From contig JBBRUX010000005.1 in assembly GCA_038247415.1 (NCBI GenBank), forward strand, positions 1 to 64,000: DNA of 64,000 bases, in the 5' to 3' direction. Position 1 is the stretch's first letter. Every line of letters starts with the position of its first letter. The position numbers were made by a program, and so were the translations under genes. The DNA is from Chitinivibrionales bacterium. GTDB taxonomy: Bacteria; Fibrobacterota; Chitinivibrionia; Chitinivibrionales; WJKA01. This document shows positions 1 to 64,000 of the stretch, one piece after another. The notes beneath the pieces were generated by a model, which was not told where the DNA came from, did not search any database, and saw only the letters and a list, made by a program, of their open reading frames with translations.

Positions 1-60
1 GATGAGCGGATTGGAAGGATTCATAGCCAGATAAAATGCATAATGCGCGTAAAAAGAATA

Positions 61-91
61 AAAAAAAGGTGATCGGAAGATCACCTTTTTT
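61..91. terminator. Bidirectional intrinsic terminator downstream of tRNA-fMet
   Basis: Hairpin AAAAAAGGTGATC-GGAA-GATCACCTTTTTT, immediately 3' of the minus-strand tRNA. Confidence 0.8.
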
Positions 92-94
92 ATA

Positions 95-171
<77 letters not shown>

Positions 172-204
172 GTAATTTCAATAAATCATTTTCAAAGTTT
201 ATTA

Positions 205-233
205 AATATAATCTGATCCATTTGAAAAAGCAA
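205..233 (-). promoter_or_regulatory. Putative sigma70 promoter of tRNA-fMet
   Basis: Minus strand TTGCTT-17 bp-TATATT, about 35 bp upstream of the tRNA. Confidence 0.5.
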
Positions 234-348
234 AGAGAAACAAATGTTTTTGAAAGAAATACTTGAAAACACTATCCTGAACAAATGATTGGAATGCCTG
301 TTGCCAGGAACAAAATCCCCGGTCGAGATTGGGTAATACTACCTAAAA

Positions 349-696
349 TTATAGCTCGGTATACTTTTTTGCATTCCCTTTGGATTTTTCAATGGGATAC
401 TTCAGCGCATTTTTCTCCAATTTTTGGTGCGCTGCAGAAATGGGATCGATGCCAAGCTTTGTAGAAAGCCGTACAAGATAATTAAGCACATCCCCAATTT
501 CATCGGCAACCCGTGCACGTTTTTCTAATGGGAGACTTGCGCTCTGTTCATCTGTCAACCACAGAAATTCCTCCAGAAGTTCACTTGCTTCCACCGAAAG
601 CGCTGCAGCTAGGTTTTTAGGAGTATGGAATTGGTTCCAATCTCGTTCTTGGGCAAATAGTTCTAATTTACGAGCTAAATCTTCAATTTCGGTCAT
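349..696 (-). CDS. MazG-like all-alpha nucleotide pyrophosphohydrolase (dCTP pyrophosphatase type)
   Basis: ERDWNQFHTPKNLAAALSVEASELLEEF and DEIGDVLNYL motifs; AGGAG RBS before the ATG at 696. Confidence 0.88.
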   Translation of the reverse strand: MTEIEDLARKLELFAQERDWNQFHTPKNLAAALSVEASELLEEFLWLTDEQSASLPLEKRARVADEIGDVLNYLVRLSTKLGIDPISAAHQKLEKNALKYPIEKSKGNAKKYTEL

Positions 697-895
697 ACAA
701 AAACTCCTGAGGAAAATTTCCAAAATTGCTATTAGAACAGGATCTGGCTTTGTATGGTATTCTGTTTAGATCACTATCCTTTTTCGTCCCAAACAATCCA
801 TTTTTAATTAGAAAGCAATTCCCTGACATGTAACTGTAGGATTAGATCTAACCGCCCAATCTGAAAGCCGAATTTCGCGCAAGCGGTCTTGTAAT

Positions 896-1213
896 TCAAT
901 GTGCAATTTTTAATCCAACGATACCAATTACTATTAACAAAGCAGAAAGCATTCTCCAAATACTTGCAGAGTCACCAAAGTAAACAATTCCAACAATCAA
1001 TGTGCCAGCAGAACCAATTCCAGTCCATACAGCATATGCAGTCCCTATTGGAATTGATTTCTGAGCAAGCCATAGCAACAATCCACTTAAACTCATAGAA
1101 ATTATTGCTAAAGAAAATCCAAAAACTTTTGAAGGCATAGTCTGGGATAGCTTTAATCCTAAAGGCCAACCTATTTCAAAAACCCCAGCCCAAATCAAAT
1201 AAATCCAGTTCAT
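896..1213 (-). CDS. sugE: SMR/DMT family exporter, Gdx (SugE) subtype
   Basis: About 105 aa, four TM helices, AGVFEIGW with the conserved Glu, GTAYAVWTGIG signature; start placed at ATG 1213. Confidence 0.85.
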   Translation of the reverse strand: MNWIYLIWAGVFEIGWPLGLKLSQTMPSKVFGFSLAIISMSLSGLLLWLAQKSIPIGTAYAVWTGIGSAGTLIVGIVYFGDSASIWRMLSALLIVIGIVGLKIAH

Positions 1214-1255
1214 TGTATCCTCTTGTATATTTATATAATCAATATTTTTTATCGG

Positions 1256-1310
1256 GCTGCGTTCCATTGCCCTCTCTAAAAGGGTGAGCCACGTTCATCT
1301 CCACATATTT
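1256..1310 (-). pseudogene. Fic (protein adenylyltransferase) gene remnant
   Basis: Minus strand reads [26 protein letters not shown] then gives R-S after skipping one base, completing the Fic motif HPFxxGNGR; no surrounding ORF. Confidence 0.75.
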
Positions 1311-1311
1311 A

Positions 1312-1490
1312 TTGAAGTATTACAGGATGCTAAAACAAGGTCAATATTGGCGTCATTTACCTGCTCCAACATTGGTTACGCACCCAGCAATGCCAGCGAC
1401 CGACTTGGCGCATCCTGTTGAAAACCGCCCCTTAAGTATTGAAGAATATAAACGGATTCAGGAATTCCCAGATGATTGGATAATTGAAGT
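1312..1490 (+). pseudogene. DNA cytosine-5 methyltransferase fragment (M.SinI-like target-recognition/motif IX region)
   Basis: [16 protein letters not shown] joined to [39 protein letters not shown]; catalytic N-terminal motifs and motif X absent. Confidence 0.75.
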
Positions 1491-1630
1491 TATTCATAAT
1501 TTAGACGGCATAACAACTCTGAATAGTGCCTATAGTACTTGATTAAATTCATTAAGTAAATTACTAAAAGCACCATCATATATACAATTTTCTTCTTCAC
1601 ACTTGAACATAGCTTACATTCTTTTTGGAC

Positions 1631-2557
1631 TTAATCATCCTTCAAACTTGGATTATCTTTAAAGAAATCCTGTGGGTTTTTTGGGGCAACGCGCAGTGTT
1701 TTGTAATGATCGAGCATTACTTCACCAGGAGGTGATTTTCTTCTTTTGTGAACAAAGCGGGCCTCGGTGTAGTGCACTTCTGCAAAGGATGTGTGTTTGA
1801 CTTTAGAATACCATACAGAAAATGATGCTACCGTTTCTAGAATATGCTTTGGGGGAAGCGGAGTATTTTTGGGGCGTCGAATAATGAGATGCGAGCCCGC
1901 GTGAGCTGCAACATGAAACCAAACATCCGACGGTTTTGCAAAACGGGTAGAGAGTTCGTCATTTTGCGTGTCGTTTTTGCCAATGTAAATATCCCATCCT
2001 TCGAGCGTAACGTGTCGATAAGGATGAGGTTCTTCGTGCTGCTTTGTTGCCTGACCAGGCGTAACGCTCATTTTTTTAATAATATCGAGCGCTACAAGCC
2101 GATTGCGGATTTCTTCTCTTGTGCCGTCGGTGATGGGATCGATACTTTCCAAAAGCGCCGTGATCGCGTGTAAAATTTCGGTGGCAGAATCTGCACGCTG
2201 TTGCGTTCTTATGCAATTTTCCTCTATTATTGCTAAACTTCGCTTTGCTTTTTTTGCTTTTTTATAAAAAAGTTCTGCATTCTCCTGTGCATCGAGCTTA
2301 GGATTAAATGCAACCGAGATCATTTCTTGGGTATGAACATTTTCTAATAATACTTCGATAGCTCCTCGTTTGGCGCAGTGCAAATCGGCCAGAATCGAGT
2401 CGCCAATCTGCTGATAGGCGGTTCCTTTTGCCGCTTCGACTTTTTCATCTATCTGTTTTTGAAGCGTAAGTTGTTGTTTTTTAATGAATCGCTTGCTTAC
2501 AACCGCCCACTCACGAAAAAAAAGCTGATTTTCTTCAACATTTACAACATCGTTCAT
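1631..2557 (-). CDS. NFACT/RqcH (FbpA)-family protein retaining the coiled-coil, M and NFACT-R domains
   Basis: NPKLDAQENAELFYKKAKK; IYIGKNDTQNDELS, DVWFHVAAHAGSHLII, VHYTEARFVHK...PPGEV. Confidence 0.85.
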   Translation of the reverse strand: MNDVVNVEENQLFFREWAVVSKRFIKKQQLTLQKQIDEKVEAAKGTAYQQIGDSILADLHCAKRGAIEVLLENVHTQEMISVAFNPKLDAQENAELFYKKAKKAKRSLAIIEENCIRTQQRADSATEILHAITALLESIDPITDGTREEIRNRLVALDIIKKMSVTPGQATKQHEEPHPYRHVTLEGWDIYIGKNDTQNDELSTRFAKPSDVWFHVAAHAGSHLIIRRPKNTPLPPKHILETVASFSVWYSKVKHTSFAEVHYTEARFVHKRRKSPPGEVMLDHYKTLRVAPKNPQDFFKDNPSLKDD

Positions 2558-2676
2558 AGAGAATACCTTGACTTTGATATGATATTTTGGTAGTATTAGA
2601 ACACGAAAATGCCGAATTTACAGAATAAGTAATAAACAAAGAGTCGCAAAGTTTCACCTAAAAATTTGGAATTACT

Positions 2677-3072
2677 ATGGTAAACACCATCGAACTAATC
2701 TGCCCACATTGTTCACATGTAAGCGAACTCTTTATTTCTGAACAAGTTAACTACATTGTGCTCAATTGCCCTTCATGCGGCGTTCCACTGCTTTTTCAAG
2801 GTGATCATTGGATTGCAGTGAGTAAGCAAATCGCCCGGCAAATCAGCTCCTCGCCAAAAGAGTCTACAGTAAAAGATACTATTAACCGGATTATGCATAC
2901 CACTGCAGATACAGCAAAACCTTTTAAGTTTCCCGATTTTGTGCCAGAAAACCATATTCAAGCGCAATCTACCGACCTGGAACGCAACTACATTTCCGCC
3001 GATGACATATTAAATCTGAAAATCGATCTAGAACGCGCAGAAGATTCTCTCGATTTTTTAGCCCGGCTCTAA
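2677..3072 (+). CDS. Hypothetical protein with N-terminal Zn-ribbon
   Basis: CPHC...CPSC pairs; followed by a hairpin. Confidence 0.7.
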   Translation: MVNTIELICPHCSHVSELFISEQVNYIVLNCPSCGVPLLFQGDHWIAVSKQIARQISSSPKESTVKDTINRIMHTTADTAKPFKFPDFVPENHIQAQSTDLERNYISADDILNLKIDLERAEDSLDFLARL

Positions 3073-3083
3073 ACTTTCCTTAA

Positions 3084-3116
3084 AGCCCTCTTTTCGCCGA
3101 AGGGTGAAAGAGGGCT
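3084..3116. terminator. Stem-loop, putative terminator
   Basis: AGCCCTCTTTTCGCC-GAAG-GGTGAAAGAGGGCT directly after the stop at 3072. Confidence 0.55.
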
Positions 3117-3252
3117 GTATCGTCTCGTTCCCACAACAAAATACCATTTATTACGAGCAAGAGTATATTTTATAGTACTTGAGGTTTTCTAACTTCTTGT
3201 TAATCAAGAGTTTGCTTGGTACTTTTAAACTTATTGGGTCGGCTTTTTATTT

Positions 3253-4170
3253 ATGGAATTTTCATACGCAACCTACAACTTTAGCCCCATTCTTGGCTGG
3301 TCTATCTCACGTTATGAGTTATTTGATAAATGCAAAAGACAATATTTTTATAATTATTATTCAAAATTTGTTCCCGGAGTTCCTCTTTATAAAGTTAAGC
3401 AACTCAAAGAACTTACCTCAGTGCCTTTGGAAATAGGAAATGTTGTCCATGACATTATGGAAACGCTTCTCAAACGATTACAAAAATCAGATGCCGACAT
3501 TAACACCCAAAAATTTATTGAATATAGCCATGTTTTAGCACACGATTATTTTTCGAGAAAAACTTTTATAGAACTTCATTATAAAAAATATGCTGCTATC
3601 GAAATGGACAACGTCTATCAAAAAATCGACCTTTGCTTAAATAATTTCCTAACGAGTTCCTGCTTTAACTGGATTTTCATGAAAGCTCTCACCAATAAGC
3701 ACAACTGGATGATTGAACCTGCAGGGTATGGCGAAACTCGTTTGAACGGCCTAAAAGCCTATTGCAAAATGGATTTTCTTTTTCCTGTTGATGATGTCAT
3801 TTACATACTCGATTGGAAAACTGGCAAAAAAAATACGTTTAAACATTCTGCGCAACTTATTGGTTACGCTGCTGCCACCCACGAAAACTTTAAAGTACCC
3901 TTCGAAAAAATCTATCCAAAAATTATCTATTTGTCACCTGTATTTGATGAACTGGAGTTTTTGCTTCGGCCAAATGATCTTGAGACTTTTTTTGAAACAG
4001 TCAAGCATCAAAGTTTAGAAATGTATAACTATTGTGTCGATATAGAAAAGAACATACCCCGTGCAATGGAAGAATTCCCCAAAACACCCAGTATGGCAAT
4101 TTGTGAGTGCTGCAATTATCAGGAACTCTGTCTTCCAGACCTCAAAGCAACAGCCTTTGGTCTCGATTAA
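3253..4170 (+). CDS. PD-(D/E)XK nuclease, Cas4/AddB-like with putative Fe-S cluster
   Basis: WSISRYELFDKCKRQY, EIGNVVHDIME, KMDFL...ILDWKTG, QLIGY, C-terminal CECCNYQELC. Confidence 0.8.
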   Translation: MEFSYATYNFSPILGWSISRYELFDKCKRQYFYNYYSKFVPGVPLYKVKQLKELTSVPLEIGNVVHDIMETLLKRLQKSDADINTQKFIEYSHVLAHDYFSRKTFIELHYKKYAAIEMDNVYQKIDLCLNNFLTSSCFNWIFMKALTNKHNWMIEPAGYGETRLNGLKAYCKMDFLFPVDDVIYILDWKTGKKNTFKHSAQLIGYAAATHENFKVPFEKIYPKIIYLSPVFDELEFLLRPNDLETFFETVKHQSLEMYNYCVDIEKNIPRAMEEFPKTPSMAICECCNYQELCLPDLKATAFGLD

Positions 4171-4187
4171 ACCAAAAGAAAGAGCCT

Positions 4188-6620
4188 ATGACTTATAAAA
4201 TTCTTGTATCCAGCATGAAAAATCCTAAAGCGTTGATTTCTGCTTTAATTCTGTTTGTTGCAGTGCCACTTTTTTCCCAAACGCCAAACATAGATACTAC
4301 AAACTATGTAACTGTGCGCGATGGGCATCTGTATCTTAAAGGCGAAAGGGTGCGCTATTGGGGAGCAATAGGCAGCTTCCCCGCCCCAAACTACGCGGCA
4401 AACATTGCTACAGTCAAGCGTCTTAAATCTCTTGGATTTAATATGGTTCGCTATTGGACAGCACCTTTAAAGTATACAAAAGGTGATAACTCAAGAGGGG
4501 ATTTAAGCGATCATTTTTTGTATTGTTGCGCTCAAGAAGGTATACAAGTTTGGTTTGCAACACTTAACTCAATGGGAGAAATAAGCCTGTCGGATGCTTC
4601 TGTTATTAACGACCCTTCAACCGAGGCGAATTGGAAAAAAGCAGTTTTTCCACCTCAGCCCACAAAAGCGGCGTTAAATTCGATTGCGGTAGATACCAAT
4701 GCAATTCTTGTTCGCCTCATTAATCGCCGTAAAGAAAGGGGAGATTCTACTTCCCCATCGCACCAGGATATAGAAGCTGCAATTGCCCGCTATATTGCCA
4801 GAATGCAATCGACTCCAGCACCCATTGGGTTTAACTCAGAAGTCCGCTATTGGGATGAACGCATTCACAAATTAGCAATACAACGGCATCGGACAATGCT
4901 TAATCATGTAAATCAGTATACAGGATATCGGTATGCTGATGATCCAGTTTTTGCAATATGGGAACTTACCAACGAGGAGTGGTGGTTTTTTAATATTAAA
5001 AATGGCACCTTTATGAATAGGCTTCCACGCTTTTTTCGCGAGAATCTTATATCACTATGGAACGATTTTCTTGTTAGGAAATACGAGACAAATACACATC
5101 TTTGTCAATCATGGAACAACAACTTGCTATCAGGAGAGTCTCTTACTCAAAAAAATATAGCGCTCCTTCCCTTTAGCGAAACTTCGCAAGATTTACAATC
5201 GGTATCATTAGGTGTTGGCATTACGATAGATACAACGCATAAAAAATATTCACCCAGAGATTTTACCACACGTCGTAGCGGGGATGTTATCGAATTTTTG
5301 CTATCTCTGTGGACTCGCTACAAAAAAGAAGAAGCCGATTCGGCAAAAGCCTGTGGTGCAGGAATTATGCGCGCTCCTATGGTTTGGGATAATGGGATTG
5401 GCTACGATATGCCCACACAATTTATGCAGTCCCAAGCCGATGCCGTTTCCCACGATAGCTACTTTAATGGTCCCTTTTCAATGGATTCGCATCACAAAAG
5501 ATTTCCCTGGCTAAGCCAGCTCGAAGAGCTTCCAAAAGTGTGCTGGCAAGATCCTTGGCTAGAGCATAACAAGGTTTCTGGGAAGCCTTTTTTTGTGTAT
5601 GAAACACAAATTATGCAACCTGCAAAATACCGCGCAGAATATCCGCTTTCTTTGGCAAAAATAGGAGCCATTCAAGATTGGGATGCAATATGCTGGCATT
5701 ATTGGGGACACCCACGGGATACACTCGATACGCTGCCTTTTGCACAGCCACTCGACTATTCGAACCAGAATCATTTTACACAAGGGTATCATTATCAATT
5801 CGATGAAGTTCTTCAATCATCAATGAGCATGGCTGCATTGATTTTTAAGCAGGGCTTGCTCAAGCCTGCCCCAAAGCCCACACTCTTTATCTTTGGGCGC
5901 AATAGCCTTTACGATTGGAACATGACAGAGTATGGTAAAACAGGCGAAATGTTTCTACCAACCGTATATCGTTATGGCATGAGATTATTAATCGATACCT
6001 CTCGCGCAGAAGATGCCATCATTGGCCCACGAATTATAAACCGCGGAGTGTATGAGTCGTGCCCTATTGTTCCAACAGACGAAATATCTCACGACTGGCA
6101 AAAGGGAACGCTTGTTTTTGATGCTCCTGGAGTCAAGTCTTTTGTTGGCTTTCTGGCGAATTATGGCAAGCAGGTTTTATTTAAGGGAAATTTCGTGCTT
6201 TCTAATGTCACGATCAATAATCCGCAACACATGCCGTATCCGGTAACGCAAGCGGAGAAATACATTTCGTTTTCAATAGCAACAGCCGATGAAAAGCCAT
6301 TAGAAACAACAAAAAAAGCCTATATTTCGCTTGTCAGCACAAGCTTCAACAGCAACTTTTCTATCGACACTGCGTCATGGCTAAAAACTCCCTTCAATCC
6401 TTCACGAGAATGGAATATGGATCCTAACTCATTTAACCCTGGATCGCTGCCTGTGTTAGTAGCTCGTGTTGGGGCAACTATCACCAGCCCAAGCTTAGCC
6501 TCCATGCGATACCGCTATTTGGATTGGCATTTCAAAGAAATCGGAAAAGGGGTAATAACTAACAATACCCTTACTATTCCAAGCAAGAAGCCTATTTTTC
6601 TTATTGAGCTCACCCGTTGA
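4188..6620 (+). CDS. Secreted clan GH-A (GH5-like) glycoside hydrolase
   Basis: Signal peptide; RDGHLYLKGERVRYWG, LGFNMVR, HVNQYTGYRYADDPVFAIWELTNE (acid/base), KPFFVYE (nucleophile candidate); start at 4188 or 4215. Confidence 0.7.
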   Translation: MTYKILVSSMKNPKALISALILFVAVPLFSQTPNIDTTNYVTVRDGHLYLKGERVRYWGAIGSFPAPNYAANIATVKRLKSLGFNMVRYWTAPLKYTKGDNSRGDLSDHFLYCCAQEGIQVWFATLNSMGEISLSDASVINDPSTEANWKKAVFPPQPTKAALNSIAVDTNAILVRLINRRKERGDSTSPSHQDIEAAIARYIARMQSTPAPIGFNSEVRYWDERIHKLAIQRHRTMLNHVNQYTGYRYADDPVFAIWELTNEEWWFFNIKNGTFMNRLPRFFRENLISLWNDFLVRKYETNTHLCQSWNNNLLSGESLTQKNIALLPFSETSQDLQSVSLGVGITIDTTHKKYSPRDFTTRRSGDVIEFLLSLWTRYKKEEADSAKACGAGIMRAPMVWDNGIGYDMPTQFMQSQADAVSHDSYFNGPFSMDSHHKRFPWLSQLEELPKVCWQDPWLEHNKVSGKPFFVYETQIMQPAKYRAEYPLSLAKIGAIQDWDAICWHYWGHPRDTLDTLPFAQPLDYSNQNHFTQGYHYQFDEVLQSSMSMAALIFKQGLLKPAPKPTLFIFGRNSLYDWNMTEYGKTGEMFLPTVYRYGMRLLIDTSRAEDAIIGPRIINRGVYESCPIVPTDEISHDWQKGTLVFDAPGVKSFVGFLANYGKQVLFKGNFVLSNVTINNPQHMPYPVTQAEKYISFSIATADEKPLETTKKAYISLVSTSFNSNFSIDTASWLKTPFNPSREWNMDPNSFNPGSLPVLVARVGATITSPSLASMRYRYLDWHFKEIGKGVITNNTLTIPSKKPIFLIELTR

Positions 6621-6625
6621 CCCCA

Positions 6626-6667
6626 CCGGATGCTGTTTTAGCCTTTCTTAAAACATTCAGCATCCGG
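6626..6667. terminator. Inverted repeat after the GH gene
   Basis: CCGGATGCTG...CAGCATCCGG with an additional paired TTTTA/TAAAA stem. Confidence 0.5.
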
Positions 6668-6776
6668 AACATATAATGCAATCAATCATTTACAACAAAG
6701 TGCCATGATAATAGAATATGGATATACGGCATAATTAGAATGCCATTACAGCCATCTTCACCCTATTAGGTTTGGC

Positions 6777-7967
6777 ATGAAGATCCCTTTTTTAGATACT
6801 CTCACTGCTGGCCAAAGAAAGATAATCCTCGTTGTTGCAGGAGGATCCATTCTTTGCACTCTAGGGATAAGCGCATTTTTATTAACACGTCAATCTAAGC
6901 AAGCACTTAATCAGAAAAAAAGTCATTCTGCAAGGGCGTTACTTCCGGTAAAAAAAGCCTATACCTACGTAGATTTAAGCCCCTTAGATATAGGAGCACA
7001 TCTTACTGTTGCGCGTCAGTATCTCAAGCAAGACCGACCAGATAAAGCAATCCCCCACTTTCTTCGAGTTTTACCCTTTGTAGAGAATGATTATCCAACG
7101 CTTGTTGATCTGGCGACAGCTTATTTATCATCATTTGAGTATCAAAAGGCACTTTCTTCGTTTAGAGAATTAGAAGAAACAGTAAAACCTGATTCACTTC
7201 TTAGGGTTGTGGAAGCTCGCTATGGGCTCTCGCTTTTGCTTGCGGGCAGGGCGCCAGAGGCTGTGGCATTGCTCGAATCGTGCCTCAAAACAGATCCCCA
7301 CAATGCAGAAGCATTATGCTATTTAGGACAAGCTCAAGCAAGTCTGTCTGTAGATTCTGCAATCGTGCTTTCCTATTTTCAAAAAGCTACGAGCGCACAA
7401 CCAGAAAATATCGAAGCGCGCTATCAACAGGCTCGCTATCTTATGGAGCGGGGTAACTATACTGTTGCACGCGATTCGTTTCAACGCATTCTATCAATTG
7501 ACCCGCTCAATATTCGAACACATTCGCGACTTGGAATGATTTATTACTATCTCAAGCAGCCTGAATTTGCCCTCAAATCGTATGAAACCGCTTTGGCATT
7601 AAACCCCGACGATTACAATACGCATTACAATTTAGGTGAGCTTCTATTTACCTATTATCAAGATAATCTTCGTGCATTAACAGAATTTAAACGAACTATT
7701 GAGCTCAAGCCCAATCACGCAGAAGCCAATTTCAAGATTGGGCTAATCTGCCTCAACAATCAAATGAATCGGGAAGCTGCCGGCTACCTCGAAAGCGCCT
7801 GCGCCTTCAAACCAAACACAGTACGCTATATGCTTCAGCTTGCCGTTGCATACGAAAAAATCGGATTATCCGATAAAGCAGCAGACATATATGCAACCAT
7901 ATTAGAGATTGATGCACTCAATCCTATTGCGCTCCAAAAAGCTAAAATGTTACAATCAAAGTCTTAG
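6777..7967 (+). CDS. Membrane-anchored tetratricopeptide-repeat protein
   Basis: N-terminal TM segment; repeated TPR patterns (ALALNPDDYNTHYNLG, IELKPNHAEANFKIG). Confidence 0.85.
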   Translation: MKIPFLDTLTAGQRKIILVVAGGSILCTLGISAFLLTRQSKQALNQKKSHSARALLPVKKAYTYVDLSPLDIGAHLTVARQYLKQDRPDKAIPHFLRVLPFVENDYPTLVDLATAYLSSFEYQKALSSFRELEETVKPDSLLRVVEARYGLSLLLAGRAPEAVALLESCLKTDPHNAEALCYLGQAQASLSVDSAIVLSYFQKATSAQPENIEARYQQARYLMERGNYTVARDSFQRILSIDPLNIRTHSRLGMIYYYLKQPEFALKSYETALALNPDDYNTHYNLGELLFTYYQDNLRALTEFKRTIELKPNHAEANFKIGLICLNNQMNREAAGYLESACAFKPNTVRYMLQLAVAYEKIGLSDKAADIYATILEIDALNPIALQKAKMLQSKS

Positions 7968-8107
7968 TAAGGTACTATTTTAACTTGATTTAAAAAAAAC
8001 ACTTGATTTTTTACCGAAACTGAATGTATTCTTCTCTTTGAGATTAAACAAGTAACGACTTTTAAAGTCGCTGCTATTGTCAAGCACCCAGATAAAGGAT
8101 TTGTGCC

Positions 8108-8449
8108 ATGGCAAATATTACGAAGCGTGACTTGGTTGAGCGTATTTCCGAAAAAACAGGACTTACGCAGGTCGACACCAAAATTGTCATCGAAAGCTTT
8201 ATCGAATCAATCGCCAATGCGCTTGAATCTGGTAAAAACATTGAGATTAGAGGCTTTGGACGATTTAAAATTAAGAAGCGTAATGCACGAATTGCACGCA
8301 ACCCACGTACTGGTGAGCAGATTAGTGTTACCGAAGGCGTAAAGCCAATTTTTAAGGCTTCTAACGAGCTACGCGACCGCGTTAATCAGGGTGGGATAGA
8401 TTCTCTTGCAGCAGCCGTTACCCAGGCTTCGCAAGCCGTAGCCATTTGA
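8108..8449 (+). CDS. HU/IHF family DNA-binding protein
   Basis: ITKRDLVERISEK, IEIRGFGRF, ARNPRTGE, PIFKAS. Confidence 0.93.
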   Translation: MANITKRDLVERISEKTGLTQVDTKIVIESFIESIANALESGKNIEIRGFGRFKIKKRNARIARNPRTGEQISVTEGVKPIFKASNELRDRVNQGGIDSLAAAVTQASQAVAI

Positions 8450-8563
8450 GGCTTTGTCAGGATCTCAACTTTTAGCGTTTAACCGCCACTTCTCTGTAGT
8501 GGGCTCCATAAAGCGCATACCTCGCTTCGCAATGTCACGCTTAATACAAATTCGAAGCATGCT

Positions 8564-9208
8564 TCAAAAATTAAAAGCTATAATTCCTTTTGTAGCAATC
8601 AAAATGCCCAATGTCAAGATAACAACACCGCTGAGTGCATTCACAAGATAAGGAAATTTACCAATACGCCTAAATCTGCTTCGAAAAAACTGAGAAGCAT
8701 ATCCTGCAATAAGCATTGGGATAGAAAATCCTAAAGAATATATAAACAAAAAGAAAACACCCGAAGCAACTTTTCCTTCGGTAGCCACCATAGCTAATAC
8801 ACCCGAAAGCATTGGCCCCACACAAGGGATCCAAATAATTCCTAATGTAAACCCAAGAAAAAAGCCTCCGAATCTACCGCGTGAATTTTGGGCAAATCGT
8901 GACAAAAAACTCATGTGTTTGAAAACATTGACGTTTAAGATCAAAAGAAGCCCAAAACAAGCAATAAGCACTCCTGCGATTTTTTCAACATACCGCATAT
9001 TACTGCCAACAAATGATCCAAAAAGTGACGAAACAACACCCATGAGAATAAACGTAAGCGCTATGCCACTTATCACCAAAAGAGGGCGCACTTTATGCTC
9101 ATCGTTTGTACCGGTTACAACAATTGGAATAACCGGCAAAACACACGGAGACAACACACTTGCGAGTCCTGCACTAAAAACCAGTGCTATATTAAGAGAA
9201 GTTATCAT
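8564..9208 (-). CDS. ccdA: CcdA/DsbD transmembrane thiol-disulfide transporter
   Basis: AGLASVLSPCVLPVIP and WIPCVGPML redox Cys motifs, six TM segments. Confidence 0.88.
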   Translation of the reverse strand: MITSLNIALVFSAGLASVLSPCVLPVIPIVVTGTNDEHKVRPLLVISGIALTFILMGVVSSLFGSFVGSNMRYVEKIAGVLIACFGLLLILNVNVFKHMSFLSRFAQNSRGRFGGFFLGFTLGIIWIPCVGPMLSGVLAMVATEGKVASGVFFLFIYSLGFSIPMLIAGYASQFFRSRFRRIGKFPYLVNALSGVVILTLGILIATKGIIAFNF

Positions 9209-9240
9209 ACTGCCCTACCAAAAAAAAGGATTGAACTGCA

Positions 9241-9726
9241 TTATTTAAGCGCCGCAAGAATTGTTGATTCATCTTGAATACCTGGAGTAAACCGCTTAAT
9301 TTCTTTTCCGTTCTTATCGATAATTACAAGAGAGGGCAATCCACGAATTCCATAATCGTAAAAGAGCTTCTGATCTGCATCAACCGTTGTTTTGATATAC
9401 TTAACAGTCGCGATACTCGCCAAGGCATCTTTCATCCCATTCAGAATAGTTACTTGAGATTGACATGGGCGGCCATTTGGGTTCATAAAAAACAATATTT
9501 TCTTTTCGGGAACTGCTATCGGTTTAGCAACACAATGTACCGACGAATCCTTTTTGCAGCTAGCTATTTTTGTACTGTCACAATGCACCGGTGTGCCAGA
9601 TGTACTGTTCACGCAGGATGGAATTTTATTACAAGTGCTTTGTTTAGAACTCTCGGCTGCAATAACCAAAATAGATCCAACTGCTAAACTGAGTCCTACT
9701 GCTATGGTTCCAATGCGCCAATTCAT
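9241..9726 (-). CDS. Exported thioredoxin-like protein with a Cys-rich linker
   Basis: Signal peptide; GRPC (single-Cys site), YGIRGLPSLVIIDKNGKEI thioredoxin-fold end. Confidence 0.7.
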   Translation of the reverse strand: MNWRIGTIAVGLSLAVGSILVIAAESSKQSTCNKIPSCVNSTSGTPVHCDSTKIASCKKDSSVHCVAKPIAVPEKKILFFMNPNGRPCQSQVTILNGMKDALASIATVKYIKTTVDADQKLFYDYGIRGLPSLVIIDKNGKEIKRFTPGIQDESTILAALK

Positions 9727-9780
9727 ATATTTTCCTTTTAAAAAATGTTTACAATCACTATAAAGGTACGCTTTACGTGT

Positions 9781-10167
9781 TTACAAGGAGTCTATTACTC
9801 GATGTAATTTCTGTTGAATTTCCGCCGCTATGCTTTCGAGGGATGCGTTTTCAACTGCTTGCATCGATATCATTGGATTAATTGCAGCTACTTCAATTGA
9901 TCCAGCAGTTTTTTCCTGAATTATTACATTGCATGGAAGCATAACACCAATATTTGGTTCTGCCAAAAGTGCCTTATTAGCAAATGGTGGATTACACGCT
10001 CCAAGAATTCTATATTTTCTAAAGTCAACGTTTAGTTTATCTTTAAGCGTTTGGGCTACGTCAATTTGAGTAAGCACACCAAATCCTTCTGCTTTGAGCG
10101 CAGCAGTTACGGTTGCTACAATCGTGTCAAAATCTCCCGAAAGAAGCTTGTTGTAATAATATGACAT
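9781..10167 (-). CDS. DUF302 domain protein
   Basis: ALKAEGFGVLTQIDV, YRILGACNPPFA, IGVMLPCNV. Confidence 0.9.
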   Translation of the reverse strand: MSYYYNKLLSGDFDTIVATVTAALKAEGFGVLTQIDVAQTLKDKLNVDFRKYRILGACNPPFANKALLAEPNIGVMLPCNVIIQEKTAGSIEVAAINPMISMQAVENASLESIAAEIQQKLHRVIDSL

Positions 10168-10207
10168 GTATGACCCCTTTGTATGTATGATAAAAAATAA
10201 GTGCCTA

Positions 10208-10408
10208 TTATTTCCGATGTGTTGAAATACCAAACGGCAAATAAAGCGGACAGGTTCCCACTATACTTGTTAAAAGAAGGATCCCCGCAAGAACCAACAA
10301 TACAAGAGCAGCTACCGCATGTATTATATGTGTAAAATAAAGTACTACAATAATTGCAACAACTGAAAGTCGAATTACCTTGTCGATAGAACCAATATTC
10401 TTTTTCAT
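10208..10408 (-). CDS. DUF2892 (YgaP-like) small membrane protein
   Basis: MKKNIGSIDKVIR...GTCPLYLPFGIST. Confidence 0.9.
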   Translation of the reverse strand: MKKNIGSIDKVIRLSVVAIIVVLYFTHIIHAVAALVLLVLAGILLLTSIVGTCPLYLPFGISTHRK

Positions 10409-10467
10409 TTCAAAACTCCTTACCTGATTGTTAAAAAAACGTAACTTGTATTCAAAAAAATATTAGT

Positions 10468-10860
10468 TTATGCCAAATGCTGTGTATCTAAAAGTTCTTC
10501 TACTCCTAAAACATCTGTAAAGAGTTTTTTTAATGCAACCTTTGGCATTGCTCCTGCCGACATCTGAGGTTGCCCTATAAGCGGAATAAAGAGCATGCTG
10601 GGGATACTCGTTATTCCAAAAGCACCAGCAAGCGCAGGTTCTTCTTCGGTGTTGACTTTGTAAATAATAAGGCGTTGCCCGTACTCTTTGGAAAGTTCTT
10701 CAAGAATAGGAGAAATCATTTTACAAGGGCCACACCAGTCCGCATAAAAATCAATTACCGCGGGAACACTTCCCTTAAATTTCCACCCTGCTTCCCTACT
10801 CCCATCAAGACCACATTCGCATACTTTTTCTTTAAATGAATCGAGCGTTAGATGTTCCAT
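10468..10860 (-). CDS. trxA: Thioredoxin
   Basis: IDFYADWCGPCKM active site, GITSIPS cis-Pro; AGGAG RBS. Confidence 0.92.
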   Translation of the reverse strand: MEHLTLDSFKEKVCECGLDGSREAGWKFKGSVPAVIDFYADWCGPCKMISPILEELSKEYGQRLIIYKVNTEEEPALAGAFGITSIPSMLFIPLIGQPQMSAGAMPKVALKKLFTDVLGVEELLDTQHLA

Positions 10861-10907
10861 AGTAACAACTCCTTTTGAGTGATGAATTTTTTATACTTAA
10901 TGATTAT

Positions 10908-10924
10908 CGCAATCACCATGCCAA
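10908..10924 (-). promoter_or_regulatory. Sigma54 (-24/-12) promoter of the trxA-DUF2892-DUF302-trx-ccdA operon
   Basis: Minus strand TTGGCATGGTGATTGCG = GG-N10-GC; a sigma54 activator gene is divergent and adjacent. Confidence 0.8.
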
Positions 10925-10993
10925 TAAAATTAACGATAAAATAGGCTTTTAAGATGTAAAATGATATATTTGGTTAACAGTAGTTAATATCCA

Positions 10994-11028
10994 GTTATCT
11001 GTTACTGGTTACTGGTTACTGGTTATTG
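10994..11028 (+). repeat. Five tandem heptamers GTTA(C/T)TG, candidate upstream activator sites
   Basis: GTTATCT GTTACTG GTTACTG GTTACTG GTTATTG; further GTTAA motifs near 10973 and 10983. Confidence 0.7.
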
Positions 11029-11061
11029 CACAGTCTACATCCCTTAGGAAGAGATCAAAGC

Positions 11062-12414
11062 ATGATTAGTGAGGTACAGATTCTTAATACCATACCATCT
11101 GGAGTAGTTGTGCTGGATCGAGAAGATCGTATCCGCTATGCAAACAACTGGATTAGTGGGTTAACAGGATATTCATTACGCAACCTCTACGGCGAACCGA
11201 TTTCAAAGCTGCTTAAAAACTTCCCTACAATCCACCCATTAAAGGCGGATGATCCTCTTTTTCATAGAGATTTAGTTCTAACCACAGATACAAACAACGA
11301 AATCGAAGTCTGTGTATTCGTTAAAAAAGGAGCATTTGGCACCGACCCGCTTTCAACATATGTTTGCATAAATGCTATACCCTTTAAGCAGGGCAAAGAA
11401 GAAAATCCCACCGCGCAGCGAGATCGATTTCACGGCCTTATTGGCAAAAGCCCGAGCATGCAAGAAATTTATGGCTTTATTGAAATGGCTGGCGCTACCG
11501 ATGCTAATGTTGTTATACAAGGCGAAAGCGGGACTGGCAAAGAGCTTATTGCAGCCGCTATCCATACAGAATCTTCCCGCGCAGGAAAGCAGTTCGTTCG
11601 CGTCAATTGCGCTGCACTTACAGAATCTCTTTTAGAAAGCGAACTCTTTGGTCATGCCAAAGGAGCCTTTACAGGAGCGTACCGAGATCACATTGGAAAA
11701 TTTGAATTTGCAGATAAGGGAACTATTTTTCTCGATGAAATTGGCGAAATATCACCTGCGATGCAAGCTAAATTATTGCGGGTTATCCAGGAGCGAACAA
11801 TTGTTAGAGTTGGCGATAACCGAGAAATTAATGTCGATGTTCGGGTCATTGTTGCAACAAACAGAAATTTACGTGCACTCGTTACGAAAGGCAAATTCAG
11901 AGAAGATCTTTTTTATAGACTCAATGTATTTCCAATCCATGTTCCTCCCTTGCGAGAACGAGGCATAGACATACCGCTGCTGATTGATCACTTTATCAAC
12001 ACTTTTTGCTTGTCAACAAATAAGCACATAACAGCGTGCTCTCCAGACTGCTTGCGCATAATAATTGCGTATTGTTGGCCAGGCAATGTACGAGAACTCC
12101 AGAATGCCATTGAACATGCATTTGTGCTTTGTAGGCAGCAAGAAATCCAGCTGATAGATCTTCCTCACGATCTCCGGGTTGCTGCAGTTCGAGAGGGCAT
12201 TTGTGCACAGCGAGTTGCTGGGATAACGGCAGAACAAACGCTTTACCCTAGCCCATTAAGAGCCAAGCAGACAAATGGCCGAACAATGCTTACGCGCGAA
12301 GTCATTCATGCGCAGCTTGCAGCTTCTCAAGGAAACAAAGCCGCTACAGCACGCACCCTAGGAATCAGCAGTGTAGGACTCTGGAAAAGGATGAAAAAAT
12401 TAGGAATGATGTAA
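11062..12414 (+). CDS. Sigma54-dependent enhancer-binding activator (PAS-AAA+-Fis HTH)
   Basis: GESGTGKE, ESELFGH, GAFTGA, FLDEIGE, REDLFYRL, WPGNVRELQN; N-terminal PAS-like segment. Confidence 0.93.
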   Translation: MISEVQILNTIPSGVVVLDREDRIRYANNWISGLTGYSLRNLYGEPISKLLKNFPTIHPLKADDPLFHRDLVLTTDTNNEIEVCVFVKKGAFGTDPLSTYVCINAIPFKQGKEENPTAQRDRFHGLIGKSPSMQEIYGFIEMAGATDANVVIQGESGTGKELIAAAIHTESSRAGKQFVRVNCAALTESLLESELFGHAKGAFTGAYRDHIGKFEFADKGTIFLDEIGEISPAMQAKLLRVIQERTIVRVGDNREINVDVRVIVATNRNLRALVTKGKFREDLFYRLNVFPIHVPPLRERGIDIPLLIDHFINTFCLSTNKHITACSPDCLRIIIAYCWPGNVRELQNAIEHAFVLCRQQEIQLIDLPHDLRVAAVREGICAQRVAGITAEQTLYPSPLRAKQTNGRTMLTREVIHAQLAASQGNKAATARTLGISSVGLWKRMKKLGMM

Positions 12415-12483
12415 TTTTTGTTGAGCAACAATAACATGCTTTCTTGCTATTATTTGTAACCCTTACCATAGGAGATAATTATC

Positions 12484-13032
12484 GTGAATGAAAGAGTATT
12501 TAATAAAAAAATTGATATGCTGCGAAGCCCAGAAAGGGCAAAAATAATTGAGGTAGACCGTGTTGTAGAAGTAGTAATCGCAGGCATTCCTTCTGGATCA
12601 ATCTTGGATGTTGGCACCGGTACAGGAGTATTTGCCGAAGCATTTTACAAAAAAGGATACGCGGTTTCGGGGGTTGATATCAATCAGGACATGATTACCG
12701 AAGCACAGAAATTTGTTCCGAATGCAGAATTTCACCTTGCTCCGGCAGAAAGCATTCCATTTAAAGATAAAACATTCGATATAGTATTTTTTGGTGGAGT
12801 GTTGCATGAGGCAGATGATCTTGTTAAAGCACTCAAAGAAGGCGCCCGAGTAACAAAAAAACGAATAGTTGCGCTGGAATGGCCTTATGCAGATACAGAA
12901 AAAGGACCACCGCTAGAGCATCGCCTAAAAGAAGAAACAGTTCGAGAGGCTATGCAGGAAGCACAACTTACAAAGATTACCATAACAAAGCATACCCATC
13001 TTATGGTGTATTGTGCAGAAATTGCTGAGTGA
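12484..13032 (+). CDS. Class I SAM-dependent methyltransferase
   Basis: ILDVGTGTG, GVDIN, AESIPFKDKTFDIV. Confidence 0.88.
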   Translation: MNERVFNKKIDMLRSPERAKIIEVDRVVEVVIAGIPSGSILDVGTGTGVFAEAFYKKGYAVSGVDINQDMITEAQKFVPNAEFHLAPAESIPFKDKTFDIVFFGGVLHEADDLVKALKEGARVTKKRIVALEWPYADTEKGPPLEHRLKEETVREAMQEAQLTKITITKHTHLMVYCAEIAE

Positions 13033-13107
13033 TTAGGCTTCACCAATGTGCGCCTTTACCGAGTACTTAGATTTATTTCTTATTTGTCTTAATTTTTCCT
13101 CGTTTAA

Positions 13108-13803
13108 TCAAATCCCGAAATACAAGCCAACATTATGCTTGAGTATCAGTACGACACCCACAACTATCATCACCACGGCAGTACCACGGCGCACCCAAAT
13201 TTCTATAACAATCAACTTTTTGAATACAGACCCAACCAGATGCGCTGCAAACGCGAGTAGGAGCGAAAACCCAACAACCGGGAGCGCGGTCCCCACTCCG
13301 TAAATCACTGGTAGAAGGATTGCCGAGTTGTTTTTAACGGCAAGAGGTATCAGGCCGCCAAAGAATAAGCCCGCAGAAGTTGGACAGAAGGCGAGGGCAA
13401 AGATAAACCCAAGAACACCTGCACCCCAGATACCCATTTTGTCTATCTTGGTTTGTAAATTACTGCTCATACCCCCGCCAAAGCCGAATTTGATAACGTC
13501 AAGCAGCAGAATGCCTACCACAAGCATAATGGGCCCAATAAAGAGGCTCATAAATTTTTGCAGAAAATTAGAAACCCCCGGAATAGAAAGGAGCCCTTTG
13601 GTTACGAGTATGCCAACAGCAAGATACGCAAGGCTTCGTCCTAATGTATACAGTAGCCCGGCGACCAGCACCCAACGGGTCTTTTCAACTCGCCTACTCA
13701 CATATGATATCGCTGCGATATTTGTTGTAAGAGGGCATGGACTGATCGATGTGAGAATCCCCAGCCACAGTGCAGCCCCTATTCCAAGAAAAGCCTCACT
13801 CAT
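13108..13803 (-). CDS. ArsG-family / DsbD-like membrane protein of ars clusters
   Basis: LGILTSISPCPLTTNIAAISY and FALAFCPTSAGLFFG; ATGA overlap with the upstream gene. Confidence 0.8.
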   Translation of the reverse strand: MSEAFLGIGAALWLGILTSISPCPLTTNIAAISYVSRRVEKTRWVLVAGLLYTLGRSLAYLAVGILVTKGLLSIPGVSNFLQKFMSLFIGPIMLVVGILLLDVIKFGFGGGMSSNLQTKIDKMGIWGAGVLGFIFALAFCPTSAGLFFGGLIPLAVKNNSAILLPVIYGVGTALPVVGFSLLLAFAAHLVGSVFKKLIVIEIWVRRGTAVVMIVVGVVLILKHNVGLYFGI

Positions 13804-14327
13804 AGGCACTTTCCGTCAAGGCAGGCCTTGACTTCATTTTTTATATACTGTCGATATTTTGATTCATCCTGGACAATCTGCCATATTTTGTCGAGGTTTT
13901 TCCACGAAGATTCCTTGTTGTCTTTTTGGATTGAAACAATTATCGATTTGGTGTAAAGTTTGTAGTCATTGTTAAAATGCTCATTGCCTTTGTTTTCCAC
14001 ATTGACAGTTTTCCATTCAAGTTTCCCGCTCTTAATAGCATCCGCAAAATCCGTTTCAATCTCTGATTTTGCAAAGCTTTCCAGTTTGAAGCAAGTCGGG
14101 CAGCGTGCATTGCCAAGGAAATAATAGACGATGATTTTTTCGCTTGTCTGTGGTGCGATTTTGGTACTATCAGCAGCTATAACCGATGCTGGCTTACTCG
14201 CACTCACTTTTGGTTGACTCTTGGGTTGCGCCGCTTGACATCCGTTCGCCATCAGACCCATGACTGCAAACGAGACAATTGCCATTCCGACCTGTATATT
14301 TCTCCGCAAACGAGCTTGTAAATTCAT
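13800..14327 (-). CDS. ArsF-family exported thioredoxin-like lipoprotein
   Basis: Lipobox-like ANGC; VYYFLGNARCPTCFKLE, WKNLDKIW. Confidence 0.75.
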   Translation of the reverse strand: MNLQARLRRNIQVGMAIVSFAVMGLMANGCQAAQPKSQPKVSASKPASVIAADSTKIAPQTSEKIIVYYFLGNARCPTCFKLESFAKSEIETDFADAIKSGKLEWKTVNVENKGNEHFNNDYKLYTKSIIVSIQKDNKESSWKNLDKIWQIVQDESKYRQYIKNEVKACLDGKCL

Positions 14328-14361
14328 TTCGTCTCCTTAGTTAATTGTTAAAAGCATTGTG

Positions 14362-15396
14362 CTATAAAATCAGATTGAATATGAATCCCACAATCATTAT
14401 CCCGCAACCCACGACCGCAATGAATACAGCAATAAGCTTCGGTTTAAGTACTTTTCTAAGAATAACCATTTCGGGTAACGACAAACCAATTACCGACATC
14501 ATGAACGACAGCACGGTTCCGAGTGCAGCGCCTTTGGCAAGCAAAGCTTCTACTATCGGAATAATTCCGGCGGCGTTTGAGTACATTGGGATACCGATGA
14601 TGACAGCAAGCGGCACCGACCACCACGCATGTGCTCCCATGATCTTTGCCATGTGGCCCGCAGGCACCCAACCGTGTATAGCCGCTCCCACAAGAATTCC
14701 TGCTACGATATAGGGCAATACCTTGACAACGATGTCCTTGACGGCCTGCCAGCCCGCATCGATCCGGTCAACCCATGTCAATTTTTGCCCTGCGATTTCG
14801 CTCCCGTTCATTCGCATATCATAAACCCAACCTTCCACATGTTTTTCCATGCGGAGCTTACCGATGACAATGCCCGAAACTAGTGCGATTGACAACCCCA
14901 TCCCCACATACAATGCCGCAACCTTCCATCCGAATAGTCCAAAGAGCAATACAAGCGCTATTTCGTTCACCATGGGTGCCGAAATGAGAAAAGAAAAGGT
15001 CACGCCGAGAGGTACACCGGCTTGAACAAAGCCGATAAAAAGCGGCACTGCGGAACAGGAGCAGAACGGTGTTACAACACCAAGCAACGCCGCGAATACG
15101 TTACCGACAATCGTTTTCTTGCCCGCCAGGATCGTTCGCGTTTTCTCTGGTGTAAAGAATGACCGGAGGACGCCGATTCCGAAAACAATAAGCGTCAGCA
15201 ACATGAGTACTTTTGGCGTATCGTAGAAGAAAAACGCTACAGCATCCCCGAGGTGTGTTCCCGGGGTCAGATGAAATATGTTATAGGTGAGATACTCAGA
15301 AAGCCGTTTCAGAACCGAATAAATCAGCACCCAGGCAACCAACAATGGGGAAATTATCGCAATCCTCATTGGCAGCGGTTTTTTTAAAAATGTCAT
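14362..15396 (-). CDS. arsP: ArsP/DUF318 permease
   Basis: VTPFCSCSAVPLFIGF, FLISAPMVNE, GIPMYSN, GLSLPEMVILRKV; start uncertain (15420, 15396 or 15369). Confidence 0.85.
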   Translation of the reverse strand: MTFLKKPLPMRIAIISPLLVAWVLIYSVLKRLSEYLTYNIFHLTPGTHLGDAVAFFFYDTPKVLMLLTLIVFGIGVLRSFFTPEKTRTILAGKKTIVGNVFAALLGVVTPFCSCSAVPLFIGFVQAGVPLGVTFSFLISAPMVNEIALVLLFGLFGWKVAALYVGMGLSIALVSGIVIGKLRMEKHVEGWVYDMRMNGSEIAGQKLTWVDRIDAGWQAVKDIVVKVLPYIVAGILVGAAIHGWVPAGHMAKIMGAHAWWSVPLAVIIGIPMYSNAAGIIPIVEALLAKGAALGTVLSFMMSVIGLSLPEMVILRKVLKPKLIAVFIAVVGCGIMIVGFIFNLIL

Positions 15397-15420
15397 ACCT
15401 GTGTTCCTTGTGGTGTACAC

Positions 15421-15654
15421 TTATTGGAGCATTGTTTTCAACTCATCGGGTTTTGGTATTCTCCCGCTCATTTTTACTACTCCGTCAATAACGAGTGCGG
15501 GGGTCGTCATGATATTGAACTTCATGATTTCGTTAATATCCTCCACTTTTGTTACCTCAGCATCGATGTTTCCATCTTTAACTACCTTCAACGTTGTCTC
15601 AAGAAGTTTTTTACATTTAGGACAGCCGGTTCCAAGAATTTGTATTTTTTTCAT
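15421..15654 (-). CDS. Small redox-active disulfide protein (MTH895-like thioredoxin)
   Basis: MKKIQILGTGCPKCKKL...IMTTPALVIDGVVKMSGRIP. Confidence 0.88.
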   Translation of the reverse strand: MKKIQILGTGCPKCKKLLETTLKVVKDGNIDAEVTKVEDINEIMKFNIMTTPALVIDGVVKMSGRIPKPDELKTMLQ

Positions 15655-15793
15655 AAAAAACCCTTCATTGTTATTTGACCAAACAGCCAGAATTAACCCC
15701 AAAAAAATATCCGTTATGTAAGAGCCATCTTCGATTGCGCATTCTTTCTAATTACTTCATTCGTGCACGTAAAAAAGTTCATGCGGAATTAGG

Positions 15794-16097
15794 TTATTGT
15801 TTGGCGAATTTATTCTTCATTTTCAGTGCAACATTCACAAGCGCGATCATCATAGGCACTTCAATGAGCGGCCCGATAACCGCCGCAAAGGCTTCCTGTG
15901 AAGCAATCCCAAATACGCCCACGGCCACTGCAATTTGCAATTGGCATTGATGTGGTACCCACACTCATATACGAAAGTAAATTAGACGTTGTAGGGAAGA
16001 GCCATCCAATAGCCACTCCAAGACCCATGGCAATAAAAATCCACAGTGTCAAGTATCGATCAAGAAACGATAATTTTTTTTCTTTAATCTCGCTCAT
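15794..16097 (-). pseudogene. acr3: acr3 arsenite exporter with a large internal deletion and frameshift
   Basis: N-terminus KKLSFLDRYLTLWIFIAMGLG...GTTSMPIA joined out of frame to C-terminus [38 protein letters not shown]...*; junction reads AATTGCA-AATTGCA. Confidence 0.88.
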
Positions 16098-16129
16098 ATC
16101 TGAAACCTCCTCTCTTTTCAGTAAATAAA

Positions 16130-16397
16130 CTATTTCAAATTTTGCGCATCACCGCTGCAGCCACTCCGGGTGCACCAAGCTGAGGCAGTATGAGGTTTCT
16201 ATGCTTGACTACTGCTTCGAGACTGGCGCATTACTGTAATTCATTCTGAATGTATCGCTCATCCGGCACCTTATATCACCGCGTTTATCTATCTGTGGAA
16301 GCGAGGGTATCGCCCACTTGAGAGCAGTGTCCGAGCTGCAACCGCACGCTTGCGTTTGTAAAGATAGGCTGCACTTGCCTAAAGATGTTGGAGTCAT
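16130..16397 (-). pseudogene. hgcA: hgcA (mercury methylation corrinoid protein) remnant
   Basis: Frame 1 ...DKRGDIRCRMSDTFRMNYS (HgcA N-terminal pattern) followed in another frame by SLEAVVKHRNLILPQLGAPGVAA (HgcA corrinoid-domain motif); cap helix and TM domain missing; starts at the arsR stop. Confidence 0.75.
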
Positions 16398-16796
16398 TTA
16401 TGTACCTCTTTTTTTATTCGCTGCTGCTTTTTTCTCAACGCGCTTTTTACATAATGCTTCAGGGCTTTGCGTAAGAATTCGAGCGAGATTCTCTGAATCT
16501 TCGTCTGTTTTCTCATCTCTAGAAATTGAGTTAAAAACCCATTCAAGTGCACCTTGTATTTTTGCATTTTGAGCAGTAATATCGGGTAGCCGATAATAAA
16601 TCCATTTTTCTTCTTTTCTGCTTTTGACAAGGCCAACATGCTTGAGCACGGACATGTGTTTGGATACTGTTGAAGGCGCAAGCCCCAGCAATTCTATTAT
16701 CCGGCAAACGCACAGCTCTCCTTTACTAAGAGCAAGAACCGTCCGTACGCGATTACTATCTGATAATGCTTTGGCGATATTGATGATTTCATCCAT
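16398..16796 (-). CDS. arsR: ArsR/SmtB family repressor
   Basis: KALSDSNRVR, ELCVCRIIELLGLAPSTVSKHMSVL, RKEEKWIYYRL. Confidence 0.92.
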   Translation of the reverse strand: MDEIINIAKALSDSNRVRTVLALSKGELCVCRIIELLGLAPSTVSKHMSVLKHVGLVKSRKEEKWIYYRLPDITAQNAKIQGALEWVFNSISRDEKTDEDSENLARILTQSPEALCKKRVEKKAAANKKRGT

Positions 16797-16943
16797 TGCT
16801 AGCTATTGCCTCCCTAAAGATTTCTTAAAAATACTGTAGCATGAGCAGGCTGTTTTCTGTGCTGTTTAGTGTAAATTAAAGTGAACGAGAATGCTCCTGA
16901 TTCTGGTTTTCTCTTAATTATCAGCCATTACTGATAATCCTAC

Positions 16944-16963
16944 ATTTCGCCACACGTCGAAAT
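16944..16963. promoter_or_regulatory. Putative ArsR operator
   Basis: Inverted repeat ATTTCG-N8-CGAAAT overlapping a TATATT -10-like element on the minus strand, upstream of arsR. Confidence 0.6.
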
Positions 16964-17141
16964 ATAATACATTGCCACTCAATTACAAAATTGTTAAATG
17001 CGGCCTCTATTGAAATCTATCGTTGCGAAAGCCCTATTTACCGGACTCCCCTGCTCTTAGTTTAGCACCTGCAGTTGCCTTCATCGCCCAAAAACTTGAA
17101 CTTGTTTTCTTCTTGATTATACCCGGGATCAGACATGTTAT

Positions 17142-17209
17142 TACACTGTTTAGTATTGCACCGTTTAGTGTAATAAAGTATACTATATAGTGTATCACCA
17201 ATCAGTGTA
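17142..17209. repeat. Four imperfect 16-bp palindromes (TACACT-N4-AGTGTA type)
   Basis: TACACTGTTTAGTATT, TGCACCGTTTAGTGTA, TATACTATATAGTGTA, ATCACCAATCAGTGTA just upstream of the ATPase gene. Confidence 0.55.
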
Positions 17210-17229
17210 CCTCTCTTAGGGAGACCGGC

Positions 17230-18339
17230 ATGAATCCATTTAAATACGGCAGGGTCGTTTCGAAAAACGACTACTGCACCCGACAGGATCTGGAAACAGC
17301 CCTGAAGACAAAACTCCTTGCCGCACAGAACACCTATCTGGAAGGCGAACGCCGGACCGGCAAGACTTCGCTTATTTTTGAAACCGTTCGGAAAATGAAA
17401 ACAAAAAAAATCGTCTATGCAGATCTGCTTGAAGTCAGATCCGTCGAAGACATTCACAAGCGGGTGTTGAACGCTGTTGTAAAAGCCGAAAAGGACTTCG
17501 GCGTACTGCAAAAAATGCTAAAAAATTTTGCGGCGCTTCGACCGATCATGACCTATGATCCTATGACTGGGTCACCGACCATTTCTGTAGATAGTTCCAT
17601 TACCATGCTTCCTGATTCATTGGAAGGATTGTTCGACCTGTTTACGGGGAGCGAATTCAAGAATGCAGTAGTTGTAATTGACGAATTTCAAGATATACTG
17701 AACCTGCCAGACGCACGACAATCGCTTGCAATCATGCGCAGTAAAATTCAATTTCTCGATGAGATTCCATTTGTTTTCTGCGGTAGCTTGCGCAGCAAAA
17801 TACATATGATCTTCAATGATCCCGAAAGCCCGTTTTTTAAATCGGCACTGCCGATTGAAGTAGGCCCGATCGATCACGGACGGTTTAGTGAATTTATAGG
17901 TTTAAAATTCAGGGAAACCAAAATCAAAATATCCGCTGCGACTATTGAGAGGCTGTTACACATTTCGCATGAGAATCCCGGCGACACGCAGCAATTGTGC
18001 GCAGCGATTTACGATGTAGCAGAAGCTGGCTCTGAAGTCACCGAGTCGACGCTCCATGAATCTCTGATGCAGGTGTTTGCCGAAGAGCAAAAAGGATACG
18101 AATCAACACTTGCCCGCATCACTGGCATTCAGCTCAAATGCCTTGTTGCACTCGCACGGCAGGGCGGAAACAACGTGCTTTCAGGTGAATTCACGACAGT
18201 GTCTGGCATCCGCCTTCCGTCAACTATTAAAAAATCTCTAGAACGGCTTGAAAACCTTAAAATTATATTTAAAACCGTCCGCGAATACAAATTTGTCAAT
18301 CCGTTTTTCGCGCAATGGCTTATTTATAAGAATTTCTGA
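17230..18339 (+). CDS. Archaeal-type P-loop ATPase with C-terminal winged helix
   Basis: MNPFKYGRVV, Walker A GERRTGKTS, Walker B VVIDEFQ, FCGS, YKFVNPFFAQWL. Confidence 0.85.
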   Translation: MNPFKYGRVVSKNDYCTRQDLETALKTKLLAAQNTYLEGERRTGKTSLIFETVRKMKTKKIVYADLLEVRSVEDIHKRVLNAVVKAEKDFGVLQKMLKNFAALRPIMTYDPMTGSPTISVDSSITMLPDSLEGLFDLFTGSEFKNAVVVIDEFQDILNLPDARQSLAIMRSKIQFLDEIPFVFCGSLRSKIHMIFNDPESPFFKSALPIEVGPIDHGRFSEFIGLKFRETKIKISAATIERLLHISHENPGDTQQLCAAIYDVAEAGSEVTESTLHESLMQVFAEEQKGYESTLARITGIQLKCLVALARQGGNNVLSGEFTTVSGIRLPSTIKKSLERLENLKIIFKTVREYKFVNPFFAQWLIYKNF

Positions 18340-18389
18340 TGGAAACAGTCCTGGCATCGAGCGCCCTCAAAGATCTCAAAAGTCAACAA

Positions 18390-18430
18390 CACAAAAGGCC
18401 GCAGAGAAAAAATCTCAGCGGCCTTTTGTG
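18390..18430. terminator. Bidirectional terminator between the ATPase gene and proC
   Basis: CACAAAAGGCCGC...GCGGCCTTTTGTG inverted repeat between convergent genes. Confidence 0.75.
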
Positions 18431-18451
18431 AAATTGATAGATACTAAAGCG

Positions 18452-19255
18452 TTATTTCCCCAACTCACCTGCCCGGTTTGTTGCAGCTGCAACTGCCTTC
18501 ATTACAGAAAACTTAAACTTGTTTTCTTCTAAAGCCATAATACCATGCACCGTTGTGCCGCCAGGAGACATAACTTTAGATTTAAGGACATCGGGAGAAT
18601 CTGTTGACGCCGCTGCCATTTGTGCCGATCCAAGTACCGTTTGTAGGGCAAGTTGCCGAGCAACTGGGGCTGGAAGCCCTGCTAGTACCCCACCCTCGAT
18701 GAGCGCTTCGATAAACAGAAAAACATACGCGGGCCCAGAACCAGAAAGCCCTGTAACAGCATTCATCATCGATTCGGCCACAACAACCGTTTTGCCCAAA
18801 GTATTCAGAACCGACTCAGCTAGAGCCTGATCCAAAGGGCCATGATTTTCGCTTAGGCAAAACGCCGAAATTCCAGCGCCGATGGTTGCTGGAGTATTGG
18901 GCATGACACGACAAATTCTTGCACCAGAAGGCAGGCTACCCTTAAGAGTTGCCATGGTGATTCCTGCAGCAATTGAAATCCAGAGAGGCGCTACAGCATC
19001 ATCGCCAAGAAATTCTGCAACTTGCGCCAACGCACTGCTCATATCAGCAGGCTTTACAGCCATGATGATACAATCGAATTTTCCAAGCGATTTCCATGTT
19101 TGCGGATGCGCAATAGCAAGTCTATCTGATTGAAGTGCGCTTTGCGATGAAACCTTGTCGTATGCAACAACAGACGCTAAAAGTGCTTCGTCTTTGAGCA
19201 ATCCAGCAATCATGGCACTGCCCATGTTGCCCATTCCAACGATACCTATTCGCAT
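18452..19255 (-). CDS. proC: Pyrroline-5-carboxylate reductase
   Basis: GMGNMGSA, MAVKP, RVMPNTP, GSGPAY, SPGGTT. Confidence 0.96.
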   Translation of the reverse strand: MRIGIVGMGNMGSAMIAGLLKDEALLASVVAYDKVSSQSALQSDRLAIAHPQTWKSLGKFDCIIMAVKPADMSSALAQVAEFLGDDAVAPLWISIAAGITMATLKGSLPSGARICRVMPNTPATIGAGISAFCLSENHGPLDQALAESVLNTLGKTVVVAESMMNAVTGLSGSGPAYVFLFIEALIEGGVLAGLPAPVARQLALQTVLGSAQMAAASTDSPDVLKSKVMSPGGTTVHGIMALEENKFKFSVMKAVAAATNRAGELGK

Positions 19256-19269
19256 ATAGTTACCCTTGT

Positions 19270-20517
19270 TTAGCTTTTCATGGATCCTAAAAAGTCTGCG
19301 TTCGTTTTTGAATTAGTCAATTTATCATTCATGAATTCCATTTGTTCAACAGGCGTCATGGTTGCGAGAAATTTTCTCAAAATCCACATATGCTTAAGTT
19401 CTTCGGGTGTTAGAAGTAGTTCTTCTTTACGCGTACCCGATTTAAGGAGGTCCAGAGCTGGGAAAATGCGACGTTCTGCAACTTTGCGATCGAGAACAAG
19501 TTCCATGTTGCCAGTTCCCTTGAATTCTTCGAAAATAACTTCATCCATGCGACTACCCGTATCGATAAGTGCCGAAGCTATAATAGTTAAGCTGCCACCG
19601 CCATCGATATTTCGAGCTGCGCCAAAAAAACGTTTTGGTTTGTAAAGTGCCTGGGAATCCACACCACCAGAGAGAATTCTGCCAGAATGTGGAGCAACTG
19701 TATTATGCGCTCGTGCTAAGCGAGTAATACTATCGAGTAAGATAACAACATCGCGCTGATGCTCAACCAGTCGTTTAGCTCGCTCAATAACCATTTCGGC
19801 AACAACCACGTGTCGTTCTGCTGGTTCATCGAATGTTGAACTGATAACTTCAGCTTTAACCGAACGTTGCATATCGGTAACTTCTTCGGGTCGTTCATCT
19901 ATAAGCAGCACAATAAGAAAAACTTCGGGATGATTTTGTGCAATTGCGTTTGCAATGCTCTTAAGAAGAACCGTTTTACCAGCGCGAGGCGGAGCTACAA
20001 TCAGACCGCGTTGCCCTTTTCCAATAGGGATCAGCATATTCATGATACGCGTTGATGTTTCTTTTGCATCAAATTCAAGATTGAGTCGTTCGTCGGGAAA
20101 AAGCGGGACTAAATTATCAAAGTTAATTTTCTTTTTGCATTCTTCGGGTTCTTCGTAGTTGATTAAATCGACTCGAAGTAAGGCAAAATATCGTTCTGAA
20201 TCCTTTGGGGGCCGAACTTGTCCCGAAACATTATCGCCCGTGCGGAGATGAAACCGCTTAATTTGCGAAGGGGAAACATAAATATCGTCTGGTCCAGATA
20301 AATAGCTATTGAGGGGTGATCGCAAAAAACCAAAGCCATCAGGCATAATTTCGAGAACGCCTTCTGCATACATTTGGCCATTTGCTTGAGCCTGAGTTTG
20401 AGAAATCCGGAATATGAGTTCCTGTCGATCCATTTTGCGGTGATCTTCGATATTAAGACTCAACGCCATTTCGTTCAGCTCGACAATACTCATCGATTTC
20501 AAATCAGCAACGTTCAT
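19270..20517 (-). CDS. rho: Transcription termination factor Rho
   Basis: [52 protein letters not shown]. Confidence 0.98.
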
Positions 20518-20839
20518 GAAAACACCTCAGGAAAAATTTTAAGAAAACATCATACTATGATTAAATAAGCATACCATGCATGCAAAAGAGCAGCGCAGCT
20601 CACGCTACGATATATCAAGTGTTAATAATTGAATAATAGTGCAAATGGATTTTTTCAAGGAATCGAAAACCAATGAGTTGATTTTATAATTACGATACGC
20701 GGAAAATTCTAACAAGTTTATTTAGATTGACACGTTTTCAGAAAATCGTCTTCTGAAAAAACTTACCGCCCGAATTATTTTGGGGGAATTGTACGTGCAA
20801 GTAATGATGTGATTGTAATATTGAACTTATTGCTCTATA

Positions 20840-20868
20840 AATATGGTATGATCGCAAGTCATTGTCAA
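20840..20868 (-). promoter_or_regulatory. Putative sigma70 promoter of rho
   Basis: Minus strand TTGACA-17 bp-CATATT, about 320 bp upstream of the rho ATG. Confidence 0.55.
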
Positions 20869-21098
20869 GAAATAATTAAATCCTTTTCTAAAAATGCGAC
20901 TTTTTTCTCAAATCACCTACATTTTCTACTTCAAAAAAGCCAAAAGTATGCTATTTACATAGTTATCTATGCATGCCTACACTGGCACGTGTTTTGAAAA
21001 TTTTAACCATATACATCTTGTAAAAGAATTTTTTCTACCGATTTATTCTGCAGTATAAAAGTGCCGATACTATAGCCACATTCTATTTTAGCTTCATT

Positions 21099-22493
21099 AT
21101 GAATGATACAACTACACAAGAAGCATTCAGCGCAGTTATGAAAAGCGCTGGATGCGATAATTTGGTGATTGAGACATTTCTATCTCATTTAAGCGCTGCT
21201 AAAAATGGAATTCAAACCTTTATTCCTGAAGCTTCGATAGTAGCGTGCACCCCCAACGATACCATCAACTACGAGCAGCTATCCTGTTCAAATAGCAATA
21301 CAAATCCCCTCTCTCGCTGCGCAATTCTCAAACTTAATGGTGGACTTGGAACTACTATGGGGCTAGAATCCCCTAAATCGCTCATTCCGGTTACTCCGAA
21401 AGCTACCTTTCTCGACTTCACGCTGAAACAAGTTGACTCCTTACGAAAAACAGATTCTGCTTCAAGTCCCTTATTTTTTATGAATAGCTTCAAAACAGAT
21501 GCAGCAACAAAGGATCATTTAGCAGCATCTCAACTAACTCGTAAGGTAATTATCGAATGTTTTACCCAAAACCGGTTCCCAAAAGTAGCACTCGCCGATT
21601 TCTCTTTGCCACAACCATTAGATGAAGAACTGCTGTGGAACCCACCTGGACACGGGGATCTTTATACATGCCTTGTTACAAAAGGAATTCTAGAAAAGCT
21701 TTTAAAGCAAGGGATCGAGTACCTTTTTGTATCAAATATCGACAACCTGGGTGCTTTGCCCGATGAGCGAATCGCGTCTTATTTGCTTGAGAATAAAATT
21801 CCATTTCTCATGGAAGTAGCTTTACGAACCTCTATGGATACAAAAGGCGGGCATCTCGCGAAAACGTTGGAGGGAGCCTTTATATTGCGGGAATCGTCTC
21901 AATGCAGCCCTCAAGACCGTACTTCGTTCGAAGATATTAACGTGCATACATTCTTTAATACCAATAATATATGGATACATCTCAAATCGCTCTCTCATTT
22001 ATTATCTATTCACAATGGGATTTTGCCCTTACCGCTGATTTGCAATCAAAAACATCTTGACCCGCGTGATGCCACAACACAAAAAGTTATACAATTTGAA
22101 ACCGCTATGGGCGCTGCAATCTCACTCTTTGAGGGCGCATCGGTCATGGTCGTTCCCCGTAAACGATTTCTTCCAGTCAAGAGCTGTGCAGAATTGTTGT
22201 TATTGCGCTCAGATTGCTATAGCATCCACGACAATGGGGAAATCAATCCAGCCATTCAAGAAATGCCGTATATAAAGCTCGATCCACGCTACTTTGGCAA
22301 CCTAGACTCTTTCGAATCCCGATTTTCTCATGGATCACCTTCTCTTAAACGATGTAGCCAGCTTTCAATTTTTGGCGATATATTCTTTGGAAAAAACATC
22401 GTGATCGAAGGGGATGTTTCCCTTATCAATTCAAACCCCTCTGCACATTCTATCCCCGACAACACATTTATTAACACTGGATATACCTTTTGA
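21099..22493 (+). CDS. UTP--glucose-1-phosphate uridylyltransferase, eukaryote-type UDPGP family
   Basis: LKLNGGLGTTMG...PKS, FMNSF, WNPPGHGD, SNIDNLGA, KGGHL, FNTNNIW, QFETAMGAAI, RFLPVK. Confidence 0.9.
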   Translation: MNDTTTQEAFSAVMKSAGCDNLVIETFLSHLSAAKNGIQTFIPEASIVACTPNDTINYEQLSCSNSNTNPLSRCAILKLNGGLGTTMGLESPKSLIPVTPKATFLDFTLKQVDSLRKTDSASSPLFFMNSFKTDAATKDHLAASQLTRKVIIECFTQNRFPKVALADFSLPQPLDEELLWNPPGHGDLYTCLVTKGILEKLLKQGIEYLFVSNIDNLGALPDERIASYLLENKIPFLMEVALRTSMDTKGGHLAKTLEGAFILRESSQCSPQDRTSFEDINVHTFFNTNNIWIHLKSLSHLLSIHNGILPLPLICNQKHLDPRDATTQKVIQFETAMGAAISLFEGASVMVVPRKRFLPVKSCAELLLLRSDCYSIHDNGEINPAIQEMPYIKLDPRYFGNLDSFESRFSHGSPSLKRCSQLSIFGDIFFGKNIVIEGDVSLINSNPSAHSIPDNTFINTGYTF

Positions 22494-25048
22494 CAACATC
22501 TTTGGCGAATCTGATCGAAACGAGACTTCTTCCTTTTGTAGAAAAACCAATGCGATACGTTGGCAATGAAGTTAATATTCTCCGAAAAGATCCAAACGAT
22601 GTAACGTTGCGTGGTGTGCTCTGCTTTCCCGATTTATACGACATAGGAATGTCTCATCACGGTCTCCAGATTCTTTATCATTGTATTAATAGCATTAAAG
22701 ACTATTCACTCTGTCGTGCATTTATGCCCTGGGCTGATGCCGAATATATCATGCGTAAAGAAAATATTCCCTTGTACGATCTGGAGAACACATTACCGCT
22801 TGCCCAGGCCGACTGGATCGGTTTTTCGGTTCAATACGAACTGCAATACACCAATATTCTTGCTATGCTCGATCTTGCTCATATTCCCTTATGGGCAACG
22901 GATCGTACCGAATCCGATCCTCTTATTTTATGTGGTGGCCCTTGTATGGGAAATCCAGAACCCATTGCACCCTTTATCGATGCATGTGTTATTGGGGATG
23001 GCGAAGATGTTCTTAAGTCAATTTGTACAGTGCTGGATAGTGCCAAAAAGAGCAAGCTTTCTCGCGCTGCGATTCTTGCACAACTCGACGCGCTAGACGG
23101 CGTATATGTCCCAAGTCTTTTTCCTGCTACCCAGCTTACACGTTATTCGATTCCTGCGCATGCCAAAGGCAAAATAGTACACGCTGCAAAAATCCCCGTT
23201 TTAAGCAAAGAAAATTATCCCAACAAGCCCCTTGTTCCTCTCGTTGAAGTGGTTCATAGCCGGTTGGCAATAGAGATTATGCGTGGCTGCTCACGCGGAT
23301 GTCGTTTTTGCGCTGCTGGAATGTATTACCGCCCAGTTCGTGAACGGCCTATCGATGATATTGTCACCCAAATCTCAGAGTCTGTTGCATCGAGTGGCTG
23401 GTCGGATCTTGGATTATTAAGTTTATCGAGTGCCGATTATTCCGCGCTCCCCGAACTGCTCGACAAAACTCTTATGTTCTCCAAAGAGCACAAACTATCC
23501 ATTTCGCTTCCGTCAACACGCATTGATGCGCTAACGCAAGAGCAAATAGAGGCACTTAATCGTATTTCCCCACTTTCATCGTGCACCATTGCCCCAGAGG
23601 CAGGTAGCGAACGGCTACGCAGAGTGATCAACAAGGATTTCACCGACGAAATCATTATGCGAGTTGTCCAGCAGCTCCTCGATTCGAACGCCCAAACCAT
23701 CAAACTTTACTTTATGATTGGGCTGCCAACCGAAACAGAAGAAGACATCGATGCCATAGTAAATCTTGTTTCGCGTATTGCAGGGCTTGCTCGCGCAGCA
23801 TCACGACGTCGATCAATTAATGTATCGATATCGCCATTCTCACCCAAAGCCCATACCCCATTCCAATGGGATGCCTTGGCTCCAGAAGCTGTTTTAATGT
23901 CGCGCGGGCGCTTCATAAAACAGCAATTATCGAATATAAAAAATGTAAAAGTATCCTACCGCGAAGCCAAAATTACCGTTCTGGAAAGCATCATGGCACG
24001 CGGGGACCGCACCATTGCCAAGCTTATTCATGCAGCCTATATGAACTCGGCTCGATTTGATGGCTGGGATGAATGCTTCAATTTTGCACGATGGGCGCAA
24101 GCTGCGACAGATCTTAAAATCGATTTGGACAATTACCTTAAAGCAATAGAATTGACAGAAGTGTTTCCGTGGTCACATATTTCATGCGGAGTTACCCAGG
24201 CCTTCTTGAAAGAGGAGCGGGAAAAAGCATCTCTGGCGGTACCCACACAAGATTGCAAAACAGGCGCGTGTACGATCTGTGGAATTTGCAAAAAACCATT
24301 CGAAGGAATTGTTCGCGCAACCCAATCGGCAACCATCCTCGTTACTCCACCACCAAAAATCCAAGCCTTGCCAGATAAAAAATTCTCCTATCGTGTAACG
24401 TATCGTAAAGGTAAAGAAATTCGGTTTCTTGGCCATCGAGATATGGTAGATGTAATAACTCGATCGTTTATTGCATCGCGGATCCCCCTTAAATTCTCCG
24501 AGGGTTTTTCTACTCATCCTAAAATTTCTTTTGGCCCGCCACTTCCTCTTGGTGCTGCGGGAATGCAAGAATTATTTGATGTAACTACGATAGCTCCAGT
24601 AGAAGATATGTGTGCAAAAGTCAACAAACTTTTGCCTCCAGGCCTAAAACTTTTAAATCAGCGAGCTCTTCCCGATCAAAAAGCGACCTCTATTTCTGCA
24701 TCATATGCTGCGGGAACTTTTAGTATCGAATGCCCAAAAACCATGAGTTTGGTGGATGCGCAGGAACGAATTGCAGCTACCCTGCACAAAAACGATATCA
24801 TCATAGAAACAATCAAAAACAATCAAAAAGAAACAAGGAATATTAAACCTGCAATTATCGAATGCTTAGCCACAAGCAACGAGGATGGAATCGTTATTTT
24901 AGAAATGTGTCTGGCCCAACATGCAGGATGTACTGCGCGAGCATCAGAAGTACTTGGGATTCTTTTCCCGACAATCTTAAGCGCTGAGTTTATTATTTCT
25001 CGCACGTCATGTCAGACCTTTTTAAACTCTACCCGTACCGAAATCTAA
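22490..25048 (+). CDS. B12-binding-like radical SAM protein (TIGR03960 type) fused to a DUF2344/TIGR03936 domain
   Basis: VEKPMRYVGNE, FPDLYDIGMSH, EIMRGCSRGCRFC, APEAGSERLR; C-terminal RFLGHRD...FSEGFSTHPKISFGPPLPLG. Confidence 0.88.
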   Translation: MTTSLANLIETRLLPFVEKPMRYVGNEVNILRKDPNDVTLRGVLCFPDLYDIGMSHHGLQILYHCINSIKDYSLCRAFMPWADAEYIMRKENIPLYDLENTLPLAQADWIGFSVQYELQYTNILAMLDLAHIPLWATDRTESDPLILCGGPCMGNPEPIAPFIDACVIGDGEDVLKSICTVLDSAKKSKLSRAAILAQLDALDGVYVPSLFPATQLTRYSIPAHAKGKIVHAAKIPVLSKENYPNKPLVPLVEVVHSRLAIEIMRGCSRGCRFCAAGMYYRPVRERPIDDIVTQISESVASSGWSDLGLLSLSSADYSALPELLDKTLMFSKEHKLSISLPSTRIDALTQEQIEALNRISPLSSCTIAPEAGSERLRRVINKDFTDEIIMRVVQQLLDSNAQTIKLYFMIGLPTETEEDIDAIVNLVSRIAGLARAASRRRSINVSISPFSPKAHTPFQWDALAPEAVLMSRGRFIKQQLSNIKNVKVSYREAKITVLESIMARGDRTIAKLIHAAYMNSARFDGWDECFNFARWAQAATDLKIDLDNYLKAIELTEVFPWSHISCGVTQAFLKEEREKASLAVPTQDCKTGACTICGICKKPFEGIVRATQSATILVTPPPKIQALPDKKFSYRVTYRKGKEIRFLGHRDMVDVITRSFIASRIPLKFSEGFSTHPKISFGPPLPLGAAGMQELFDVTTIAPVEDMCAKVNKLLPPGLKLLNQRALPDQKATSISASYAAGTFSIECPKTMSLVDAQERIAATLHKNDIIIETIKNNQKETRNIKPAIIECLATSNEDGIVILEMCLAQHAGCTARASEVLGILFPTILSAEFIISRTSCQTFLNSTRTEI

Positions 25049-25082
25049 TCACCTTTTTTTTCCAAAATCTATATTTAGCCTT

Positions 25083-25583
25083 ATGGTACCACGCAGCTAT
25101 CCAAACGACCTCCTTAATCAGGTGTATGCAACAACCAAAATTCTAAGAAAACCTCTAAGCGGTATTATTTCTGGCTACCACAGTTTGCCATACATACTTA
25201 TCACACCCGATGATGAAAATCCTACGCAAAGCATTAAAATCAATGGTAAGATAGATGTATCACCTCGTTTTTTGATTACCGCAGAACAACTGAGCGATTC
25301 ATTCGGTGATGTTTTTGATCCATCGACCTTTGATAAAGAAATTTCAGGAAGAATGTTTTCTTTCGCGTATGGGATGAAAAAGAATCTGAAAATCAAAAGT
25401 GATTATCTTACCATCACCAATCATGATGAAAAAGCTTCCGATCATGCACATCGAATGCTCGATCAATTAGCGAGTCAAGAAGATGTTGGTACAGCAATTA
25501 TTACAGGACCTGTTTTTCATTATTATCCCATTTCGATCGATCGCTTTATTTCTGAGATTATCGAACGCGAAATGAGAATGTAA
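25083..25583 (+). CDS. Hypothetical protein
   Basis: 166-aa ORF co-oriented within the gene run. Confidence 0.7.
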   Translation: MVPRSYPNDLLNQVYATTKILRKPLSGIISGYHSLPYILITPDDENPTQSIKINGKIDVSPRFLITAEQLSDSFGDVFDPSTFDKEISGRMFSFAYGMKKNLKIKSDYLTITNHDEKASDHAHRMLDQLASQEDVGTAIITGPVFHYYPISIDRFISEIIEREMRM

Positions 25584-25606
25584 AGCTACAAGCAAAGGGC
25601 AGAATT

Positions 25607-25837
25607 ATGTATGAGAAACCTCAATATCTTACCCCTGGCGGGCTTCGAAGATTACGAGCAAACCCGCATCAAGAAGCAACGCAAAAAATAGTACAAGCGC
25701 CCATTCTCCCAAAAAGCACTGCTCCATTATTACCCATTAGACCTATGCAGCATAAACAAAAAGGCATTAAAATCAGCGATGAAGCAGCCAAGCTTATTGC
25801 CGAAGCACTCAAAACAATGCTGCATAGCAAAAAATAA
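25607..25837 (+). CDS. Small hypothetical protein
   Basis: 76-aa ORF filling the gap, helical C-terminus. Confidence 0.55.
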   Translation: MYEKPQYLTPGGLRRLRANPHQEATQKIVQAPILPKSTAPLLPIRPMQHKQKGIKISDEAAKLIAEALKTMLHSKK

Positions 25838-25856
25838 ATAGTAAGAAAGTTCAACA

Positions 25857-26294
25857 ATGTGGCTATTCGATTTTTATCGATTATATGTAAGCATTTCGGC
25901 TGGAATACTTTCCTTTTTTTTCCTTATCCGATCGATTCCCCTTTGTTTAGGCATTTCCGCGAGCACACGGATTTTATGGTGGTTTGTTGAATGGCTTGTT
26001 CAAAGAATCAAAATTCAGCGACAGTTTTCGAAGTTTGGCAACGAATTTAAAGTGCACTATGGGCCCTATGGTATACGCATTGTAAATAAGGCTCAATCCG
26101 ATTTTAGAATCAAAACAAGCTTATGCGAAGTTTTTGTTGAATCTCCCGACAAACTTAAAAAGGCAGTCGAGCAGTTAGAGGTTATGGATACACTGTTTAA
26201 AGCTGGAATGCAGCCACAAGGTGACGATTACTTGCTTCACGACCTTAAGCTCAAATTTGGCAAACTCCGCCTCGAAAAAATCACCACACGTTAA
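25857..26294 (+). CDS. Hypothetical membrane-anchored protein
   Basis: 145 aa, hydrophobic N-terminus. Confidence 0.65.
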   Translation: MWLFDFYRLYVSISAGILSFFFLIRSIPLCLGISASTRILWWFVEWLVQRIKIQRQFSKFGNEFKVHYGPYGIRIVNKAQSDFRIKTSLCEVFVESPDKLKKAVEQLEVMDTLFKAGMQPQGDDYLLHDLKLKFGKLRLEKITTR

Positions 26295-26416
26295 TCCTTG
26301 CATAAAGACTCCCCTATCGGTAAAATTTGTTGTGTTAAAAGCATACTCGTTTTTTGTGCATTGTGCATATTTCTTGACACAACTGTATGATCGCTATTTT
26401 TAAAGGAGCACTACTC

Positions 26417-27637
26417 GTGAACAGATCCATTCTTTTTTTACTTGCTTTGGGTTGTACTTTCTCGCTCTATGCAGCGAATGCCGATATAACCACAAAAATC
26501 GATTCTGTCTATGGAGCCACCGAAGTGCGCAGAGCAGGAAGCCAAAAGTGGGAAACAATCGGCACAGGAGCAAAGCTCTTTAACAATGACATAATCAGAG
26601 TCCTTAATAACTCAATGGTTCGATTACTGAGCTTTGATGGCAATACCGTTTATATTCATGCTAATTCTCAGCTCCTCATCAACAATTTTGAAAATGCTGA
26701 CAAACAATCAGTTTCCGAGCATTTTACGGTTTTTTTTGGCGCAGCCTATTTTTTAATCAACGCAGCATTACCACCTGGTATGCAATTTCATGATGTCAAG
26801 GTGTTTACGCCCACGAGTGTCAGTGCTACCCGCGGGACATCATTTGAGGTAGAGGTTGCAGAAAACACAGGAAGCACCATTGTTCGAGTTGTAAACCATA
26901 CCGTGTTAGTTCGCAACATCATTAAAAATGTTTCTATATTTCTAAAAGCAGGCCTGCAATCTACCATAGAAATAAATACCGATCCAATTCTTCCTCGACC
27001 TTTTTTAGAAAAAGATCTTGCAGCTTTAAAATCGTGGGTTGGGGAAGGCATAATTCAGCGGGAAATGAACACCCAGCTTAGCTCTGCATCGCGTGATCGA
27101 GATATCATTTCTGGCAAGATCGAAAGCCGTCTTGCTATTGCGCCTTTTAAGAACCTTAGCCAATATACGGGCACTTGGAAAATAGACAGCGTTTTTGCAC
27201 GTTCGTTAGCAAACCAAGTTTCATCATCGGTACCTGGGCTCAAAGCAATTATCGGTGATTCTTCGGTCTCTGATCCGCTTGCCTTTGGCGTAGCCCATGG
27301 CGCACGATTTGTTATAACCGGGGTTATCGAAAACTTTGACATTACCCAACATGCCAAGATTTCGGCTCGTGCCGATGAATACAAAGAATATAACACCTCA
27401 ATTGTCAAAATACGCATTCAGCTCACCGATGTCGAAAGCGGTAAACTACTTAATGACAATGCATTTTCCGGTGAATTTACCGATGCTCAAACACCCCAAA
27501 ATTCCTGGAAAGAAATTAGCAAATTGCCTTGTTCTCTGGCAGATAAGAAATTTGTTGGAAGTATTTTAGGAAAATCGATGAAACTTGCACTCGAATCTGC
27601 TACCGAAGAGATGGTGAGATATATTAGGGCACAATAG
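26417..27637 (+). CDS. Exported FecR-domain protein with CsgG/TolB-N-like C-terminal domain
   Basis: GTG start after AAGGAG; signal peptide; VFTPTSVSATRGTSFEV FecR motif; LAIAPFKN...FVITGVIENF...IQLTDVESGKLL. Confidence 0.75.
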   Translation: MNRSILFLLALGCTFSLYAANADITTKIDSVYGATEVRRAGSQKWETIGTGAKLFNNDIIRVLNNSMVRLLSFDGNTVYIHANSQLLINNFENADKQSVSEHFTVFFGAAYFLINAALPPGMQFHDVKVFTPTSVSATRGTSFEVEVAENTGSTIVRVVNHTVLVRNIIKNVSIFLKAGLQSTIEINTDPILPRPFLEKDLAALKSWVGEGIIQREMNTQLSSASRDRDIISGKIESRLAIAPFKNLSQYTGTWKIDSVFARSLANQVSSSVPGLKAIIGDSSVSDPLAFGVAHGARFVITGVIENFDITQHAKISARADEYKEYNTSIVKIRIQLTDVESGKLLNDNAFSGEFTDAQTPQNSWKEISKLPCSLADKKFVGSILGKSMKLALESATEEMVRYIRAQ

Positions 27638-27644
27638 AATTAAC

Positions 27645-28025
27645 TTGCTCATCGTTGCATCTATGCACAAAGCTGACCGCGAAATTCGCTATATTGTGGT
27701 CGAACGTCTCGACAAACCTGGCAAAAAAATTGTATGTCAACAGCTTAACTACGACGCGACCGACAAGATGATAGTGTATAATAGTCCAAACGGATCAACT
27801 TGGAAATCCATTCCTTTCGTTGGCATTATGTACCTCGATATTGATGCATATTATATTTCTTTGGCAGGTGCACCGCTCATCGATATTATTAAATCCAACT
27901 ACAAAAATGAAACTTTTGCAAAAGTCTTTGATTCTTGCCAACCAGTTAAAGACAAATTTGGAACAAAAATCGATATTGATGATTTTGATCAGGCTTTTAC
28001 AACCTTCGCCACCGACTGCAAATAA
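27645..28025 (+). CDS. Hypothetical protein
   Basis: 126-aa ORF followed by a terminator; start uncertain. Confidence 0.55.
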   Translation: MLIVASMHKADREIRYIVVERLDKPGKKIVCQQLNYDATDKMIVYNSPNGSTWKSIPFVGIMYLDIDAYYISLAGAPLIDIIKSNYKNETFAKVFDSCQPVKDKFGTKIDIDDFDQAFTTFATDCK

Positions 28026-28041
28026 CGCTACTTCTAAGCCT

Positions 28042-28081
28042 AAAAAGCCCGAACAATCCAATTTGTTTCGGGTTTTTTTTT
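28042..28081 (+). terminator. Intrinsic terminator
   Basis: AAAAAGCCCGAACAA-loop-TTGTTTCGGG followed by a long T run. Confidence 0.7.
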
Positions 28082-28164
28082 CATCCAATGCTAAACTTTT
28101 TTTACAAAGCTGTCGAAATTTGATTTTTAATCAGCATGATTTTATATTAATAGACTTAAAAATC

Positions 28165-28238
28165 GGGCGTTTAGCTCAGCTGGTTAGAGTACTTGCTTGA
28201 CATGCAAGGGGTCACTGGTTCGAGTCCAGTATCGCCCA
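28165..28238 (+). tRNA. tRNA-Val (GAC), CCA not encoded
   Basis: GGGCGTTTAGCTCAGCTGGTTAGAGTACTTGCTTGACATGCAAGGGGTCACTGGTTCGAGTCCAGTATCGCCCA; anticodon arm CTTGC-TT-GAC-AT-GCAAG. Confidence 0.96.
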
Positions 28239-28449
28239 TTTTAATATTAACCGGATCCTTTTTGCCTTCTTGGTAAAATGACCGATTAATCCAATCACCG
28301 CTGCTAGTGCAGTGGCTGACATGCCTCTGGGGTTCTTCTCTTACCTCATGGCACTGTGATTTTTCACAGCGGAAACGGAAAATAGAGGTTGTACTTTCAA
28401 GTGGTTGCTCACTCACGGTGTGCAGTAACTTATAGTAAAAGACAGAAAC

Positions 28450-30348
28450 ATGAATATTACTTTTCCTAATGGAAGCGTGCGGGATATTCCTGCAGATTCC
28501 ACGGCATTCGACCTAGCCAAAATCATAAGCATTTCTTTGGCCAAAGAAGCCTTAGCCGCTATCATTAATGGTACGCTATGTGGACTCTCAACAAAATTGT
28601 CCGAAAACGACACAGTATCTATTATTACCTTCGATTCTCCCGAAGGCAAGTCTGTGTATTGGCATTCGGCCTCACATCTTTTGGCTCAAGCAGTTCAAGA
28701 ACTGTTTCCTGCAACAAAGCTAGCTATTGGACCTGCTATTGAACAGGGTTTTTATTACGATTTCGATTCCGAAAAGCCATTTACGCCCGAAGATCTTATT
28801 GCCATCGAGAAAAAATGCCTCGAAATTTCCAAGCGCGATTTGCCTATTACCAAGAGTGTAATTAGTCAATCTGATGCGATCGCATTGTATGCAGCCAAGG
28901 GCGAAATTTACAAAACAGAATTAATTTCGGAACTTTCGGGCGAAATTAGTATGTATACCCAAGGCGACTGGCAAGATTTATGCCGAGGCCCTCATGTAGC
29001 GCGCACATCTGCCATTAAAGCAATAAAGCTTACAAGCCTCGCAGGTGCGTACTGGCGTGGCAGCGAAAAAAACAAAATGCTTCAGCGCATTTATGGCATA
29101 GCATTCCCAAAACAAGCCGATCTCGATGCGTACCTTACTATGCTCGAAGAAGCTGCAAAACGGGATCATCGTAAACTTGGAAAAGAGCTCGATCTTTTTT
29201 CATTCCATACCGAAGGCGCAGGGTTTCCTTTTTGGCACCCCAATGGCATGGTTCTTTATAATACCATTATGGATTTTTGCCGACGCGAGCATATTGCTGC
29301 TGGATACCAAGAAATTAAAACACCTATAATTCTCAACGAAGACTTATGGCGACGCAGTGGTCACTGGGACAAATATCGCGATAATATGTACTTCACAACC
29401 ATCGACGAAGCAGTGCATGCGGTTAAGCCCATGAACTGCCCTGGTGGATTGCTTGTGTATAACAGCATGCCTCATTCGTACCGCGAATTACCGCTTAAAT
29501 ATTGCGAATTTGGGCTTGTGCATCGTCACGAAAAAGCGGGTGTTTTACACGGACTATTTCGTGTTCGTCAATTTACTCAAGACGACGCCCATATTTTTTG
29601 TCTTATAAATCAAATCGAAGACCAAATTACCGAAGTTATTGCATTTATAACAAAAATTTATTCGCTCTTTGGCTTTAACGATTATAAAATCGAGCTTTCT
29701 ACACGTCCAGAAAAGTATATCGGGTCTTTAGAAGTATGGGCGCAAGCCGAAAAAGCTTTGCAAAATGTGCTTGACACACAAAAGATAAGCTATCAGCTCA
29801 ATCCCGGAGATGGCGCCTTTTATGGCCCCAAAATAGATTTTCACGTTAAGGATTCAATTGGAAGAACATGGCAATGCGGAACCATTCAGCTCGATTTTTC
29901 GATGCCCGAACGCTTCGAGCTCGAATATGCCGATGCCGATGGCACTAAAAAACGCCCTGTCATGATTCATCGCGCTTTGCTCGGGTCTATGGAACGGTTT
30001 ATAGGTATACTGTTGGAAAATTACGGTGGCGCACTCCCCGTATGGTTATCGCCTATTCAGGTAGAGCTCTTGCCTATTGCAGACAGATTTTTGCCGTATG
30101 CTAAAACTGTCAAACAAGCACTTGTCAATGCCGGTATTCGTGTGAACATCGACGAACGTTCCGAAAAAATCGGCTATAAAATCAGGTCGGCAGAAACACA
30201 TAAAATTCCGTTTATGGCTATTCTTGGTGAAAAAGAAGAGTCGACCCAAACAGTATCAGTTCGACGTCATGGTGTGGGAGATATGGGTTCCGAATCGCTC
30301 GATGCATTTGTTGCCCGTATTACAGATCAAATTAAGGCATTTGCCTAA
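28450..30348 (+). CDS. thrS: Threonine--tRNA ligase
   Basis: TGS domain, HSASHLLA, DLCRGPHV, RDHRKLG, KPMNCP, RVRQFTQDDAH, WQCGTIQLDF. Confidence 0.98.
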   Translation: MNITFPNGSVRDIPADSTAFDLAKIISISLAKEALAAIINGTLCGLSTKLSENDTVSIITFDSPEGKSVYWHSASHLLAQAVQELFPATKLAIGPAIEQGFYYDFDSEKPFTPEDLIAIEKKCLEISKRDLPITKSVISQSDAIALYAAKGEIYKTELISELSGEISMYTQGDWQDLCRGPHVARTSAIKAIKLTSLAGAYWRGSEKNKMLQRIYGIAFPKQADLDAYLTMLEEAAKRDHRKLGKELDLFSFHTEGAGFPFWHPNGMVLYNTIMDFCRREHIAAGYQEIKTPIILNEDLWRRSGHWDKYRDNMYFTTIDEAVHAVKPMNCPGGLLVYNSMPHSYRELPLKYCEFGLVHRHEKAGVLHGLFRVRQFTQDDAHIFCLINQIEDQITEVIAFITKIYSLFGFNDYKIELSTRPEKYIGSLEVWAQAEKALQNVLDTQKISYQLNPGDGAFYGPKIDFHVKDSIGRTWQCGTIQLDFSMPERFELEYADADGTKKRPVMIHRALLGSMERFIGILLENYGGALPVWLSPIQVELLPIADRFLPYAKTVKQALVNAGIRVNIDERSEKIGYKIRSAETHKIPFMAILGEKEESTQTVSVRRHGVGDMGSESLDAFVARITDQIKAFA

Positions 30349-30381
30349 TTTATCTGAACATTTTCTCAATTGGAGGTTCTT

Positions 30382-31041
30382 ATTCTCAGCAAGCCGTTTT
30401 TCCGCAAGCAGGATGATTCTACTCGAATAAACGATCGCATTCGGGTACCGCAGGTTCGTCTCATCACAGAAACCGGGGAAGCTGCCGGTGTGGTTGCCAC
30501 GCCTGAAGCGCTTCGACGTGCTCAGGAAGCGGGTCTTGATCTTGTTGAAGTTTCTGCTACCGCCGAACCACCCGTTTGCCGTATTATGGATTTTGGTAAA
30601 TTTAAATATGAGAAATCCAAAAAGCAGAAAGAAGCTAAAAAGAAACAACATATAGTTCATCTTAAAGAAATCAAACTTCATCCAAAAACCGATGATCATG
30701 ATTACAATTTTAAGATGCAACATGCGCGCGATTTTCTTATCCGTGGTGACCGGGTTAAAGCCACCGTAGTATTTCGAGGCCGAGAAATTACTCATACCGA
30801 ATTTGGTCGCGAGCTTCTCGACAAACTCGATAAAGATCTTGCCGATCTTTCTCAGATAGAAATTTCGGCCAAGATGGAAGGCAAAAACATGATTTCAATT
30901 TATCTACCCGATAAATTAAAAACCAAAGAAGTCCAGAGAAAAATGGATATCGAAAAGAAACGTGCCGATGCCGAAGAAGCATTAGCCAAAGCAGCATCCG
31001 AAAAAGAAACACCCGTTTCTGCTTCCCCAGAATTACAATAG
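30382..31041 (+). CDS. infC: Translation initiation factor IF-3 (probable ATT start)
   Basis: RINDRIRVPQVRLI, DLVEV...PPVCRIMDFGKFKYE, FRGRE; GGAGG RBS a few nt before an in-frame ATT at 30382. Confidence 0.95.
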   Translation: MLSKPFFRKQDDSTRINDRIRVPQVRLITETGEAAGVVATPEALRRAQEAGLDLVEVSATAEPPVCRIMDFGKFKYEKSKKQKEAKKKQHIVHLKEIKLHPKTDDHDYNFKMQHARDFLIRGDRVKATVVFRGREITHTEFGRELLDKLDKDLADLSQIEISAKMEGKNMISIYLPDKLKTKEVQRKMDIEKKRADAEEALAKAASEKETPVSASPELQ

Positions 31042-31074
31042 CAATTTTATTTACAATTAGCTCAAGGAGTCAGT

Positions 31075-31269
31075 ATGCCAAAAATGAAAACGAGAAAATC
31101 GGTAAAAAAGCGCTTTCGCCTTACCGCAAACGACCATGTCAAACGCAAAAAAGCATTCCGCTCTCATATTCTTGGAAAGAAATCATCAAAGCGCAAGGCT
31201 CAGCTCCGTCAAGGCGGACTTGTTCATGAATCGCTTGAGAAACAAATCCGTTCGATGATGTACGCTTAA
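31075..31269 (+). CDS. rpmI: 50S ribosomal protein L35
   Basis: [14 protein letters not shown]; located between infC and rplT. Confidence 0.96.
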
Positions 31270-31299
31270 ACAGAAAACATTTTTTAAGGAGATAGAACT

Positions 31300-31647
31300 A
31301 TGCCACGCGCAAAAACCAGAGTAGCGTCCCGCGAACGACGCAAGGATATTCTTAAGTCAACAAAAGGATATTTTGGTAAAAAGAAAAATTGTATTACTGT
31401 TGCCAAAGACGCAATGTATCGTTCAGGTGTATTCGCCTATCGCGACCGCAAACAAAACAAACGTAATTTTCGCGCTCTCTGGATCATGAGAATCAATGCT
31501 GCTGCACGTCTCAATGGCACCACCTACGCCCGCCTTATCGATGCGCTCACAAAAAAAGGCATAGATCTCAACAGAAAAACTCTTGCCCATTTAGCAATGA
31601 ATGAGCCCGATTCTTTCAAGAAACTCGTTGAACAGGTTATTGTATAA
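31300..31647 (+). CDS. rplT: 50S ribosomal protein L20
   Basis: MPRAK...KGYFG...AYRDRKQNKRNFRALWIMRINAAAR. Confidence 0.97.
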   Translation: MPRAKTRVASRERRKDILKSTKGYFGKKKNCITVAKDAMYRSGVFAYRDRKQNKRNFRALWIMRINAAARLNGTTYARLIDALTKKGIDLNRKTLAHLAMNEPDSFKKLVEQVIV

Positions 31648-31649
31648 TA

Positions 31650-32672
31650 ATGAGCGAGATTCTAACGCACGATGAGCTTGAATCTCTGTACAAAGAGGCT
31701 TCAGAAAAACTTTCCGCTGTTGTCGACGATGCTTCAGCGGAAGTTTTTCGTATTGCCTACCTTGGCAAAAAAGGATCAATCCGAACTATTCTTAAGCAGC
31801 TCGGAACGCTTTCTATCGAAGAACGCAAATCTTTTGGTGCTCGCGCAAATGCCATAACGCACGATCTCGAATCTCGATTCGATTCGGGATTTTGGAAAAT
31901 CACCGCCGCATCTGCTATCGACCCAGCCTTCGATTCGACACTCCCAGGTGTACCATGGTGGACAGGATCTTTACATCCGCTCAGCACCATTCGCAACGAA
32001 ATTCGCGACATTTTTGTAAGCATGGGTTTTGCCATTGCAGATGGTCCTGAAGTTGAATCCGATTATTACAATTTCGAGGCACTCAATACTCCAAAACATC
32101 ATCCTGCGCGTGACATGCAGGATACATTCTATATAACACCCGATGTAGTATTACGAACACACACCTCCCCAGTACAAATTCGCGTCATGGAATCTCAAAA
32201 ACCGCCCCTACGCTATATAATGCCCGGGCGTGTTTACAGAAACGAAGAAATTAGTTCGCGATCATATTGCCTTTTTCATCAAGTCGAAGGCATTTATATC
32301 GATAAAAACGTAAGCTTTGCAGACCTCAAAGGGACACTCCTCGCATTTTCTAAGAGGTTTTTCTCGGAAAACACACGTATTAAAATTCGTCCAAGCTTTT
32401 TCCCCTTTGTAGAACCCGGGGTCGAAGTTGACGTCGAATGTTTCTTGTGTAAAGGCATTGGCTGTTCGCTATGCAAGAAAAGTGGCTGGCTAGAAATTCT
32501 TGGCGCAGGAATGATTCATCCCAATGTGCTTGCCTCTGGCAAGATAGACCCCAATGAATTCAGCGGTTTTGCTTTTGGTATGGGCATCGAACGGATTGCA
32601 CTGCTTAAATATGGTATCGATGACATCCGCCATTTCTATGAAAACGATGCTCGATTTCTCCGTCAATTATAA
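31650..32672 (+). CDS. pheS: Phenylalanine--tRNA ligase alpha subunit
   Basis: HPARDMQDTFY, LRTHTSPVQ, FHQVEG, SFFPFVEP, GFAFGMGIER. Confidence 0.97.
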   Translation: MSEILTHDELESLYKEASEKLSAVVDDASAEVFRIAYLGKKGSIRTILKQLGTLSIEERKSFGARANAITHDLESRFDSGFWKITAASAIDPAFDSTLPGVPWWTGSLHPLSTIRNEIRDIFVSMGFAIADGPEVESDYYNFEALNTPKHHPARDMQDTFYITPDVVLRTHTSPVQIRVMESQKPPLRYIMPGRVYRNEEISSRSYCLFHQVEGIYIDKNVSFADLKGTLLAFSKRFFSENTRIKIRPSFFPFVEPGVEVDVECFLCKGIGCSLCKKSGWLEILGAGMIHPNVLASGKIDPNEFSGFAFGMGIERIALLKYGIDDIRHFYENDARFLRQL

Positions 32673-32708
32673 TTAAATTTTTGTTGTATCAAGGATTTCT
32701 ATACCGCT

Positions 32709-35096
32709 ATGAATATATCGCTTAATTGGCTCAAAGATTTTGTTCCCATAACACTTCCTGCAAAAGATTATGCCGATATTCTTACTGGCCTCGGTTTAGA
32801 AATAGCAAAAATCAAGCATTTCTCCATACCCAAGGGCATTGTTGCGGCGCTCGTACTGTCTGTAGAAAAGCATCCTTCTGCCGATAAACTGCATGTCTGC
32901 AGCGTTTCTTTGGGAAGCGGCGATTCCGTTCAGATTGTATGTGGAGCACCAAATGTAGCAGCAGGGTTAACAGTTCCCTGCGCAACTATAGGCACTGTAA
33001 TGTCTCCTGAGCTCACCATTACAAAAGCGAAATTACGTGGGGTAGAAAGCTTTGGCATGCTTTGTTCGGAAAGAGAATTGACACTTTCCGACGATCATAG
33101 CGGGCTCATGATTCTTTCCGGGTCAATTGCTCCCGGTACTCCTCTTAATCAAATATATCCAAACGATTCTATATTAGAACTCGAAATTACTCCCAATCGA
33201 GGCGATTGCCTTTCGCTTTTAGGAGTAGCACGGGAATTGGCCGCAAAACTTGGTGTTCCCTTATCGTTTGCAGATATAAAAGTAACCCAAGATCCAACAA
33301 TGCTTTGCTCCCCCATTACGGTACAACTCGATGCTCAGGCATGCCCGCGCTATATGGGCCGATTCATTGCTAACGTTTCAATTGGGCCCTCTCCAGAATG
33401 GCTTAAAAACAGGCTTTCGATACTGGGGCTGCGATCCATCAATAATGTGGTTGACGTTACCAACTATATCCTTTTTAATTTTGGTCACCCGATGCATGCT
33501 TTTGATGCCCAAACAATAGCCGGAAATCACATTGCCATTAAAAATGCCGATTCTGTAGCAACGTTTACAACACTCGACGGAATAGAACGTAAACTTGTGC
33601 CCGAAGATCTCCTGATTTGGGATGCAGAAAAGCCTATTGCACTTGCAGGTATTATGGGGGGGCTCAATTCCTCAATTACCCAATCAACCAAGAATATTTT
33701 TCTTGAATGTGCCTACTTCGATCCTGTTACGGTGCGCAAAACGTCAAAAAGACTTGGTTTATCATCAGATTCTTCGTACCGATTCGAACGCGGAGTAGAC
33801 CCCCTCGAAGGATTAAGCAGAGCTCTTGACACAGCAGCAGAACTTATTCGGCTCACCGCATCGGGAACTATTGCCACAGATTATATCGATTGCTACCCTA
33901 GCGCCTTGCCCGTTAAATCGATTGCGCTTCGCACCGATTATGTCAACCGTCTTTTGGGCATTGTTCTTTCCGACACAGTTGTACATACTCTCATTTCGAG
34001 CCTCGTTGGATTTACCATACAAAAAGATAGCATAGGCCACTTTACTGTTATTGCGCCACATTATCGCCATGATATAACCATCGAAGCAGATCTTGTCGAA
34101 GAGATAGGCCGATTATATGGATACGATACTATTCCAGCTTCGGAACATGGCTATTTGGCCCTTGCTCAACCAGAAAACAAACAAGAAAAAAAGCTCGATG
34201 CGCTTAAAAAAGCACTCTGTGGTGCTGGCCTTGCCGAAATAGTTTGCAATAGCCTCGTTTCGGTTCGAACCAATCAAATCATTACCCCCGACATTAAAGC
34301 AGTTGAGCTCTTAAATCCGCTTAACCCCGATATGGCGCAGCTTCGCACATCACTTACGCCATCCATGCTTTCTACCATTGCCTACAACTTGCATCGTCGT
34401 AATAAAAACAATCGTTTTTTTGAAATTGGCAGAATTTTTTCTGCAACATCCGATCCTATTCCAGCTGCCGAAAGAAGTATTCTTTGTATAGGTCTTGAAG
34501 GTGACGCTACGCCGGCTTCGTGGGCACAAGAACGCCAACCACTAACCTTTCACCATGCGAAAGGGCTACTCACATCTATTGGAATTACCGCTGATAGTGG
34601 ACCGTTTACATTCTCAAATGGCAACCAAAAACATGGGTGGTACAATAGCCATGCCGTGGTCTCTGGACCTTGCGGCATAACTGGGCACTGCGGTCTTGTG
34701 GGAACCGAACTTGTGCAATTCTTTGATATTAAATCTCCCGTGTATCTTATTCATCTCGATATAACACAATGGCTTAAAGAACAGCCTGCTCAAAAGATCT
34801 TTAAAGGCCTCGACCGCTATCCCTCTGTGGAGAGAGATTTCTGCTTCGTTATCGACCAGGCGTTACCTGCATCCACTATTGCCGATCATATTGCAACGCT
34901 ATCTCCTTTAATCTGTCAGGTTACTCCCTTCGATGTGTATGCCGGCGAAAAACTGGGAGCAGGCAAAAAAAGCATTGCCTATTCGGTTACGCTCCAATCG
35001 CCAGTACAAACACTCACAGCAAAAGAAACAGAACCTCTCTGCGATACAATTATTCAAAGCTTGAGTAAAAATTTTGGTGCAACCCTGCGCACTTAA
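32709..35096 (+). CDS. pheT: Phenylalanine--tRNA ligase beta subunit
   Basis: IVCGAPN, ESFGMLCS, ITPNRGDCLS, INNVVDVTNY, RFERGVD, DLVEEIGR, C-terminal anticodon-binding domain. Confidence 0.96.
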   Translation: MNISLNWLKDFVPITLPAKDYADILTGLGLEIAKIKHFSIPKGIVAALVLSVEKHPSADKLHVCSVSLGSGDSVQIVCGAPNVAAGLTVPCATIGTVMSPELTITKAKLRGVESFGMLCSERELTLSDDHSGLMILSGSIAPGTPLNQIYPNDSILELEITPNRGDCLSLLGVARELAAKLGVPLSFADIKVTQDPTMLCSPITVQLDAQACPRYMGRFIANVSIGPSPEWLKNRLSILGLRSINNVVDVTNYILFNFGHPMHAFDAQTIAGNHIAIKNADSVATFTTLDGIERKLVPEDLLIWDAEKPIALAGIMGGLNSSITQSTKNIFLECAYFDPVTVRKTSKRLGLSSDSSYRFERGVDPLEGLSRALDTAAELIRLTASGTIATDYIDCYPSALPVKSIALRTDYVNRLLGIVLSDTVVHTLISSLVGFTIQKDSIGHFTVIAPHYRHDITIEADLVEEIGRLYGYDTIPASEHGYLALAQPENKQEKKLDALKKALCGAGLAEIVCNSLVSVRTNQIITPDIKAVELLNPLNPDMAQLRTSLTPSMLSTIAYNLHRRNKNNRFFEIGRIFSATSDPIPAAERSILCIGLEGDATPASWAQERQPLTFHHAKGLLTSIGITADSGPFTFSNGNQKHGWYNSHAVVSGPCGITGHCGLVGTELVQFFDIKSPVYLIHLDITQWLKEQPAQKIFKGLDRYPSVERDFCFVIDQALPASTIADHIATLSPLICQVTPFDVYAGEKLGAGKKSIAYSVTLQSPVQTLTAKETEPLCDTIIQSLSKNFGATLRT

Positions 35097-35248
35097 ATGA
35101 CTGCCTCCTTTGTGCCTATTTCTTTCTGCTAAAATCTTCGTCTTTTTGTGATTTCGAGTGTATTTTAAAGTGTTTCAAAGTTTTCTTTGATACGCATAAT
35201 AAACTTCTGCTTTTTTTAGGGAAATTGTAGCCCGAAAGTAATTACCTT

Positions 35249-36709
35249 ATGGAAGAATCATCTCTGGTAAAACCTTTCTCAGAATTTACTATTCTGATTG
35301 TGGACGACGAAGTCACACTTGTTTCTTTCCTAAAAGAAGCCCTGGGTGATGACTATTGTATTACCACAGCAACAAGCGGAACAGAGGCGCTTAAGCTTAT
35401 TAAGCACGGTGGATTTGATGTCCTCATTTCCGACCTTAAACTTCCCGACATGTCGGGAATTGACATTCTTAAATTTGCCAAAGAGCAAGATGAATTTATC
35501 GAAGCAATAATTATGACGGGGTATGCAACGCTCGATTCGGCAACCCGTTCCATTAACCTTGGAGCATCAGGGTATCTTATTAAGCCACTCTCACTCGATG
35601 AACTTAATTTTCAGATCAAACGGGCAATTGCGCAGCGTTCATTTCATCTTAAAAGCCAAAGCATTATTGAATCTTCTGGTTCTTTTTCTTCCGACATCAA
35701 AAATCATTTGTACGATATTACCCGTTTGTATAACTTTTCCCGTAAGCTCATATTATCGTTTGAATTGCCCGAGATGATCCAGATTATTCTTGATGATATC
35801 AAGGAACGTATGGATCCAGACCTCGCGGTGGTCTCTATTCAGTTTCTTGATTTATCGGAATTATATGCATCAACAAAAAGTGCAGCAATACCAGAAGCTG
35901 CCATCCGAAAAGCCTTGGCCGCTCAATGGACCCAGGCATTTGACGGAATGGACATCGAGCGCTTTCATGCTAACCAAATACCGCTCACCCTTTTTCATGG
36001 CAGACTTCCCGATACACAACTGCCAGACGATATGGATATTGTAACTATTCCCATGATTGTGAAAGGGCGAACAATTGGTTCCCTTGCAATGTACCACAAA
36101 GCACCCTTCTCTTTGGCAATGCCCGAATATCAATTTTTATATATCTACACGTCGCTCATTGCATCCATTGTCGAACATGCGTACCTCGATATGCAAGCCC
36201 AGCTGCTTGCGAAAACAGATGGCCTGACAGGTGTTGCAAACTTCAGGCTTTTTCATGAAACGTTATCACGTGAAATATCGCGTGCTGATCGTAAAAAGAA
36301 TGAGTTCACCCTTATTCTCATCGATATAGACGACTTTAAAAATGTTAATGATACCTATGGGCATCCGGCAGGGAACGAAGTTCTCAAAGACTTAACAAAC
36401 CGTATTGGTGGAATTATTCGCCGAAGCGATCTTTTAGCGCGCTATGGGGGCGAAGAATTCGCCATTATCCTCCCCGATACAGCTTTAGCAGGAGCTGAGA
36501 TTCTTGCCGAAAGAATTCGTAAAGAAACTGAGATTCATCCCGTTATTGTTGGTAATGCTTCTATTGCATATACCATAAGCCTTGGTATTGCGGTATACCA
36601 TGGAGCTAACCCATGCCTGAAAGAATCGCTTGTTACAACTTCCGATCAGGCTTTGTATTCGTCTAAGCGTCAAGGAAAAAACCGGGTTACGGTAGGAAAC
36701 GTAAACTAG
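35249..36709 (+). CDS. REC-GAF-GGDEF diguanylate cyclase
   Basis: ILIVDDE...SDLKLP...KP receiver domain; DGLTG, DIDDFK, NDTYGH, RRSD I-site, RYGGEEF. Confidence 0.92.
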   Translation: MEESSLVKPFSEFTILIVDDEVTLVSFLKEALGDDYCITTATSGTEALKLIKHGGFDVLISDLKLPDMSGIDILKFAKEQDEFIEAIIMTGYATLDSATRSINLGASGYLIKPLSLDELNFQIKRAIAQRSFHLKSQSIIESSGSFSSDIKNHLYDITRLYNFSRKLILSFELPEMIQIILDDIKERMDPDLAVVSIQFLDLSELYASTKSAAIPEAAIRKALAAQWTQAFDGMDIERFHANQIPLTLFHGRLPDTQLPDDMDIVTIPMIVKGRTIGSLAMYHKAPFSLAMPEYQFLYIYTSLIASIVEHAYLDMQAQLLAKTDGLTGVANFRLFHETLSREISRADRKKNEFTLILIDIDDFKNVNDTYGHPAGNEVLKDLTNRIGGIIRRSDLLARYGGEEFAIILPDTALAGAEILAERIRKETEIHPVIVGNASIAYTISLGIAVYHGANPCLKESLVTTSDQALYSSKRQGKNRVTVGNVN

Positions 36710-36731
36710 TTACCATGCAGAAATTAAACGT

Positions 36732-37997
36732 ATGATACTCTCCTTCTTTGTCACAATCTATAGTTTCGGCTTCGAAATAATTGTTTTTTGTGCGCGCGTT
36801 CTCTTTACCCTTTCGCCCAAATTTGCATCATGGGAAATAGACCAAAGAATTGCCGGCCCAAAAAAAATAGAACACGCTCAACATACTGCAAAAATTGTCT
36901 GGATTCATGGAGCTTCACTTGGGGAAGTACGCCTCATTCCCAAGCTTTTAAGCGTTCTCTGTCAAAAACACCCCCACGATAGATATGTGGTTACTGCAAC
37001 AACTAAAAATGGATTGTACTATCTCTCCACGCTCAAACACCCCTTAATTGACACCTATGGATATCTGCCCTTCGATACCCTTACCCGCATGACCGCCTTT
37101 TTGCGCACCTTTGCAATACACCGTGTATGGATCCTCGAAACCGAAATCTGGCCATCACTACTTTACTCATGCAAAAAAGAAAACATCCCCATCGGATGCA
37201 TTAATGGCCGAATTGAACACAAATCATTTTTACGATACCAACAGTTCAAATGGCTTATCAAGCCCCTGCTTGCAACCTTTAATCCTGTTTTGGTACAATC
37301 GGATGAATATGCAGAGCGCTATCAATTATGCGGTGCGCAACCCGACGCTATAAAAGTATTCCCCAATCTTAAAAGCATTACTTCTATTGCAACTACCTCG
37401 CAAGCAAAGCGAACACGTTTACGTAAAGCTCTTTGTATCTCGCCAACACAGCTGGTATTAACGGCAGGATGTGTTCATCCCGGAGAAGGATTAATTATTC
37501 GCCGAGCAGCAGAATTTCTTAAAAATCGAGGTGTATCCATCACCTGTATCCTGGTGCCTCGTCACCTGAAAGCATGCACCATTATCCAAGGAGAAATGGG
37601 ATCCGATACCCCCATACTTACCAGTTGTTCGGCACACGAATCATTTACATCATGCATAATAAATAAAATTGGCATTCTCGAGGAAATGTATTCTTTGGCA
37701 GATGTTGCATTTGTAGGTGGTACGTTTGTATCCATTGGGGGACATAGCATGTGGGATGCTGCCCAATGTGGTATCCCTGTATTTTTTGGGCCTCACCATC
37801 AAACTCAGTATGAAAGTTGCCTTGCGCTTCAAAACGCCCGCGTTGGCTTTTTAGCAGGGCAGGCAGAAAGTATTGCTCAAGGAATTCTTACCTATGTTGT
37901 AAACGAGCCAGGGCATTCGAATTTTCTGAGTGCTCGAGATGCTTTTGCAAAATCCATGCGTAATAAAATCTCCGACCTCGGGCCTTTTTTACCATGA
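36732..37997 (+). CDS. waaA: 3-deoxy-D-manno-octulosonic acid transferase
   Basis: VWIHGASLGE, LPFD, ETEIWP, NGRI, LVPRH, AFVGGTF..GGH. Confidence 0.9.
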   Translation: MILSFFVTIYSFGFEIIVFCARVLFTLSPKFASWEIDQRIAGPKKIEHAQHTAKIVWIHGASLGEVRLIPKLLSVLCQKHPHDRYVVTATTKNGLYYLSTLKHPLIDTYGYLPFDTLTRMTAFLRTFAIHRVWILETEIWPSLLYSCKKENIPIGCINGRIEHKSFLRYQQFKWLIKPLLATFNPVLVQSDEYAERYQLCGAQPDAIKVFPNLKSITSIATTSQAKRTRLRKALCISPTQLVLTAGCVHPGEGLIIRRAAEFLKNRGVSITCILVPRHLKACTIIQGEMGSDTPILTSCSAHESFTSCIINKIGILEEMYSLADVAFVGGTFVSIGGHSMWDAAQCGIPVFFGPHHQTQYESCLALQNARVGFLAGQAESIAQGILTYVVNEPGHSNFLSARDAFAKSMRNKISDLGPFLP

Positions 37998-39163
37998 GCC
38001 CCCAAGCATTACAAATTCCATCAGCATGCACGCTTCTTTGTGGCGACGATGCCATCAGCATGGAGAATGCCCGAACTACAAAAATCGCGCAATTGACAGC
38101 AGCTTATCCTGGCCTGGCAATTCTCCGCTTTGATCCTGCGGTGCAAAAACTCGGACAATTCCTTGATCAAATGATGACCGTTTCTCTTTTTGCCGAACCT
38201 CGCGCATTTGTATTACGCCATGCGGAATCTCTCGATGCCAAGGAATCTGCTGCACTTGCTACGGCACTAGATTACCCACTCTCCGACGCCTGGCTCTTTA
38301 TTGAATCAACCGACATACCCGGCGCAGCAGCTAAGCCTGCCAAAACAACCAAAACCGCAAAACCAAAAGCTATTGCATGGCCAAACCTTTTCAAGTTGCG
38401 CATGCAAGAACAACCTGCGCGGTATTCCATTACAGAATTTATCAAGCCCCGCGACTACGAAATGGCCCCCTGGGTCGTAGATCGCGCTCGTCAATTCCTG
38501 TCACGTCAAATATCCCCAGCCGATGCAGCACATCTTGTTGATACGGTAGGGCCAGAGCCCGTGTCGCTTTTTTCGGAGCTTCAAAAAATCGACCTTATCT
38601 TGCCCGCTGGTGATCCCATTACTAAAAAGATAATCGACGCAGTATGTGAAGCAGCACGGGAAATTACTCCCTTTGAACTTGCAGAATCACTTGGCAAAAA
38701 AGATTCCGAGCGAACCATGGTTATTCTGGATGGTTTGTTTCGGCAGAATTTTTATGCCCCCACCTGTATTGCAGCGCTCTTTCGCCATTTTTTCGCGCTT
38801 CTGAGAATACGTTCTTACGCAGATTCCCATAAAGCAGAAATGAAAGCGTATCTTGAGGCAGTGGGTAACTTTTCAAAAAAACATATTTCAGACGAAATTG
38901 GCTTGGCGATTGGGGTTGCAGCTGGAATACTTACCGAAACTCAAAGAAATCGGGTATATCCGGCAATCATTAAATCTGGCATTGTTTCTGCAACGCGCAA
39001 TTTTTCTGCATCTTCGCTTATCTCGATTTTAGAAATGCTCTACGAATTTGATATCCAAACAAAACGAGGGCAACTCGATCCAAATCGATCCTCCATGGAA
39101 CTTCTGTGCTATAAGATTCTTCGCTCTAAAGAAATCGAAGCGACCTATTTCAAAGAGCAATAA
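37994..39163 (+). CDS. holA: DNA polymerase III delta subunit
   Basis: LLCGDD, TVSLFAEPRAFVL, SELQKI, FELAESL, DIQTKRG. Confidence 0.8.
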   Translation: MSPQALQIPSACTLLCGDDAISMENARTTKIAQLTAAYPGLAILRFDPAVQKLGQFLDQMMTVSLFAEPRAFVLRHAESLDAKESAALATALDYPLSDAWLFIESTDIPGAAAKPAKTTKTAKPKAIAWPNLFKLRMQEQPARYSITEFIKPRDYEMAPWVVDRARQFLSRQISPADAAHLVDTVGPEPVSLFSELQKIDLILPAGDPITKKIIDAVCEAAREITPFELAESLGKKDSERTMVILDGLFRQNFYAPTCIAALFRHFFALLRIRSYADSHKAEMKAYLEAVGNFSKKHISDEIGLAIGVAAGILTETQRNRVYPAIIKSGIVSATRNFSASSLISILEMLYEFDIQTKRGQLDPNRSSMELLCYKILRSKEIEATYFKEQ

Positions 39164-39170
39164 ATTTACT

Positions 39171-39908
39171 ATGAGATATTTTTTCCGCGCAGAATTTGAT
39201 GGTACCGACTACTGCGGCTGGCAGAAACAGCCCAATTGCAGATCGGTTCAAACTGAGATAGAAAAAGCTCTCTCTATTCTCTTGCGTACCCCCATTGAAG
39301 TTATTGGAGCCGGTAGAACCGATGCGGGAGTCCATGCGCGAGGCATGGGAGTGCATTTTGATACTCCCAATAAACTCAATATACATTCGGTACTTCATTC
39401 TCTTAATGGGCTTTTGCCCTACGATATTAGTGTGTATGAAATGCACCTAGTAACAGACACTTTTCATGCCCGATTTTCGGCACTTGTGCGAGAATATTCG
39501 TACACCATGGTGCTGCGAAAAACACCTTTAAGTAAACTTCGTGCCTGGGAAATACGCTCGATAGTTGATTGGGACTTGGTTACCCAGAATGCGCGCGATA
39601 TTTGCGGCACACACGATTTTTCTACCTTCTGCTGCGCCGACACAGCAACCATTAATAAAACATGCACCGTTTTTAAGGCCGATATTGCACGCTCCGATTC
39701 GAACATTGTATTTTCTATAGCTGCCGATCGGTTTATTTACAGAATGGTTAGATCGCTCACCGGGACCCTCATAGACATTGGTCGTGGTAAAATAAAAGCT
39801 TCTATGAAAGATCTTATAGCATCGTGCGATCGATTATGCGCAGGAACCACAGCACCGGCAGCGGGGCTTGTTCTTGAAACCGTTGAGTATCCAAAGGATT
39901 CCCTATGA
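39171..39908 (+). CDS. truA: tRNA pseudouridine(38-40) synthase
   Basis: FDGTDYCGWQKQ, AGRTDAGVHA, FHARFSA, GTHDFS, MVR, TAPAAGL. Confidence 0.95.
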   Translation: MRYFFRAEFDGTDYCGWQKQPNCRSVQTEIEKALSILLRTPIEVIGAGRTDAGVHARGMGVHFDTPNKLNIHSVLHSLNGLLPYDISVYEMHLVTDTFHARFSALVREYSYTMVLRKTPLSKLRAWEIRSIVDWDLVTQNARDICGTHDFSTFCCADTATINKTCTVFKADIARSDSNIVFSIAADRFIYRMVRSLTGTLIDIGRGKIKASMKDLIASCDRLCAGTTAPAAGLVLETVEYPKDSL

Positions 39909-41116
39909 AACAACCTTCGCAACGCACAGGAACCTACCTCATATTCTTAACAATAGGAATAATTTGCGGGGCTATTGGAGGCGGAGAAATCATACGTCGT
40001 ATTCTGACAACTAATGTAAATATTGCCCAGCAGCCACAGCCTATTGCTACCAATAAGCCCGACACCACGACTCTTATAGCACCCACACTCTCATCGGTTC
40101 GAAAAACCGCAATTGTAGATGCAACAACGATTATCGCGCCTACCGTTGTTGGTATTGTAGTAACGCAACTGCAAGAAGTGCGCTCGTCTGCTAACACGGG
40201 CGATTTTTTTGATTTGTATTTTGCACCAGAAATGGTTCCCCGCTACCGTGAAGTAGAAAATATGGGCTCGGGATTTGTTCTTTCTGCCAATGGGATGATC
40301 GTTACCAATTATCATGTTGTAGAGAGCGCCCAAAAACTCTATGTCAACTTTCCCGATGGTCGCGAACTCGAAGGAAAGGTTTTTGCCTTGGATCCACAGT
40401 CGGATATAGCCCTGATAAAAGTTTCTGCTCAAAACCTTTCTTGTGCAAAACTGGGAAATTCGGATAGTTTACTTGCGGGCGAATGGGCCATTGCATTTGG
40501 TAATCCGTTTGGCTATTTCATAAACGATGCACATCCCACAGTTACCGTTGGCGTAATATCTGCGCTTAATCGCAATTTTAGTGCCACCGAAGGTTCCCTG
40601 TACCGAGGAATGATCCAAACCGATGCGGCCATCAACCCAGGCAATTCGGGAGGCCCGCTTGTGAACGCTCTTGGGGAGGTTATTGGTATCAATACGTTTA
40701 TCTATACCGGAAGCAAAACAAATAAAGGTTCAATTGGAATTGGTTTTGCTATTCCCATCAATCGTGTTCGTCGTGTAGTAGACGAGCTGCTCACGTATCA
40801 CACTCGACGACCCGTTTGGACTGGTATTGCCGTTCAGGACATTACCCATGAAATTGCTGCAGCGCTCAATCTTTCACGCATTACCGGGGTAATTGTCACC
40901 AACATACTTGCAGCAAGCCCCGGAGAAAAAAGCGGATTACGTCCCGGCGATGTTATAACGTCACTTGGACAGCATCGTATCAATTCCTCCAGCGATATCG
41001 AAGGATTTTTTCTCGACTATTTTGCAGGCGACCAGATACGCATTGGGTATATGAGGAATGGTAAAGTGGGTTTCGCAACACTTACGCTTGCAGCACCAAA
41101 AACTACGCTTCAATAA
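39905..41116 (+). CDS. HtrA/DegP-like serine protease with one PDZ domain
   Basis: GSGFV, TNYHVV, DIALIK, IQTDAAINPGNSGGPL; PDZ SPGEKSGLRPGDVI. Confidence 0.92.
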   Translation: MKQPSQRTGTYLIFLTIGIICGAIGGGEIIRRILTTNVNIAQQPQPIATNKPDTTTLIAPTLSSVRKTAIVDATTIIAPTVVGIVVTQLQEVRSSANTGDFFDLYFAPEMVPRYREVENMGSGFVLSANGMIVTNYHVVESAQKLYVNFPDGRELEGKVFALDPQSDIALIKVSAQNLSCAKLGNSDSLLAGEWAIAFGNPFGYFINDAHPTVTVGVISALNRNFSATEGSLYRGMIQTDAAINPGNSGGPLVNALGEVIGINTFIYTGSKTNKGSIGIGFAIPINRVRRVVDELLTYHTRRPVWTGIAVQDITHEIAAALNLSRITGVIVTNILAASPGEKSGLRPGDVITSLGQHRINSSSDIEGFFLDYFAGDQIRIGYMRNGKVGFATLTLAAPKTTLQ

Positions 41117-41184
41117 AAACGGCAAAGTGTATATTTTATTACATGTAAAATTACTATTTCACACGTGCAGAAAGGGGCCGCCTG

Positions 41185-41478
41185 ATGGCAGTTGCTCTTA
41201 AGGAAAAAAATATTGCCACGATGATTCTTGTAGTCGTCGTTGGTATTCTCATCGGATCATACCTCAACTACCTGATTATCGCCCTCATCCCGGGAAGCAA
41301 CAACGTTGTTAAAAATTTCTTCTCATTTTATTTCATCAATTTGAATCTCGGTTTTCCAAATCCATGGCTTATCGATCTTAATGCAATCAAATTTCAGCTT
41401 GGAATGCAAATGAAGTTTAGCGTACTCTCCATTATTGGTGTATTTCTGAGTCTCTATTTTTTCCGCTGGTATAAATAA
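41185..41478 (+). CDS. Small membrane protein (DUF4321-like)
   Basis: GILIGS...IDLNAIKFQLG..KFSVLSIIG pattern. Confidence 0.65.
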   Translation: MAVALKEKNIATMILVVVVGILIGSYLNYLIIALIPGSNNVVKNFFSFYFINLNLGFPNPWLIDLNAIKFQLGMQMKFSVLSIIGVFLSLYFFRWYK

Positions 41479-41524
41479 GTAATACTCATCAGGCTCATTT
41501 TTTTTATAGTGCAGAAAGATTTTC

Positions 41525-42958
41525 ATGGATTTTTTACCAACTACCCTATCAGCAATCTCTGCATCGCTTTTGCAGGGAGAAACAACATGCGTTTCTCTTG
41601 TTGAACACTCCTTATCTGCCATAGCTGCTTCACACAATGAAATCAATGCATTTATTACGACACAGAGCGATGCTGCATTAGCACGCGCCAAGCAACTAGA
41701 CTCTCTGTCAACCACAGAAAAACAGAGTTTACCTCTTTTTGGCGTTCCGGTTGCTGTAAAAGACAATATTTGTACAAAAGGGTTAAAAACAACCTGTGGC
41801 TCAAAAATGTTAGCAAACTTTATTCCTCCCTACAATGCAACGGTTGTAGAGGCCCTCGAAAAAGCCGGGGCGATTATTGTTGGCAAAACTAACCTCGATG
41901 AATTTGCTATGGGATCAACTACCGAGAGCTCATTTTTTGGAGCTACAAAAAACCCCCTCGACACAACAAGAATTCCCGGCGGAAGTTCTGGCGGTTCGGC
42001 CGCTGCAGTTGCCGCACATACTGTTCCACTGTCGCTGGGTTCCGACACAGGCGGTTCCATTCGTCAACCGAGCAGCCATTGCGGTATAGCGGGTCTTAAA
42101 CCTACCTATGGTCGAGTATCGCGCTATGGTTTGGTTGCATTTGCATCATCACTGGATCAGATTGGGCCCATGGCACACGACGTTGTCGACTTGGGAACCG
42201 CACTTTCGGTGATATCGGAAGCCGATACACGCGATTCAACACATGCGCGCAAGCAATTTTCTATCGCGCCCGAATCGTACACGCAAAAACTTAACACCAT
42301 GGTAGTGGGCATTCCTCAAGAATATTTTGCAGAAGGTTTAAGCGAAACCGTGCGTACTGCTGTAAACAATACCATAGAAGCGCTTAAGGTCAATGGTATT
42401 AGTTTTATTCCAATTTCGCTTCCCAATCTTTCGTATGCTGTTGCAACATACTATATCATTTGTACAGCAGAAGCGTCCTCAAATCTCTCCCGTTACGATG
42501 GCGTCAAGTATGGACTGCGCGCATCGGGGGCAACAAGTCTTCAGCAGATGTATACAAAAACACGTGCAGAAGGGTTTGGCGCAGAAGTAAAACGACGCAT
42601 TATGCTTGGAACCTATGTTCTTTCTGCTGGATACTACGATGCGTATTATCTTAAAGCCGCACGGGTACGTACGCTTATAGCAAACGATTTTAACGAAGCT
42701 TTTAAACAATGTCAGGCTATTGTTGCACCAACAGCACCCAGCGCAGCATTTAAATTTGGCGAAAAAGAAAACGATCCACTCGCATTATACCTGGCTGATA
42801 TTTATACTGTATCTGCAAACTTATCCGGAATACCTGCCATCACGGTACCCATTAAAAACGCATCTTCTCCAATTGGAATTCAATTTATGGCACCTCGTTG
42901 GAACGAAGAAACTCTCTTGCGTTTAGGATATGCAGTTCAAAACATCCCCAGGATTTAA
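41525..42958 (+). CDS. gatA: Asp/Glu-tRNA amidotransferase subunit A
   Basis: VKDNI, GKTNLDEFAMGSTTE, PGGSSGGS, GSDTGGSIRQP, NLSRYDG, EVKRRIMLGT. Confidence 0.96.
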   Translation: MDFLPTTLSAISASLLQGETTCVSLVEHSLSAIAASHNEINAFITTQSDAALARAKQLDSLSTTEKQSLPLFGVPVAVKDNICTKGLKTTCGSKMLANFIPPYNATVVEALEKAGAIIVGKTNLDEFAMGSTTESSFFGATKNPLDTTRIPGGSSGGSAAAVAAHTVPLSLGSDTGGSIRQPSSHCGIAGLKPTYGRVSRYGLVAFASSLDQIGPMAHDVVDLGTALSVISEADTRDSTHARKQFSIAPESYTQKLNTMVVGIPQEYFAEGLSETVRTAVNNTIEALKVNGISFIPISLPNLSYAVATYYIICTAEASSNLSRYDGVKYGLRASGATSLQQMYTKTRAEGFGAEVKRRIMLGTYVLSAGYYDAYYLKAARVRTLIANDFNEAFKQCQAIVAPTAPSAAFKFGEKENDPLALYLADIYTVSANLSGIPAITVPIKNASSPIGIQFMAPRWNEETLLRLGYAVQNIPRI

Positions 42959-42961
42959 GCA

Positions 42962-43573
42962 TTGGAACTTTTTCCTCACCATGGAGTAACCCGTTTAAAA
43001 GCAATTGTGCACCATTATAGGGTTTTATGGCTCGTGTATGTATCGATGGTACTTGCAGTGCTCGGAGGATGTTCGCCCCAGCTTCGGTATACAGCTAGCG
43101 CGGGGTCAACAACACAACAACAGACATCTTCATGGGATCAAAACAAGACTATCGAACCCGATTTCAGCCTGGCACTAGAGCCTGATACAAAAATTGTAAG
43201 CACCGACGAAAATCGATTGCGTCGAATTATCGGTTCGTATGTTGGTGTGCCTTATAAATCGGGGGGGCTATCACGTAAAGGGCTCGATTGTTCTGGGTAT
43301 GTAACTTTGGTGTATCGCGATTATAACAACTTAAAATTACCCCGCAATAGTGCTGCAATGTATACAATTGGGAATAAAATCAAGACGCGCGATCTGCAAT
43401 GCGGAGATCTGGTTTTTTTTAAGGGTGTTTTTTTTGGCTCCATCAATCATGTCGGAATGTATGTTGGAGATGGATGGTTTGCACATGCAAGCACGAGTAG
43501 TGGTGTAATGTATAGTGCTATAGCAGAAGACTATTACCGCAAACGATTTGTTGGAGCAAGGAGAGTTTTATGA
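42962..43573 (+). CDS. NlpC/P60 (C40) lipoprotein peptidase
   Basis: Lipobox LGGC; GVPYKSGG..GLDCSG, GDLVFF, HVGMY, FAHAS; start uncertain. Confidence 0.88.
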   Translation: MELFPHHGVTRLKAIVHHYRVLWLVYVSMVLAVLGGCSPQLRYTASAGSTTQQQTSSWDQNKTIEPDFSLALEPDTKIVSTDENRLRRIIGSYVGVPYKSGGLSRKGLDCSGYVTLVYRDYNNLKLPRNSAAMYTIGNKIKTRDLQCGDLVFFKGVFFGSINHVGMYVGDGWFAHASTSSGVMYSAIAEDYYRKRFVGARRVL

Positions 43574-44436
43574 TTTCGGTGGCATTTCTAGGCGAACGTG
43601 GCTCCTTTTCCGAACTCGCTGCACGCGAATTTTTTGGAACTTCAATACAGTGTGTATCATCTGAAGATTTTGACAGTGTTTTTTACCACGTCATGAGTGG
43701 CGAATGCAACTATGGCATTATCCCCATAGAGAATTCGATGGCAGGAAGCATTCATCAAAACTTCGATTTACTGCTAGAACACGAATGCGTTATCGTTGGT
43801 GAAATTTACATTCATATCGAACACTTTCTCATTGCTAATCAAGGTGTGGCCAAAAGAGCCATTAAAAAAATTCTCTCTCATCCTCAGCCACTTAGTCAAT
43901 GCCGATCGTTTATTACTAAAATGACTAATATCGAAACCATCGCAACTTCCAGTACCTCCGAAGCAGTACGATTAGTAAAGACTGGCAATTTAAAAGATGC
44001 TGCTGCAATTGGCTCTATGCAATCGGCACTCGATTATAACATGAAAGTTCTTGCAAAAAATGTGGAGGATAGCGAATACAATCTTACTCGTTTTCTTATT
44101 GTTGCAAAAAATTCGATTACTAAAAAGCAAACCAATAAGTCAGAAAAAACAATTAAAACATCCATTGTCTTTTGTACAAAAAACATTCCGGGCGTATTAT
44201 TTAAAGCACTATCTGCATTTTCGTTGCGTGACATCAACCTCTCAAAAATTGAATCGCGCCCTTTACGAGGAAAGCATTTCGAATATATCTTTTACCTCGA
44301 TTTTCAAGGGTGCACAAAAGATCCCGTTGTACAAAAAGCACTTTTGCATTTACAAGAAATTACAACCTTTTATAGACTACTGGGTTCCTATTCTGTTGGC
44401 GAAATTGTTCGTCCAGCATTCCAAAAACGCGCTTGA
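43570..44436 (+). CDS. pheA: Prephenate dehydratase
   Basis: FLGERGSFSE, PIENS, SHPQPLSQC, NLTRF, KIESRP ACT domain. Confidence 0.93.
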   Translation: MISVAFLGERGSFSELAAREFFGTSIQCVSSEDFDSVFYHVMSGECNYGIIPIENSMAGSIHQNFDLLLEHECVIVGEIYIHIEHFLIANQGVAKRAIKKILSHPQPLSQCRSFITKMTNIETIATSSTSEAVRLVKTGNLKDAAAIGSMQSALDYNMKVLAKNVEDSEYNLTRFLIVAKNSITKKQTNKSEKTIKTSIVFCTKNIPGVLFKALSAFSLRDINLSKIESRPLRGKHFEYIFYLDFQGCTKDPVVQKALLHLQEITTFYRLLGSYSVGEIVRPAFQKRA

Positions 44437-44467
44437 TTCACTTAACTCTTAAAGGTATCTTTTTTGT

Positions 44468-45670
44468 ATGACTAATTTTTCATCAATGGCCAAAGCACTT
44501 CGTTCATCAGAAATTCGTCGGCTAATGAGCCTTGCGGCAGACCCCTCAATTATTTCGTTTGCAGGTGGAATGCCAAACAATTCGCTTTTCCCCATCGATA
44601 TTGTTGATAAAATTTGGCTCAACCTACCCGAATCTCAAAAGCAAATTGCCTTTCAATATGGACCAACTTCGGGCTATCCCCCACTCCTTGCAGCACTTAC
44701 TAACTACTTGCAATCGCGAGGAATTCCAACAACCGACGGTTCTCTCATCATTACAACCGGTGCGCAACAAGCAATAAGTCTTCTATCGCGTGTCATGCTT
44801 GACGAAGGTGATCATGTCGTTACCGAATACCCAAGTTTTATTGGCGCGCTTGCTGCATTTTCTTCCTGCGGGGCAATTCTCGATCAGATTCCCCTCGACG
44901 AAGAAGGCATTGAAGTTGAAGCCCTCAAGAAACACCTCGATGCTGCTAATCATATGCCTAAAATGATTTACCTCAATACACACTTTCACAATCCCAAAGG
45001 GATAACATACTCTGCAGCGCGTAAAGAAGAAGTTCTTTCCCTTCTGGAGAATCGCTCTATTCTCGTTCTGGAAGACGACCCTTATAGCGAACTTTATTTT
45101 AATGAAAAAGATAAAGTTGCAACAATCCCCATGGCCGCCACAAACGACGGCAGAACACCATTGTGCTATGTGGGATCATTTGCCAAAATACTCGGGCCTG
45201 GTATGCGTTTAGGATGGCTCTTTGGACCTAAAGAAATAGTTGAAAAATGCGAACTCGCAAAGCAATCTGCTGACGCATGTTCCTCAACGCTCACACAAGT
45301 TATTGCTGCCGAGTTTCTCATGCAAGGTAAACTTCCTCCCTACCTTTCTCCCTTGCGTAAAATCTATTCTCGCCGGGCTCAACTTATGTTGACAGCTTTA
45401 AGCAAACATATGCCCAAGGAAGTTTCCTGGACAACCCCGCGGGGCGGTTTTTATGTTTGGGCAACCCTGCCAGAACACATCAACGCCACCGATGTCTTTA
45501 CTATTGCATTATCCCGTGGTGCAGCATTTGTTGTTGGTAGTGCCTTCGACCCCGCTGGAATTCGCAATAATTGCTTCAGGCTAGCATTCTCTCATACTGC
45601 AGAAGAAAAAATAGAAAAAGGGATTGCAATAATTGCAGAGGCTGTTAAAGAGGTTTTGGCAAAACTGTGA
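44468..45670 (+). CDS. PLP-dependent class I aminotransferase (LysN/aromatic type)
   Basis: SSEIRRL, ISFAGGMP, QYGPTSG, HNPKG, EDDPY, SFAKILGPGMRLGW. Confidence 0.9.
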   Translation: MTNFSSMAKALRSSEIRRLMSLAADPSIISFAGGMPNNSLFPIDIVDKIWLNLPESQKQIAFQYGPTSGYPPLLAALTNYLQSRGIPTTDGSLIITTGAQQAISLLSRVMLDEGDHVVTEYPSFIGALAAFSSCGAILDQIPLDEEGIEVEALKKHLDAANHMPKMIYLNTHFHNPKGITYSAARKEEVLSLLENRSILVLEDDPYSELYFNEKDKVATIPMAATNDGRTPLCYVGSFAKILGPGMRLGWLFGPKEIVEKCELAKQSADACSSTLTQVIAAEFLMQGKLPPYLSPLRKIYSRRAQLMLTALSKHMPKEVSWTTPRGGFYVWATLPEHINATDVFTIALSRGAAFVVGSAFDPAGIRNNCFRLAFSHTAEEKIEKGIAIIAEAVKEVLAKL

Positions 45671-45940
45671 AATCTGTTGTAGGCTGATTTTGATTTATTC
45701 AGATTAGTGGGTTTACCGGAAAAATATTCTTGGGGATTTTCATCGTGGCGTGCCTTATACTTCTTGTAAATCTTTTTTAATTCGTAGCCATTTTGTTCCC
45801 CAATTTCTTTTCTGGCTTTCCAAATTTCTGCGCTATGGGAGCGCATTTTTTTGCGCGAACAAGCATTGAAACACTAAAGGCCGCACCAACACATGGTAAC
45901 GGCCTTTGTTAACTTATATACTTCCCAAACTTACAATCGA

Positions 45941-46709
45941 TTATTTATACTCCGTATCGCAATTTTGGCGAAATTGCTTTCTGATTTGTCCAAAAAGAGC
46001 GGTTTGCGCAGAAATAAGAAGCTTTGGCCAATGCTTGTCTGCTATGACACTCATTGACATAGAAGCTTTTCCAGGTGATTGTGCTTTAATGACATCCCGA
46101 ATAATAAATCCAGTTCCTTTTTGATATCAATTCAGTTTTCAAATAAGATTCATATAACCGTTACCAAAACCGGCTGCTGCATTAAAGCCTCTATAATTTG
46201 AGCTCATTACACCAAGCATGATCGTGTGGACATTGAGGGCTGCACACAGTGAATCGAGCAGGCTCATTGGCTCATCCTGAACATAATTAAGACTATCTGC
46301 ACAGAGTTGATCAGCACCTATGCCTACGGTTTTGCCAAGTATCTTTTTGAAATTGGGCTTTGTTAAGGCTTTATACTTTTCGTTTGAAGTAACTTTGTCC
46401 ATGGGAAGAAATTCAACCCCCGGTAAACACAGCAGTTGAGCTATCGAGAAATTCTTTCCAGAGAACATTGAGACATGCCTTATACGGTGCATAGTATTTC
46501 TCTTCAGATTGCATGACCCTAGGCCCGTTGCTTGGAGGGTCGCCATCTAATACAATGGATTTATTAAGCGAATAACTGACAATTGCAATGGGGCCCTTTC
46601 CTTTAAGCAAAGTCCAGGTTGCGCAAAAAGAGAGCGATGGAAGAGCTACTGTGGCAGCAAAAACAACCATTGTCGCTTTTTTAAGAAAGCGTAAATTTGA
46701 GAGTTTCAT
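45941..46709 (-). pseudogene. Disrupted gene for a secreted hypothetical protein
   Basis: Signal-peptide ORF 46709-46413 shifts frame at a G5 run (FTG/VEFLPMDK) into the 46139 ORF; that frame resumes past two TGA codons (YQKGTGFIIRDVIKAQ...) to a TAA at 45941. Confidence 0.6.
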
Positions 46710-46858
46710 GCATGCTATCCTTCGTTATTGTTGATAAGAAGCATGCATTTATAATCGTTGACTAAAACAGCTCGTCGAGGCCATAAAACAATACTATTCC
46801 CCACTGGATTTCATTGCTAGCACTAACGAAGTGACAAATTGGCGAATAGTTAACAATT

Positions 46859-47890
46859 GTCGAGTAGACACGGGTATTTCAACCCAAGCCTCTCACGGAA
46901 CCGTGCTTGAAAGTCTCCCTTCACACGGCTCTTTTTGACAGACGCAACCTAATAATTAAAACCATACTCCCAATATGGAAACATCTTCGGTTCACTCTCA
47001 ATCACCCGTTTGAGCCAGCCGTAGGCTTTTCCGTAAGTATTCGTTTTGTACTTCTTCCGAGCCCATTTGACAAGATAGGTGTTTAGTCGCCAGAAAACAT
47101 TCCGCAATACTGACGGACTGTATTTCCCATAGTAGTGCAACCAGCTCCTGATCTTGGGTGATAATTCCTTCGATACATCCTTGAGGTCAATTGGCACCCA
47201 ATTCCATATCGAAAGTCTTCTCAATTAATCAAGTATCCGTTTCTGGTTCTTTCTACTTATTGCAGGGAAATATGACCAAAACAACTCGCCACCTTGCTTT
47301 TTGTAAAGCCTCGGCTTGAAGGTATACCCCAGAAAATCAAACTGCCTTGCTACCTCTTTAGGTTCTTTTTGTGACCGTATCGAACAATGACAATACACCA
47401 TCTTTGTCTTCTCTCCATTCAGCTCCAAACCGTACCCTTGCAAGTGCGTCCGTAACCGATCAAGAATAAACTCTGATTGCTCCCAACTTCGTGTATGTAT
47501 CACTATGCCATCTGCATAGCGCTCAAACACTATTCGGGGCTGTGTACTTTGAATCCACAAGTCAAATGCTTCGTGAAGGAACAGATTTGCCAACAGCGGA
47601 ATTAAAACTCCACCTTGCGGGGTACCCTTGTCCGTTTGCGCTGAGAGTCCATCAATTCCAACTCTCTTCCCGCCTCGCTTGACAAGAAACCATGCTTCCC
47701 ATACTTGTCGTTTTGTTATACTTTGCGTCTTTGCCGCTGGTTTCGTCTCTATGCCGTGTACCAATGTGACCAAAACTCAGGTTACTGTCACACTTATCCC
47801 CAAACAGATTAAGAAGTCTGGGTTTCTGATACTGTGAAATTGATTTCGACACCTCGTAAACGGTTTAATTTATTGGTTCTTCAGACATTT
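46859..47890 (-). mobile_element. Degraded group II intron (bacterial class D/RmInt1-like)
   Basis: Domain V GAGCCGTGTGAAGGGAGACTTTCAAGCACGGTTC, domain VI ending CTACTCGAC at 46859, domain I remnants near 47760-47890; no 5' GUGYG end found. Confidence 0.85.
46949..47750 (-). pseudogene. ltrA: Group II intron reverse transcriptase/maturase pseudogene
   Basis: ITKRQVWEAW..VK..GIDG joined directly to KGTPQGGV..PLLANLFLH; FERYADG (YADD mutated); FDFLGYTF; in-frame TAA at 47225; domain X LSPKIRSWLHYYG. Confidence 0.88.
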
Positions 47891-47928
47891 TCGGGTGATT
47901 TCTTGTTGAATAAATTATACTTTATTCT

Positions 47929-48140
47929 ATAGAAAGACACAAAACTTTATGAAGCAGCCTTAGGCCTTGAGCATCCATGACACGTGACGTCGGTAAACTT
48001 TCAGCCAGAGGCTAGAGTTGTAGCCGTACATGTTGGGACAACAGACCTGCTTTGGGCTTGTCCTGATTGCAAGAAGCGGATGCATGGACATGTGGAAGCC
48101 CTATATGAATTCGATAGCAGCCAATGTGCCGGATAGTAAC
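47929..48140 (+). pseudogene. ISL3-family transposase remnant
   Basis: KDTKLYEAALGLEHP*HVTSV...WACPDCKKRMH joined out of frame to MDMWKPYMNSIAANVP; TGA at the expected Trp. Confidence 0.75.
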
Positions 48141-48151
48141 AAAATGCTTAT

Positions 48152-48225
48152 TAGATATTTTTTTATCTAATCTATTGACTCAACTATTTTTAATGAGTAT
48201 ATTATTATCGATAAGAAATTATCTA
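48152..48225 (+). promoter_or_regulatory. Sigma70 promoter of rex-adhE flanked by two putative Rex operators
   Basis: TTGACT (48175)-17 bp-TATATT (48198); 18-bp palindromes TAGATATTTTTTTATCTA (48152-48169) and TCGATAAGAAATTATCTA (48208-48225). Confidence 0.7.
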
Positions 48226-48245
48226 TTAACTTCAAGGAAGCGCAA

Positions 48246-48902
48246 ATGGCCACAAATTTTACTTTTCGGGCTACTCCCCAGCCAACTATTAAAAGAATCC
48301 CCGCTTACCTAGCAATCCTTAAAGAACTGGAACTAGCTGGTCAAATCACCGTTTCTACTACTGATATTGCAGATAGATTAGCCTTGAATCCTATTCAAGT
48401 CCGAAAAGATCTTTCGATAACAGGCATTACGGGTAGACCAAAAATTGGGTACATCACCACAGAACTCATTGCGGGGATTTACAATTTTTTAGGATGGCAC
48501 AATACCAAAGACGCAGTTCTTGTTGGTGCTGGAGCGCTTGGATCAGCTCTTTTAGGATACAAGGGGTTTGCTGGATACGGATTGCGCATTACCGCGACAT
48601 TTGATTCGTCTAAAAAGCTTATAGGCAAAACAATTCATGGCCGAGTTGTTGCACCTATCAACGAGCTTGAAGATTTCATACGCCAAAGCGCTATACGGAT
48701 AGGAATCATTACTGTTCCTGCCGAAGCTGCTCAGGATATTGCTTATCAATGTGTGAGAGCAGGCATTAGAGGGATCTGGAATTTCTCTCCTGTAAAACTT
48801 GCAGTGCCACATCAGGTTGTGGTACAAAACGAAGATCTCTCGAGTGGTCTTGCACTCCTTTCAGTAAAGATTTCCGAAAAGCTTTCAGCAGACTCTAGGT
48901 AG
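48246..48902 (+). CDS. rex: Redox-sensing transcriptional repressor Rex
   Basis: PTIKRIPAYL, QVRKDLS, G.PKIGY, VGAGALGSALLGY, GIRGIWNFSP. Confidence 0.95.
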   Translation: MATNFTFRATPQPTIKRIPAYLAILKELELAGQITVSTTDIADRLALNPIQVRKDLSITGITGRPKIGYITTELIAGIYNFLGWHNTKDAVLVGAGALGSALLGYKGFAGYGLRITATFDSSKKLIGKTIHGRVVAPINELEDFIRQSAIRIGIITVPAEAAQDIAYQCVRAGIRGIWNFSPVKLAVPHQVVVQNEDLSSGLALLSVKISEKLSADSR

Positions 48903-49002
48903 CCTGGATCCTAGACTCTTCACGAAGGCAACGGATACCAGGCAGATTGGTTCTCTCACGGTTTTTTTGTATAAACCATTTCATGAAATAAAGGAGTCTT
49001 AT

Positions 49003-51636
49003 ATGACAAACAAAAATACACATAAAACTGCTCCAAAAGGCATACCCTTGCACAGCGAAGTTGATCCCGCAGGGGTTGTTGAAGCCCTGGTAAACCGCGT
49101 TAAAGCAGCCCAGGAAGTATACGCACAGTTTACACAGGAACACGTCGATCGAATTTTTGAACTGGCTGCCATCGCGGCAAATAAACAACGTATAAGCCTT
49201 GCGAAAGCAGCAAAAGAAGAAACGGGAATGGGTCTGGTGGAAGACAAAATCACTAAAAATCATTTTGCCTCCGAATACATTTACAATAAATATCGCGACA
49301 TGAAGACTTGCGGAACCATCGATCGCGATGATGCAGCCGGTATCATTAAAGTTGCCGAACCCCTTGGTATTATAGCTGGGGTTATTCCCGTAACTAATCC
49401 CACAAGTACAGCAATCTTCAAATCGTTGCTGGCCCTCAAAACAAGGAACGGTATCATTTTTTCGCCTCATCCTCGCGCAAAGAACTGCACTATTGCCGCT
49501 GCAAAAGTAGTACTTGACGCAGCGATACAAGGTGGAGCTCCCCGGGATATTATCGCCTGGATCGATGAACCCACTCTCGAAAGCAGCAACGCTCTTATGC
49601 AGCATCCTGGTATTGCAACCATTCTGGCAACAGGCGGTCCAGGAATGGTTAAAGCTGCATATAGCTCGGGAAAACCAGCACTGGGAGTAGGCGCTGGCAA
49701 TACCCCGGCAGTAATAGATGAAACAGCTGATATTCGCATGGCCATCAGCAGTATCCTTATTAGCAAAACATTTGATAATGGCATGATCTGCGCCTCGGAA
49801 CAGGCACTCGTTGTTGTTGACAGCGTATACGAATCTGTCAAAGAGCATCTGATTGCAGCACGGTGCATGATTCTGAATAAAGATCAACGAGATGCAGTTG
49901 GTAAAACAATAATCATACATGGACGTCTCAATGCAGAAATTGTAGGCCAACCAGCCTCTGTTATTGCACACATGGCTGGAATAGAAATCGCTGCCGAGAC
50001 CAAGGTTCTTGTTGGTGAAGTAACGCGCGTTGCAATGGACGAACCATTTGCCCACGAAAAACTTTCGCCAGTTCTTGGGCTTTTTAAAGCAAAGGATTTT
50101 GCCAATGCGCTTGATATAGCAAGCGCACTCCTTACCATGGGTGGAATGGGTCATACAAGCGTGCTGTATACAAACCAGAATAATGTCGAACGGATAAAAA
50201 CCTTTGGAGAACGCATGAAAACTGGCCGTACACTTATCAATATGCCTGCAAGCCAAGGAGCAATAGGGGATCTTTACAACTTTAGCCTTTGCCCATCGCT
50301 GACGTTGGGATGCGGTAGTTGGGGAGGAAATTCTGTGAGCGAAAATCTAACACCAGAACATCTGCTCAATATCAAAACTGTTGCAATGCGCAAAGAGAAT
50401 CTGCTCTGGTTCAAAGTCCCTGAAAAAGTTTACTTTAAAAGAGGTAGCCTCGAACACGCTCTCAACGATCTTGCTGGCAAAAAAAAGGCATTTATTGTTA
50501 CTGATAGGTTTCTTTTCGATAATGGCCTTTTAGCTCCGCTTATTGAGAAACTGGGCCGTTTAGGTATTTTGTTTGATGTTTTTGCCGATGTAGAACCCGA
50601 CCCAACCATTGCTACTGCTCGTAAAGGAGTTCACGAAATGGCGGGGTTTAAGCCCGATGTAATTATTGCCATTGGTGGTGGTTCGCCCATGGACGCTGCA
50701 AAAATTATGTGGCTCCTCTATGAGCATCCGGAAGCAGATTTCGAAAATCTTGCCATGCGCTTTATGGATATTCGCAAAAGAGTGTACACCTTTCCAAAAC
50801 TTGGAAGGTTAGCAAGCTTTGTAGCAATTCCAACCACCTCGGGAACTGGATCGGAAGTAACTCCCTTTGCTGTAATAACTGATGAAAAAACAGGTATGAA
50901 ATATCCCATTGCAGACTATGAACTTACTCCCGACATTGCTATTATTGATGCAGATCTGGCTGCACGCATGCCAAAAAACCTAACTGCCTATTCGGGGATC
51001 GATGCGCTGACTCATGCACTCGAAGCTATGGTAAGCGTGGTTGCAACCGAGTTTACAACACCGTATGCACTGGAAGCCACTCGCCTGATTTTCGAATACC
51101 TGCCTAAAGCATACGCTCTGGGCGAAGCTGATATGGACGCGCGCGAAAAAGTGCATCATGCATCTGCTATGGCAGGAATGGCTTTTGCCAATGCTTTTTT
51201 GGGGGCATGTCATTCGATGGCGCACAAACTTGGCGCATACTTTCACCTTCCTCACGGACTAGCAAACGCATTGTTAATCGAAGAGGTAATGCACTACAAC
51301 GCAGCAATTAGTCCAACCAAACAAGGTGTTTTTCCTCAGTATACCCACCCGCAAGCTCTGGAACGCTATGCCCGTATGGCAGATTATTGTGGACTTGGTG
51401 GAACAGACCCAATAGATAAATGCGAACGCCTTATTGCAAAGGTTGCCGCCCTCAAGGAAGAACTCGGCATTCCAAAAAGTATTGCTGAGGCTGGAATCGA
51501 TAAAAATGCTTTTATGGCCAAGCTAGACGAAATGGTAGAGGCTGCGTATGATGACCAGTGTACCGGTGCAAATCCACGCATACCAATGATGAGCGAAATG
51601 AAAGAACTCTATTTACAAGCGTATAGTCAGAAGTAG
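49003..51636 (+). CDS. adhE: Bifunctional acetaldehyde-CoA/alcohol dehydrogenase
   Basis: EDKITKNHFASE, TNPTST, GVGAGN, FDNGMICASE, GCGSWGGNS, GGGSPMDAAK, HSMAHKLG; AAGGAG RBS. Confidence 0.97.
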   Translation: MTNKNTHKTAPKGIPLHSEVDPAGVVEALVNRVKAAQEVYAQFTQEHVDRIFELAAIAANKQRISLAKAAKEETGMGLVEDKITKNHFASEYIYNKYRDMKTCGTIDRDDAAGIIKVAEPLGIIAGVIPVTNPTSTAIFKSLLALKTRNGIIFSPHPRAKNCTIAAAKVVLDAAIQGGAPRDIIAWIDEPTLESSNALMQHPGIATILATGGPGMVKAAYSSGKPALGVGAGNTPAVIDETADIRMAISSILISKTFDNGMICASEQALVVVDSVYESVKEHLIAARCMILNKDQRDAVGKTIIIHGRLNAEIVGQPASVIAHMAGIEIAAETKVLVGEVTRVAMDEPFAHEKLSPVLGLFKAKDFANALDIASALLTMGGMGHTSVLYTNQNNVERIKTFGERMKTGRTLINMPASQGAIGDLYNFSLCPSLTLGCGSWGGNSVSENLTPEHLLNIKTVAMRKENLLWFKVPEKVYFKRGSLEHALNDLAGKKKAFIVTDRFLFDNGLLAPLIEKLGRLGILFDVFADVEPDPTIATARKGVHEMAGFKPDVIIAIGGGSPMDAAKIMWLLYEHPEADFENLAMRFMDIRKRVYTFPKLGRLASFVAIPTTSGTGSEVTPFAVITDEKTGMKYPIADYELTPDIAIIDADLAARMPKNLTAYSGIDALTHALEAMVSVVATEFTTPYALEATRLIFEYLPKAYALGEADMDAREKVHHASAMAGMAFANAFLGACHSMAHKLGAYFHLPHGLANALLIEEVMHYNAAISPTKQGVFPQYTHPQALERYARMADYCGLGGTDPIDKCERLIAKVAALKEELGIPKSIAEAGIDKNAFMAKLDEMVEAAYDDQCTGANPRIPMMSEMKELYLQAYSQK

Positions 51637-51670
51637 TGATAATTGTCAAAAAAAGAAATGTGTGTTTAAA

Positions 51671-51705
51671 AAAAAGGGAAAGACAAGAATTGTCTTTCCC
51701 TTTTT
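51671..51705. terminator. Bidirectional terminator between adhE and the convergent signalling operon
   Basis: AAAAAGGGAAAGACAA-GAA-TTGTCTTTCCCTTTTT. Confidence 0.88.
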
Positions 51706-51779
51706 AAAAACCTTAGCGCCATAATTTTATGCAGTATCTGGCAATATTTCAGGTAACAAGAAGCTAACCGAGCACATTC

Positions 51780-52454
51780 TCAGATTTCCCCAATCATAAG
51801 CCCCTTCATCAATTGTAAATATTCTTCTCTCTTGCCATCAAAGTCGACCGGCTTTTGAAAGAACTCAAAAAACCTGCTATGGCGCAATGTCCGATAGAGA
51901 AGATTATTATCGTGCTCGGGATTACCCGTGATGAGAATGAAACGGATATTAGGACGGATTTTATGAACTTCATCGCAGAGCTCATTTCCTCGCATGCCAG
52001 GCATAACTTCATCGGTTATTACAAGTCGCACTTCTGGAGTAACTTTAATGAATTCTAAAGCTTCGAGAGGATCTAAGAATGTTTTTAAATTAAGATCTTT
52101 TGCAAACTTTCGCCTAAAAATAAAGAGATTTTGTTCCTCGTCATCAACATACAGCGCTAGGGGGTTTTCTGTGGGAGAAGGCCCTATTTTTTGTCGTATG
52201 CGGTCAAAAACGAGACCTATTGTTGCATCGTTAAATATTTGAGGCACACAATAGGGCTCTAAATCCAAGCGGCGTCCATCAAAGCGGACTTCAAGCTCAC
52301 GTGCAAATTCAGAAAACGACAAGATGTCAAAGCCATATGCCGTTAGCTTACTATCCTTGTGCAACTCGGAATCGAGCGATTTCAGGTCTTCGTAATCCCC
52401 ACAGATTGTGTCAACCGCAGATTTAATAACTTCGTAGAGGTCAGTGTCTCTCAT
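51780..52454 (-). CDS. Carrier-protein-like domain fused to a receiver (REC) domain
   Basis: N-terminal DSKLTAYGFDILSFSEFARELEVRF resembles an ACP but has Ile at the Ppant-Ser position; REC LYVDDE, ITDEVMP, LITG, QKP; ATGA overlap with the upstream gene. Confidence 0.75.
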   Translation of the reverse strand: MRDTDLYEVIKSAVDTICGDYEDLKSLDSELHKDSKLTAYGFDILSFSEFARELEVRFDGRRLDLEPYCVPQIFNDATIGLVFDRIRQKIGPSPTENPLALYVDDEEQNLFIFRRKFAKDLNLKTFLDPLEALEFIKVTPEVRLVITDEVMPGMRGNELCDEVHKIRPNIRFILITGNPEHDNNLLYRTLRHSRFFEFFQKPVDFDGKREEYLQLMKGLMIGEI

Positions 52455-53641
52455 AGTGAACGCAAGCCTTTCGGAAATTGCGATGTAATATTGAGCATTT
52501 TGAGGGAATCGATAATCTGCTCTGCCATATATTCAATTTCTTCTTCTGTTATACCAAAATATATTGAAAACCGAGCCAAGCTCGTATTTTCGGGAACTGC
52601 AGGAGGTAAAAAAGCAGAAAAAAGTATTTTTCTTTTTTTAAGCTCGCTATATAATTGACACACCGATTCCACTCCTTTAAACATCAATGATACTATCTGA
52701 CATTTACTCGGACCGGTATCGACGCCTTTTTCATTGAGAAGCTTACGAAGAAGTGCTGCTCTGGCATGCATGGTTATTGCACGCTCTGGTTCGCGCATGA
52801 GAATTTCTAATGCCTTGCAATTTCCGGCAGACGTGGCAGGGGTTGGAGCAGAACTAAAAATAACCGATCGAAGCCGATAGGTTAAATAATGGGCGGTTTG
52901 GATATCTGCAATAATAAAGCCCCCATGACCGCCCAATCCCTTTGCAATACTTACCGTTCGCAAGGGAATGCGTGACGCAAGCCCTTGTTCAACAGCTAAT
53001 CCCCCACCTTTTTCTCCGCATAATCCAAATGAGTGCGCTTCGTCAACAACTAACAAACAGCCAGTTTCTTCGCATATATCCACATATTCATGCAAATTTG
53101 CAACGCTGCCGTTAGTACTATAATACGAATCGACGGCTACAATACCAGGACCAAATGTCTTGACAAATTGACGAAGAGATGCTATGTCATTATGTCGAAG
53201 GGGAATTATCCGACTTCCGGCAAAACGCGCGCCATCCCACAACGATGCATGCGCATAGATATCGAGGTACACGGGAATATCCGGGCTTGCAATTGCTTCT
53301 ATAAGCCCAACATTTGCAGTCCAGCCACAGGTAGTAAGCACAATACTTTCTGGGCCTTCTGCCTGAGCAGATTCAGCAATTTTACGCTGAAAATCGCCAT
53401 GAAAACCACTAAAACCACCATATACGACCGAGGCCATTGCACCAGAACCAGTGAGTTCGGTTGCTTTGTTACGTGCAAGCGTTACTTCTGGATGCGAAGA
53501 AAGTCTCAGGTAGTCATTATGATGACAAGCTATGAATCCGTCGCAATCTTCTGGTTGATCAAAAGGAAATGGATTGAGTGCAGCAAGGCGTCCCATTGTG
53601 GGGATCTTATGTTTTTCAAACCAAACGGGTAGCATCGCCAT
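52451..53641 (-). CDS. cqsA: CqsA/LqsA-like PLP-dependent autoinducer synthase (AONS family)
   Basis: NDYL, GWTANVGLI, VYLDIYAHASLWDGARFA, GPGIVAVDSYYSTNG, VDEAHSFG, SIAK (PLP Lys), IFSS; the GW-ANVGL, AH-SLW-GAR and GPG motifs match CqsA/LqsA better than BioF. Confidence 0.75.
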   Translation of the reverse strand: MAMLPVWFEKHKIPTMGRLAALNPFPFDQPEDCDGFIACHHNDYLRLSSHPEVTLARNKATELTGSGAMASVVYGGFSGFHGDFQRKIAESAQAEGPESIVLTTCGWTANVGLIEAIASPDIPVYLDIYAHASLWDGARFAGSRIIPLRHNDIASLRQFVKTFGPGIVAVDSYYSTNGSVANLHEYVDICEETGCLLVVDEAHSFGLCGEKGGGLAVEQGLASRIPLRTVSIAKGLGGHGGFIIADIQTAHYLTYRLRSVIFSSAPTPATSAGNCKALEILMREPERAITMHARAALLRKLLNEKGVDTGPSKCQIVSLMFKGVESVCQLYSELKKRKILFSAFLPPAVPENTSLARFSIYFGITEEEIEYMAEQIIDSLKMLNITSQFPKGLRSL

Positions 53642-53665
53642 CTCGTAATTCCCTTAAAAAAATGT

Positions 53666-54826
53666 TTATACTACTTCTTGAGAAGCAATTTCATAGGCTT
53701 CTACCATGCTGGTACACCCTTGACATCCAATACATCCAGCACTATTTCCAACACCAAAGGATAACCCCCGATGGTGCATTCGTCGAGCAGCCTCCAGATA
53801 CAGCGACACGAGATCATCGAGTGAATGTTTTAGGTAGCTTGGAACCATATTTACAAGATGATTGCTATGAGGACGTACCAAAAGCAGCGTTGTTAGTACC
53901 CCAATAGATGCAAATTCGTCGATGCTTTGTAGAACTTTTTCGTACTTTTCTCCAAAGCCCAGAATACACGTGGTGTTAACAGAATTTTTACCATACGCCG
54001 CAACCGCAGCTTCCCAATTTCTTATATAGTCATCGCGGGAACAGCGCGATTTTCCTGGACAGATTTCTTTGCGAATATCTTCATCGAGGATTTCGAGAAA
54101 AATCCCCAGCGAATCTGCATACTTGGCAGTTTCGGCAATGAGTGACAAATCTTTTACCGGTTCGTGCTGTATATGAACCGAAATGTTCACACGTTCCTTA
54201 ATTTTCTTTACTAAGTCAATAAGTTCACGTACCACGACATCATTATCGGCAAATGTACCAGAAGTAATAGTAAGTGATCGCACTCCCTGTTGCGATGCCA
54301 AAGCTACTGCTTCAACGAATTTATCGATATCTTGTTTGGCTGCCCATTCGTTTATTCCTTTGCCAACCGGCTCAAGTTCACAATAGCGACATTCAAGACC
54401 ATCGGCAAAATGTTTGCATTCGTGGGCATACACCGACACGGCAGTAGCGTAACAATGCGTGCTAATACCTATTTCCATCATTGGTGTACCATCTTTAAGC
54501 GTTGCCCGTAAAAACGAAGGAATCGTTCTGCTTTTAAGCACAGCACCATTTGTTGCCGTTATAATTTTTTTAAGAGAATCATATTCCGATTGGATTGCAT
54601 ATGCCCCAAGCCAATGATCGAGGCCATATATTGGCAAACTTATCATACTCGAAAATTCATTATCCACGGCAGATCGCATATGGAAAGTTTTGCCTTGTGG
54701 ACCCGCACCAGTTCCTTTGGAAATAAAACTGCTGAGGGGAACACCATTTACGGTGGGTGGCGCAATACCCCGAGATTGGAGCTCGAGACGGCGGCGAAAC
54801 TGTGTCATTTGTGGAGAGTTTTGCAT
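53666..54826 (-). CDS. Radical SAM protein, MSMEG_0568/biotin synthase-like
   Basis: LELQSRG, GAGP, non-canonical CKHFADGLECRYC (CX8CX2C), ITSGT, ICPGKS, C-terminal AGCIGCQGC. Confidence 0.78.
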   Translation of the reverse strand: MQNSPQMTQFRRRLELQSRGIAPPTVNGVPLSSFISKGTGAGPQGKTFHMRSAVDNEFSSMISLPIYGLDHWLGAYAIQSEYDSLKKIITATNGAVLKSRTIPSFLRATLKDGTPMMEIGISTHCYATAVSVYAHECKHFADGLECRYCELEPVGKGINEWAAKQDIDKFVEAVALASQQGVRSLTITSGTFADNDVVVRELIDLVKKIKERVNISVHIQHEPVKDLSLIAETAKYADSLGIFLEILDEDIRKEICPGKSRCSRDDYIRNWEAAVAAYGKNSVNTTCILGFGEKYEKVLQSIDEFASIGVLTTLLLVRPHSNHLVNMVPSYLKHSLDDLVSLYLEAARRMHHRGLSFGVGNSAGCIGCQGCTSMVEAYEIASQEVV

Positions 54827-54842
54827 TTTAAAATTCTTTATA

Positions 54843-56501
54843 TCATTTAAAAAGCGTAAGTGAATTGTTAATAAGTCTTTCTTTGATAACTTTACGACGT
54901 TTTTTTCCACTCGATGTCTTCTCGATACTCCCTTTTCCGCAAAAGTAAACATGCGTTAACAAAAGTGCAAAAGATCTGAATATTAAATCCTGAATTTCTT
55001 TACGACGTGCCACTGCATCCGCCGATTCGAGCGGTTTTGTTTCGATAAGCGCATGAAGCTCTGCAACACCCGTTTGAGCATTCTCTAGAGAAAGCACAAC
55101 AGTGCATCCACTGCGAACATTTTCCAAACTTTCGATACACTGCTCGATATCGTCTGGAACAATGTTGCGCCCGCCAATAATAATAAGATCGTCTTTACGG
55201 GAGTGGAAAAAAAGTTCTCCATCATAGGTAAATCCGATATCGTTAGTGCACAGCCAGCCATTTTTAAGTGCCTTTTGAGTCGCCTCCGGATTTTTTAAAT
55301 AACCGGATGTTAAACAAGGGCCTTTTACAAAAATCTCCCCTAAGGCTAAATCTGGCAAAACTTCACCCGCAGTGCTTCGAACTTCAAGCAAAGTACCCTT
55401 AAATGGTTCTCCTATAGAAACAATTTCTAGAGATTCCTTGTCGGATTCATCCGAGAGCGACAGCTTTTCAGATTCGTCTACCCTAACGCGTAGAACCGTT
55501 GCCCCGTCGCTTCGTTTGGTTGAAGTTGCGCCAAGCGCATTTTCGGCCATGCCATAGCCCACGTGAATATGGCGCGATTGCAATTTGTGTTTTGACAACA
55601 AATCTATTGCACGCCGTAAAACAATACCCGTTACTTTTTCTGCACCAAAATACAAATCGAGCCGACTCAAATCGAGAGTGTCTGCCGTGGAATGTCCTAA
55701 AAGCTTAATAGTATGGGCCATTGCCGCGTTGGTTGTAAAATTAAGTCCTGTTTTATGCTCAGCCAACAGCTTAAACCACCTAAGGGGGTTCATCATATAC
55801 CAACGAGGCGAAACAAGAATATTGTCAACACCCTTATATAAAGGAAGCAGAATCCCAATAAAAAGGCCCATGTCATGATTAAAGGGAAGCCAGGATGCAC
55901 AGTGTTTAAGCTCTATCCCCGATGCCAGCGTGTATTCGAACCCAAGCACATCTACTTGGTTTAAAACCATTTGATGAGTCACAATAACACCTTTAGGAAT
56001 TCCCGTGCTTCCCGAAGAATATTGAATAACTGCATACTCACTAGGCGATACGGCAACACGTTCCAGAAAAGGTTTTCCTGTATGTTCTTGCAAATCCTTG
56101 AGCGATATGGCCTGTTTACCGGTGAGCGTACACCATGCTGCGGCCATGGCTTTATCGTCGGCTGTTTCACAAATAATAGTTGCAAATGCGCAACTATGTT
56201 CCACTCTGCCAAGATACTGTTCATAATCTTCGGATAACCCCATTACGGGTCTTAGAGGCACAGCTACTGCACCTAAACGCCAAACAGCTAAAATAATCGT
56301 AACATATTCATGACGATTAGTTAGCAATATACCCACGGTGGATGATTTCCCAACGCCTATTTCTGCAAGGGCGGTAGCATACAAACCAGAAGATTCCCAA
56401 AGATTTGAAAGTTTAAATTCACTTTTCTCTTCTGGAAATTTCCAAACAGGATCATATTTCTGTATGTTTTTTTCTACACTAGCAAGCAATGTATCTTCCA
56501 T
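54843..56501 (-). CDS. Fatty acyl-AMP ligase (FAAL-like)
   Basis: IQYSSGSTGIPKGV, SWLPFNHDMGL, GYGMAEN, RKDDLIIIGGRNIVPDDIE, IEKTSSGK. Confidence 0.85.
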   Translation of the reverse strand: MEDTLLASVEKNIQKYDPVWKFPEEKSEFKLSNLWESSGLYATALAEIGVGKSSTVGILLTNRHEYVTIILAVWRLGAVAVPLRPVMGLSEDYEQYLGRVEHSCAFATIICETADDKAMAAAWCTLTGKQAISLKDLQEHTGKPFLERVAVSPSEYAVIQYSSGSTGIPKGVIVTHQMVLNQVDVLGFEYTLASGIELKHCASWLPFNHDMGLFIGILLPLYKGVDNILVSPRWYMMNPLRWFKLLAEHKTGLNFTTNAAMAHTIKLLGHSTADTLDLSRLDLYFGAEKVTGIVLRRAIDLLSKHKLQSRHIHVGYGMAENALGATSTKRSDGATVLRVRVDESEKLSLSDESDKESLEIVSIGEPFKGTLLEVRSTAGEVLPDLALGEIFVKGPCLTSGYLKNPEATQKALKNGWLCTNDIGFTYDGELFFHSRKDDLIIIGGRNIVPDDIEQCIESLENVRSGCTVVLSLENAQTGVAELHALIETKPLESADAVARRKEIQDLIFRSFALLLTHVYFCGKGSIEKTSSGKKRRKVIKERLINNSLTLFK

Positions 56502-56520
56502 GTAATTCCTTGGTAAATAT

Positions 56521-56769
56521 CTATGTATGAGCTGCGATAAATGTAGCCAGATCATTTAGTGTCCGTAGTTCCTTAATTACTGTAGCATTAGGAATCGCAA
56601 GCTTGAACTTTTCTTCTACGAGTGCTTGAAGCTGCATAAGCGTCATAGAATCAATCATACAATCTTCAATAAGATCTTTTCCTACAACATCCTTAGCTGG
56701 CTGGTCAAAGAGGTGGTGTTCATCACATAAATTAACAAGTGAGGTGAGTATCTGATCTTTATTTGCCAT
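56521..56769 (-). CDS. Acyl carrier protein
   Basis: 82 aa, DLIEDCMIDSMTLMQLQALVEEKF with the Ppant Ser, RTLNDLATFI; AAGGAG RBS. Confidence 0.88.
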   Translation of the reverse strand: MANKDQILTSLVNLCDEHHLFDQPAKDVVGKDLIEDCMIDSMTLMQLQALVEEKFKLAIPNATVIKELRTLNDLATFIAAHT

Positions 56770-56849
56770 TGCACTGCTCCTTAGGAAAAATATGGTTGAA
56801 TGCGCGGGAGATTAACTTTTAGTGAACGAAAATAGATTATTCCCTCTTG

Positions 56850-56878
56850 ATTATACGGGTTTTTGTTTTTTGAGTCAA
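56850..56878 (-). promoter_or_regulatory. Near-consensus sigma70 promoter of the ACP-FAAL-rSAM-cqsA-REC operon
   Basis: Minus strand TTGACT-17 bp-TATAAT. Confidence 0.8.
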
Positions 56879-56896
56879 TTTATAACTTATAATGTT

Positions 56897-56941
56897 TGCA
56901 CGCCATGCCTAAAAAGAAAGTTATCATGCATGCCATGATAA
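56897..56941. promoter_or_regulatory. Candidate regulator site upstream of that promoter
   Basis: Palindrome TTATCATG-N5-CATGATAA (56921-56941) and direct repeat TGCA(C/T)GCCATG at 56897 and 56927. Confidence 0.5.
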
Positions 56942-57000
56942 TGGATAACAAATTGATTTTGCTTAGAATGTCAGCTATTCAAGCGTCAACGATGGCCCAA

Positions 57001-58674
57001 TCAATTATCTTCTGGTTCGACCCGGCGAGCACTTGCATACCGCGCAGTGGCTTCTACCGAGGATGTTTCTGAAATCTGTCGCAAGCGGGCTAGTGCTGCA
57101 GGATGTTCGATATTGTACCAGTCGCGTGGCATTAGATCGCTGCTAAAATCATGACAACCTTCAACCATATCAAGGCCGCGTGGAACAACGTCCGGATTAT
57201 TGAGCACTTGCCGACATCGATGCGCATACAGATACACAATAGCATCCATAAGCTTTCCGGGCTTGTGTTTATGCGAAGGCATTTTTTCGAGAAGCTGCTC
57301 AAACAAGCGTGATGCGTTTGCCATGGTTCCCTCATTGAAATACGCATAAATTCCTTGACGTATAGAATCACGGGTTTCGTCTTTGTATGCTACAACTTCA
57401 CGTGCCTGATGTCCGTAAATTTCAAATACCTCAAATTTTTTATGGTATCCCTTAACGCGCAAAATATCAACCATACGAGAATGCTGATCATCCTGAAGAT
57501 CATCCATGACTTCCTGACTCACCACTATTTCTAATCCATACAGTTTTGCTACCGATTCTAGCCGGGAACACACATTGACTGCAGTACCAATCCAAGTACG
57601 ATCATATTTTTTTTCGGAGCCAATATTCGCTTCCAACACAGAACCTTTGGCAATGGCAATTACATTGGCCATTTTAGGCATGCCAGCTATCACAAGTTGC
57701 TTGTTGTAAATTTGCAAACTTTGTCGCATGAGCAGCGCAGCCTCTACCGCTGTTTTACCATCGGGGAAAATTGCCATCACGGCATCACCCATCAGTTTAT
57801 CAACCTCGCCTCCAGCCGAAAACACTGGGTCAATCATCATTTCAAAATATTTATTAAGAAATTGAGCCTGCACATCTGGGTCGGTCATCGATTCGGTAAG
57901 TGGCGTAAAATTTCTCATATCGCAAATGAGAATAGCTTTATCGCTCATGCGAGGCTTAAATTGACGAGGATCTCGGCCTTGATTAACTTCATTAACAACC
58001 GAGGGTCTTACAAACGTTGAAATAATAGCATTGCGAGCAACGAGTTCAGAATTTTTATGTTCAAGCACCAGTTGTCTACGCAGGGCATCTTCGGCTCGTA
58101 GGCGCTCTTTTGTGGTATCCAGCGAAATAACATAAAAGATGTCAAGCGCAAGCTTTATCATGGCAATAACCATAGATGAAAGCCATGCAATTGCGAATGC
58201 TCCTACCATATTGGAGAGCGTGGATACAGCAGATCCTGTTTGTATAAGGTAACTCGCTGCCGCGCAGATAAGGCCAAGAGGAAAAGCAACTACCGAAAAA
58301 TAAACTTTAGAAGAAGTAAATCCATACACAAAACCTGCCCACATCAGCGAGGCATACCAATACTGGTTCATATTGTTATGCATCATGAGGTTTGCAAATA
58401 CAAACGGGAACATAAAAACAAGCGCTGCTTCCCAATACACTTTATGCCATGTTTGAAATGGAGAGTTTTTGGGAAAAAATACGAAAGGGATAGTGATCGC
58501 AACAATAATCAACCGGAGCAACAAATCTTCGTGATAGCCCAGATAAAATTTACAAATCAGATAAAAGAGCATGTTTGAGAGCGGAGCAATTACACCCATA
58601 AAGAAGGCAAACTTCTCGGTAGTATAAAATTTGGGAGAGCGGGTGATCCCAATGGCAGTTTTAAGATAATCCAT
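57001..58674 (-). CDS. Class III adenylate cyclase with an N-terminal CqsS/LqsS-like multi-TM sensor domain
   Basis: Sensor FY.I..F...YHEDLLLR...FPFVFANLMMHNN...WYASLM; coiled coil; cyclase ICDMRNFT, VDKLMGDAVMAIF, NIGS...DRTWIGTAVNVCSRLE. Confidence 0.82.
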   Translation of the reverse strand: MDYLKTAIGITRSPKFYTTEKFAFFMGVIAPLSNMLFYLICKFYLGYHEDLLLRLIIVAITIPFVFFPKNSPFQTWHKVYWEAALVFMFPFVFANLMMHNNMNQYWYASLMWAGFVYGFTSSKVYFSVVAFPLGLICAAASYLIQTGSAVSTLSNMVGAFAIAWLSSMVIAMIKLALDIFYVISLDTTKERLRAEDALRRQLVLEHKNSELVARNAIISTFVRPSVVNEVNQGRDPRQFKPRMSDKAILICDMRNFTPLTESMTDPDVQAQFLNKYFEMMIDPVFSAGGEVDKLMGDAVMAIFPDGKTAVEAALLMRQSLQIYNKQLVIAGMPKMANVIAIAKGSVLEANIGSEKKYDRTWIGTAVNVCSRLESVAKLYGLEIVVSQEVMDDLQDDQHSRMVDILRVKGYHKKFEVFEIYGHQAREVVAYKDETRDSIRQGIYAYFNEGTMANASRLFEQLLEKMPSHKHKPGKLMDAIVYLYAHRCRQVLNNPDVVPRGLDMVEGCHDFSSDLMPRDWYNIEHPAALARLRQISETSSVEATARYASARRVEPEDN

Positions 58675-58833
58675 AAATTTTGCACTCTGATTGAAAGCGC
58701 ATCTCTCTTTTCCTACATACCTATTATTTTGGTACTTATTGTAACTTATTTTATCACATCGGGTTGAATAGCGCAAGAGAGCAAACAAGTATTGTCGATT
58801 TTTCTTTGAATGCTTGCCTAGATAGATCCTACC

Positions 58834-60027
58834 ATGATAAACTTTGATACTATGAACTCAGAAACCATCCTTGATTTATTTGATGTTGAACCAATAAACG
58901 AAAAACGCATATCTGAACGTGCATTTCTTACCGTTGCGGTCACCCTTGAAATTGGGGATCGGCTTGTACGCGGCGTCGAATGCAAAAACGTCAGTCTTGG
59001 CGGTATGTTCCTAATTTCGAAGGTTCATATTCCCCTTGGAAGCGTTGGAACAGTTACTCTTACAAAACGCTGCGATAAAAAAAGAGTGAGCTTTTCTGCC
59101 GATTTTGAAGTCGTACGTCACGAAGGAGAAACAAAAGAAGATATTGGGCTTGGCCTTAAATTTATTCGACTTACCGATGAAGATAGACTTGCAGTCGAAT
59201 TCATTGTTGATTTCCGCACGGGTGTAACCCTTCGGGAACGATTAGATTTGTCGGAAGAGAAAATTTCGGACATCCGCTTTAAAATTGCGCAAACCCAAGA
59301 AGAACTAGCTGGAGCATTTTCACTTGTTCACGATTCCTATGTAACGCGAGGTTACATGGATCCCGACCCAAGCGGTATGCGCTTGAGCATCCACCACGCC
59401 ATGCCTCTAACAACAGTTGTTATTGGCGTTCAAAACAATCGAGTTATTGCTGCTTCGGCACTTTTTTTAGACTCCCCCATTGGCTTGCCCATGGACAATC
59501 TTTACAAGAGAGAGCTTTCTGAATTTCGCCAAAACAGGCGACTCATAGCAGAAATTGGGGCATTTGCCGTTCACCAAGATTTGCGAGCATTTACAACAAC
59601 ACTCGTGCTGCATCTTCAAAAGCTGATGTTTTTATACACCTTTAGATACCTGAATCTCGATGATATTGTTTTGGTAATAAACCCGCGACACAAGCTTTAT
59701 TATCAACATGTCTTATTAGCCAACCAAATTGGGCCCGAGCGCGTTTACCAAAAGGTAAAAGGAAATCCGGCCATTGCCATGTCGATGGATGTTCGCAAAG
59801 CACAAGATCGTTTTAAAGAAAGCTATTCTACCCTACCCGACAATAAAAACTTGCATCGCTTTTTTTACGAACATACAAGCGAATGCCTACAAATGCCTGA
59901 ACTTCGTCAGCCTATTGTCACGTGGAATCGCGCATTGCTGCATTATTTTTTCGAAGAACGGTCGAAACTTTTCGAGACAACAAGCGCCGATACCATAAAA
60001 TTTATTCTTAGCCATTACGAGAATTAA
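58834..60027 (+). CDS. PilZ domain fused to a FeeM-like N-acyl amino acid synthase (GNAT) domain
   Basis: RISER (RxxxR) and NVSLGG PilZ motifs; FKIAQTQEELAGAFSLVHDSYVTRGY, DSPIGLPMD, AEIGAFAV, INPRHKLYY, GNPAI. Confidence 0.78.
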   Translation: MINFDTMNSETILDLFDVEPINEKRISERAFLTVAVTLEIGDRLVRGVECKNVSLGGMFLISKVHIPLGSVGTVTLTKRCDKKRVSFSADFEVVRHEGETKEDIGLGLKFIRLTDEDRLAVEFIVDFRTGVTLRERLDLSEEKISDIRFKIAQTQEELAGAFSLVHDSYVTRGYMDPDPSGMRLSIHHAMPLTTVVIGVQNNRVIAASALFLDSPIGLPMDNLYKRELSEFRQNRRLIAEIGAFAVHQDLRAFTTTLVLHLQKLMFLYTFRYLNLDDIVLVINPRHKLYYQHVLLANQIGPERVYQKVKGNPAIAMSMDVRKAQDRFKESYSTLPDNKNLHRFFYEHTSECLQMPELRQPIVTWNRALLHYFFEERSKLFETTSADTIKFILSHYEN

Positions 60028-60028
60028 T

Positions 60029-60811
60029 ATGTCAACTGCAACAAGTGCTGGTTACGTTTCTGCCGACTATCTCAAAGCACTTGCGCAGGCAGCAGAACCC
60101 ATAAAAAAGCGCATACGAGATTTGCTTGCGCTAGGCTCCAACTCAAAAATTCTTGATGCGGGCTGTGGTCCTGGCACCGATACTATTCCTTTAGCACGTT
60201 TACTGAATAATTCGGGCATAATTTGTGGCATGGATGCCGATAGATCTATGATTCAAGCCGCGCAAACCCGCATACAAGTAGAATGGTTCCAAAATCTTTA
60301 TCATTATGTCGCTAACGCCACTGCAATTCCTTGCAAAACCAACAGTTTTGATGCAGCATTTTGTGATCGGGTATTACAACACATTAAAGATGCTCATAAC
60401 GCAGTCGCCGAAATGTGTCGTATAGTAAAGCCTGGTGGGAAAATTGTACTTGTCGATTCAGATCATTCCTCACTGAGCATTTCGACAAATAATTCATCAA
60501 CAGAATGTGCATTGCGAACCTGGAGAACTCAAAGATTACACAATGGCCTCGCTGCTCGTAATCTTGGCACCTATGCAATTAAAGCAGGGCTATTACTAGA
60601 AAGTATAGAGTGCATCCCTTTTCTATCTCGCAGCTATGCAGGATTTAGGCTCGGAACAGCTGCAGATCTTGTTGAGCAAGAAGCCGTTACACGAGGGATT
60701 ATATCGTCCGATCAATTAGATTCATATAAATCTGACCTGGAAGATCTCGATCGCGCCAATGCATTTTATTCTGTAATTCCTATGATAATACTCTCAGCAA
60801 CTAAACCGTAA
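60029..60811 (+). CDS. Class I SAM-dependent methyltransferase
   Basis: ILDAGCGPG, FDAAFCDRVLQH, RIVKPGGKIVLVDSD. Confidence 0.88.
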   Translation: MSTATSAGYVSADYLKALAQAAEPIKKRIRDLLALGSNSKILDAGCGPGTDTIPLARLLNNSGIICGMDADRSMIQAAQTRIQVEWFQNLYHYVANATAIPCKTNSFDAAFCDRVLQHIKDAHNAVAEMCRIVKPGGKIVLVDSDHSSLSISTNNSSTECALRTWRTQRLHNGLAARNLGTYAIKAGLLLESIECIPFLSRSYAGFRLGTAADLVEQEAVTRGIISSDQLDSYKSDLEDLDRANAFYSVIPMIILSATKP

Positions 60812-60818
60812 TACAAAC

Positions 60819-61217
60819 GTGAACCAAAACACAACAATTCAAACGACTATTCAGATTGCAGTGAGGCATCCAGAATCTGCATCTGCGCTAATGGCTAAAA
60901 CTTTTGCAGCGCATTTCGATGGTGCACAGTGGATAGATCGTGAGATGCGACTCCAATTTTGTATCTTATTTTTGGGCAATTTAATCGATAGCAATATCGA
61001 AGAATCTGTTGGTGCGGCTCTTATAGACCGGTTAGAGGCTCGATCTCTTGAATTTGGAATGCGAATGCTTAAGCGCAATCCTGATACAGGACTAAAAATT
61101 CTCATTGTTCTCATAATGAAAGAACTAAGAACCCGCCAAAAGTTCGAATCAGAAGAGCAAATGTCATTCTATAAAGAAATCCTTGCTCGCTTTTTCCCCG
61201 AAATTAATTCTCACTAA
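60819..61217 (+). CDS. Hypothetical protein
   Basis: 132-aa helical ORF with GTG start, in the same operon. Confidence 0.6.
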   Translation: MNQNTTIQTTIQIAVRHPESASALMAKTFAAHFDGAQWIDREMRLQFCILFLGNLIDSNIEESVGAALIDRLEARSLEFGMRMLKRNPDTGLKILIVLIMKELRTRQKFESEEQMSFYKEILARFFPEINSH

Positions 61218-61332
61218 AAGTGCAATTCCTGCCTTTTAGCAGTAACAATCACCCATTTTTACTTGCTTATTACTATATTATCTTTTCGTAATAAATGTAC
61301 CGAGTACCTTTTATTGTTTTAAGCAGACCTTC

Positions 61333-63616
61333 ATGAATGATGCAAACCTTCGTGGTACCACCGTGGCTCCTGAATTGGAATGGCATAGCAATCCGATGTT
61401 GCGCAATGTGTCAAAACGCATTGTTCAGCCCATGATCAGATATCTTGACGCTGAATTTGGTACTACCATTACGAATCAAATTATTGCCGAAAGTGATCAT
61501 GATCGTGATTTTTTTGAAGATGTTTATGGATTTATGCCCATTGAAACCACCGAGAAAATGTTTGCGAGTGCAATCCGCATAACTGATAACCCCGACTTCG
61601 CCTACAAAATGGGAAAAGAAATCTGGAAATACACTCCAACAATTCAAGCCCTTCTTGGAATAACCGTAGCTACCCCTTCTTTGCTTTTTGAGAATATGAA
61701 CAACATCGAAGGAAAAGCCGTACGTACAACAATAGTTGACACTCAAAAATTTGGGGCTTCCAAATATAGGCTTAGCATTAGCTTTAGGGGCGGCTTTGTG
61801 GAACCAGCCAATGCATGCCGTAATAGGCATGGAACCTACGAATCGGCCACACAAATGTTCGGTTTACCACCATCCAAAGTTGAGCACCCCCAGTGCCGAT
61901 TTAGAGGCGACGATCACTGCGTGTACGATATTACCGTCCCTGAACAATCATTTTTTATTTATCAAAAAATTTCGTTTATAATTGGCTTTTTGGGTTTGGT
62001 AGGCTTTGGTCTCTTTGCACTTTTGCACTCCCCTATTCTTGCAATAGTTGGAAGTCTTTGCATCCCGTTAGCGCTCGGTTCGTACCTCTTTTTCTTGAGA
62101 TCGCGCCTTACCGCAAATTTACGGTGGATTGCAAATGCAAAGCATTCAATTGAGGAGAATAGCAAAGATGTTTTAACTGAAATGAATCGCACGAAACATT
62201 TGCATGAGCTTACAAGCAACCTCAATAGCTGCTTATCTCCCCTATCTGTCGCGAAAGCAGCAACACATTCCCTTACCCACGATTTCAATTACGGCTCTGG
62301 GCAAGTTTGGCTTCTTAAAGACGACGACTCCCTTATGTGTACAGCAACATCTGGGTTAGCACAAAATCTTGAAGCCTCGGTGAAAAGTATTTCGTATTCC
62401 ATATCCGAGGGAATGAATCGCCCCGAAAGCTTTATTGCACATGTTATAGGCCGTAAAGAAATTCTCCTCATTAATGATGTTAAGACAAGTACACAAACCT
62501 TCATTGCACCCACTCAAGATTTGCTCCAATTGATCAATCCATCATCCTTTATTATTGTGCCGACTGCTTTGCTTTATTATTGTGCCGATTCTCGAAAAAA
62601 ACAAAGCAGTCGGCATGATCATTGGCGCAAACCATGAGGCTGGTGTTCAAGTAAAATATCTGGATCGTGTTATTTTCGAAGCACTTACGCTTGTCGTTTC
62701 AACAACATTGGCAAAGGCCAAAGTCTTTGAAAGCATGGAACGAAAACTCGAAAAAAGAAAGCAACTCTTGCGCGATCGTCAAGATGAATTGCTTATAGCC
62801 CGAAAGATATCAATTCAAAACGAAAAGGTCTCTGCGCTGGGGGAAATGGCCGCAGGCGTTGCGCACGAGATTAACAATCCGCTTAATTTCCTTGTTAATA
62901 TAGTAAGCGAGCTCGAACGAGACACAAAAGGGTTGCATGAAATAGCTGCACTCGGTAACACGTTTGCACCACAAAACATTCGCCATGAAATCGATAAAAT
63001 CTTTGTCGATTACAACCTTGCCGAGCGCATCACTGAATCGGACTATGTTTACACGCTCATCCGACAATCTCTTGCCCGTGCACAGAAAACGGTGAGTAGT
63101 CTGCGCATTTTTGCGCGCCAAGCCGGTAACGATGGAGTAAAACCCGAACCATTGTGCGAATTGATTCGTAGTGCATTCGAGATTATTCCACAAAAATATC
63201 GAGCAGATGTAACCCTTACGTGCGAGCTTGGTTCAGAGTGCGCGGTGCATGTTAATCGTATAGAATTCTCTCAGATAATTATTAATATCCTTACCAATTC
63301 CATAGAAGCCATGAATGGCAAAGGATCAATAAAAATTGACTTAGAAGAAACAAATCGATCTCATCTGGTTTCAATTTCAGATACTGGTTGCGGGGTTCCT
63401 CCCGAAAATAGAGCACTTATTTTTAAAGCCTTTTTTACCACACAAAATAAAGAACAGCATACCGGCTTAGGGCTTACGGTTGCGCTGGAACTTTCTCATA
63501 AAAATGGCGGTACTATCGAACTCGCACAAAAGCAACCCACTCTGGGAGCATGCTTTATAATTACTATACCTAAACCGTTCAAACCTTCGGCAGAGCTGGA
63601 TGCCCATGCCGCTTAA
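61333..63616 (+). pseudogene. V4R-like/2TM/GAF sensor histidine kinase, frameshifted by a 25-bp insertion
   Basis: VEHPQCRFRGDDHCVYDI (V4R-like), 2 TM, GAF, GVAHEINNPL H-box, N/G1/F/G2 boxes; 17-bp direct repeat CTTTATTATTGTGCCGA at 62547 and 62572; removing 25 bp restores NPSSFIIVPILEKNKAVG. Confidence 0.8.
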
Positions 63617-64000
63617 AAAAGGATTGCTTAAAAAAATTGCTGCATCAACTGCTATTATACTGGCTTTGATAATTATTTGCATATCCATTTTCTCTCATCT
63701 GACGTTGTGGTGGGGAACAGCCGAATTCTTTTTATGTATTGGCTTATTTATTATTATCTTCGATTGGCATGATCGTAGTTCGCTTCTCATGAAACAAAGC
63801 AATGCTAAAACAATCGAATTAGAACAAACTCATAATAGCCTCGTTCGTGCCAATGAGCACATTGTTGCCCTTCATGGTTTTTCTCAACAAATAACCGGAT
63901 GTGAAACTATACAATCGGTCTGCCACACCGTTACAACCGCACTTGTAAATAGTTTTTCATACGATGCGAGTATTTTTTGGCTCTGGGATAACACTCACAA
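63606..64000 (+). CDS. Membrane sensor protein (2 TM, coiled coil, start of GAF), runs off the window
   Basis: Open frame from ATG 63606: MPLKKG...two TM...ALHGFSQQITGCETIQSVCHTVTTALVNSFSYDASIFWLWD, similar to the GAF start of the upstream kinase. Confidence 0.7.
   Translation, partial: MPLKKGLLKKIAASTAIILALIIICISIFSHLTLWWGTAEFFLCIGLFIIIFDWHDRSSLLMKQSNAKTIELEQTHNSLVRANEHIVALHGFSQQITGCETIQSVCHTVTTALVNSFSYDASIFWLWDNTH

Follow-up and report, generated by a model that had tools for sequence, protein, structure and literature searches.

A candidate alpha-hydroxyketone-type signalling locus with a predicted cAMP output in a Chitinivibrionales bacterium

Organization of the locus

The analysed window, a 64,000-nt stretch of DNA from a Chitinivibrionales bacterium, contains a compact minus-strand operon, a membrane cyclase gene upstream of it and a group of plus-strand neighbours, with the following features (basis of each assignment in brackets):

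51668..51705 (approximate), minus strand, intrinsic terminator hairpin with a 16-bp stem, UUC loop and U run (RNA fold)
51780..52454, minus strand, X-REC, an ACP-like/REC protein (open reading frame, Pfam)
52451..53641, minus strand, AONS-family PLP enzyme, a CqsA-sister alpha-oxoamine synthase (Pfam, NCBIfam, solved relatives, tree)
53666..54826, minus strand, radical SAM enzyme, MSMEG_0568-like but under the family cut-off (Pfam, NCBIfam)
54843..56555, minus strand, FAAL-like adenylate-forming ligase (Pfam, NCBIfam)
56521..56769, minus strand, dedicated ACP (PP-binding match)
56850..56878, minus strand, predicted sigma-70-like promoter site TTGACT-17-TATAAT (11/12 matches)
57001..58674, minus strand, putative receptor-cyclase, a membrane class III cyclase (Pfam, profile comparison)
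58834..60027, plus strand, PilZ-FeeM fusion (Pfam)
60029..60811, plus strand, SAM-dependent methyltransferase (Pfam)
60819..61217, plus strand, 132-aa protein with no family match in Pfam or NCBIfam
61333..63616, plus strand, sensor histidine kinase (GAF, HisKA, HATPase)

The operon is ordered ACP, FAAL-like ligase, radical SAM enzyme, PLP enzyme and X-REC; the ACP and FAAL reading frames overlap, 24 nt separate the radical SAM and PLP genes, and the PLP and REC genes overlap by 4 nt. The predicted promoter site is followed by an AAGGAG ribosome-binding site and the ACP start, and it is the only site worth citing, since promoter-like sites across the region (20) were not in excess of the shuffle mean (17.4). 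The terminator hairpin lies between the REC stop and the stop of a convergent adhE gene and is common to both genes; its fold z-score of -3.97 was equalled by none of 200 shuffles, and a consensus terminator scan of the region did not list it. An earlier note on this DNA had described an operon of this order with its own promoter and terminator, and a membrane sensor-cyclase directly upstream on the same strand, and all six genes were found where it had placed them.

A CqsS-type sensor domain joined to a class III cyclase

The putative receptor-cyclase consists of a CqsS/LqsS-type membrane sensor domain (residues ~1-200, including E49, R54, P90, N100, W106, and S109), a coiled linker, a class IIIb adenylate cyclase domain, and a C-terminal extension of ~130 aa for which no match was obtained. 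A profile of the first ~215 residues of five cyclases, comprising the membrane domain and the start of the linker, was compared by hhalign with the N-terminal ~200 residues of three CqsS/LqsS-type kinases, giving a probability of 97.3 and an E-value of 1.9e-11 over 113 of ~215 columns, that is, about TM1-TM4 only. A rerun scored 69.4; the score fell to 19.8 when the profile was reversed, and none of 30 column shuffles exceeded 21.0. BLASTP against Vibrio campbellii CqsS (E 3e-4) gave the same register. The motifs YE(S/N)..LR and P..F....L.N..N.(Y/V)W..S are common to both sensor domains, and the W..S pair corresponds to CqsS W104/S107, which, according to a review, read the C3 head group of the signal. 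By these sequence matches, the membrane domain at the N terminus of the cyclase and the ligand-binding domain of CqsS/LqsS are homologues.

A search of 1.84 billion representatives with the cyclase-derived sensor profile returned 258 matches. Among the 93 that were scanned for domains, HATPase_c (46), REC (27), Hpt (8), and Guanylate_cyc (20) were found, and by these counts it is mainly hybrid kinases built like CqsS that the profile retrieves. The sensor domain is modular, occurring among the scanned matches with GGDEF, SpoIIE, and Ser/Thr kinase outputs as well, and its members need not all bind hydroxyketones.

The catalytic domain aligns with that of OaPAC (E 1.7e-24) and contains D252, K293, D297, T360, N367, and R371, which we take, following the class III literature, to be the metal Asp residues, the Lys/Thr pair, the Asn, and the Arg. 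With its catalytic residues intact, the enzyme looks active and of the ATP type. The homology of the membrane domain to the receptor part of CqsS, which the earlier note could not see, gives its proposal that the receptor makes cAMP a concrete, homology-based footing.

X-REC, the histidine kinase, and PilZ-FeeM

The N-terminal domain of X-REC has an ACP fold but no carrier serine (GFDILSF), and it is followed by a receiver domain whose phospho-acceptor set is intact (D104/D105, D148, T176, and K201). In a profile search of the PDB the ACP-like domain matched the NodF ACP over its full length (E 1.2e-4); the top fold matches of the structure model (pLDDT 88) were also carrier proteins, but weak (E of at least 0.12).

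The PilZ-FeeM protein carries both c-di-GMP binding motifs in its PilZ domain (RISER and NVSLGG), together with an acyltransferase domain of the N-acyl amino acid synthase type, and its gene is oriented divergently from that of the cyclase, an arrangement kept in G040 and L015. The histidine kinase begins with a cytoplasmic domain, possibly H-NOX/V4R-like, followed by two TM segments; in the present assembly its gene is broken into two reading frames (61333-62637 and 62555-63616) by a tandem duplication of 25 nt at 62547-62596.

Affiliation of the synthase

The PLP enzyme retains the PLP lysine (K234) and the DEAHSFG and AHAS motifs. CqsA was its top NCBIfam model (294.7 bits, versus 231 for bioF and 207 for SPT), although below the curated CqsA cut-off of 428, and its closest solved structures are those of CqsA (2wk7/3hqt, E 1e-51). 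In a 68-row tree, assembled by a quick search, supported by SH-aLRT only and built without LqsA and JqsA (its sole Legionellaceae row is a BioF-like gene), 37 rows formed the synthase family (SH-aLRT 99), with five true CqsA sequences as its sister (support 99); a branch of 0.98 (support 99) parts both from BioF, SPT, and Kbl. The enzyme had been called CqsA-like, which stands insofar as CqsA is its nearest relative, but the family to which it belongs is sister to the true-CqsA clade, not part of it. The tree, within the same sampling, bears out its separation from BioF, SPT, and Kbl.

Conservation across genomes

In related Fibrobacterota-like genomes the synthase, X-REC, receptor-cyclase, GAF histidine kinase, and PilZ-FeeM acyltransferase recur together; as these genomes are relatives of one another, the counts below are not independent. 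A clade-A synthase was present in 8 of 296 genomes of the phylum, and all eight also encode a CqsS-like domain, which was found in 18 of the 288 genomes without such a synthase. In five of the eight genomes the two genes share a contig and are at most 10 kb apart, in line with the expectation that the cyclase is conserved beside the synthase, and in the other three they are on separate contigs; on a 2.9-kb metagenome contig they are adjacent and divergent. G040 retains the whole set, namely the PLP enzyme, X-REC, two kinases, the cyclase (47% identity), PilZ-FeeM (43%), and, again following PilZ-FeeM, the methyltransferase (34%). Of 13 clade-A loci, 12 have X-REC next to the synthase; the contig of the thirteenth ends 253 nt past the PLP match. 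At a paralogous synthase locus of the source genome (contig C17), no cyclase was found within the 20 kb read. Of the six genes expected to co-occur, then, the synthase, X-REC, and the cyclase recur, whereas the ACP, FAAL, and radical SAM genes are absent from the 12 other clade-A loci; these three are outside the conserved system and are an add-on specific to the source genome.

Proposed signalling system

We lean, modestly, towards reading the locus as CqsA/CqsS-type (alpha-hydroxyketone-like) signalling with cAMP, not a phosphorelay, as the output of the receptor. The PLP enzyme would form a lipid-like alpha-amino-ketone or hydroxyketone by condensing an acyl thioester with a donor derived from an amino acid; in the source genome the acyl donor would probably be an acyl-ACP supplied by the co-transcribed FAAL and ACP, and the radical SAM enzyme may alter the acyl chain. 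The product would partition into the membrane and bind the CqsS-type six-helix domain of the cyclase encoded next to the synthase, changing cAMP synthesis by the class IIIb catalytic domain, and the genome, with 10 cNMP_binding matches, could read cAMP through its cNMP-binding proteins. A second branch may be formed by the conserved two-component pair of GAF histidine kinase and X-REC, with the serine-less ACP-like domain as output, for which feedback on the synthase would be the most economical role. The product and its chemistry, whether it diffuses, the donors it is made from, its pairing with the receptor, the direction of regulation, and feedback through X-REC are all inferred, and we regard the locus as probably an alpha-hydroxyketone-type signalling system with cAMP output.

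Alternative readings

The locus might instead be a regulated lipid or secondary-metabolite pathway, its long-chain amino-ketone being built into a sphingoid-, sulfonolipid-, or aminolipid-like lipid that is secreted or stays in the membrane, while the cyclase, kinase, and REC protein respond to the state of the membrane or to another cue and control synthesis. Sixteen of the 37 rows of the synthase family, more distant from the enzyme described here, form clade B, whose source operons resemble lipid pathways: one contains FAAL, desaturase, PLP, sulfotransferase, DUF1254/DUF1214, and SDR genes with an MMPL transporter nearby, and a second type contains PLP, SDR, and class III aminotransferase genes. 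Taken as a whole, the CqsA-sister family is therefore not one of signal synthases, and a signal role is drawn from receptor linkage rather than from the enzyme alone. A FAAL with a dedicated ACP usually loads long fatty acids, and such a pair also accompanies bacterial serine palmitoyltransferase; a conserved FeeM-type N-acyl amino acid synthase is encoded next door, and prenyl and lipid genes surround the related cassette of G060. Against this, the cyclase beside the synthase has a ligand domain homologous to that of CqsS, head-group residues included, six loci show a cqsA-cqsS-like adjacency of synthase and receptor, and none of the SDR, sulfotransferase, and transporter genes typical of clade B is present at clade-A loci, so that we consider a lipid pathway unlikely, if worth keeping in view.

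We hold it similarly doubtful that the ACP-FAAL-radical SAM cassette is a recent, functionally separate insertion that feeds another acceptor or is simply co-transcribed, with the synthase using acyl-CoA as CqsA does. This reading touches only the claim of an ACP-borne, radical SAM-modified acyl chain and is compatible with signalling. Within the cassette, the ACP (PP-binding E 2.4e-7) has its carrier serine at S41 in the motif IDSMT; the ligase (AMP-binding E 4.6e-50) has a DIP2-like C-terminal domain and, as top NCBIfam rows, long-chain-fatty-acid ligase and fatty acyl-AMP ligase subfamilies, all under their cut-offs; and the radical SAM enzyme, whose reading frame spans 53666-54952 with a likelier start at 54826 from homologue alignments, has cysteines C179-x8-C188-x2-C191 and a C-terminal CxxCxxC. 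Besides its absence from the other clade-A loci, separateness is suggested by its recurrence in G060 (ACP 32%, ligase 39%, radical SAM 49% identity) in a cluster with TPP enzyme, methyltransferase, UbiA, and polyprenyl synthase genes but no CqsA-like gene. The tight packing of five genes between a single strong promoter-like site and a single terminator argues otherwise, as do adenylate-forming enzymes at other loci, with an AMP-binding gene directly upstream of the PLP gene in G039 and, in G040, both an AMP-binding and a B12-radical SAM gene; acyl activation near the synthase is thus a recurrent theme.

That the PLP gene simply encodes BioF, Kbl, or serine palmitoyltransferase and has signalling neighbours by coincidence is highly improbable: the fold is shared, identity to BioF-like genes of related genomes is 26-33% and Pfam gives only the generic Aminotran_1_2, but the tree contradicts all three identities (support 96-99), the separate BioF-like gene of this genome (contig C30) groups with BioF, and the neighbourhood is conserved.

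Comparison with known systems

The favoured reading, CqsA/CqsS-type signalling through cAMP, draws on the Vibrio system (CAI-1), in which CqsA is the nearest relative of the synthase by profile score, solved structures, and tree, and cqsA and cqsS are neighbours in the two records compared, as the synthase and receptor genes are here. The output differs, being a class IIIb adenylate cyclase rather than HisKA-HATPase-REC leading to a phosphorelay, as do the conserved extra partners (the ACP-like/REC protein, GAF kinase, and PilZ-FeeM) and the operon's own ACP, FAAL, and radical SAM genes, CqsA using acyl-CoA according to the same review. The Legionella LqsA/LqsR/LqsS cluster (LAI-1) likewise places a response-regulator-type protein with the synthase; the LqsR structure (6sy9) was the rank 13 fold match of the X-REC receiver domain, a match of the generic receiver fold only. 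To our knowledge, LqsR has no ACP-like domain.

OaPAC, also class IIIb, shares the Lys/Thr substrate pair and the metal, Asn, and Arg residues, but is soluble with a BLUF light sensor, whereas the receptor-cyclase would be regulated, if at all, by its membrane domain. Bacterial sphingolipid synthesis uses serine palmitoyltransferase with a dedicated ACP and an acyl-ACP synthetase, and thus the same combination of AONS-family enzyme, own ACP, and adenylate-forming ligase; here, however, the PLP enzyme falls outside the SPT clade, and the operon has no ketoreductase or ceramide synthase genes by Pfam.

No alpha-hydroxyketone system of this architecture was found in the literature searched, in agreement with the earlier note. 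In the survey by Beltz et al. (2016, eLife; PMC4821796), 56 of 1616 6TM modules are CqsS-type, all from His kinases, and these cluster apart from all cyclase anchors with weak local matches only. The closest design is synthetic: as described by Beltz et al. and in later work cited in PMC12414865, CAI-1 regulates cAMP synthesis by the chimeric adenylate cyclases CqsS-Rv1625c and CqsS-AC2, which join a CqsS-type six-helix receptor to a class III cyclase domain. Those chimeras are engineered and class IIIa, whereas the fusion here is natural, class IIIb, and encoded beside a candidate ligand synthase. This anaerobe locus pairs a CqsA relative with a Vibrio-type receptor domain joined to a predicted cAMP-making enzyme, which looks like the natural counterpart of the laboratory-engineered fusion.

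Operon organization and flanking genes

The gene order that an earlier note had given for the minus strand, from an acyl carrier protein (ACP) to an ACP-like protein with a receiver domain (X-REC) and with a membrane cyclase upstream, was matched by the ORF list and family scans, from which the coding features below are taken.

57001-58674, minus strand: membrane class III cyclase (receptor-cyclase), directly upstream of the operon
56878-56850, minus strand: promoter-like site TTGACT-17-TATAAT, the best of the region, between the cyclase stop and the ribosome-binding site of the ACP gene
56521-56769, minus strand: ACP
54843-56555, minus strand: FAAL-like ligase
53666-54952 (likelier start 54826), minus strand: radical SAM protein
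52451-53641, minus strand: AONS-family PLP enzyme (the synthase)
51780-52454, minus strand: X-REC, 224 aa, receiver domain in its C-terminal half
about 51668-51705, minus strand: 16-bp hairpin and U run after the last operon gene (RNA fold, z -3.97)

The operon had also been credited with its own promoter and terminator, and both were recovered: the TTGACT-17-TATAAT site lies ahead of the ACP start, itself preceded by an AAGGAG ribosome-binding site, and the hairpin with its U run follows X-REC; the total number of promoter-like sites in the region was not above that in shuffles. Beyond the operon end, the plus strand carries adhE and then a Rex-type repressor gene, neighbors that fit an anaerobe. 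These two genes, a bifunctional adhE and a redox repressor (48246-51636), are convergent with the operon and share the terminator hairpin with it.

The synthase is related to CqsA

The best curated model for the PLP enzyme was CqsA, the Vibrio CAI-1 synthase (NF005526; 294.7 bits, versus 231 for bioF, 207 for SPT, and 176 for Kbl), at a score below the model cut-off of 428 bits. CqsA makes its amino- or hydroxy-ketone signal using acyl-CoA together with SAM or aminobutyrate. Most of its family scored similarly, with 26 of 29 proteins at 290-319 bits and the remaining three below E 1e-85; five reference CqsA sequences scored 478-697 bits. The best solved relatives were likewise CqsA structures (E 1e-51), followed by SPT and AONS, and residues 37-381 align with CqsA 2wk7. 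The PLP lysine K234, D200 and H203 of the DEAHSFG motif, H131, and the AHAS motif are invariant across 21 sequences of the family, as predicted for an AONS-fold PLP enzyme that has kept its Schiff-base lysine and PLP-binding His/Asp motifs.

Phylogenetic analysis used a 68-row maximum likelihood tree (quick search, SH-aLRT support, no bootstraps), with references comprising two Vibrio CqsA, each with a neighboring CqsS, genes from Cupriavidus, Streptomyces, and Tistrella, and an annotated kbl and bioF; LqsA of Legionella and JqsA of Janthinobacterium were not among the rows, and one mis-extended ORF (L004) was kept out of the tree and of the family scan. With support 99, the 37 rows of the window's family formed the sister group of the five true CqsA rows (99). 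The two groups were joined at 99 and together set apart (99, branch 0.98) from BioF-like, SPT-like, and Kbl rows; a BioF-like gene on another contig of the same genome grouped with BioF. Grouping with BioF or serine palmitoyltransferase, which the earlier note had named as counting against its reading, was thus not observed, and either identity is ruled out by this tree. Its description of the enzyme as a CqsA-like synthase stands insofar as CqsA is the nearest relative by both tree and profile score, but not as membership of the accepted CqsA clade, to which the enzyme is a sister.

The family is heterogeneous. Clade B, drawn from Gammaproteobacteria, Myxococcota, Acidobacteriota, and other groups (16 rows), is 43-48% identical to the window's enzyme. 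It bears on the main alternative to a signal, namely that the locus encodes a regulated lipid pathway, which stays in play through this clade and the lipid-type enzymes nearby. The annotated clade B operons resemble lipid pathways: two of them (L018 and L027) combine FAAL, fatty-acid desaturase, PLP, sulfotransferase, DUF1254/DUF1214, and SDR genes, with an MMPL transporter beside them, and two others (L021 and L040) combine PLP, SDR, and a long class III aminotransferase. Clade A, which includes the window's enzyme (15 rows, support 96), is the sole clade with a signaling neighborhood; its other members are a paralog on contig C17 of the same genome, Chitinispirillum and Chitinispirillales proteins (58-59% identity), and proteins from Fibrobacteria MAG loci. 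Many clade B proteins bear the automatic name "CAI-1 autoinducer synthase"; such annotations should be read with caution, as they extend across a family in which about half of the members seem to produce lipids and not signals.

Several operons elsewhere in the family are of interest in their own right. The FAAL-desaturase-PLP-sulfotransferase-DUF1254/DUF1214-SDR arrangement (L018:9980-16536; L027:4359-14626, with the MMPL transporter; and L033) looks, by gene content, like a sulfated amino-lipid pathway in Gammaproteobacteria-type MAGs. In clade C, a tandem pair of CqsA-family genes occurs on a single Fibrobacteres contig (L038:295-2925).

A CqsS-like sensor domain on a class III cyclase

No Pfam family matched the N-terminal 200 residues of the receptor-cyclase, even at E 5, and a word-index search with the same residues returned only the query itself; an index-free profile search was needed. 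By BLASTP, residues 74-155 of the long ORF align with residues 37-120 of Vibrio campbellii CqsS, the CAI-1 receptor (E 3e-4), and a second Vibrio CqsS aligns in the same register (E 0.21). A profile built from five cyclases (N-terminal ~215 residues, covering the membrane domain and linker start; the window's protein plus four from loci L014-L016) was compared with one built from only three CqsS/LqsS-type kinases (N-terminal ~200 residues; two from Vibrio and one from Cupriavidus that directly follows its CqsA). These aligned in hhalign with probability 97.3 and E 1.9e-11 over 113 columns; in a rerun, the score was 69.4, while the reversed kinase profile reached 19.8 and none of 30 column shuffles exceeded 21.0, controls so far below the match that membrane composition does not explain it. 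Both groups share the motifs YE(S/N)..LR and P..F....L.N..N.(Y/V)W..S. The N-terminal membrane domain is homologous to that of CqsS. The profile alignment covers the first four helices, ending after about TM4, with the second half of the domain unaligned, including TM6, where CqsS has its tail-length gate residues F162 and C170; a Kyte-Doolittle count was too crude to give a helix number.

Within the aligned part, W106 and S109 of the receptor-cyclase correspond to W..S of the Vibrio CqsS sequences, presumably at a four-residue numbering offset to V. cholerae CqsS, and the tryptophan is invariant in the five cyclases and nearly so in 93 database matches. Passages of a review attribute discrimination of the ligand C3 group in V. 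cholerae CqsS to W104 and S107 in TM4, and place the conserved binding clusters in TM1-3.

The cyclase-derived profile recovered 258 matches at E <= 0.001 from 1.84 billion representative proteins. Domains were scanned in 93 of the 150 matches listed (P0125-P0274), proteins shorter than 300 aa being left out and the set being capped at 50,000 residues. Among these 93, HATPase_c (46), HisKA (35), receiver (27), and Hpt (8) domains were found, so that the profile recovers mainly hybrid kinases of the CqsS design. A cyclase domain was borne by 20, and cyclase fusions of this sensor thus form a sizeable natural group; the remaining outputs were GGDEF (9), SpoIIE (3), LytS-type His_kinase (3), and Ser/Thr kinase (1). 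With such varied outputs, it is a modular sensor of the CqsS type.

In an alignment of the catalytic half with OaPAC, a photoactivated adenylate cyclase (5x4t; E 1.7e-24), the metal aspartates D252 and D297, K293, N367, and R371 are kept, as is T360, seven residues ahead of the catalytic asparagine N367. In class III cyclases, two Asp bind metal, a Lys with an Asp or Thr specifies the substrate, and Asn and Arg serve the transition state; by this scheme, the residues kept here correspond to the class IIIb, ATP-specific pattern. A Pfam scan of the receptor-cyclase found no kinase domain.

Synthase and receptor-cyclase are linked across genomes

In the window, the CqsS-homologous membrane protein lies 3.4 kb upstream of the synthase. 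Synthase-family members occurred in 14 of 296 genomes of the phylum at E <= 1e-80, the window's own included: eight of clade-A type (48-100% identity) and six, all of one family, at 43-46%. The sensor-domain profile matched 26 of the 296 (including G253, which is flagged unpublished and enters no other count), among them 8/8 clade-A genomes and 0/6 of the other synthase-bearing genomes. Synthase and receptor-cyclase were <10 kb apart on the same contig in five of the eight (4.4, 9.2, and 3.1 kb, and adjacent in two) and on different contigs in three, two of which are fragmented assemblies. The other 18 genomes have the CqsS-like domain without a clade-A synthase; among them, G248-G252, G054, G055, G061, G237, and G238 encode one to four such proteins each, possibly "orphan" receptors.

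The genomes are related to each other, and several match the contig coordinates of loci L014-L017 and L023, so that the genome and locus lists are not independent. Counted once, the clade-A loci number 13 (the window, L011-L017, L023, G040, G039, L110, and L111). X-REC adjoins the synthase in 12 of these, the contig of the other (L110) ending 253 nt past the PLP match; the receptor-cyclase is within reach of the synthase in six, a homolog of a GAF-domain histidine kinase (GAF kinase) occurs in eight, and a PilZ and/or FeeM protein in five. The full set is kept in G040, where one 20-kb stretch encodes the PLP enzyme, X-REC, two kinases, a B12-radical SAM protein, an AMP-binding enzyme, the cyclase (47% identical to the window's over its full length), a divergent PilZ-FeeM protein (43%), and a methyltransferase (34%). 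The cyclase beside the operon, whose absence elsewhere the earlier note would have held against itself, is thus conserved, with linkage in 6/13 clade-A loci including G040, and this conservation rules out a chance neighborhood.

PilZ-FeeM proteins, fusions of a PilZ domain with a FeeM-type N-acyl amino acid synthase, are divergent from the receptor-cyclase, an orientation that is itself conserved. The following contain both c-di-GMP binding motifs.

window, 58834-60027: PilZ-FeeM fusion
L108, 5762-6982: PilZ-FeeM fusion
L015, 14923-16743: PilZ-FeeM fusion
L014, 15741-17525: PilZ-FeeM fusion
L023, 7805-9433: PilZ-FeeM fusion

This domain pairing, of which no description was seen, points to a putative c-di-GMP-gated lipid or signal acyltransferase.

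A second synthase/X-REC pair, 52-53% identical to the window's, is present in the same genome (L011, contig C17, 8746-13237), with an amine-oxidase-type flavoprotein and a flavodoxin/4Fe-4S protein upstream of the paralogous synthase. No cyclase was found in the 20 kb read around that pair, and the whole genome contains a single match to the CqsS-like domain.

X-REC and the GAF kinase

In the receiver domain of X-REC, the DD pair, acceptor D148, T176, and K201 are invariant in 14 homologs. A profile of the N-terminal 96 residues matched the NodF acyl carrier protein over its full length in the PDB (E 1.2e-4), other carriers being weaker. As a fold search with whole X-REC was swamped by receiver domains, the N-terminal domain was folded separately; the model (pLDDT 88) has a four-helix carrier topology, and, judged by title, carrier proteins make up most of the 50 Foldseek matches listed, at weak E-values (TM-scores 0.5-0.73, E >= 0.12). 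The label "ACP-like/REC" was therefore apt, with one addition. A true carrier has a conserved Ser, following Asp where helix II begins, to which phosphopantetheine is attached; no Ser was conserved at that position in the 14 homologs: ten have the Asp followed by I, L, F, or Q, and four with insertions have SD, QK, or TE. The domain is thus predicted to be unable to carry an acyl group. A predicted complex of the PLP dimer with this domain scored 0.61, and a single control scored 0.45, a margin from which no interaction is read.

The GAF kinase is encoded in relatives by one gene of 725-784 aa, with a cytoplasmic N-terminal domain, two membrane segments, and GAF, HisKA, and HATPase domains. 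The window's copy is interrupted by a tandem duplication of 25 nt (62547-62596; two copies of ctttattattgtgccga plus 8 nt) that causes a frameshift in the GAF domain; this was read by eye and confirmed by run contigs, and was not reported by Tandem Repeats Finder. Contigs from two sister runs of the same study (X2 and X3) span the site without the duplication and otherwise show no difference, whereas the possible source run (X1) has it, so that the break is a variant or assembly artifact rather than a fixed loss. Sub-threshold matches of the N-terminal domain (V4R, E 0.12; HNOB, 0.02-0.035; Arabinose_bd, 3e-4 to 0.19; solved H-NOX, 0.46) hint at an H-NOX/V4R-like fold. The kinase gene directly follows X-REC, in convergent orientation, in seven loci (L012-L014, L023, L111, G040, and G039), and the two are therefore likely a cognate pair.

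A putative acyl-supply cassette not shared by the other clade-A loci

The FAAL-like ligase has an AMP-binding domain (E 4.6e-50), and the ACP gene lies immediately upstream, a pairing conserved in genome G060. FAALs are distinguished by an insertion that blocks CoA ligation; the best FAAL model for this ligase (NF006624) gave 262.5 bits, below the cut-off of 600. It has the adenylate-forming fold, with the adjacent carrier protein as its putative acceptor. The radical SAM protein is of the MSMEG_0568-like kind (132.9 bits, versus a cut-off of 303.7), with a C-x8-C-x2-C cluster motif and a C-terminal CxxCxxC. No solved relative was found, the Atlas label reads "radical SAM / MSMEG_0568 family" and nothing further, a literature search found no paper pairing MSMEG_0568 with radical SAM, and a metagenome scan with the protein gave no match. 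Among the 296 phylum genomes, four, including the window's own, had matches at E <= 1e-10, with one close homolog (49%) in G060. There, ACP (32%), ligase (39%), and radical SAM genes occur together with a methyltransferase between them, and no CqsA-like gene was present in the cluster. The surrounding G060 locus (L105, contig C20, 655-17937) also encodes a TPP enzyme, a START/cyclase-like protein, two more radical SAM proteins, a cysteine desulfurase-rhodanese, GT2, UbiA, and a polyprenyl synthase.

The co-occurrence of six genes that the earlier note had proposed to search for was found in part: synthase, X-REC, and cyclase recur, but the ACP-FAAL-radical SAM cassette is present in 0/12 other clade-A loci. 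Two of these have different adenylate-forming enzymes beside the synthase or cyclase. In G040, the interval from the GAF kinase to the receptor-cyclase holds a B12-binding radical SAM protein and a short AMP-binding enzyme (L106:15682-18436), which make up another acyl-activation and radical pair at the equivalent place in the system. By gene content, the clade-A loci may be read as a conserved signaling core with variable substrate-supply and tailoring genes. For the window, where five genes form a tight unit behind one promoter-like site, the simplest reading is that the acyl donor would be ACP-borne and possibly modified by the radical SAM enzyme.

A proposed circuit and its relation to known systems

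Comparative sequence evidence argues for a CqsA-lineage synthase, a CqsS-type sensor on an intact ATP-type cyclase, the recurring linkage of the two, a receiver that can be phosphorylated and has a pseudo-carrier as its output, and, genome-wide, 10 cNMP-binding and three cyclase matches. What we infer beyond this concerns the identity of the product, its role as the cyclase ligand, the sign of the response, and feedback through X-REC. In the circuit envisaged, the CqsA-sister enzyme would make a lipid-like ketone, to be sensed by a natural CqsS-type receptor fused to adenylate cyclase; the resulting signal would reach the GAF histidine kinase; the serine-less "pseudo-ACP" of the partner regulator would dock on the synthase and control entry of the genuine acyl-ACP, which would complete a feedback loop; and a second lipid output would be tied to the circuit through the c-di-GMP-gated FeeM acyltransferase. 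That all five steps hold, making the locus a complete undescribed autoinduction circuit in Fibrobacterota-like anaerobes, is improbable as a joint proposition.

Searches of the full text of open-access papers and preprints, supplements aside, returned nothing for CqsA with Fibrobacteres, only an unrelated review for CqsA with FAAL, ACP, or oxoamine synthase, and nothing relevant for CqsS with GGDEF, sensor domain, or LqsS. Within that literature, the natural fusion, its linkage to the CqsA family, and the ACP-like/REC protein appear undescribed. Passages of a 2022 survey of two-component quorum sensing name neither a family for the N-terminal domain of CqsS nor a cyclase fusion (PMC8895600), and an earlier survey met CqsS-type modules solely on histidine kinases, clustering apart from every cyclase anchor (PMC4821796).

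For adenylate cyclases, it is still an open question whether their six-helix membrane anchors act as receptors. To date, a receptor role has been argued from engineered chimeras, a CqsS-Rv1625c cyclase responding to CAI-1 (PMC4821796), and a 2025 review continues to treat such chimeras as a synthetic proof of concept (PMC12414865). The locus encodes a natural protein of this design with a candidate ligand synthase beside it; both genes are clonable and the pairing is directly testable, and, if confirmed, it would give the membrane domains of class III cyclases their first natural ligand/receptor pair. Compared with CqsS, whose own output is HisKA-HATPase(-REC) feeding a phosphorelay, the output here is a Guanylate_cyc domain; the locus would also extend alpha-hydroxyketone-type signaling to anaerobic relatives of Fibrobacteres, to cAMP as output, and to a receiver protein whose output domain is ACP-like, a domain combination of which we found no description.

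Follow-up and report, generated by a model that had tools for sequence, protein, structure and literature searches.

The window analysed here, a stretch of 64,000 nucleotides from a contig of a Chitinivibrionales bacterium (Fibrobacterota), carries a minus-strand gene that joins a six-transmembrane (6TM) sensor domain to a class III adenylate cyclase. A biosynthetic operon lies downstream on the same strand, and a second group of genes diverges from it on the plus strand.

57001..58674, minus strand: cyclase gene, encoding a 557-aa protein with a predicted 6TM sensor, a long helix, a class III adenylate cyclase and a C-terminal helical domain
58135..58674, minus strand: predicted 6TM sensor domain of the CqsS/LqsS superfamily, residues 1-180 (HMM, hhalign, motif alignment)
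57946..58134, minus strand: predicted cytoplasmic continuation of TM6 and short 'handle' helix into the cyclase, residues 181-243
57418..57945, minus strand: class III cyclase catalytic domain, residues 244-419 (Pfam, OaPAC alignment, Foldseek)
57001..57402, minus strand: conserved C-terminal helical domain, residues 425-557 (phmmer to the C-termini of relatives)
56850..56878, minus strand: promoter-like site TTGACT-17-TATAAT, 11/12 (consensus scan)
56521..56769, minus strand: acyl carrier protein (ACP), 82 aa (PP-binding E 2.4e-7, 31.4 bits, cut-off 20.8)
54843..56555, minus strand: fatty acyl-AMP ligase-like enzyme (AMP-binding E 4.6e-50)
53666..54952, minus strand: radical SAM protein, MSMEG_0568-like (Radical_SAM E 1.2e-10)
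52451..53641, minus strand: CqsA-like alpha-oxoamine synthase, sister clade of AHK autoinducer synthases
51780..52454, minus strand: response-regulator receiver protein with a helical N-domain of ~100 aa (Response_reg at residues 101-205)
58834..60027, plus strand: PilZ + FeeM (N-acyl amino acid synthase-like) protein (FeeM E 1.5e-39, PilZ E 8.2e-12)
60029..60811, plus strand: class I SAM methyltransferase, conserved after PilZ-FeeM (Pfam Methyltransf_31/11/25)
61333..63616, plus strand: membrane histidine kinase, GAF-like (HATPase_c and HisKA in the 3' frame)

The cyclase gene reads on the minus strand from an ATG at 58674 to a stop codon at 57001-57003. An alternative TTG start would extend the frame to 58788; the ATG agrees with the aligned N-termini of relatives. 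The sole Pfam match in the 557-aa protein was Guanylate_cyc (PF00211) at residues 244-417, with 33.7 bits versus a cut-off of 21.9 (36.7 bits for the same cyclase in a scan of its own genome). HisKA and HATPase_c were absent by Pfam, in agreement with an earlier note on this DNA that had seen no kinase module, and NCBIfam gave zero matches. An AlphaFold2 (AF2) model of the protein (mean pLDDT 84.1) contains six helices between residues 17 and ~180, in line with the roughly six transmembrane segments that the note had assigned to the first ~180 aa. All motif strings quoted in the note are present in the translated frame, with FYLICKFYLGYHEDLLLRL at residues 36-54, FPFVFANLMMHNN at residues 89-101, WYASLM at 106-111, DKLMGD at 292-297 and NVCSR at 367-371.

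In the AF2 model TM6 is predicted to continue unbroken to residue 221, and DSSP assigns predicted helices at residues 151-221 and 224-231. Sequence similarity to OaPAC begins at residue 212 of the cyclase protein, within this helical stretch, and extends to residue 425 (E 1.7e-24). Foldseek searches with the predicted structure also retrieved OaPAC (5.3e-14), along with CyaC/CyaB (TMt ~0.8), and by both sequence and fold the nearest solved relatives of the cyclase part are the adenylate cyclases OaPAC and bPAC. Mean pLDDT over the cyclase domain, in blocks of 10 residues, ranges from 79 to 96. The catalytic set comprises D252, K293, D297, T364, N367 and R371. All of these except T364, which occupies the site of an Asp in OaPAC, are invariant in 18 natural 6TM-cyclases and align with their OaPAC counterparts; we take them to be the metal-binding Asp pair, the substrate Lys and the transition-state Asn/Arg. 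The full complement of catalytic residues listed in the earlier note is present, and residues 244-419 constitute a complete class III adenylate cyclase domain. The C-terminal domain that follows gave nothing above the Pfam threshold over residues 425-557. Its phmmer matches are the C-termini of relatives in loci L012, L013, L127-129 and L133-141, and it also occurs in P0004 and P0010, relatives that carry no cyclase domain.

Kinship of the N-terminal domain with known quorum sensors was assessed against ten reference kinases that adjoin equivalog AHK synthases. These were chosen by gene context and NCBI's equivalog cut-off, not by the name CqsS or LqsS. The N-terminal 195 aa of the cyclase protein were matched by 75 representative relatives at E<=1e-3. 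In ten of 11 equivalog-AHK-synthase loci, an HMM built from 70 of these 75 detected a kinase no more than 1.6 kb away from the synthase (E 5e-17 to 2.5e-25, 726 ORFs searched); in the eleventh, which gave no kinase match, the contig stops 343 bp beyond the synthase. Reciprocally, an HMM of the N-termini of the ten reference kinases matched the cyclase ORF with E 3.1e-10, as the sole match in a genome of 11,577 ORFs, its own (runner-up E 0.16). Comparison of the 6TM family with the reference-sensor family by hhalign gave a probability of 99.4% (E 4e-21, 173 columns), and the cyclase-protein sequence taken singly gave 97.4%. Conserved E/LR, LPFFF-like and N..W..S motifs line up between the two groups: YHEDLLLRL, FPFVFANL and N100..W106..S109 of the cyclase protein align with PQpYENl.LR, LPFFF.FM and N..vW.mS of the ten kinases. 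Alignments A1 and A2 of 6TM relatives show no variation at R54, N100 and W106; P90 is invariant in A4 as well, and S109 is nearly invariant in A1. Passages of a review locate the head-group determinants of Vibrio cholerae CqsS, W104 and S107, on TM4, and its conserved binding motifs in TM1-3 (PMC3376566). Judged by position and helix, and not from the V. cholerae sequence itself, the W106 and S109 columns probably correspond to W104 and S107. In V. cholerae numbering, F162 and C170 are the determinants that TM6 contributes in sensors of this type. The W-x-x-S pair singled out in the earlier note therefore aligns with the reference kinases, and its proposal of a CqsS/LqsS-type N-terminus agrees with significant profile matches to context-defined sensors of that type. 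Collectively, profile and motif comparisons show that the N-terminal 6TM domain and the sensor domain of CqsS/LqsS-type kinases are genuinely homologous, with a likeness beyond chance.

Other searches were less informative. Neither Pfam nor NCBIfam provides a model for the CqsS-type sensor domain. PDB sequences searched with the 6TM-family profile yielded no relative (best E 1.2, a ribosomal protein). Word-index searches, a method too insensitive for this domain, returned only the cyclase protein itself with the N-terminal 200 aa and four proteins, none named CqsS, with a 14-row 6TM alignment. Cluster look-up of ten relatives of the domain gave generic names only, and ESM Atlas gave only 'hypothetical' clusters, with MASE-type leads stemming from minor shares of cluster members.

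A quick IQ-TREE analysis of 87 N-terminal domains contained a branch with 98% SH-aLRT that separates the ten reference sensors, together with P0072 and P0076, from 75 other rows that include the cyclase protein. The sensor domain of the cyclase protein thus falls outside the canonical CqsS/LqsS clade, in a large sister group. Outputs among the 75 representative 6TM relatives comprise 14 cyclase, eight GGDEF, three PP2C, one Ser/Thr-kinase and 28 kinase-type, and the tree shows that the output domain changed many times within the sister group. In some other natural relatives (P0008, P0026, P0034 and P0053) a short linker leads into a cyclase of another subtype. The second half of the sensor (TM4-6) differs from the reference kinases in having a YG motif in place of their LLV-DW. 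These results displace the earlier picture of a domain swap on a canonical CqsS: the sensor belongs to a sister group in which outputs have been exchanged repeatedly.

The biosynthetic operon follows the cyclase gene after a 231-bp gap that contains the promoter-like site, which is a lead only because total sites are no more frequent than in shuffled sequence. For the ligase, the best NCBIfam models were NF005850 (long-chain-fatty-acid--CoA ligase, 272 bits) and the FAAL subfamily NF006624 (262.5 bits), both below cut-off; the radical SAM protein scored 132.9 bits with TIGR04043, under the cut-off of 303.7. The synthase gene lies ~3.4 kb downstream of the cyclase gene. Its product scored 294.7 bits with NF005526, under the equivalog cut-off of 428, and 231 bits with the bioF model; all 18 tested relatives scored 284-311 bits with NF005526, and true equivalogs 482-593 bits. 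Among solved proteins, the V. cholerae CAI-1 synthase matches it best (E 1.2e-51, 179 bits, versus 154 for SPT and 146 for AONS), and in a tree the synthase groups with CqsA/LqsA equivalogs against BioF-like rows with 99% support. Tree and scores together place the enzyme as sister to CqsA/LqsA and nearer CqsA than other alpha-oxoamine synthases. The operon of the CqsA-like synthase starts 231 bp to 0.45 kb downstream of the cyclase gene, and the synthase is below the equivalog cut-off and in a sister clade.

A genome scan with the synthase alignment returned 80 loci, 16 of them CqsA-like and the rest BioF-like, with no Vibrio or Legionella record among them. Around clade-mates of the synthase in Proteobacteria and other phyla, the clusters contain desaturase, aldehyde dehydrogenase, sulfotransferase and SDR genes and sensors are absent from the vicinity, a context that looks like lipid biosynthesis rather than signalling. 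The receiver gene overlaps the synthase gene by 4 bp, and homologues of its product adjoin synthase or cyclase in nine of 17 loci with cyclase relatives. An LqsR-like identity for this protein was rejected, the match being at the level of generic receivers (E 2e-5); an ACP identity for its N-domain looks doubtful (PP-binding E 0.16, below threshold, conserved Ser after Asp absent). In base composition the cluster is not distinct (GC 0.41-0.43 versus 0.39-0.445 elsewhere in the window).

On the cyclase gene's other side, a 159-bp spacer separates it from the divergent PilZ-FeeM gene. Orthologues of PilZ-FeeM are likewise divergent from the cyclase in L127-129, where the methyltransferase also has orthologues. 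The pair is as close a neighbour of the cyclase as the synthase operon. The histidine kinase gene beyond is split into two frames in the window by a 25-bp tandem duplication near 62547; a tblastn search with the L128 kinase changes frame across it, and a contig from sequencing run X3 is without the 25 duplicated letters. Pfam gave no GAF match in this kinase, and the GAF label derives from the L012 homologue, which has such a domain.

An alpha-oxoamine synthase adjoins cyclase relatives in nine of 17 loci, a count that is firm neither as a minimum nor as a maximum because five of the eight loci that lack one are contigs of at most 5.1 kb. Five of these synthases are CqsA-like, three SPT/BioF-like and one PRK07505-like. 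In L127, L129 and L136 no alpha-oxoamine synthase was found within 7-10 kb of the cyclase. PilZ-FeeM acyl-amino-acid synthase genes adjoin cyclase relatives in five of the 17 loci. Among 81 genomes of the order, four have a cyclase orthologue; PilZ-FeeM and the methyltransferase adjoin it in all four, and a CqsA-like gene is confined to three of the four. In the remaining one, G436 (assembly 97%-complete), no CqsA-like gene was found. The genome that contains the window encodes ten cNMP-binding domains.

We favor, with a probability of roughly 0.55 for the reading as a whole, a membrane adenylate cyclase whose receptor domain serves as its anchor and which is gated by a lipid, the likeliest ligand coming from the adjacent operon. 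Class III cyclases act as homodimers, and this protein would presumably do the same. A small amphipathic lipid would bind inside the 6TM bundle and shift the two long helices, altering cAMP synthesis either up or down. An AHK, or some other ligand, would change the cAMP output of the cyclase. The likeliest candidate would be a lipid of the amino-ketone or hydroxy-ketone type, produced by the operon's ACP, acyl-AMP ligase, radical SAM enzyme and CqsA-like alpha-oxoamine synthase. The cAMP produced would act on the cNMP-binding proteins of the genome, and may also reach the GAF-like kinase nearby and the cluster's receiver proteins. Such a circuit would parallel cqsA/cqsS with a second messenger in place of a phosphorelay. 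That sensor and synthase are each in a sister clade of the canonical pair is counted in support of a link between them, as are the nine of 17 loci with an adjoining alpha-oxoamine synthase and the confinement of the CqsA-like gene to cyclase-bearing genomes of the order. Counted against the favored reading are the sensor's place outside the reference clade and its divergent TM4-6, the sub-equivalog score of the synthase and the lipid-biosynthetic surroundings of its clade-mates, the negative result for a CqsA-like gene in G436 and for any alpha-oxoamine synthase near the cyclase in L127, L129 and L136, and the adjacency of PilZ-FeeM and the methyltransferase in all four cyclase-bearing genomes.

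The same architecture might instead respond to a product of PilZ-FeeM and the methyltransferase, such as an N-acyl amino acid or its methyl ester, and not to that of the alpha-oxoamine synthase. Immediate divergence of this pair from the cyclase in the window, L127, L128 and L129, which represent all cyclase-bearing genomes of the order, speaks for such a ligand, as do a weaker FeeM-domain protein at the equivalent position in L013 and the retention of cyclase, FeeM and methyltransferase in G436, the genome with no CqsA-like gene found. However, searches of L012 and of the 11 metagenome loci that contain cyclase relatives gave no FeeM homologue, G460 and G461 possess PilZ-FeeM without a cyclase orthologue, and the precedent of the family, with the sensor fold paired with an alpha-oxoamine synthase in ten of 11 loci, points to the synthase. 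We regard an acyl-amino-acid ligand as unlikely, and give marginally less weight to a protein that senses the state of the cell's own membrane lipids. Here the 6TM domain would detect an intermediate from the neighbouring synthase, either an aminolipid or a sphingoid-like compound, and cAMP would feed back on lipid synthesis instead of carrying a cell-to-cell signal. The synthases of L133-L135 score best as serine palmitoyltransferase/BioF (337-346 bits versus 186-214 with the AHK model), the lipid-modifying clusters around clade-mates of the window's synthase (desaturase, sulfotransferase, SDR) fit this idea, and lipid assembly typically involves an ACP and an acyl-AMP ligase. Yet Fibrobacterota-type loci join the synthase to receivers, kinases and cyclase rather than to lipid-modifying enzymes, the nearest solved relative of the window's synthase is a CAI-1 synthase, and the patchy occurrence of the cyclase, in 4/81 genomes of the order, better fits an accessory signalling island than core membrane homeostasis.

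Least probable, and distinctly so, is a 6TM domain that is a mere anchor and dimerization device, with a cyclase that is constitutive or set through its C-terminal domain or partners. No member of the sister group has a known ligand, no synthase turned up close to the gene in L127, L129 and L136, and the conserved C-terminal domain could be the true regulatory input. Nonetheless, the polar or aromatic residues R54, N100, W106 and S109, in or near the membrane helices, are kept across relatives with five different outputs, the gene repeatedly adjoins lipid synthases, and the fold is common to sensors for which the consulted portion of a review reports proven ligand binding (PMC3376566).

Beyond the lipid-gated cyclase favored here, we tentatively suggest, as a broader and rather doubtful reading, that CqsS/LqsS are just the part known so far of a large superfamily, still without a name, of 6TM lipid receptors, of which the Fibrobacterota-type branch forms a 'para-cqs' circuit. 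Bacteria would have coupled the module on many occasions to outputs of the cAMP, c-di-GMP, PP2C-phosphatase, Ser/Thr-kinase and His-kinase types. Within the 'para-cqs' circuit, the lipid autoinducer would come from a CqsA-like synthase and act through the 6TM cyclase and cAMP on the clustered GAF-like kinase and receivers. The range of outputs among its relatives marks the CqsS-type sensor domain as a promiscuous input module, and lipid autoinducer-like sensing would then extend past two-component relays and past Proteobacteria. If true, the circuit would prove for the first time from a natural system that a class III adenylate cyclase has a ligand receptor in its hexahelical anchor, with the candidate ligand encoded next to its receptor cyclase. 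As far as the accessible sections of three papers go (PMC4821796, PMC9552081, PMC12414865), a receptor role for the six-helix anchors of adenylate cyclases has been debated for more than ten years, and the case rests mainly on engineered CqsS-/LqsS-cyclase chimeras. The present gene may be a natural counterpart of these chimeras, with relatives in at least 17 loci. Because genes for plausible ligands adjoin the cyclase gene, the receptor question becomes directly testable.

In overall plan the protein resembles Rv1625c/Cya of Mycobacterium tuberculosis and mammalian membrane adenylate cyclases, in which a class III domain likewise follows a 6TM anchor and a helical transducer. Foldseek aligned 433 columns of the model with full-length Cya (7yzk_A); outside the cyclase the fold match is poor (TM 0.29/0.41, rmsd 15 Å), and the anchors have no detectable sequence kinship, the 6TM profile finding nothing related at E<=10 in PDB, whose fold-search library includes 7yzk_A. 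We know of no ligand for the anchors of Rv1625c/Cya or of mammalian membrane adenylate cyclases. The handle helix as well as the catalytic domain find their closest solved relatives in OaPAC and bPAC, which have the same catalytic residues save for the Asp at the T364 site; as sensor these two use a soluble flavin domain of the BLUF type, whereas the present one is a 6TM membrane domain.

Engineered CqsS-Rv1625c and LqsS-Rv1625c chimeras likewise join a quorum-sensor-type 6TM receptor to a class III adenylate cyclase. Ligand regulates cAMP synthesis by the former, according to excerpts of its description (Beltz et al. 2016, PMC4821796), and the latter is reported to behave similarly (Ziegler et al. 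2017, as described in part of PMC9552081). In contrast to these constructs, the present protein is natural and has a sensor of the sister subfamily, and its cyclase is OaPAC/bPAC-like, follows a ~70-residue helix and carries an extra C-terminal domain. A full-text literature search found no report of a natural CqsS/LqsS-type sensor-cyclase fusion; a 2018 review by Bassler, Schultz and Lupas may bear on this. With CqsS of Vibrio and LqsS of Legionella, the protein shares a homologous N-terminal 6TM domain, including the aligned E/LR, LPFFF-like and N..W..S motifs, and a gene for a related alpha-oxoamine synthase adjoins the cyclase gene. It differs in the motif of TM4-6, in a synthase that scores below the equivalog cut-off, and in a sensor that belongs to the sister group rather than to the clade found beside equivalog synthases, the references being defined by context. 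The output of CqsS and LqsS is HisKA/HATPase, with or without REC, whereas that of the present protein is predicted to be a class III cyclase.

The window's cyclase gene encodes a protein in which a class III cyclase (PF00211, residues 244-417; score 33.7 bits, cut-off 21.9) is the sole Pfam domain.

57001-58674, minus strand: cyclase ORF, ATG at 58674, stop at 57001-57003, 557 aa

This ATG is the start to which the N-termini of relatives align; an upstream TTG would add 38 residues. The sequence strings quoted in an earlier note were all located (residues 36-54, 89-101, 106-111, 292-297 and 367-371), and Pfam detected neither HisKA nor HATPase_c in the protein, in agreement with that note's statement that a kinase module is absent. 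A search of NCBIfam with the whole protein gave no match.

Word-index searches were blind to the six-transmembrane-helix N-terminal (6TM) domain. By exhaustive phmmer, residues 1-195 matched 75 cluster representatives at E<=1e-3, 32 of them at E<=1e-10. Pfam assigned these relatives kinase-type (HisKA, HATPase_c or Hpt; 28/75), class III cyclase (14), GGDEF (8), SpoIIE/PP2C (3) or Ser/Thr kinase (1) outputs, with TPR only in one and no domain in 20, many of which are fragments. Reference sensors were defined by gene context, not by sequences named CqsS or LqsS. Alpha-hydroxyketone (AHK) synthases scoring over the 428-bit cut-off of the equivalog model NF005526 were found in 11 of 400 sampled genomes from the class of a Pseudomonas genome (482-593 bits). 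In 10 of these 11 loci the 6TM HMM matched an ORF lying no more than 1.6 kb from the synthase (E 5e-17 to 2.5e-25, 726 ORFs); in the eleventh the contig ends 343 bp past the synthase. All ten reference sensors are histidine kinases, eight without and two with a receiver domain, architectures described as LqsS-like and CqsS-like, respectively, in PMC3376566. When an HMM built from the ten reference N-termini alone was run in the reciprocal direction over the 11,577 ORFs of the window's genome, the cyclase ORF was the only significant match (E 3.1e-10, 39.2 bits, HMM positions 22-174; runner-up E 0.16), bearing out the proposed likeness to CqsS/LqsS. The profile-profile comparison suggested in the earlier note likewise returned a match to this context-defined set (99.4%, E 4.1e-21, 173 columns), as did the single 6TM sequence against the reference profile (97.4%, E 1.2e-11). 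Reference motifs PQpYENl.LR, LPFFF.FM and N..vW.mS pair with GYHEDLLLRL, FPFVFANL and NNMNQYWYAS of the cyclase. The review PMC3376566 places the head-group determinants of Vibrio cholerae CqsS at W104 and S107 on TM4 and conserved binding motifs in TM1-3, and describes the second half of the domain as variable; it is in this second half that the window's 6TM domain departs from the reference kinases.

The claim of a CqsS-type sensor stood only in part. When 87 N-terminal domains were placed in a tree, the reference sensors grouped with P0072 (a cyclase) and P0076, relatives of the 6TM domain, and were split from the other 75 rows, including the window's protein, with 98% SH-aLRT; this tree, from a quick search of ~190 columns, is midpoint-rooted and contains a number of long branches, so only the split is read from it, not the direction of events. 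By sequence, the window's 6TM domain is thus a sister of CqsS/LqsS-type sensors and not one of them. On the 75-row side, the "cyclase" label must change at least 7 times even when only the well-supported branches are counted. Four relatives (P0008, P0026, P0034 and P0053) carry the 6TM domain, a short LL.NILP..IA..LK-like linker and another cyclase subtype (PF00211 162-225 bits), which points to a separate fusion event; the 6TM module has therefore been joined to cyclases more than once.

The roles of the catalytic residues of class III cyclases and the dimeric action of these enzymes are well established. Among solved proteins, the cyclase half is closest in sequence to OaPAC (E 1.7e-24, residues 212-425) and bPAC, with CyaB and CyaC next. 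As previously claimed, the catalytic set is present: D252, K293, D297, N367 and R371 align opposite the corresponding OaPAC residues and do not vary when 18 natural 6TM-cyclases are aligned, and T364 aligns with an Asp of OaPAC. An AlphaFold2 model built from the 18-sequence alignment (mean pLDDT 84.1) predicts six helices from residue 17 to ~180, the sixth continuous over 151-221 and followed by a short helix (224-231), then a cyclase fold (242-419), a helical C-terminal domain (425-492) and a disordered tail. OaPAC and bPAC were the top Foldseek matches of this model (5.3e-14); full-length Rv1625c/Cya aligned poorly over 433 columns. Two close relatives, P0004 (345 aa) and P0010 (239 aa, with a truncated 6TM domain), have the 6TM and C-terminal helical domains without a cyclase domain; since they keep it, the C-terminal domain may have a role of its own.

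Genes on both sides of the cyclase were annotated.

56850-56878, minus strand: promoter-like site, 11/12 matches, best of the region, within the 231-bp gap after the cyclase gene
56521-56769, minus strand: acyl carrier protein (ACP), 82 aa, PP-binding E 2.4e-7, first gene of the biosynthetic operon
51780-52454, minus strand: receiver protein
47225-47773, minus strand: 182 aa, by eye resembling a group II intron/retron-type reverse transcriptase fragment (...GTPQGGVLIPLLANLFL...YADGIV...)
58834-60811, divergent from the cyclase: PilZ-FeeM protein and methyltransferase
61333-63616, divergent side: membrane kinase gene

Because the promoter-like site precedes the ACP gene that heads the operon, the cyclase gene is probably its own transcription unit. 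Past the gap, on the same strand as the cyclase, follow ACP, an acyl-AMP ligase-like enzyme, a radical SAM protein, a CqsA-like alpha-oxoamine synthase and the receiver protein, whose gene overlaps that of the synthase by 4 bp. The synthase scored 294.7 bits on NF005526 versus 231 on bioF, and among solved proteins the V. cholerae CAI-1 synthase is its closest relative (E 1.2e-51). All 18 relatives tested scored 284-311 bits on NF005526, and in a tree their clade pairs as sister with that of the equivalog synthases (99% support), BioF-like rows falling outside. The receiver family (also at 8746-9483 of L010, a locus on contig C17 of the same genome, and in loci L012, L013, L014, L017, L128 and L133-L137) has a complete DD..D..T..K signature and a helical N-domain of ~100 aa, with up to three paralogues per locus, always near a synthase or cyclase. 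The L..LG.D motif of this N-domain is similar to a carrier protein, but no Ser follows the Asp (PP-binding E 0.16). On the divergent side, the PilZ-FeeM protein, which joins a c-di-GMP-binding PilZ domain to a FeeM-type N-acyl amino acid synthase, and the methyltransferase form a pair that keeps its divergent position relative to the cyclase in four genomes of the order (window, L127, L128 and L129); a 132-aa ORF and the membrane kinase complete this side. A 25-bp tandem duplication (TTTATTATTGTGCCGA... repeated, 62520-62600) shifts the kinase frame, which in L128 is a single frame of 738 aa. Exactly 25 letters are missing at 62547 in a contig from sequencing run X3 and present in that from X2, so sibling samples differ at the break, through either polymorphism or assembly.

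Seventeen loci with relatives of the whole protein were collected: the window, three genomes of its order (L127-L129), two Fibrobacteria MAGs (L012, with two copies, and L013) and eleven metagenome contigs (L133-L143, 36-45% identity). An alpha-oxoamine synthase is a neighbour in 9 of the 17, being CqsA-like in five (window, L128, L012, L013, L142), SPT/BioF-like in three (L133-135) and PRK07505-like in one (L137). Five of the eight loci without one are contigs of <=5.1 kb; in L127, L129 and L136 no synthase was found, though 7-10 kb is present on each side. Receiver-protein homologues neighbour the cyclase in 9/17 loci, PilZ-FeeM in 5/17 (0/11 metagenome loci) and the kinase homologue in 4/17. 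Among 81 genomes of the order, which are kin, so that co-occurrence is descriptive and not a statistical test, the cyclase orthologue occurs in the window's own genome (G000), G434, G435 and G436; the CqsA-like gene only in G000, G434 (on another contig than the cyclase) and G435; and PilZ-FeeM in the four cyclase-bearing genomes plus G460 and G461. A second CqsA-like gene of G000 (L010, 9407-10615; 301 bits on NF005526) has its own receiver protein and adjoins flavodoxin/4Fe-4S and amine-oxidase-like genes, with no 6TM sensor within 10 kb.

Synthase clade-mates also occur in other phyla, in a recurring cluster from records named Gammaproteobacteria (L015), Lentimicrobiaceae (L016), Pseudomonas (L020) and Lysobacteraceae (L021). 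All four clusters encode an acyl-AMP ligase, joined by a fatty-acid desaturase (L015, L020, L021), DUF1254/DUF1214 and SDR genes (L015, L016, L020), a sulfotransferase (L015, L016) and an aldehyde dehydrogenase (L015). Their gene content is suggestive of sulfated aminolipid synthesis, and the 10 kb around each of these synthases contains no 6TM module, which argues against the synthase clade as a whole serving in signalling.

The analysis shows that the sensor is homologous, that the catalytic set is intact, that the two are joined by a helix predicted to be unbroken, and that lipid-condensing synthases recur as neighbours. In the mechanism proposed, a small amphipathic ligand would bind inside the 6TM bundle of a dimer, and the paired long helices would pass the change on to the cyclase domains, moving cAMP output up or down. 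The sign of the response is not predictable because, in PMC4821796 and PMC12414865, an engineered CqsS-Rv1625c chimera is stimulated by CAI-1 and a CqsS-AC2 chimera is inhibited. Since the genome encodes ten cNMP-binding domains and three class III cyclase domains, cAMP signalling is plausible in this organism; that cAMP acts on the clustered GAF-like kinase is speculation.

No natural protein joining a CqsS/LqsS-type sensor to a cyclase turned up in full-text literature searches. In Beltz et al. (PMC4821796), CqsS anchors clustered apart from cyclase anchors, with local matches only. The nearest natural counterpart of the engineered CqsS-Rv1625c design is the short-linker group of P0008, P0026, P0034 and P0053.
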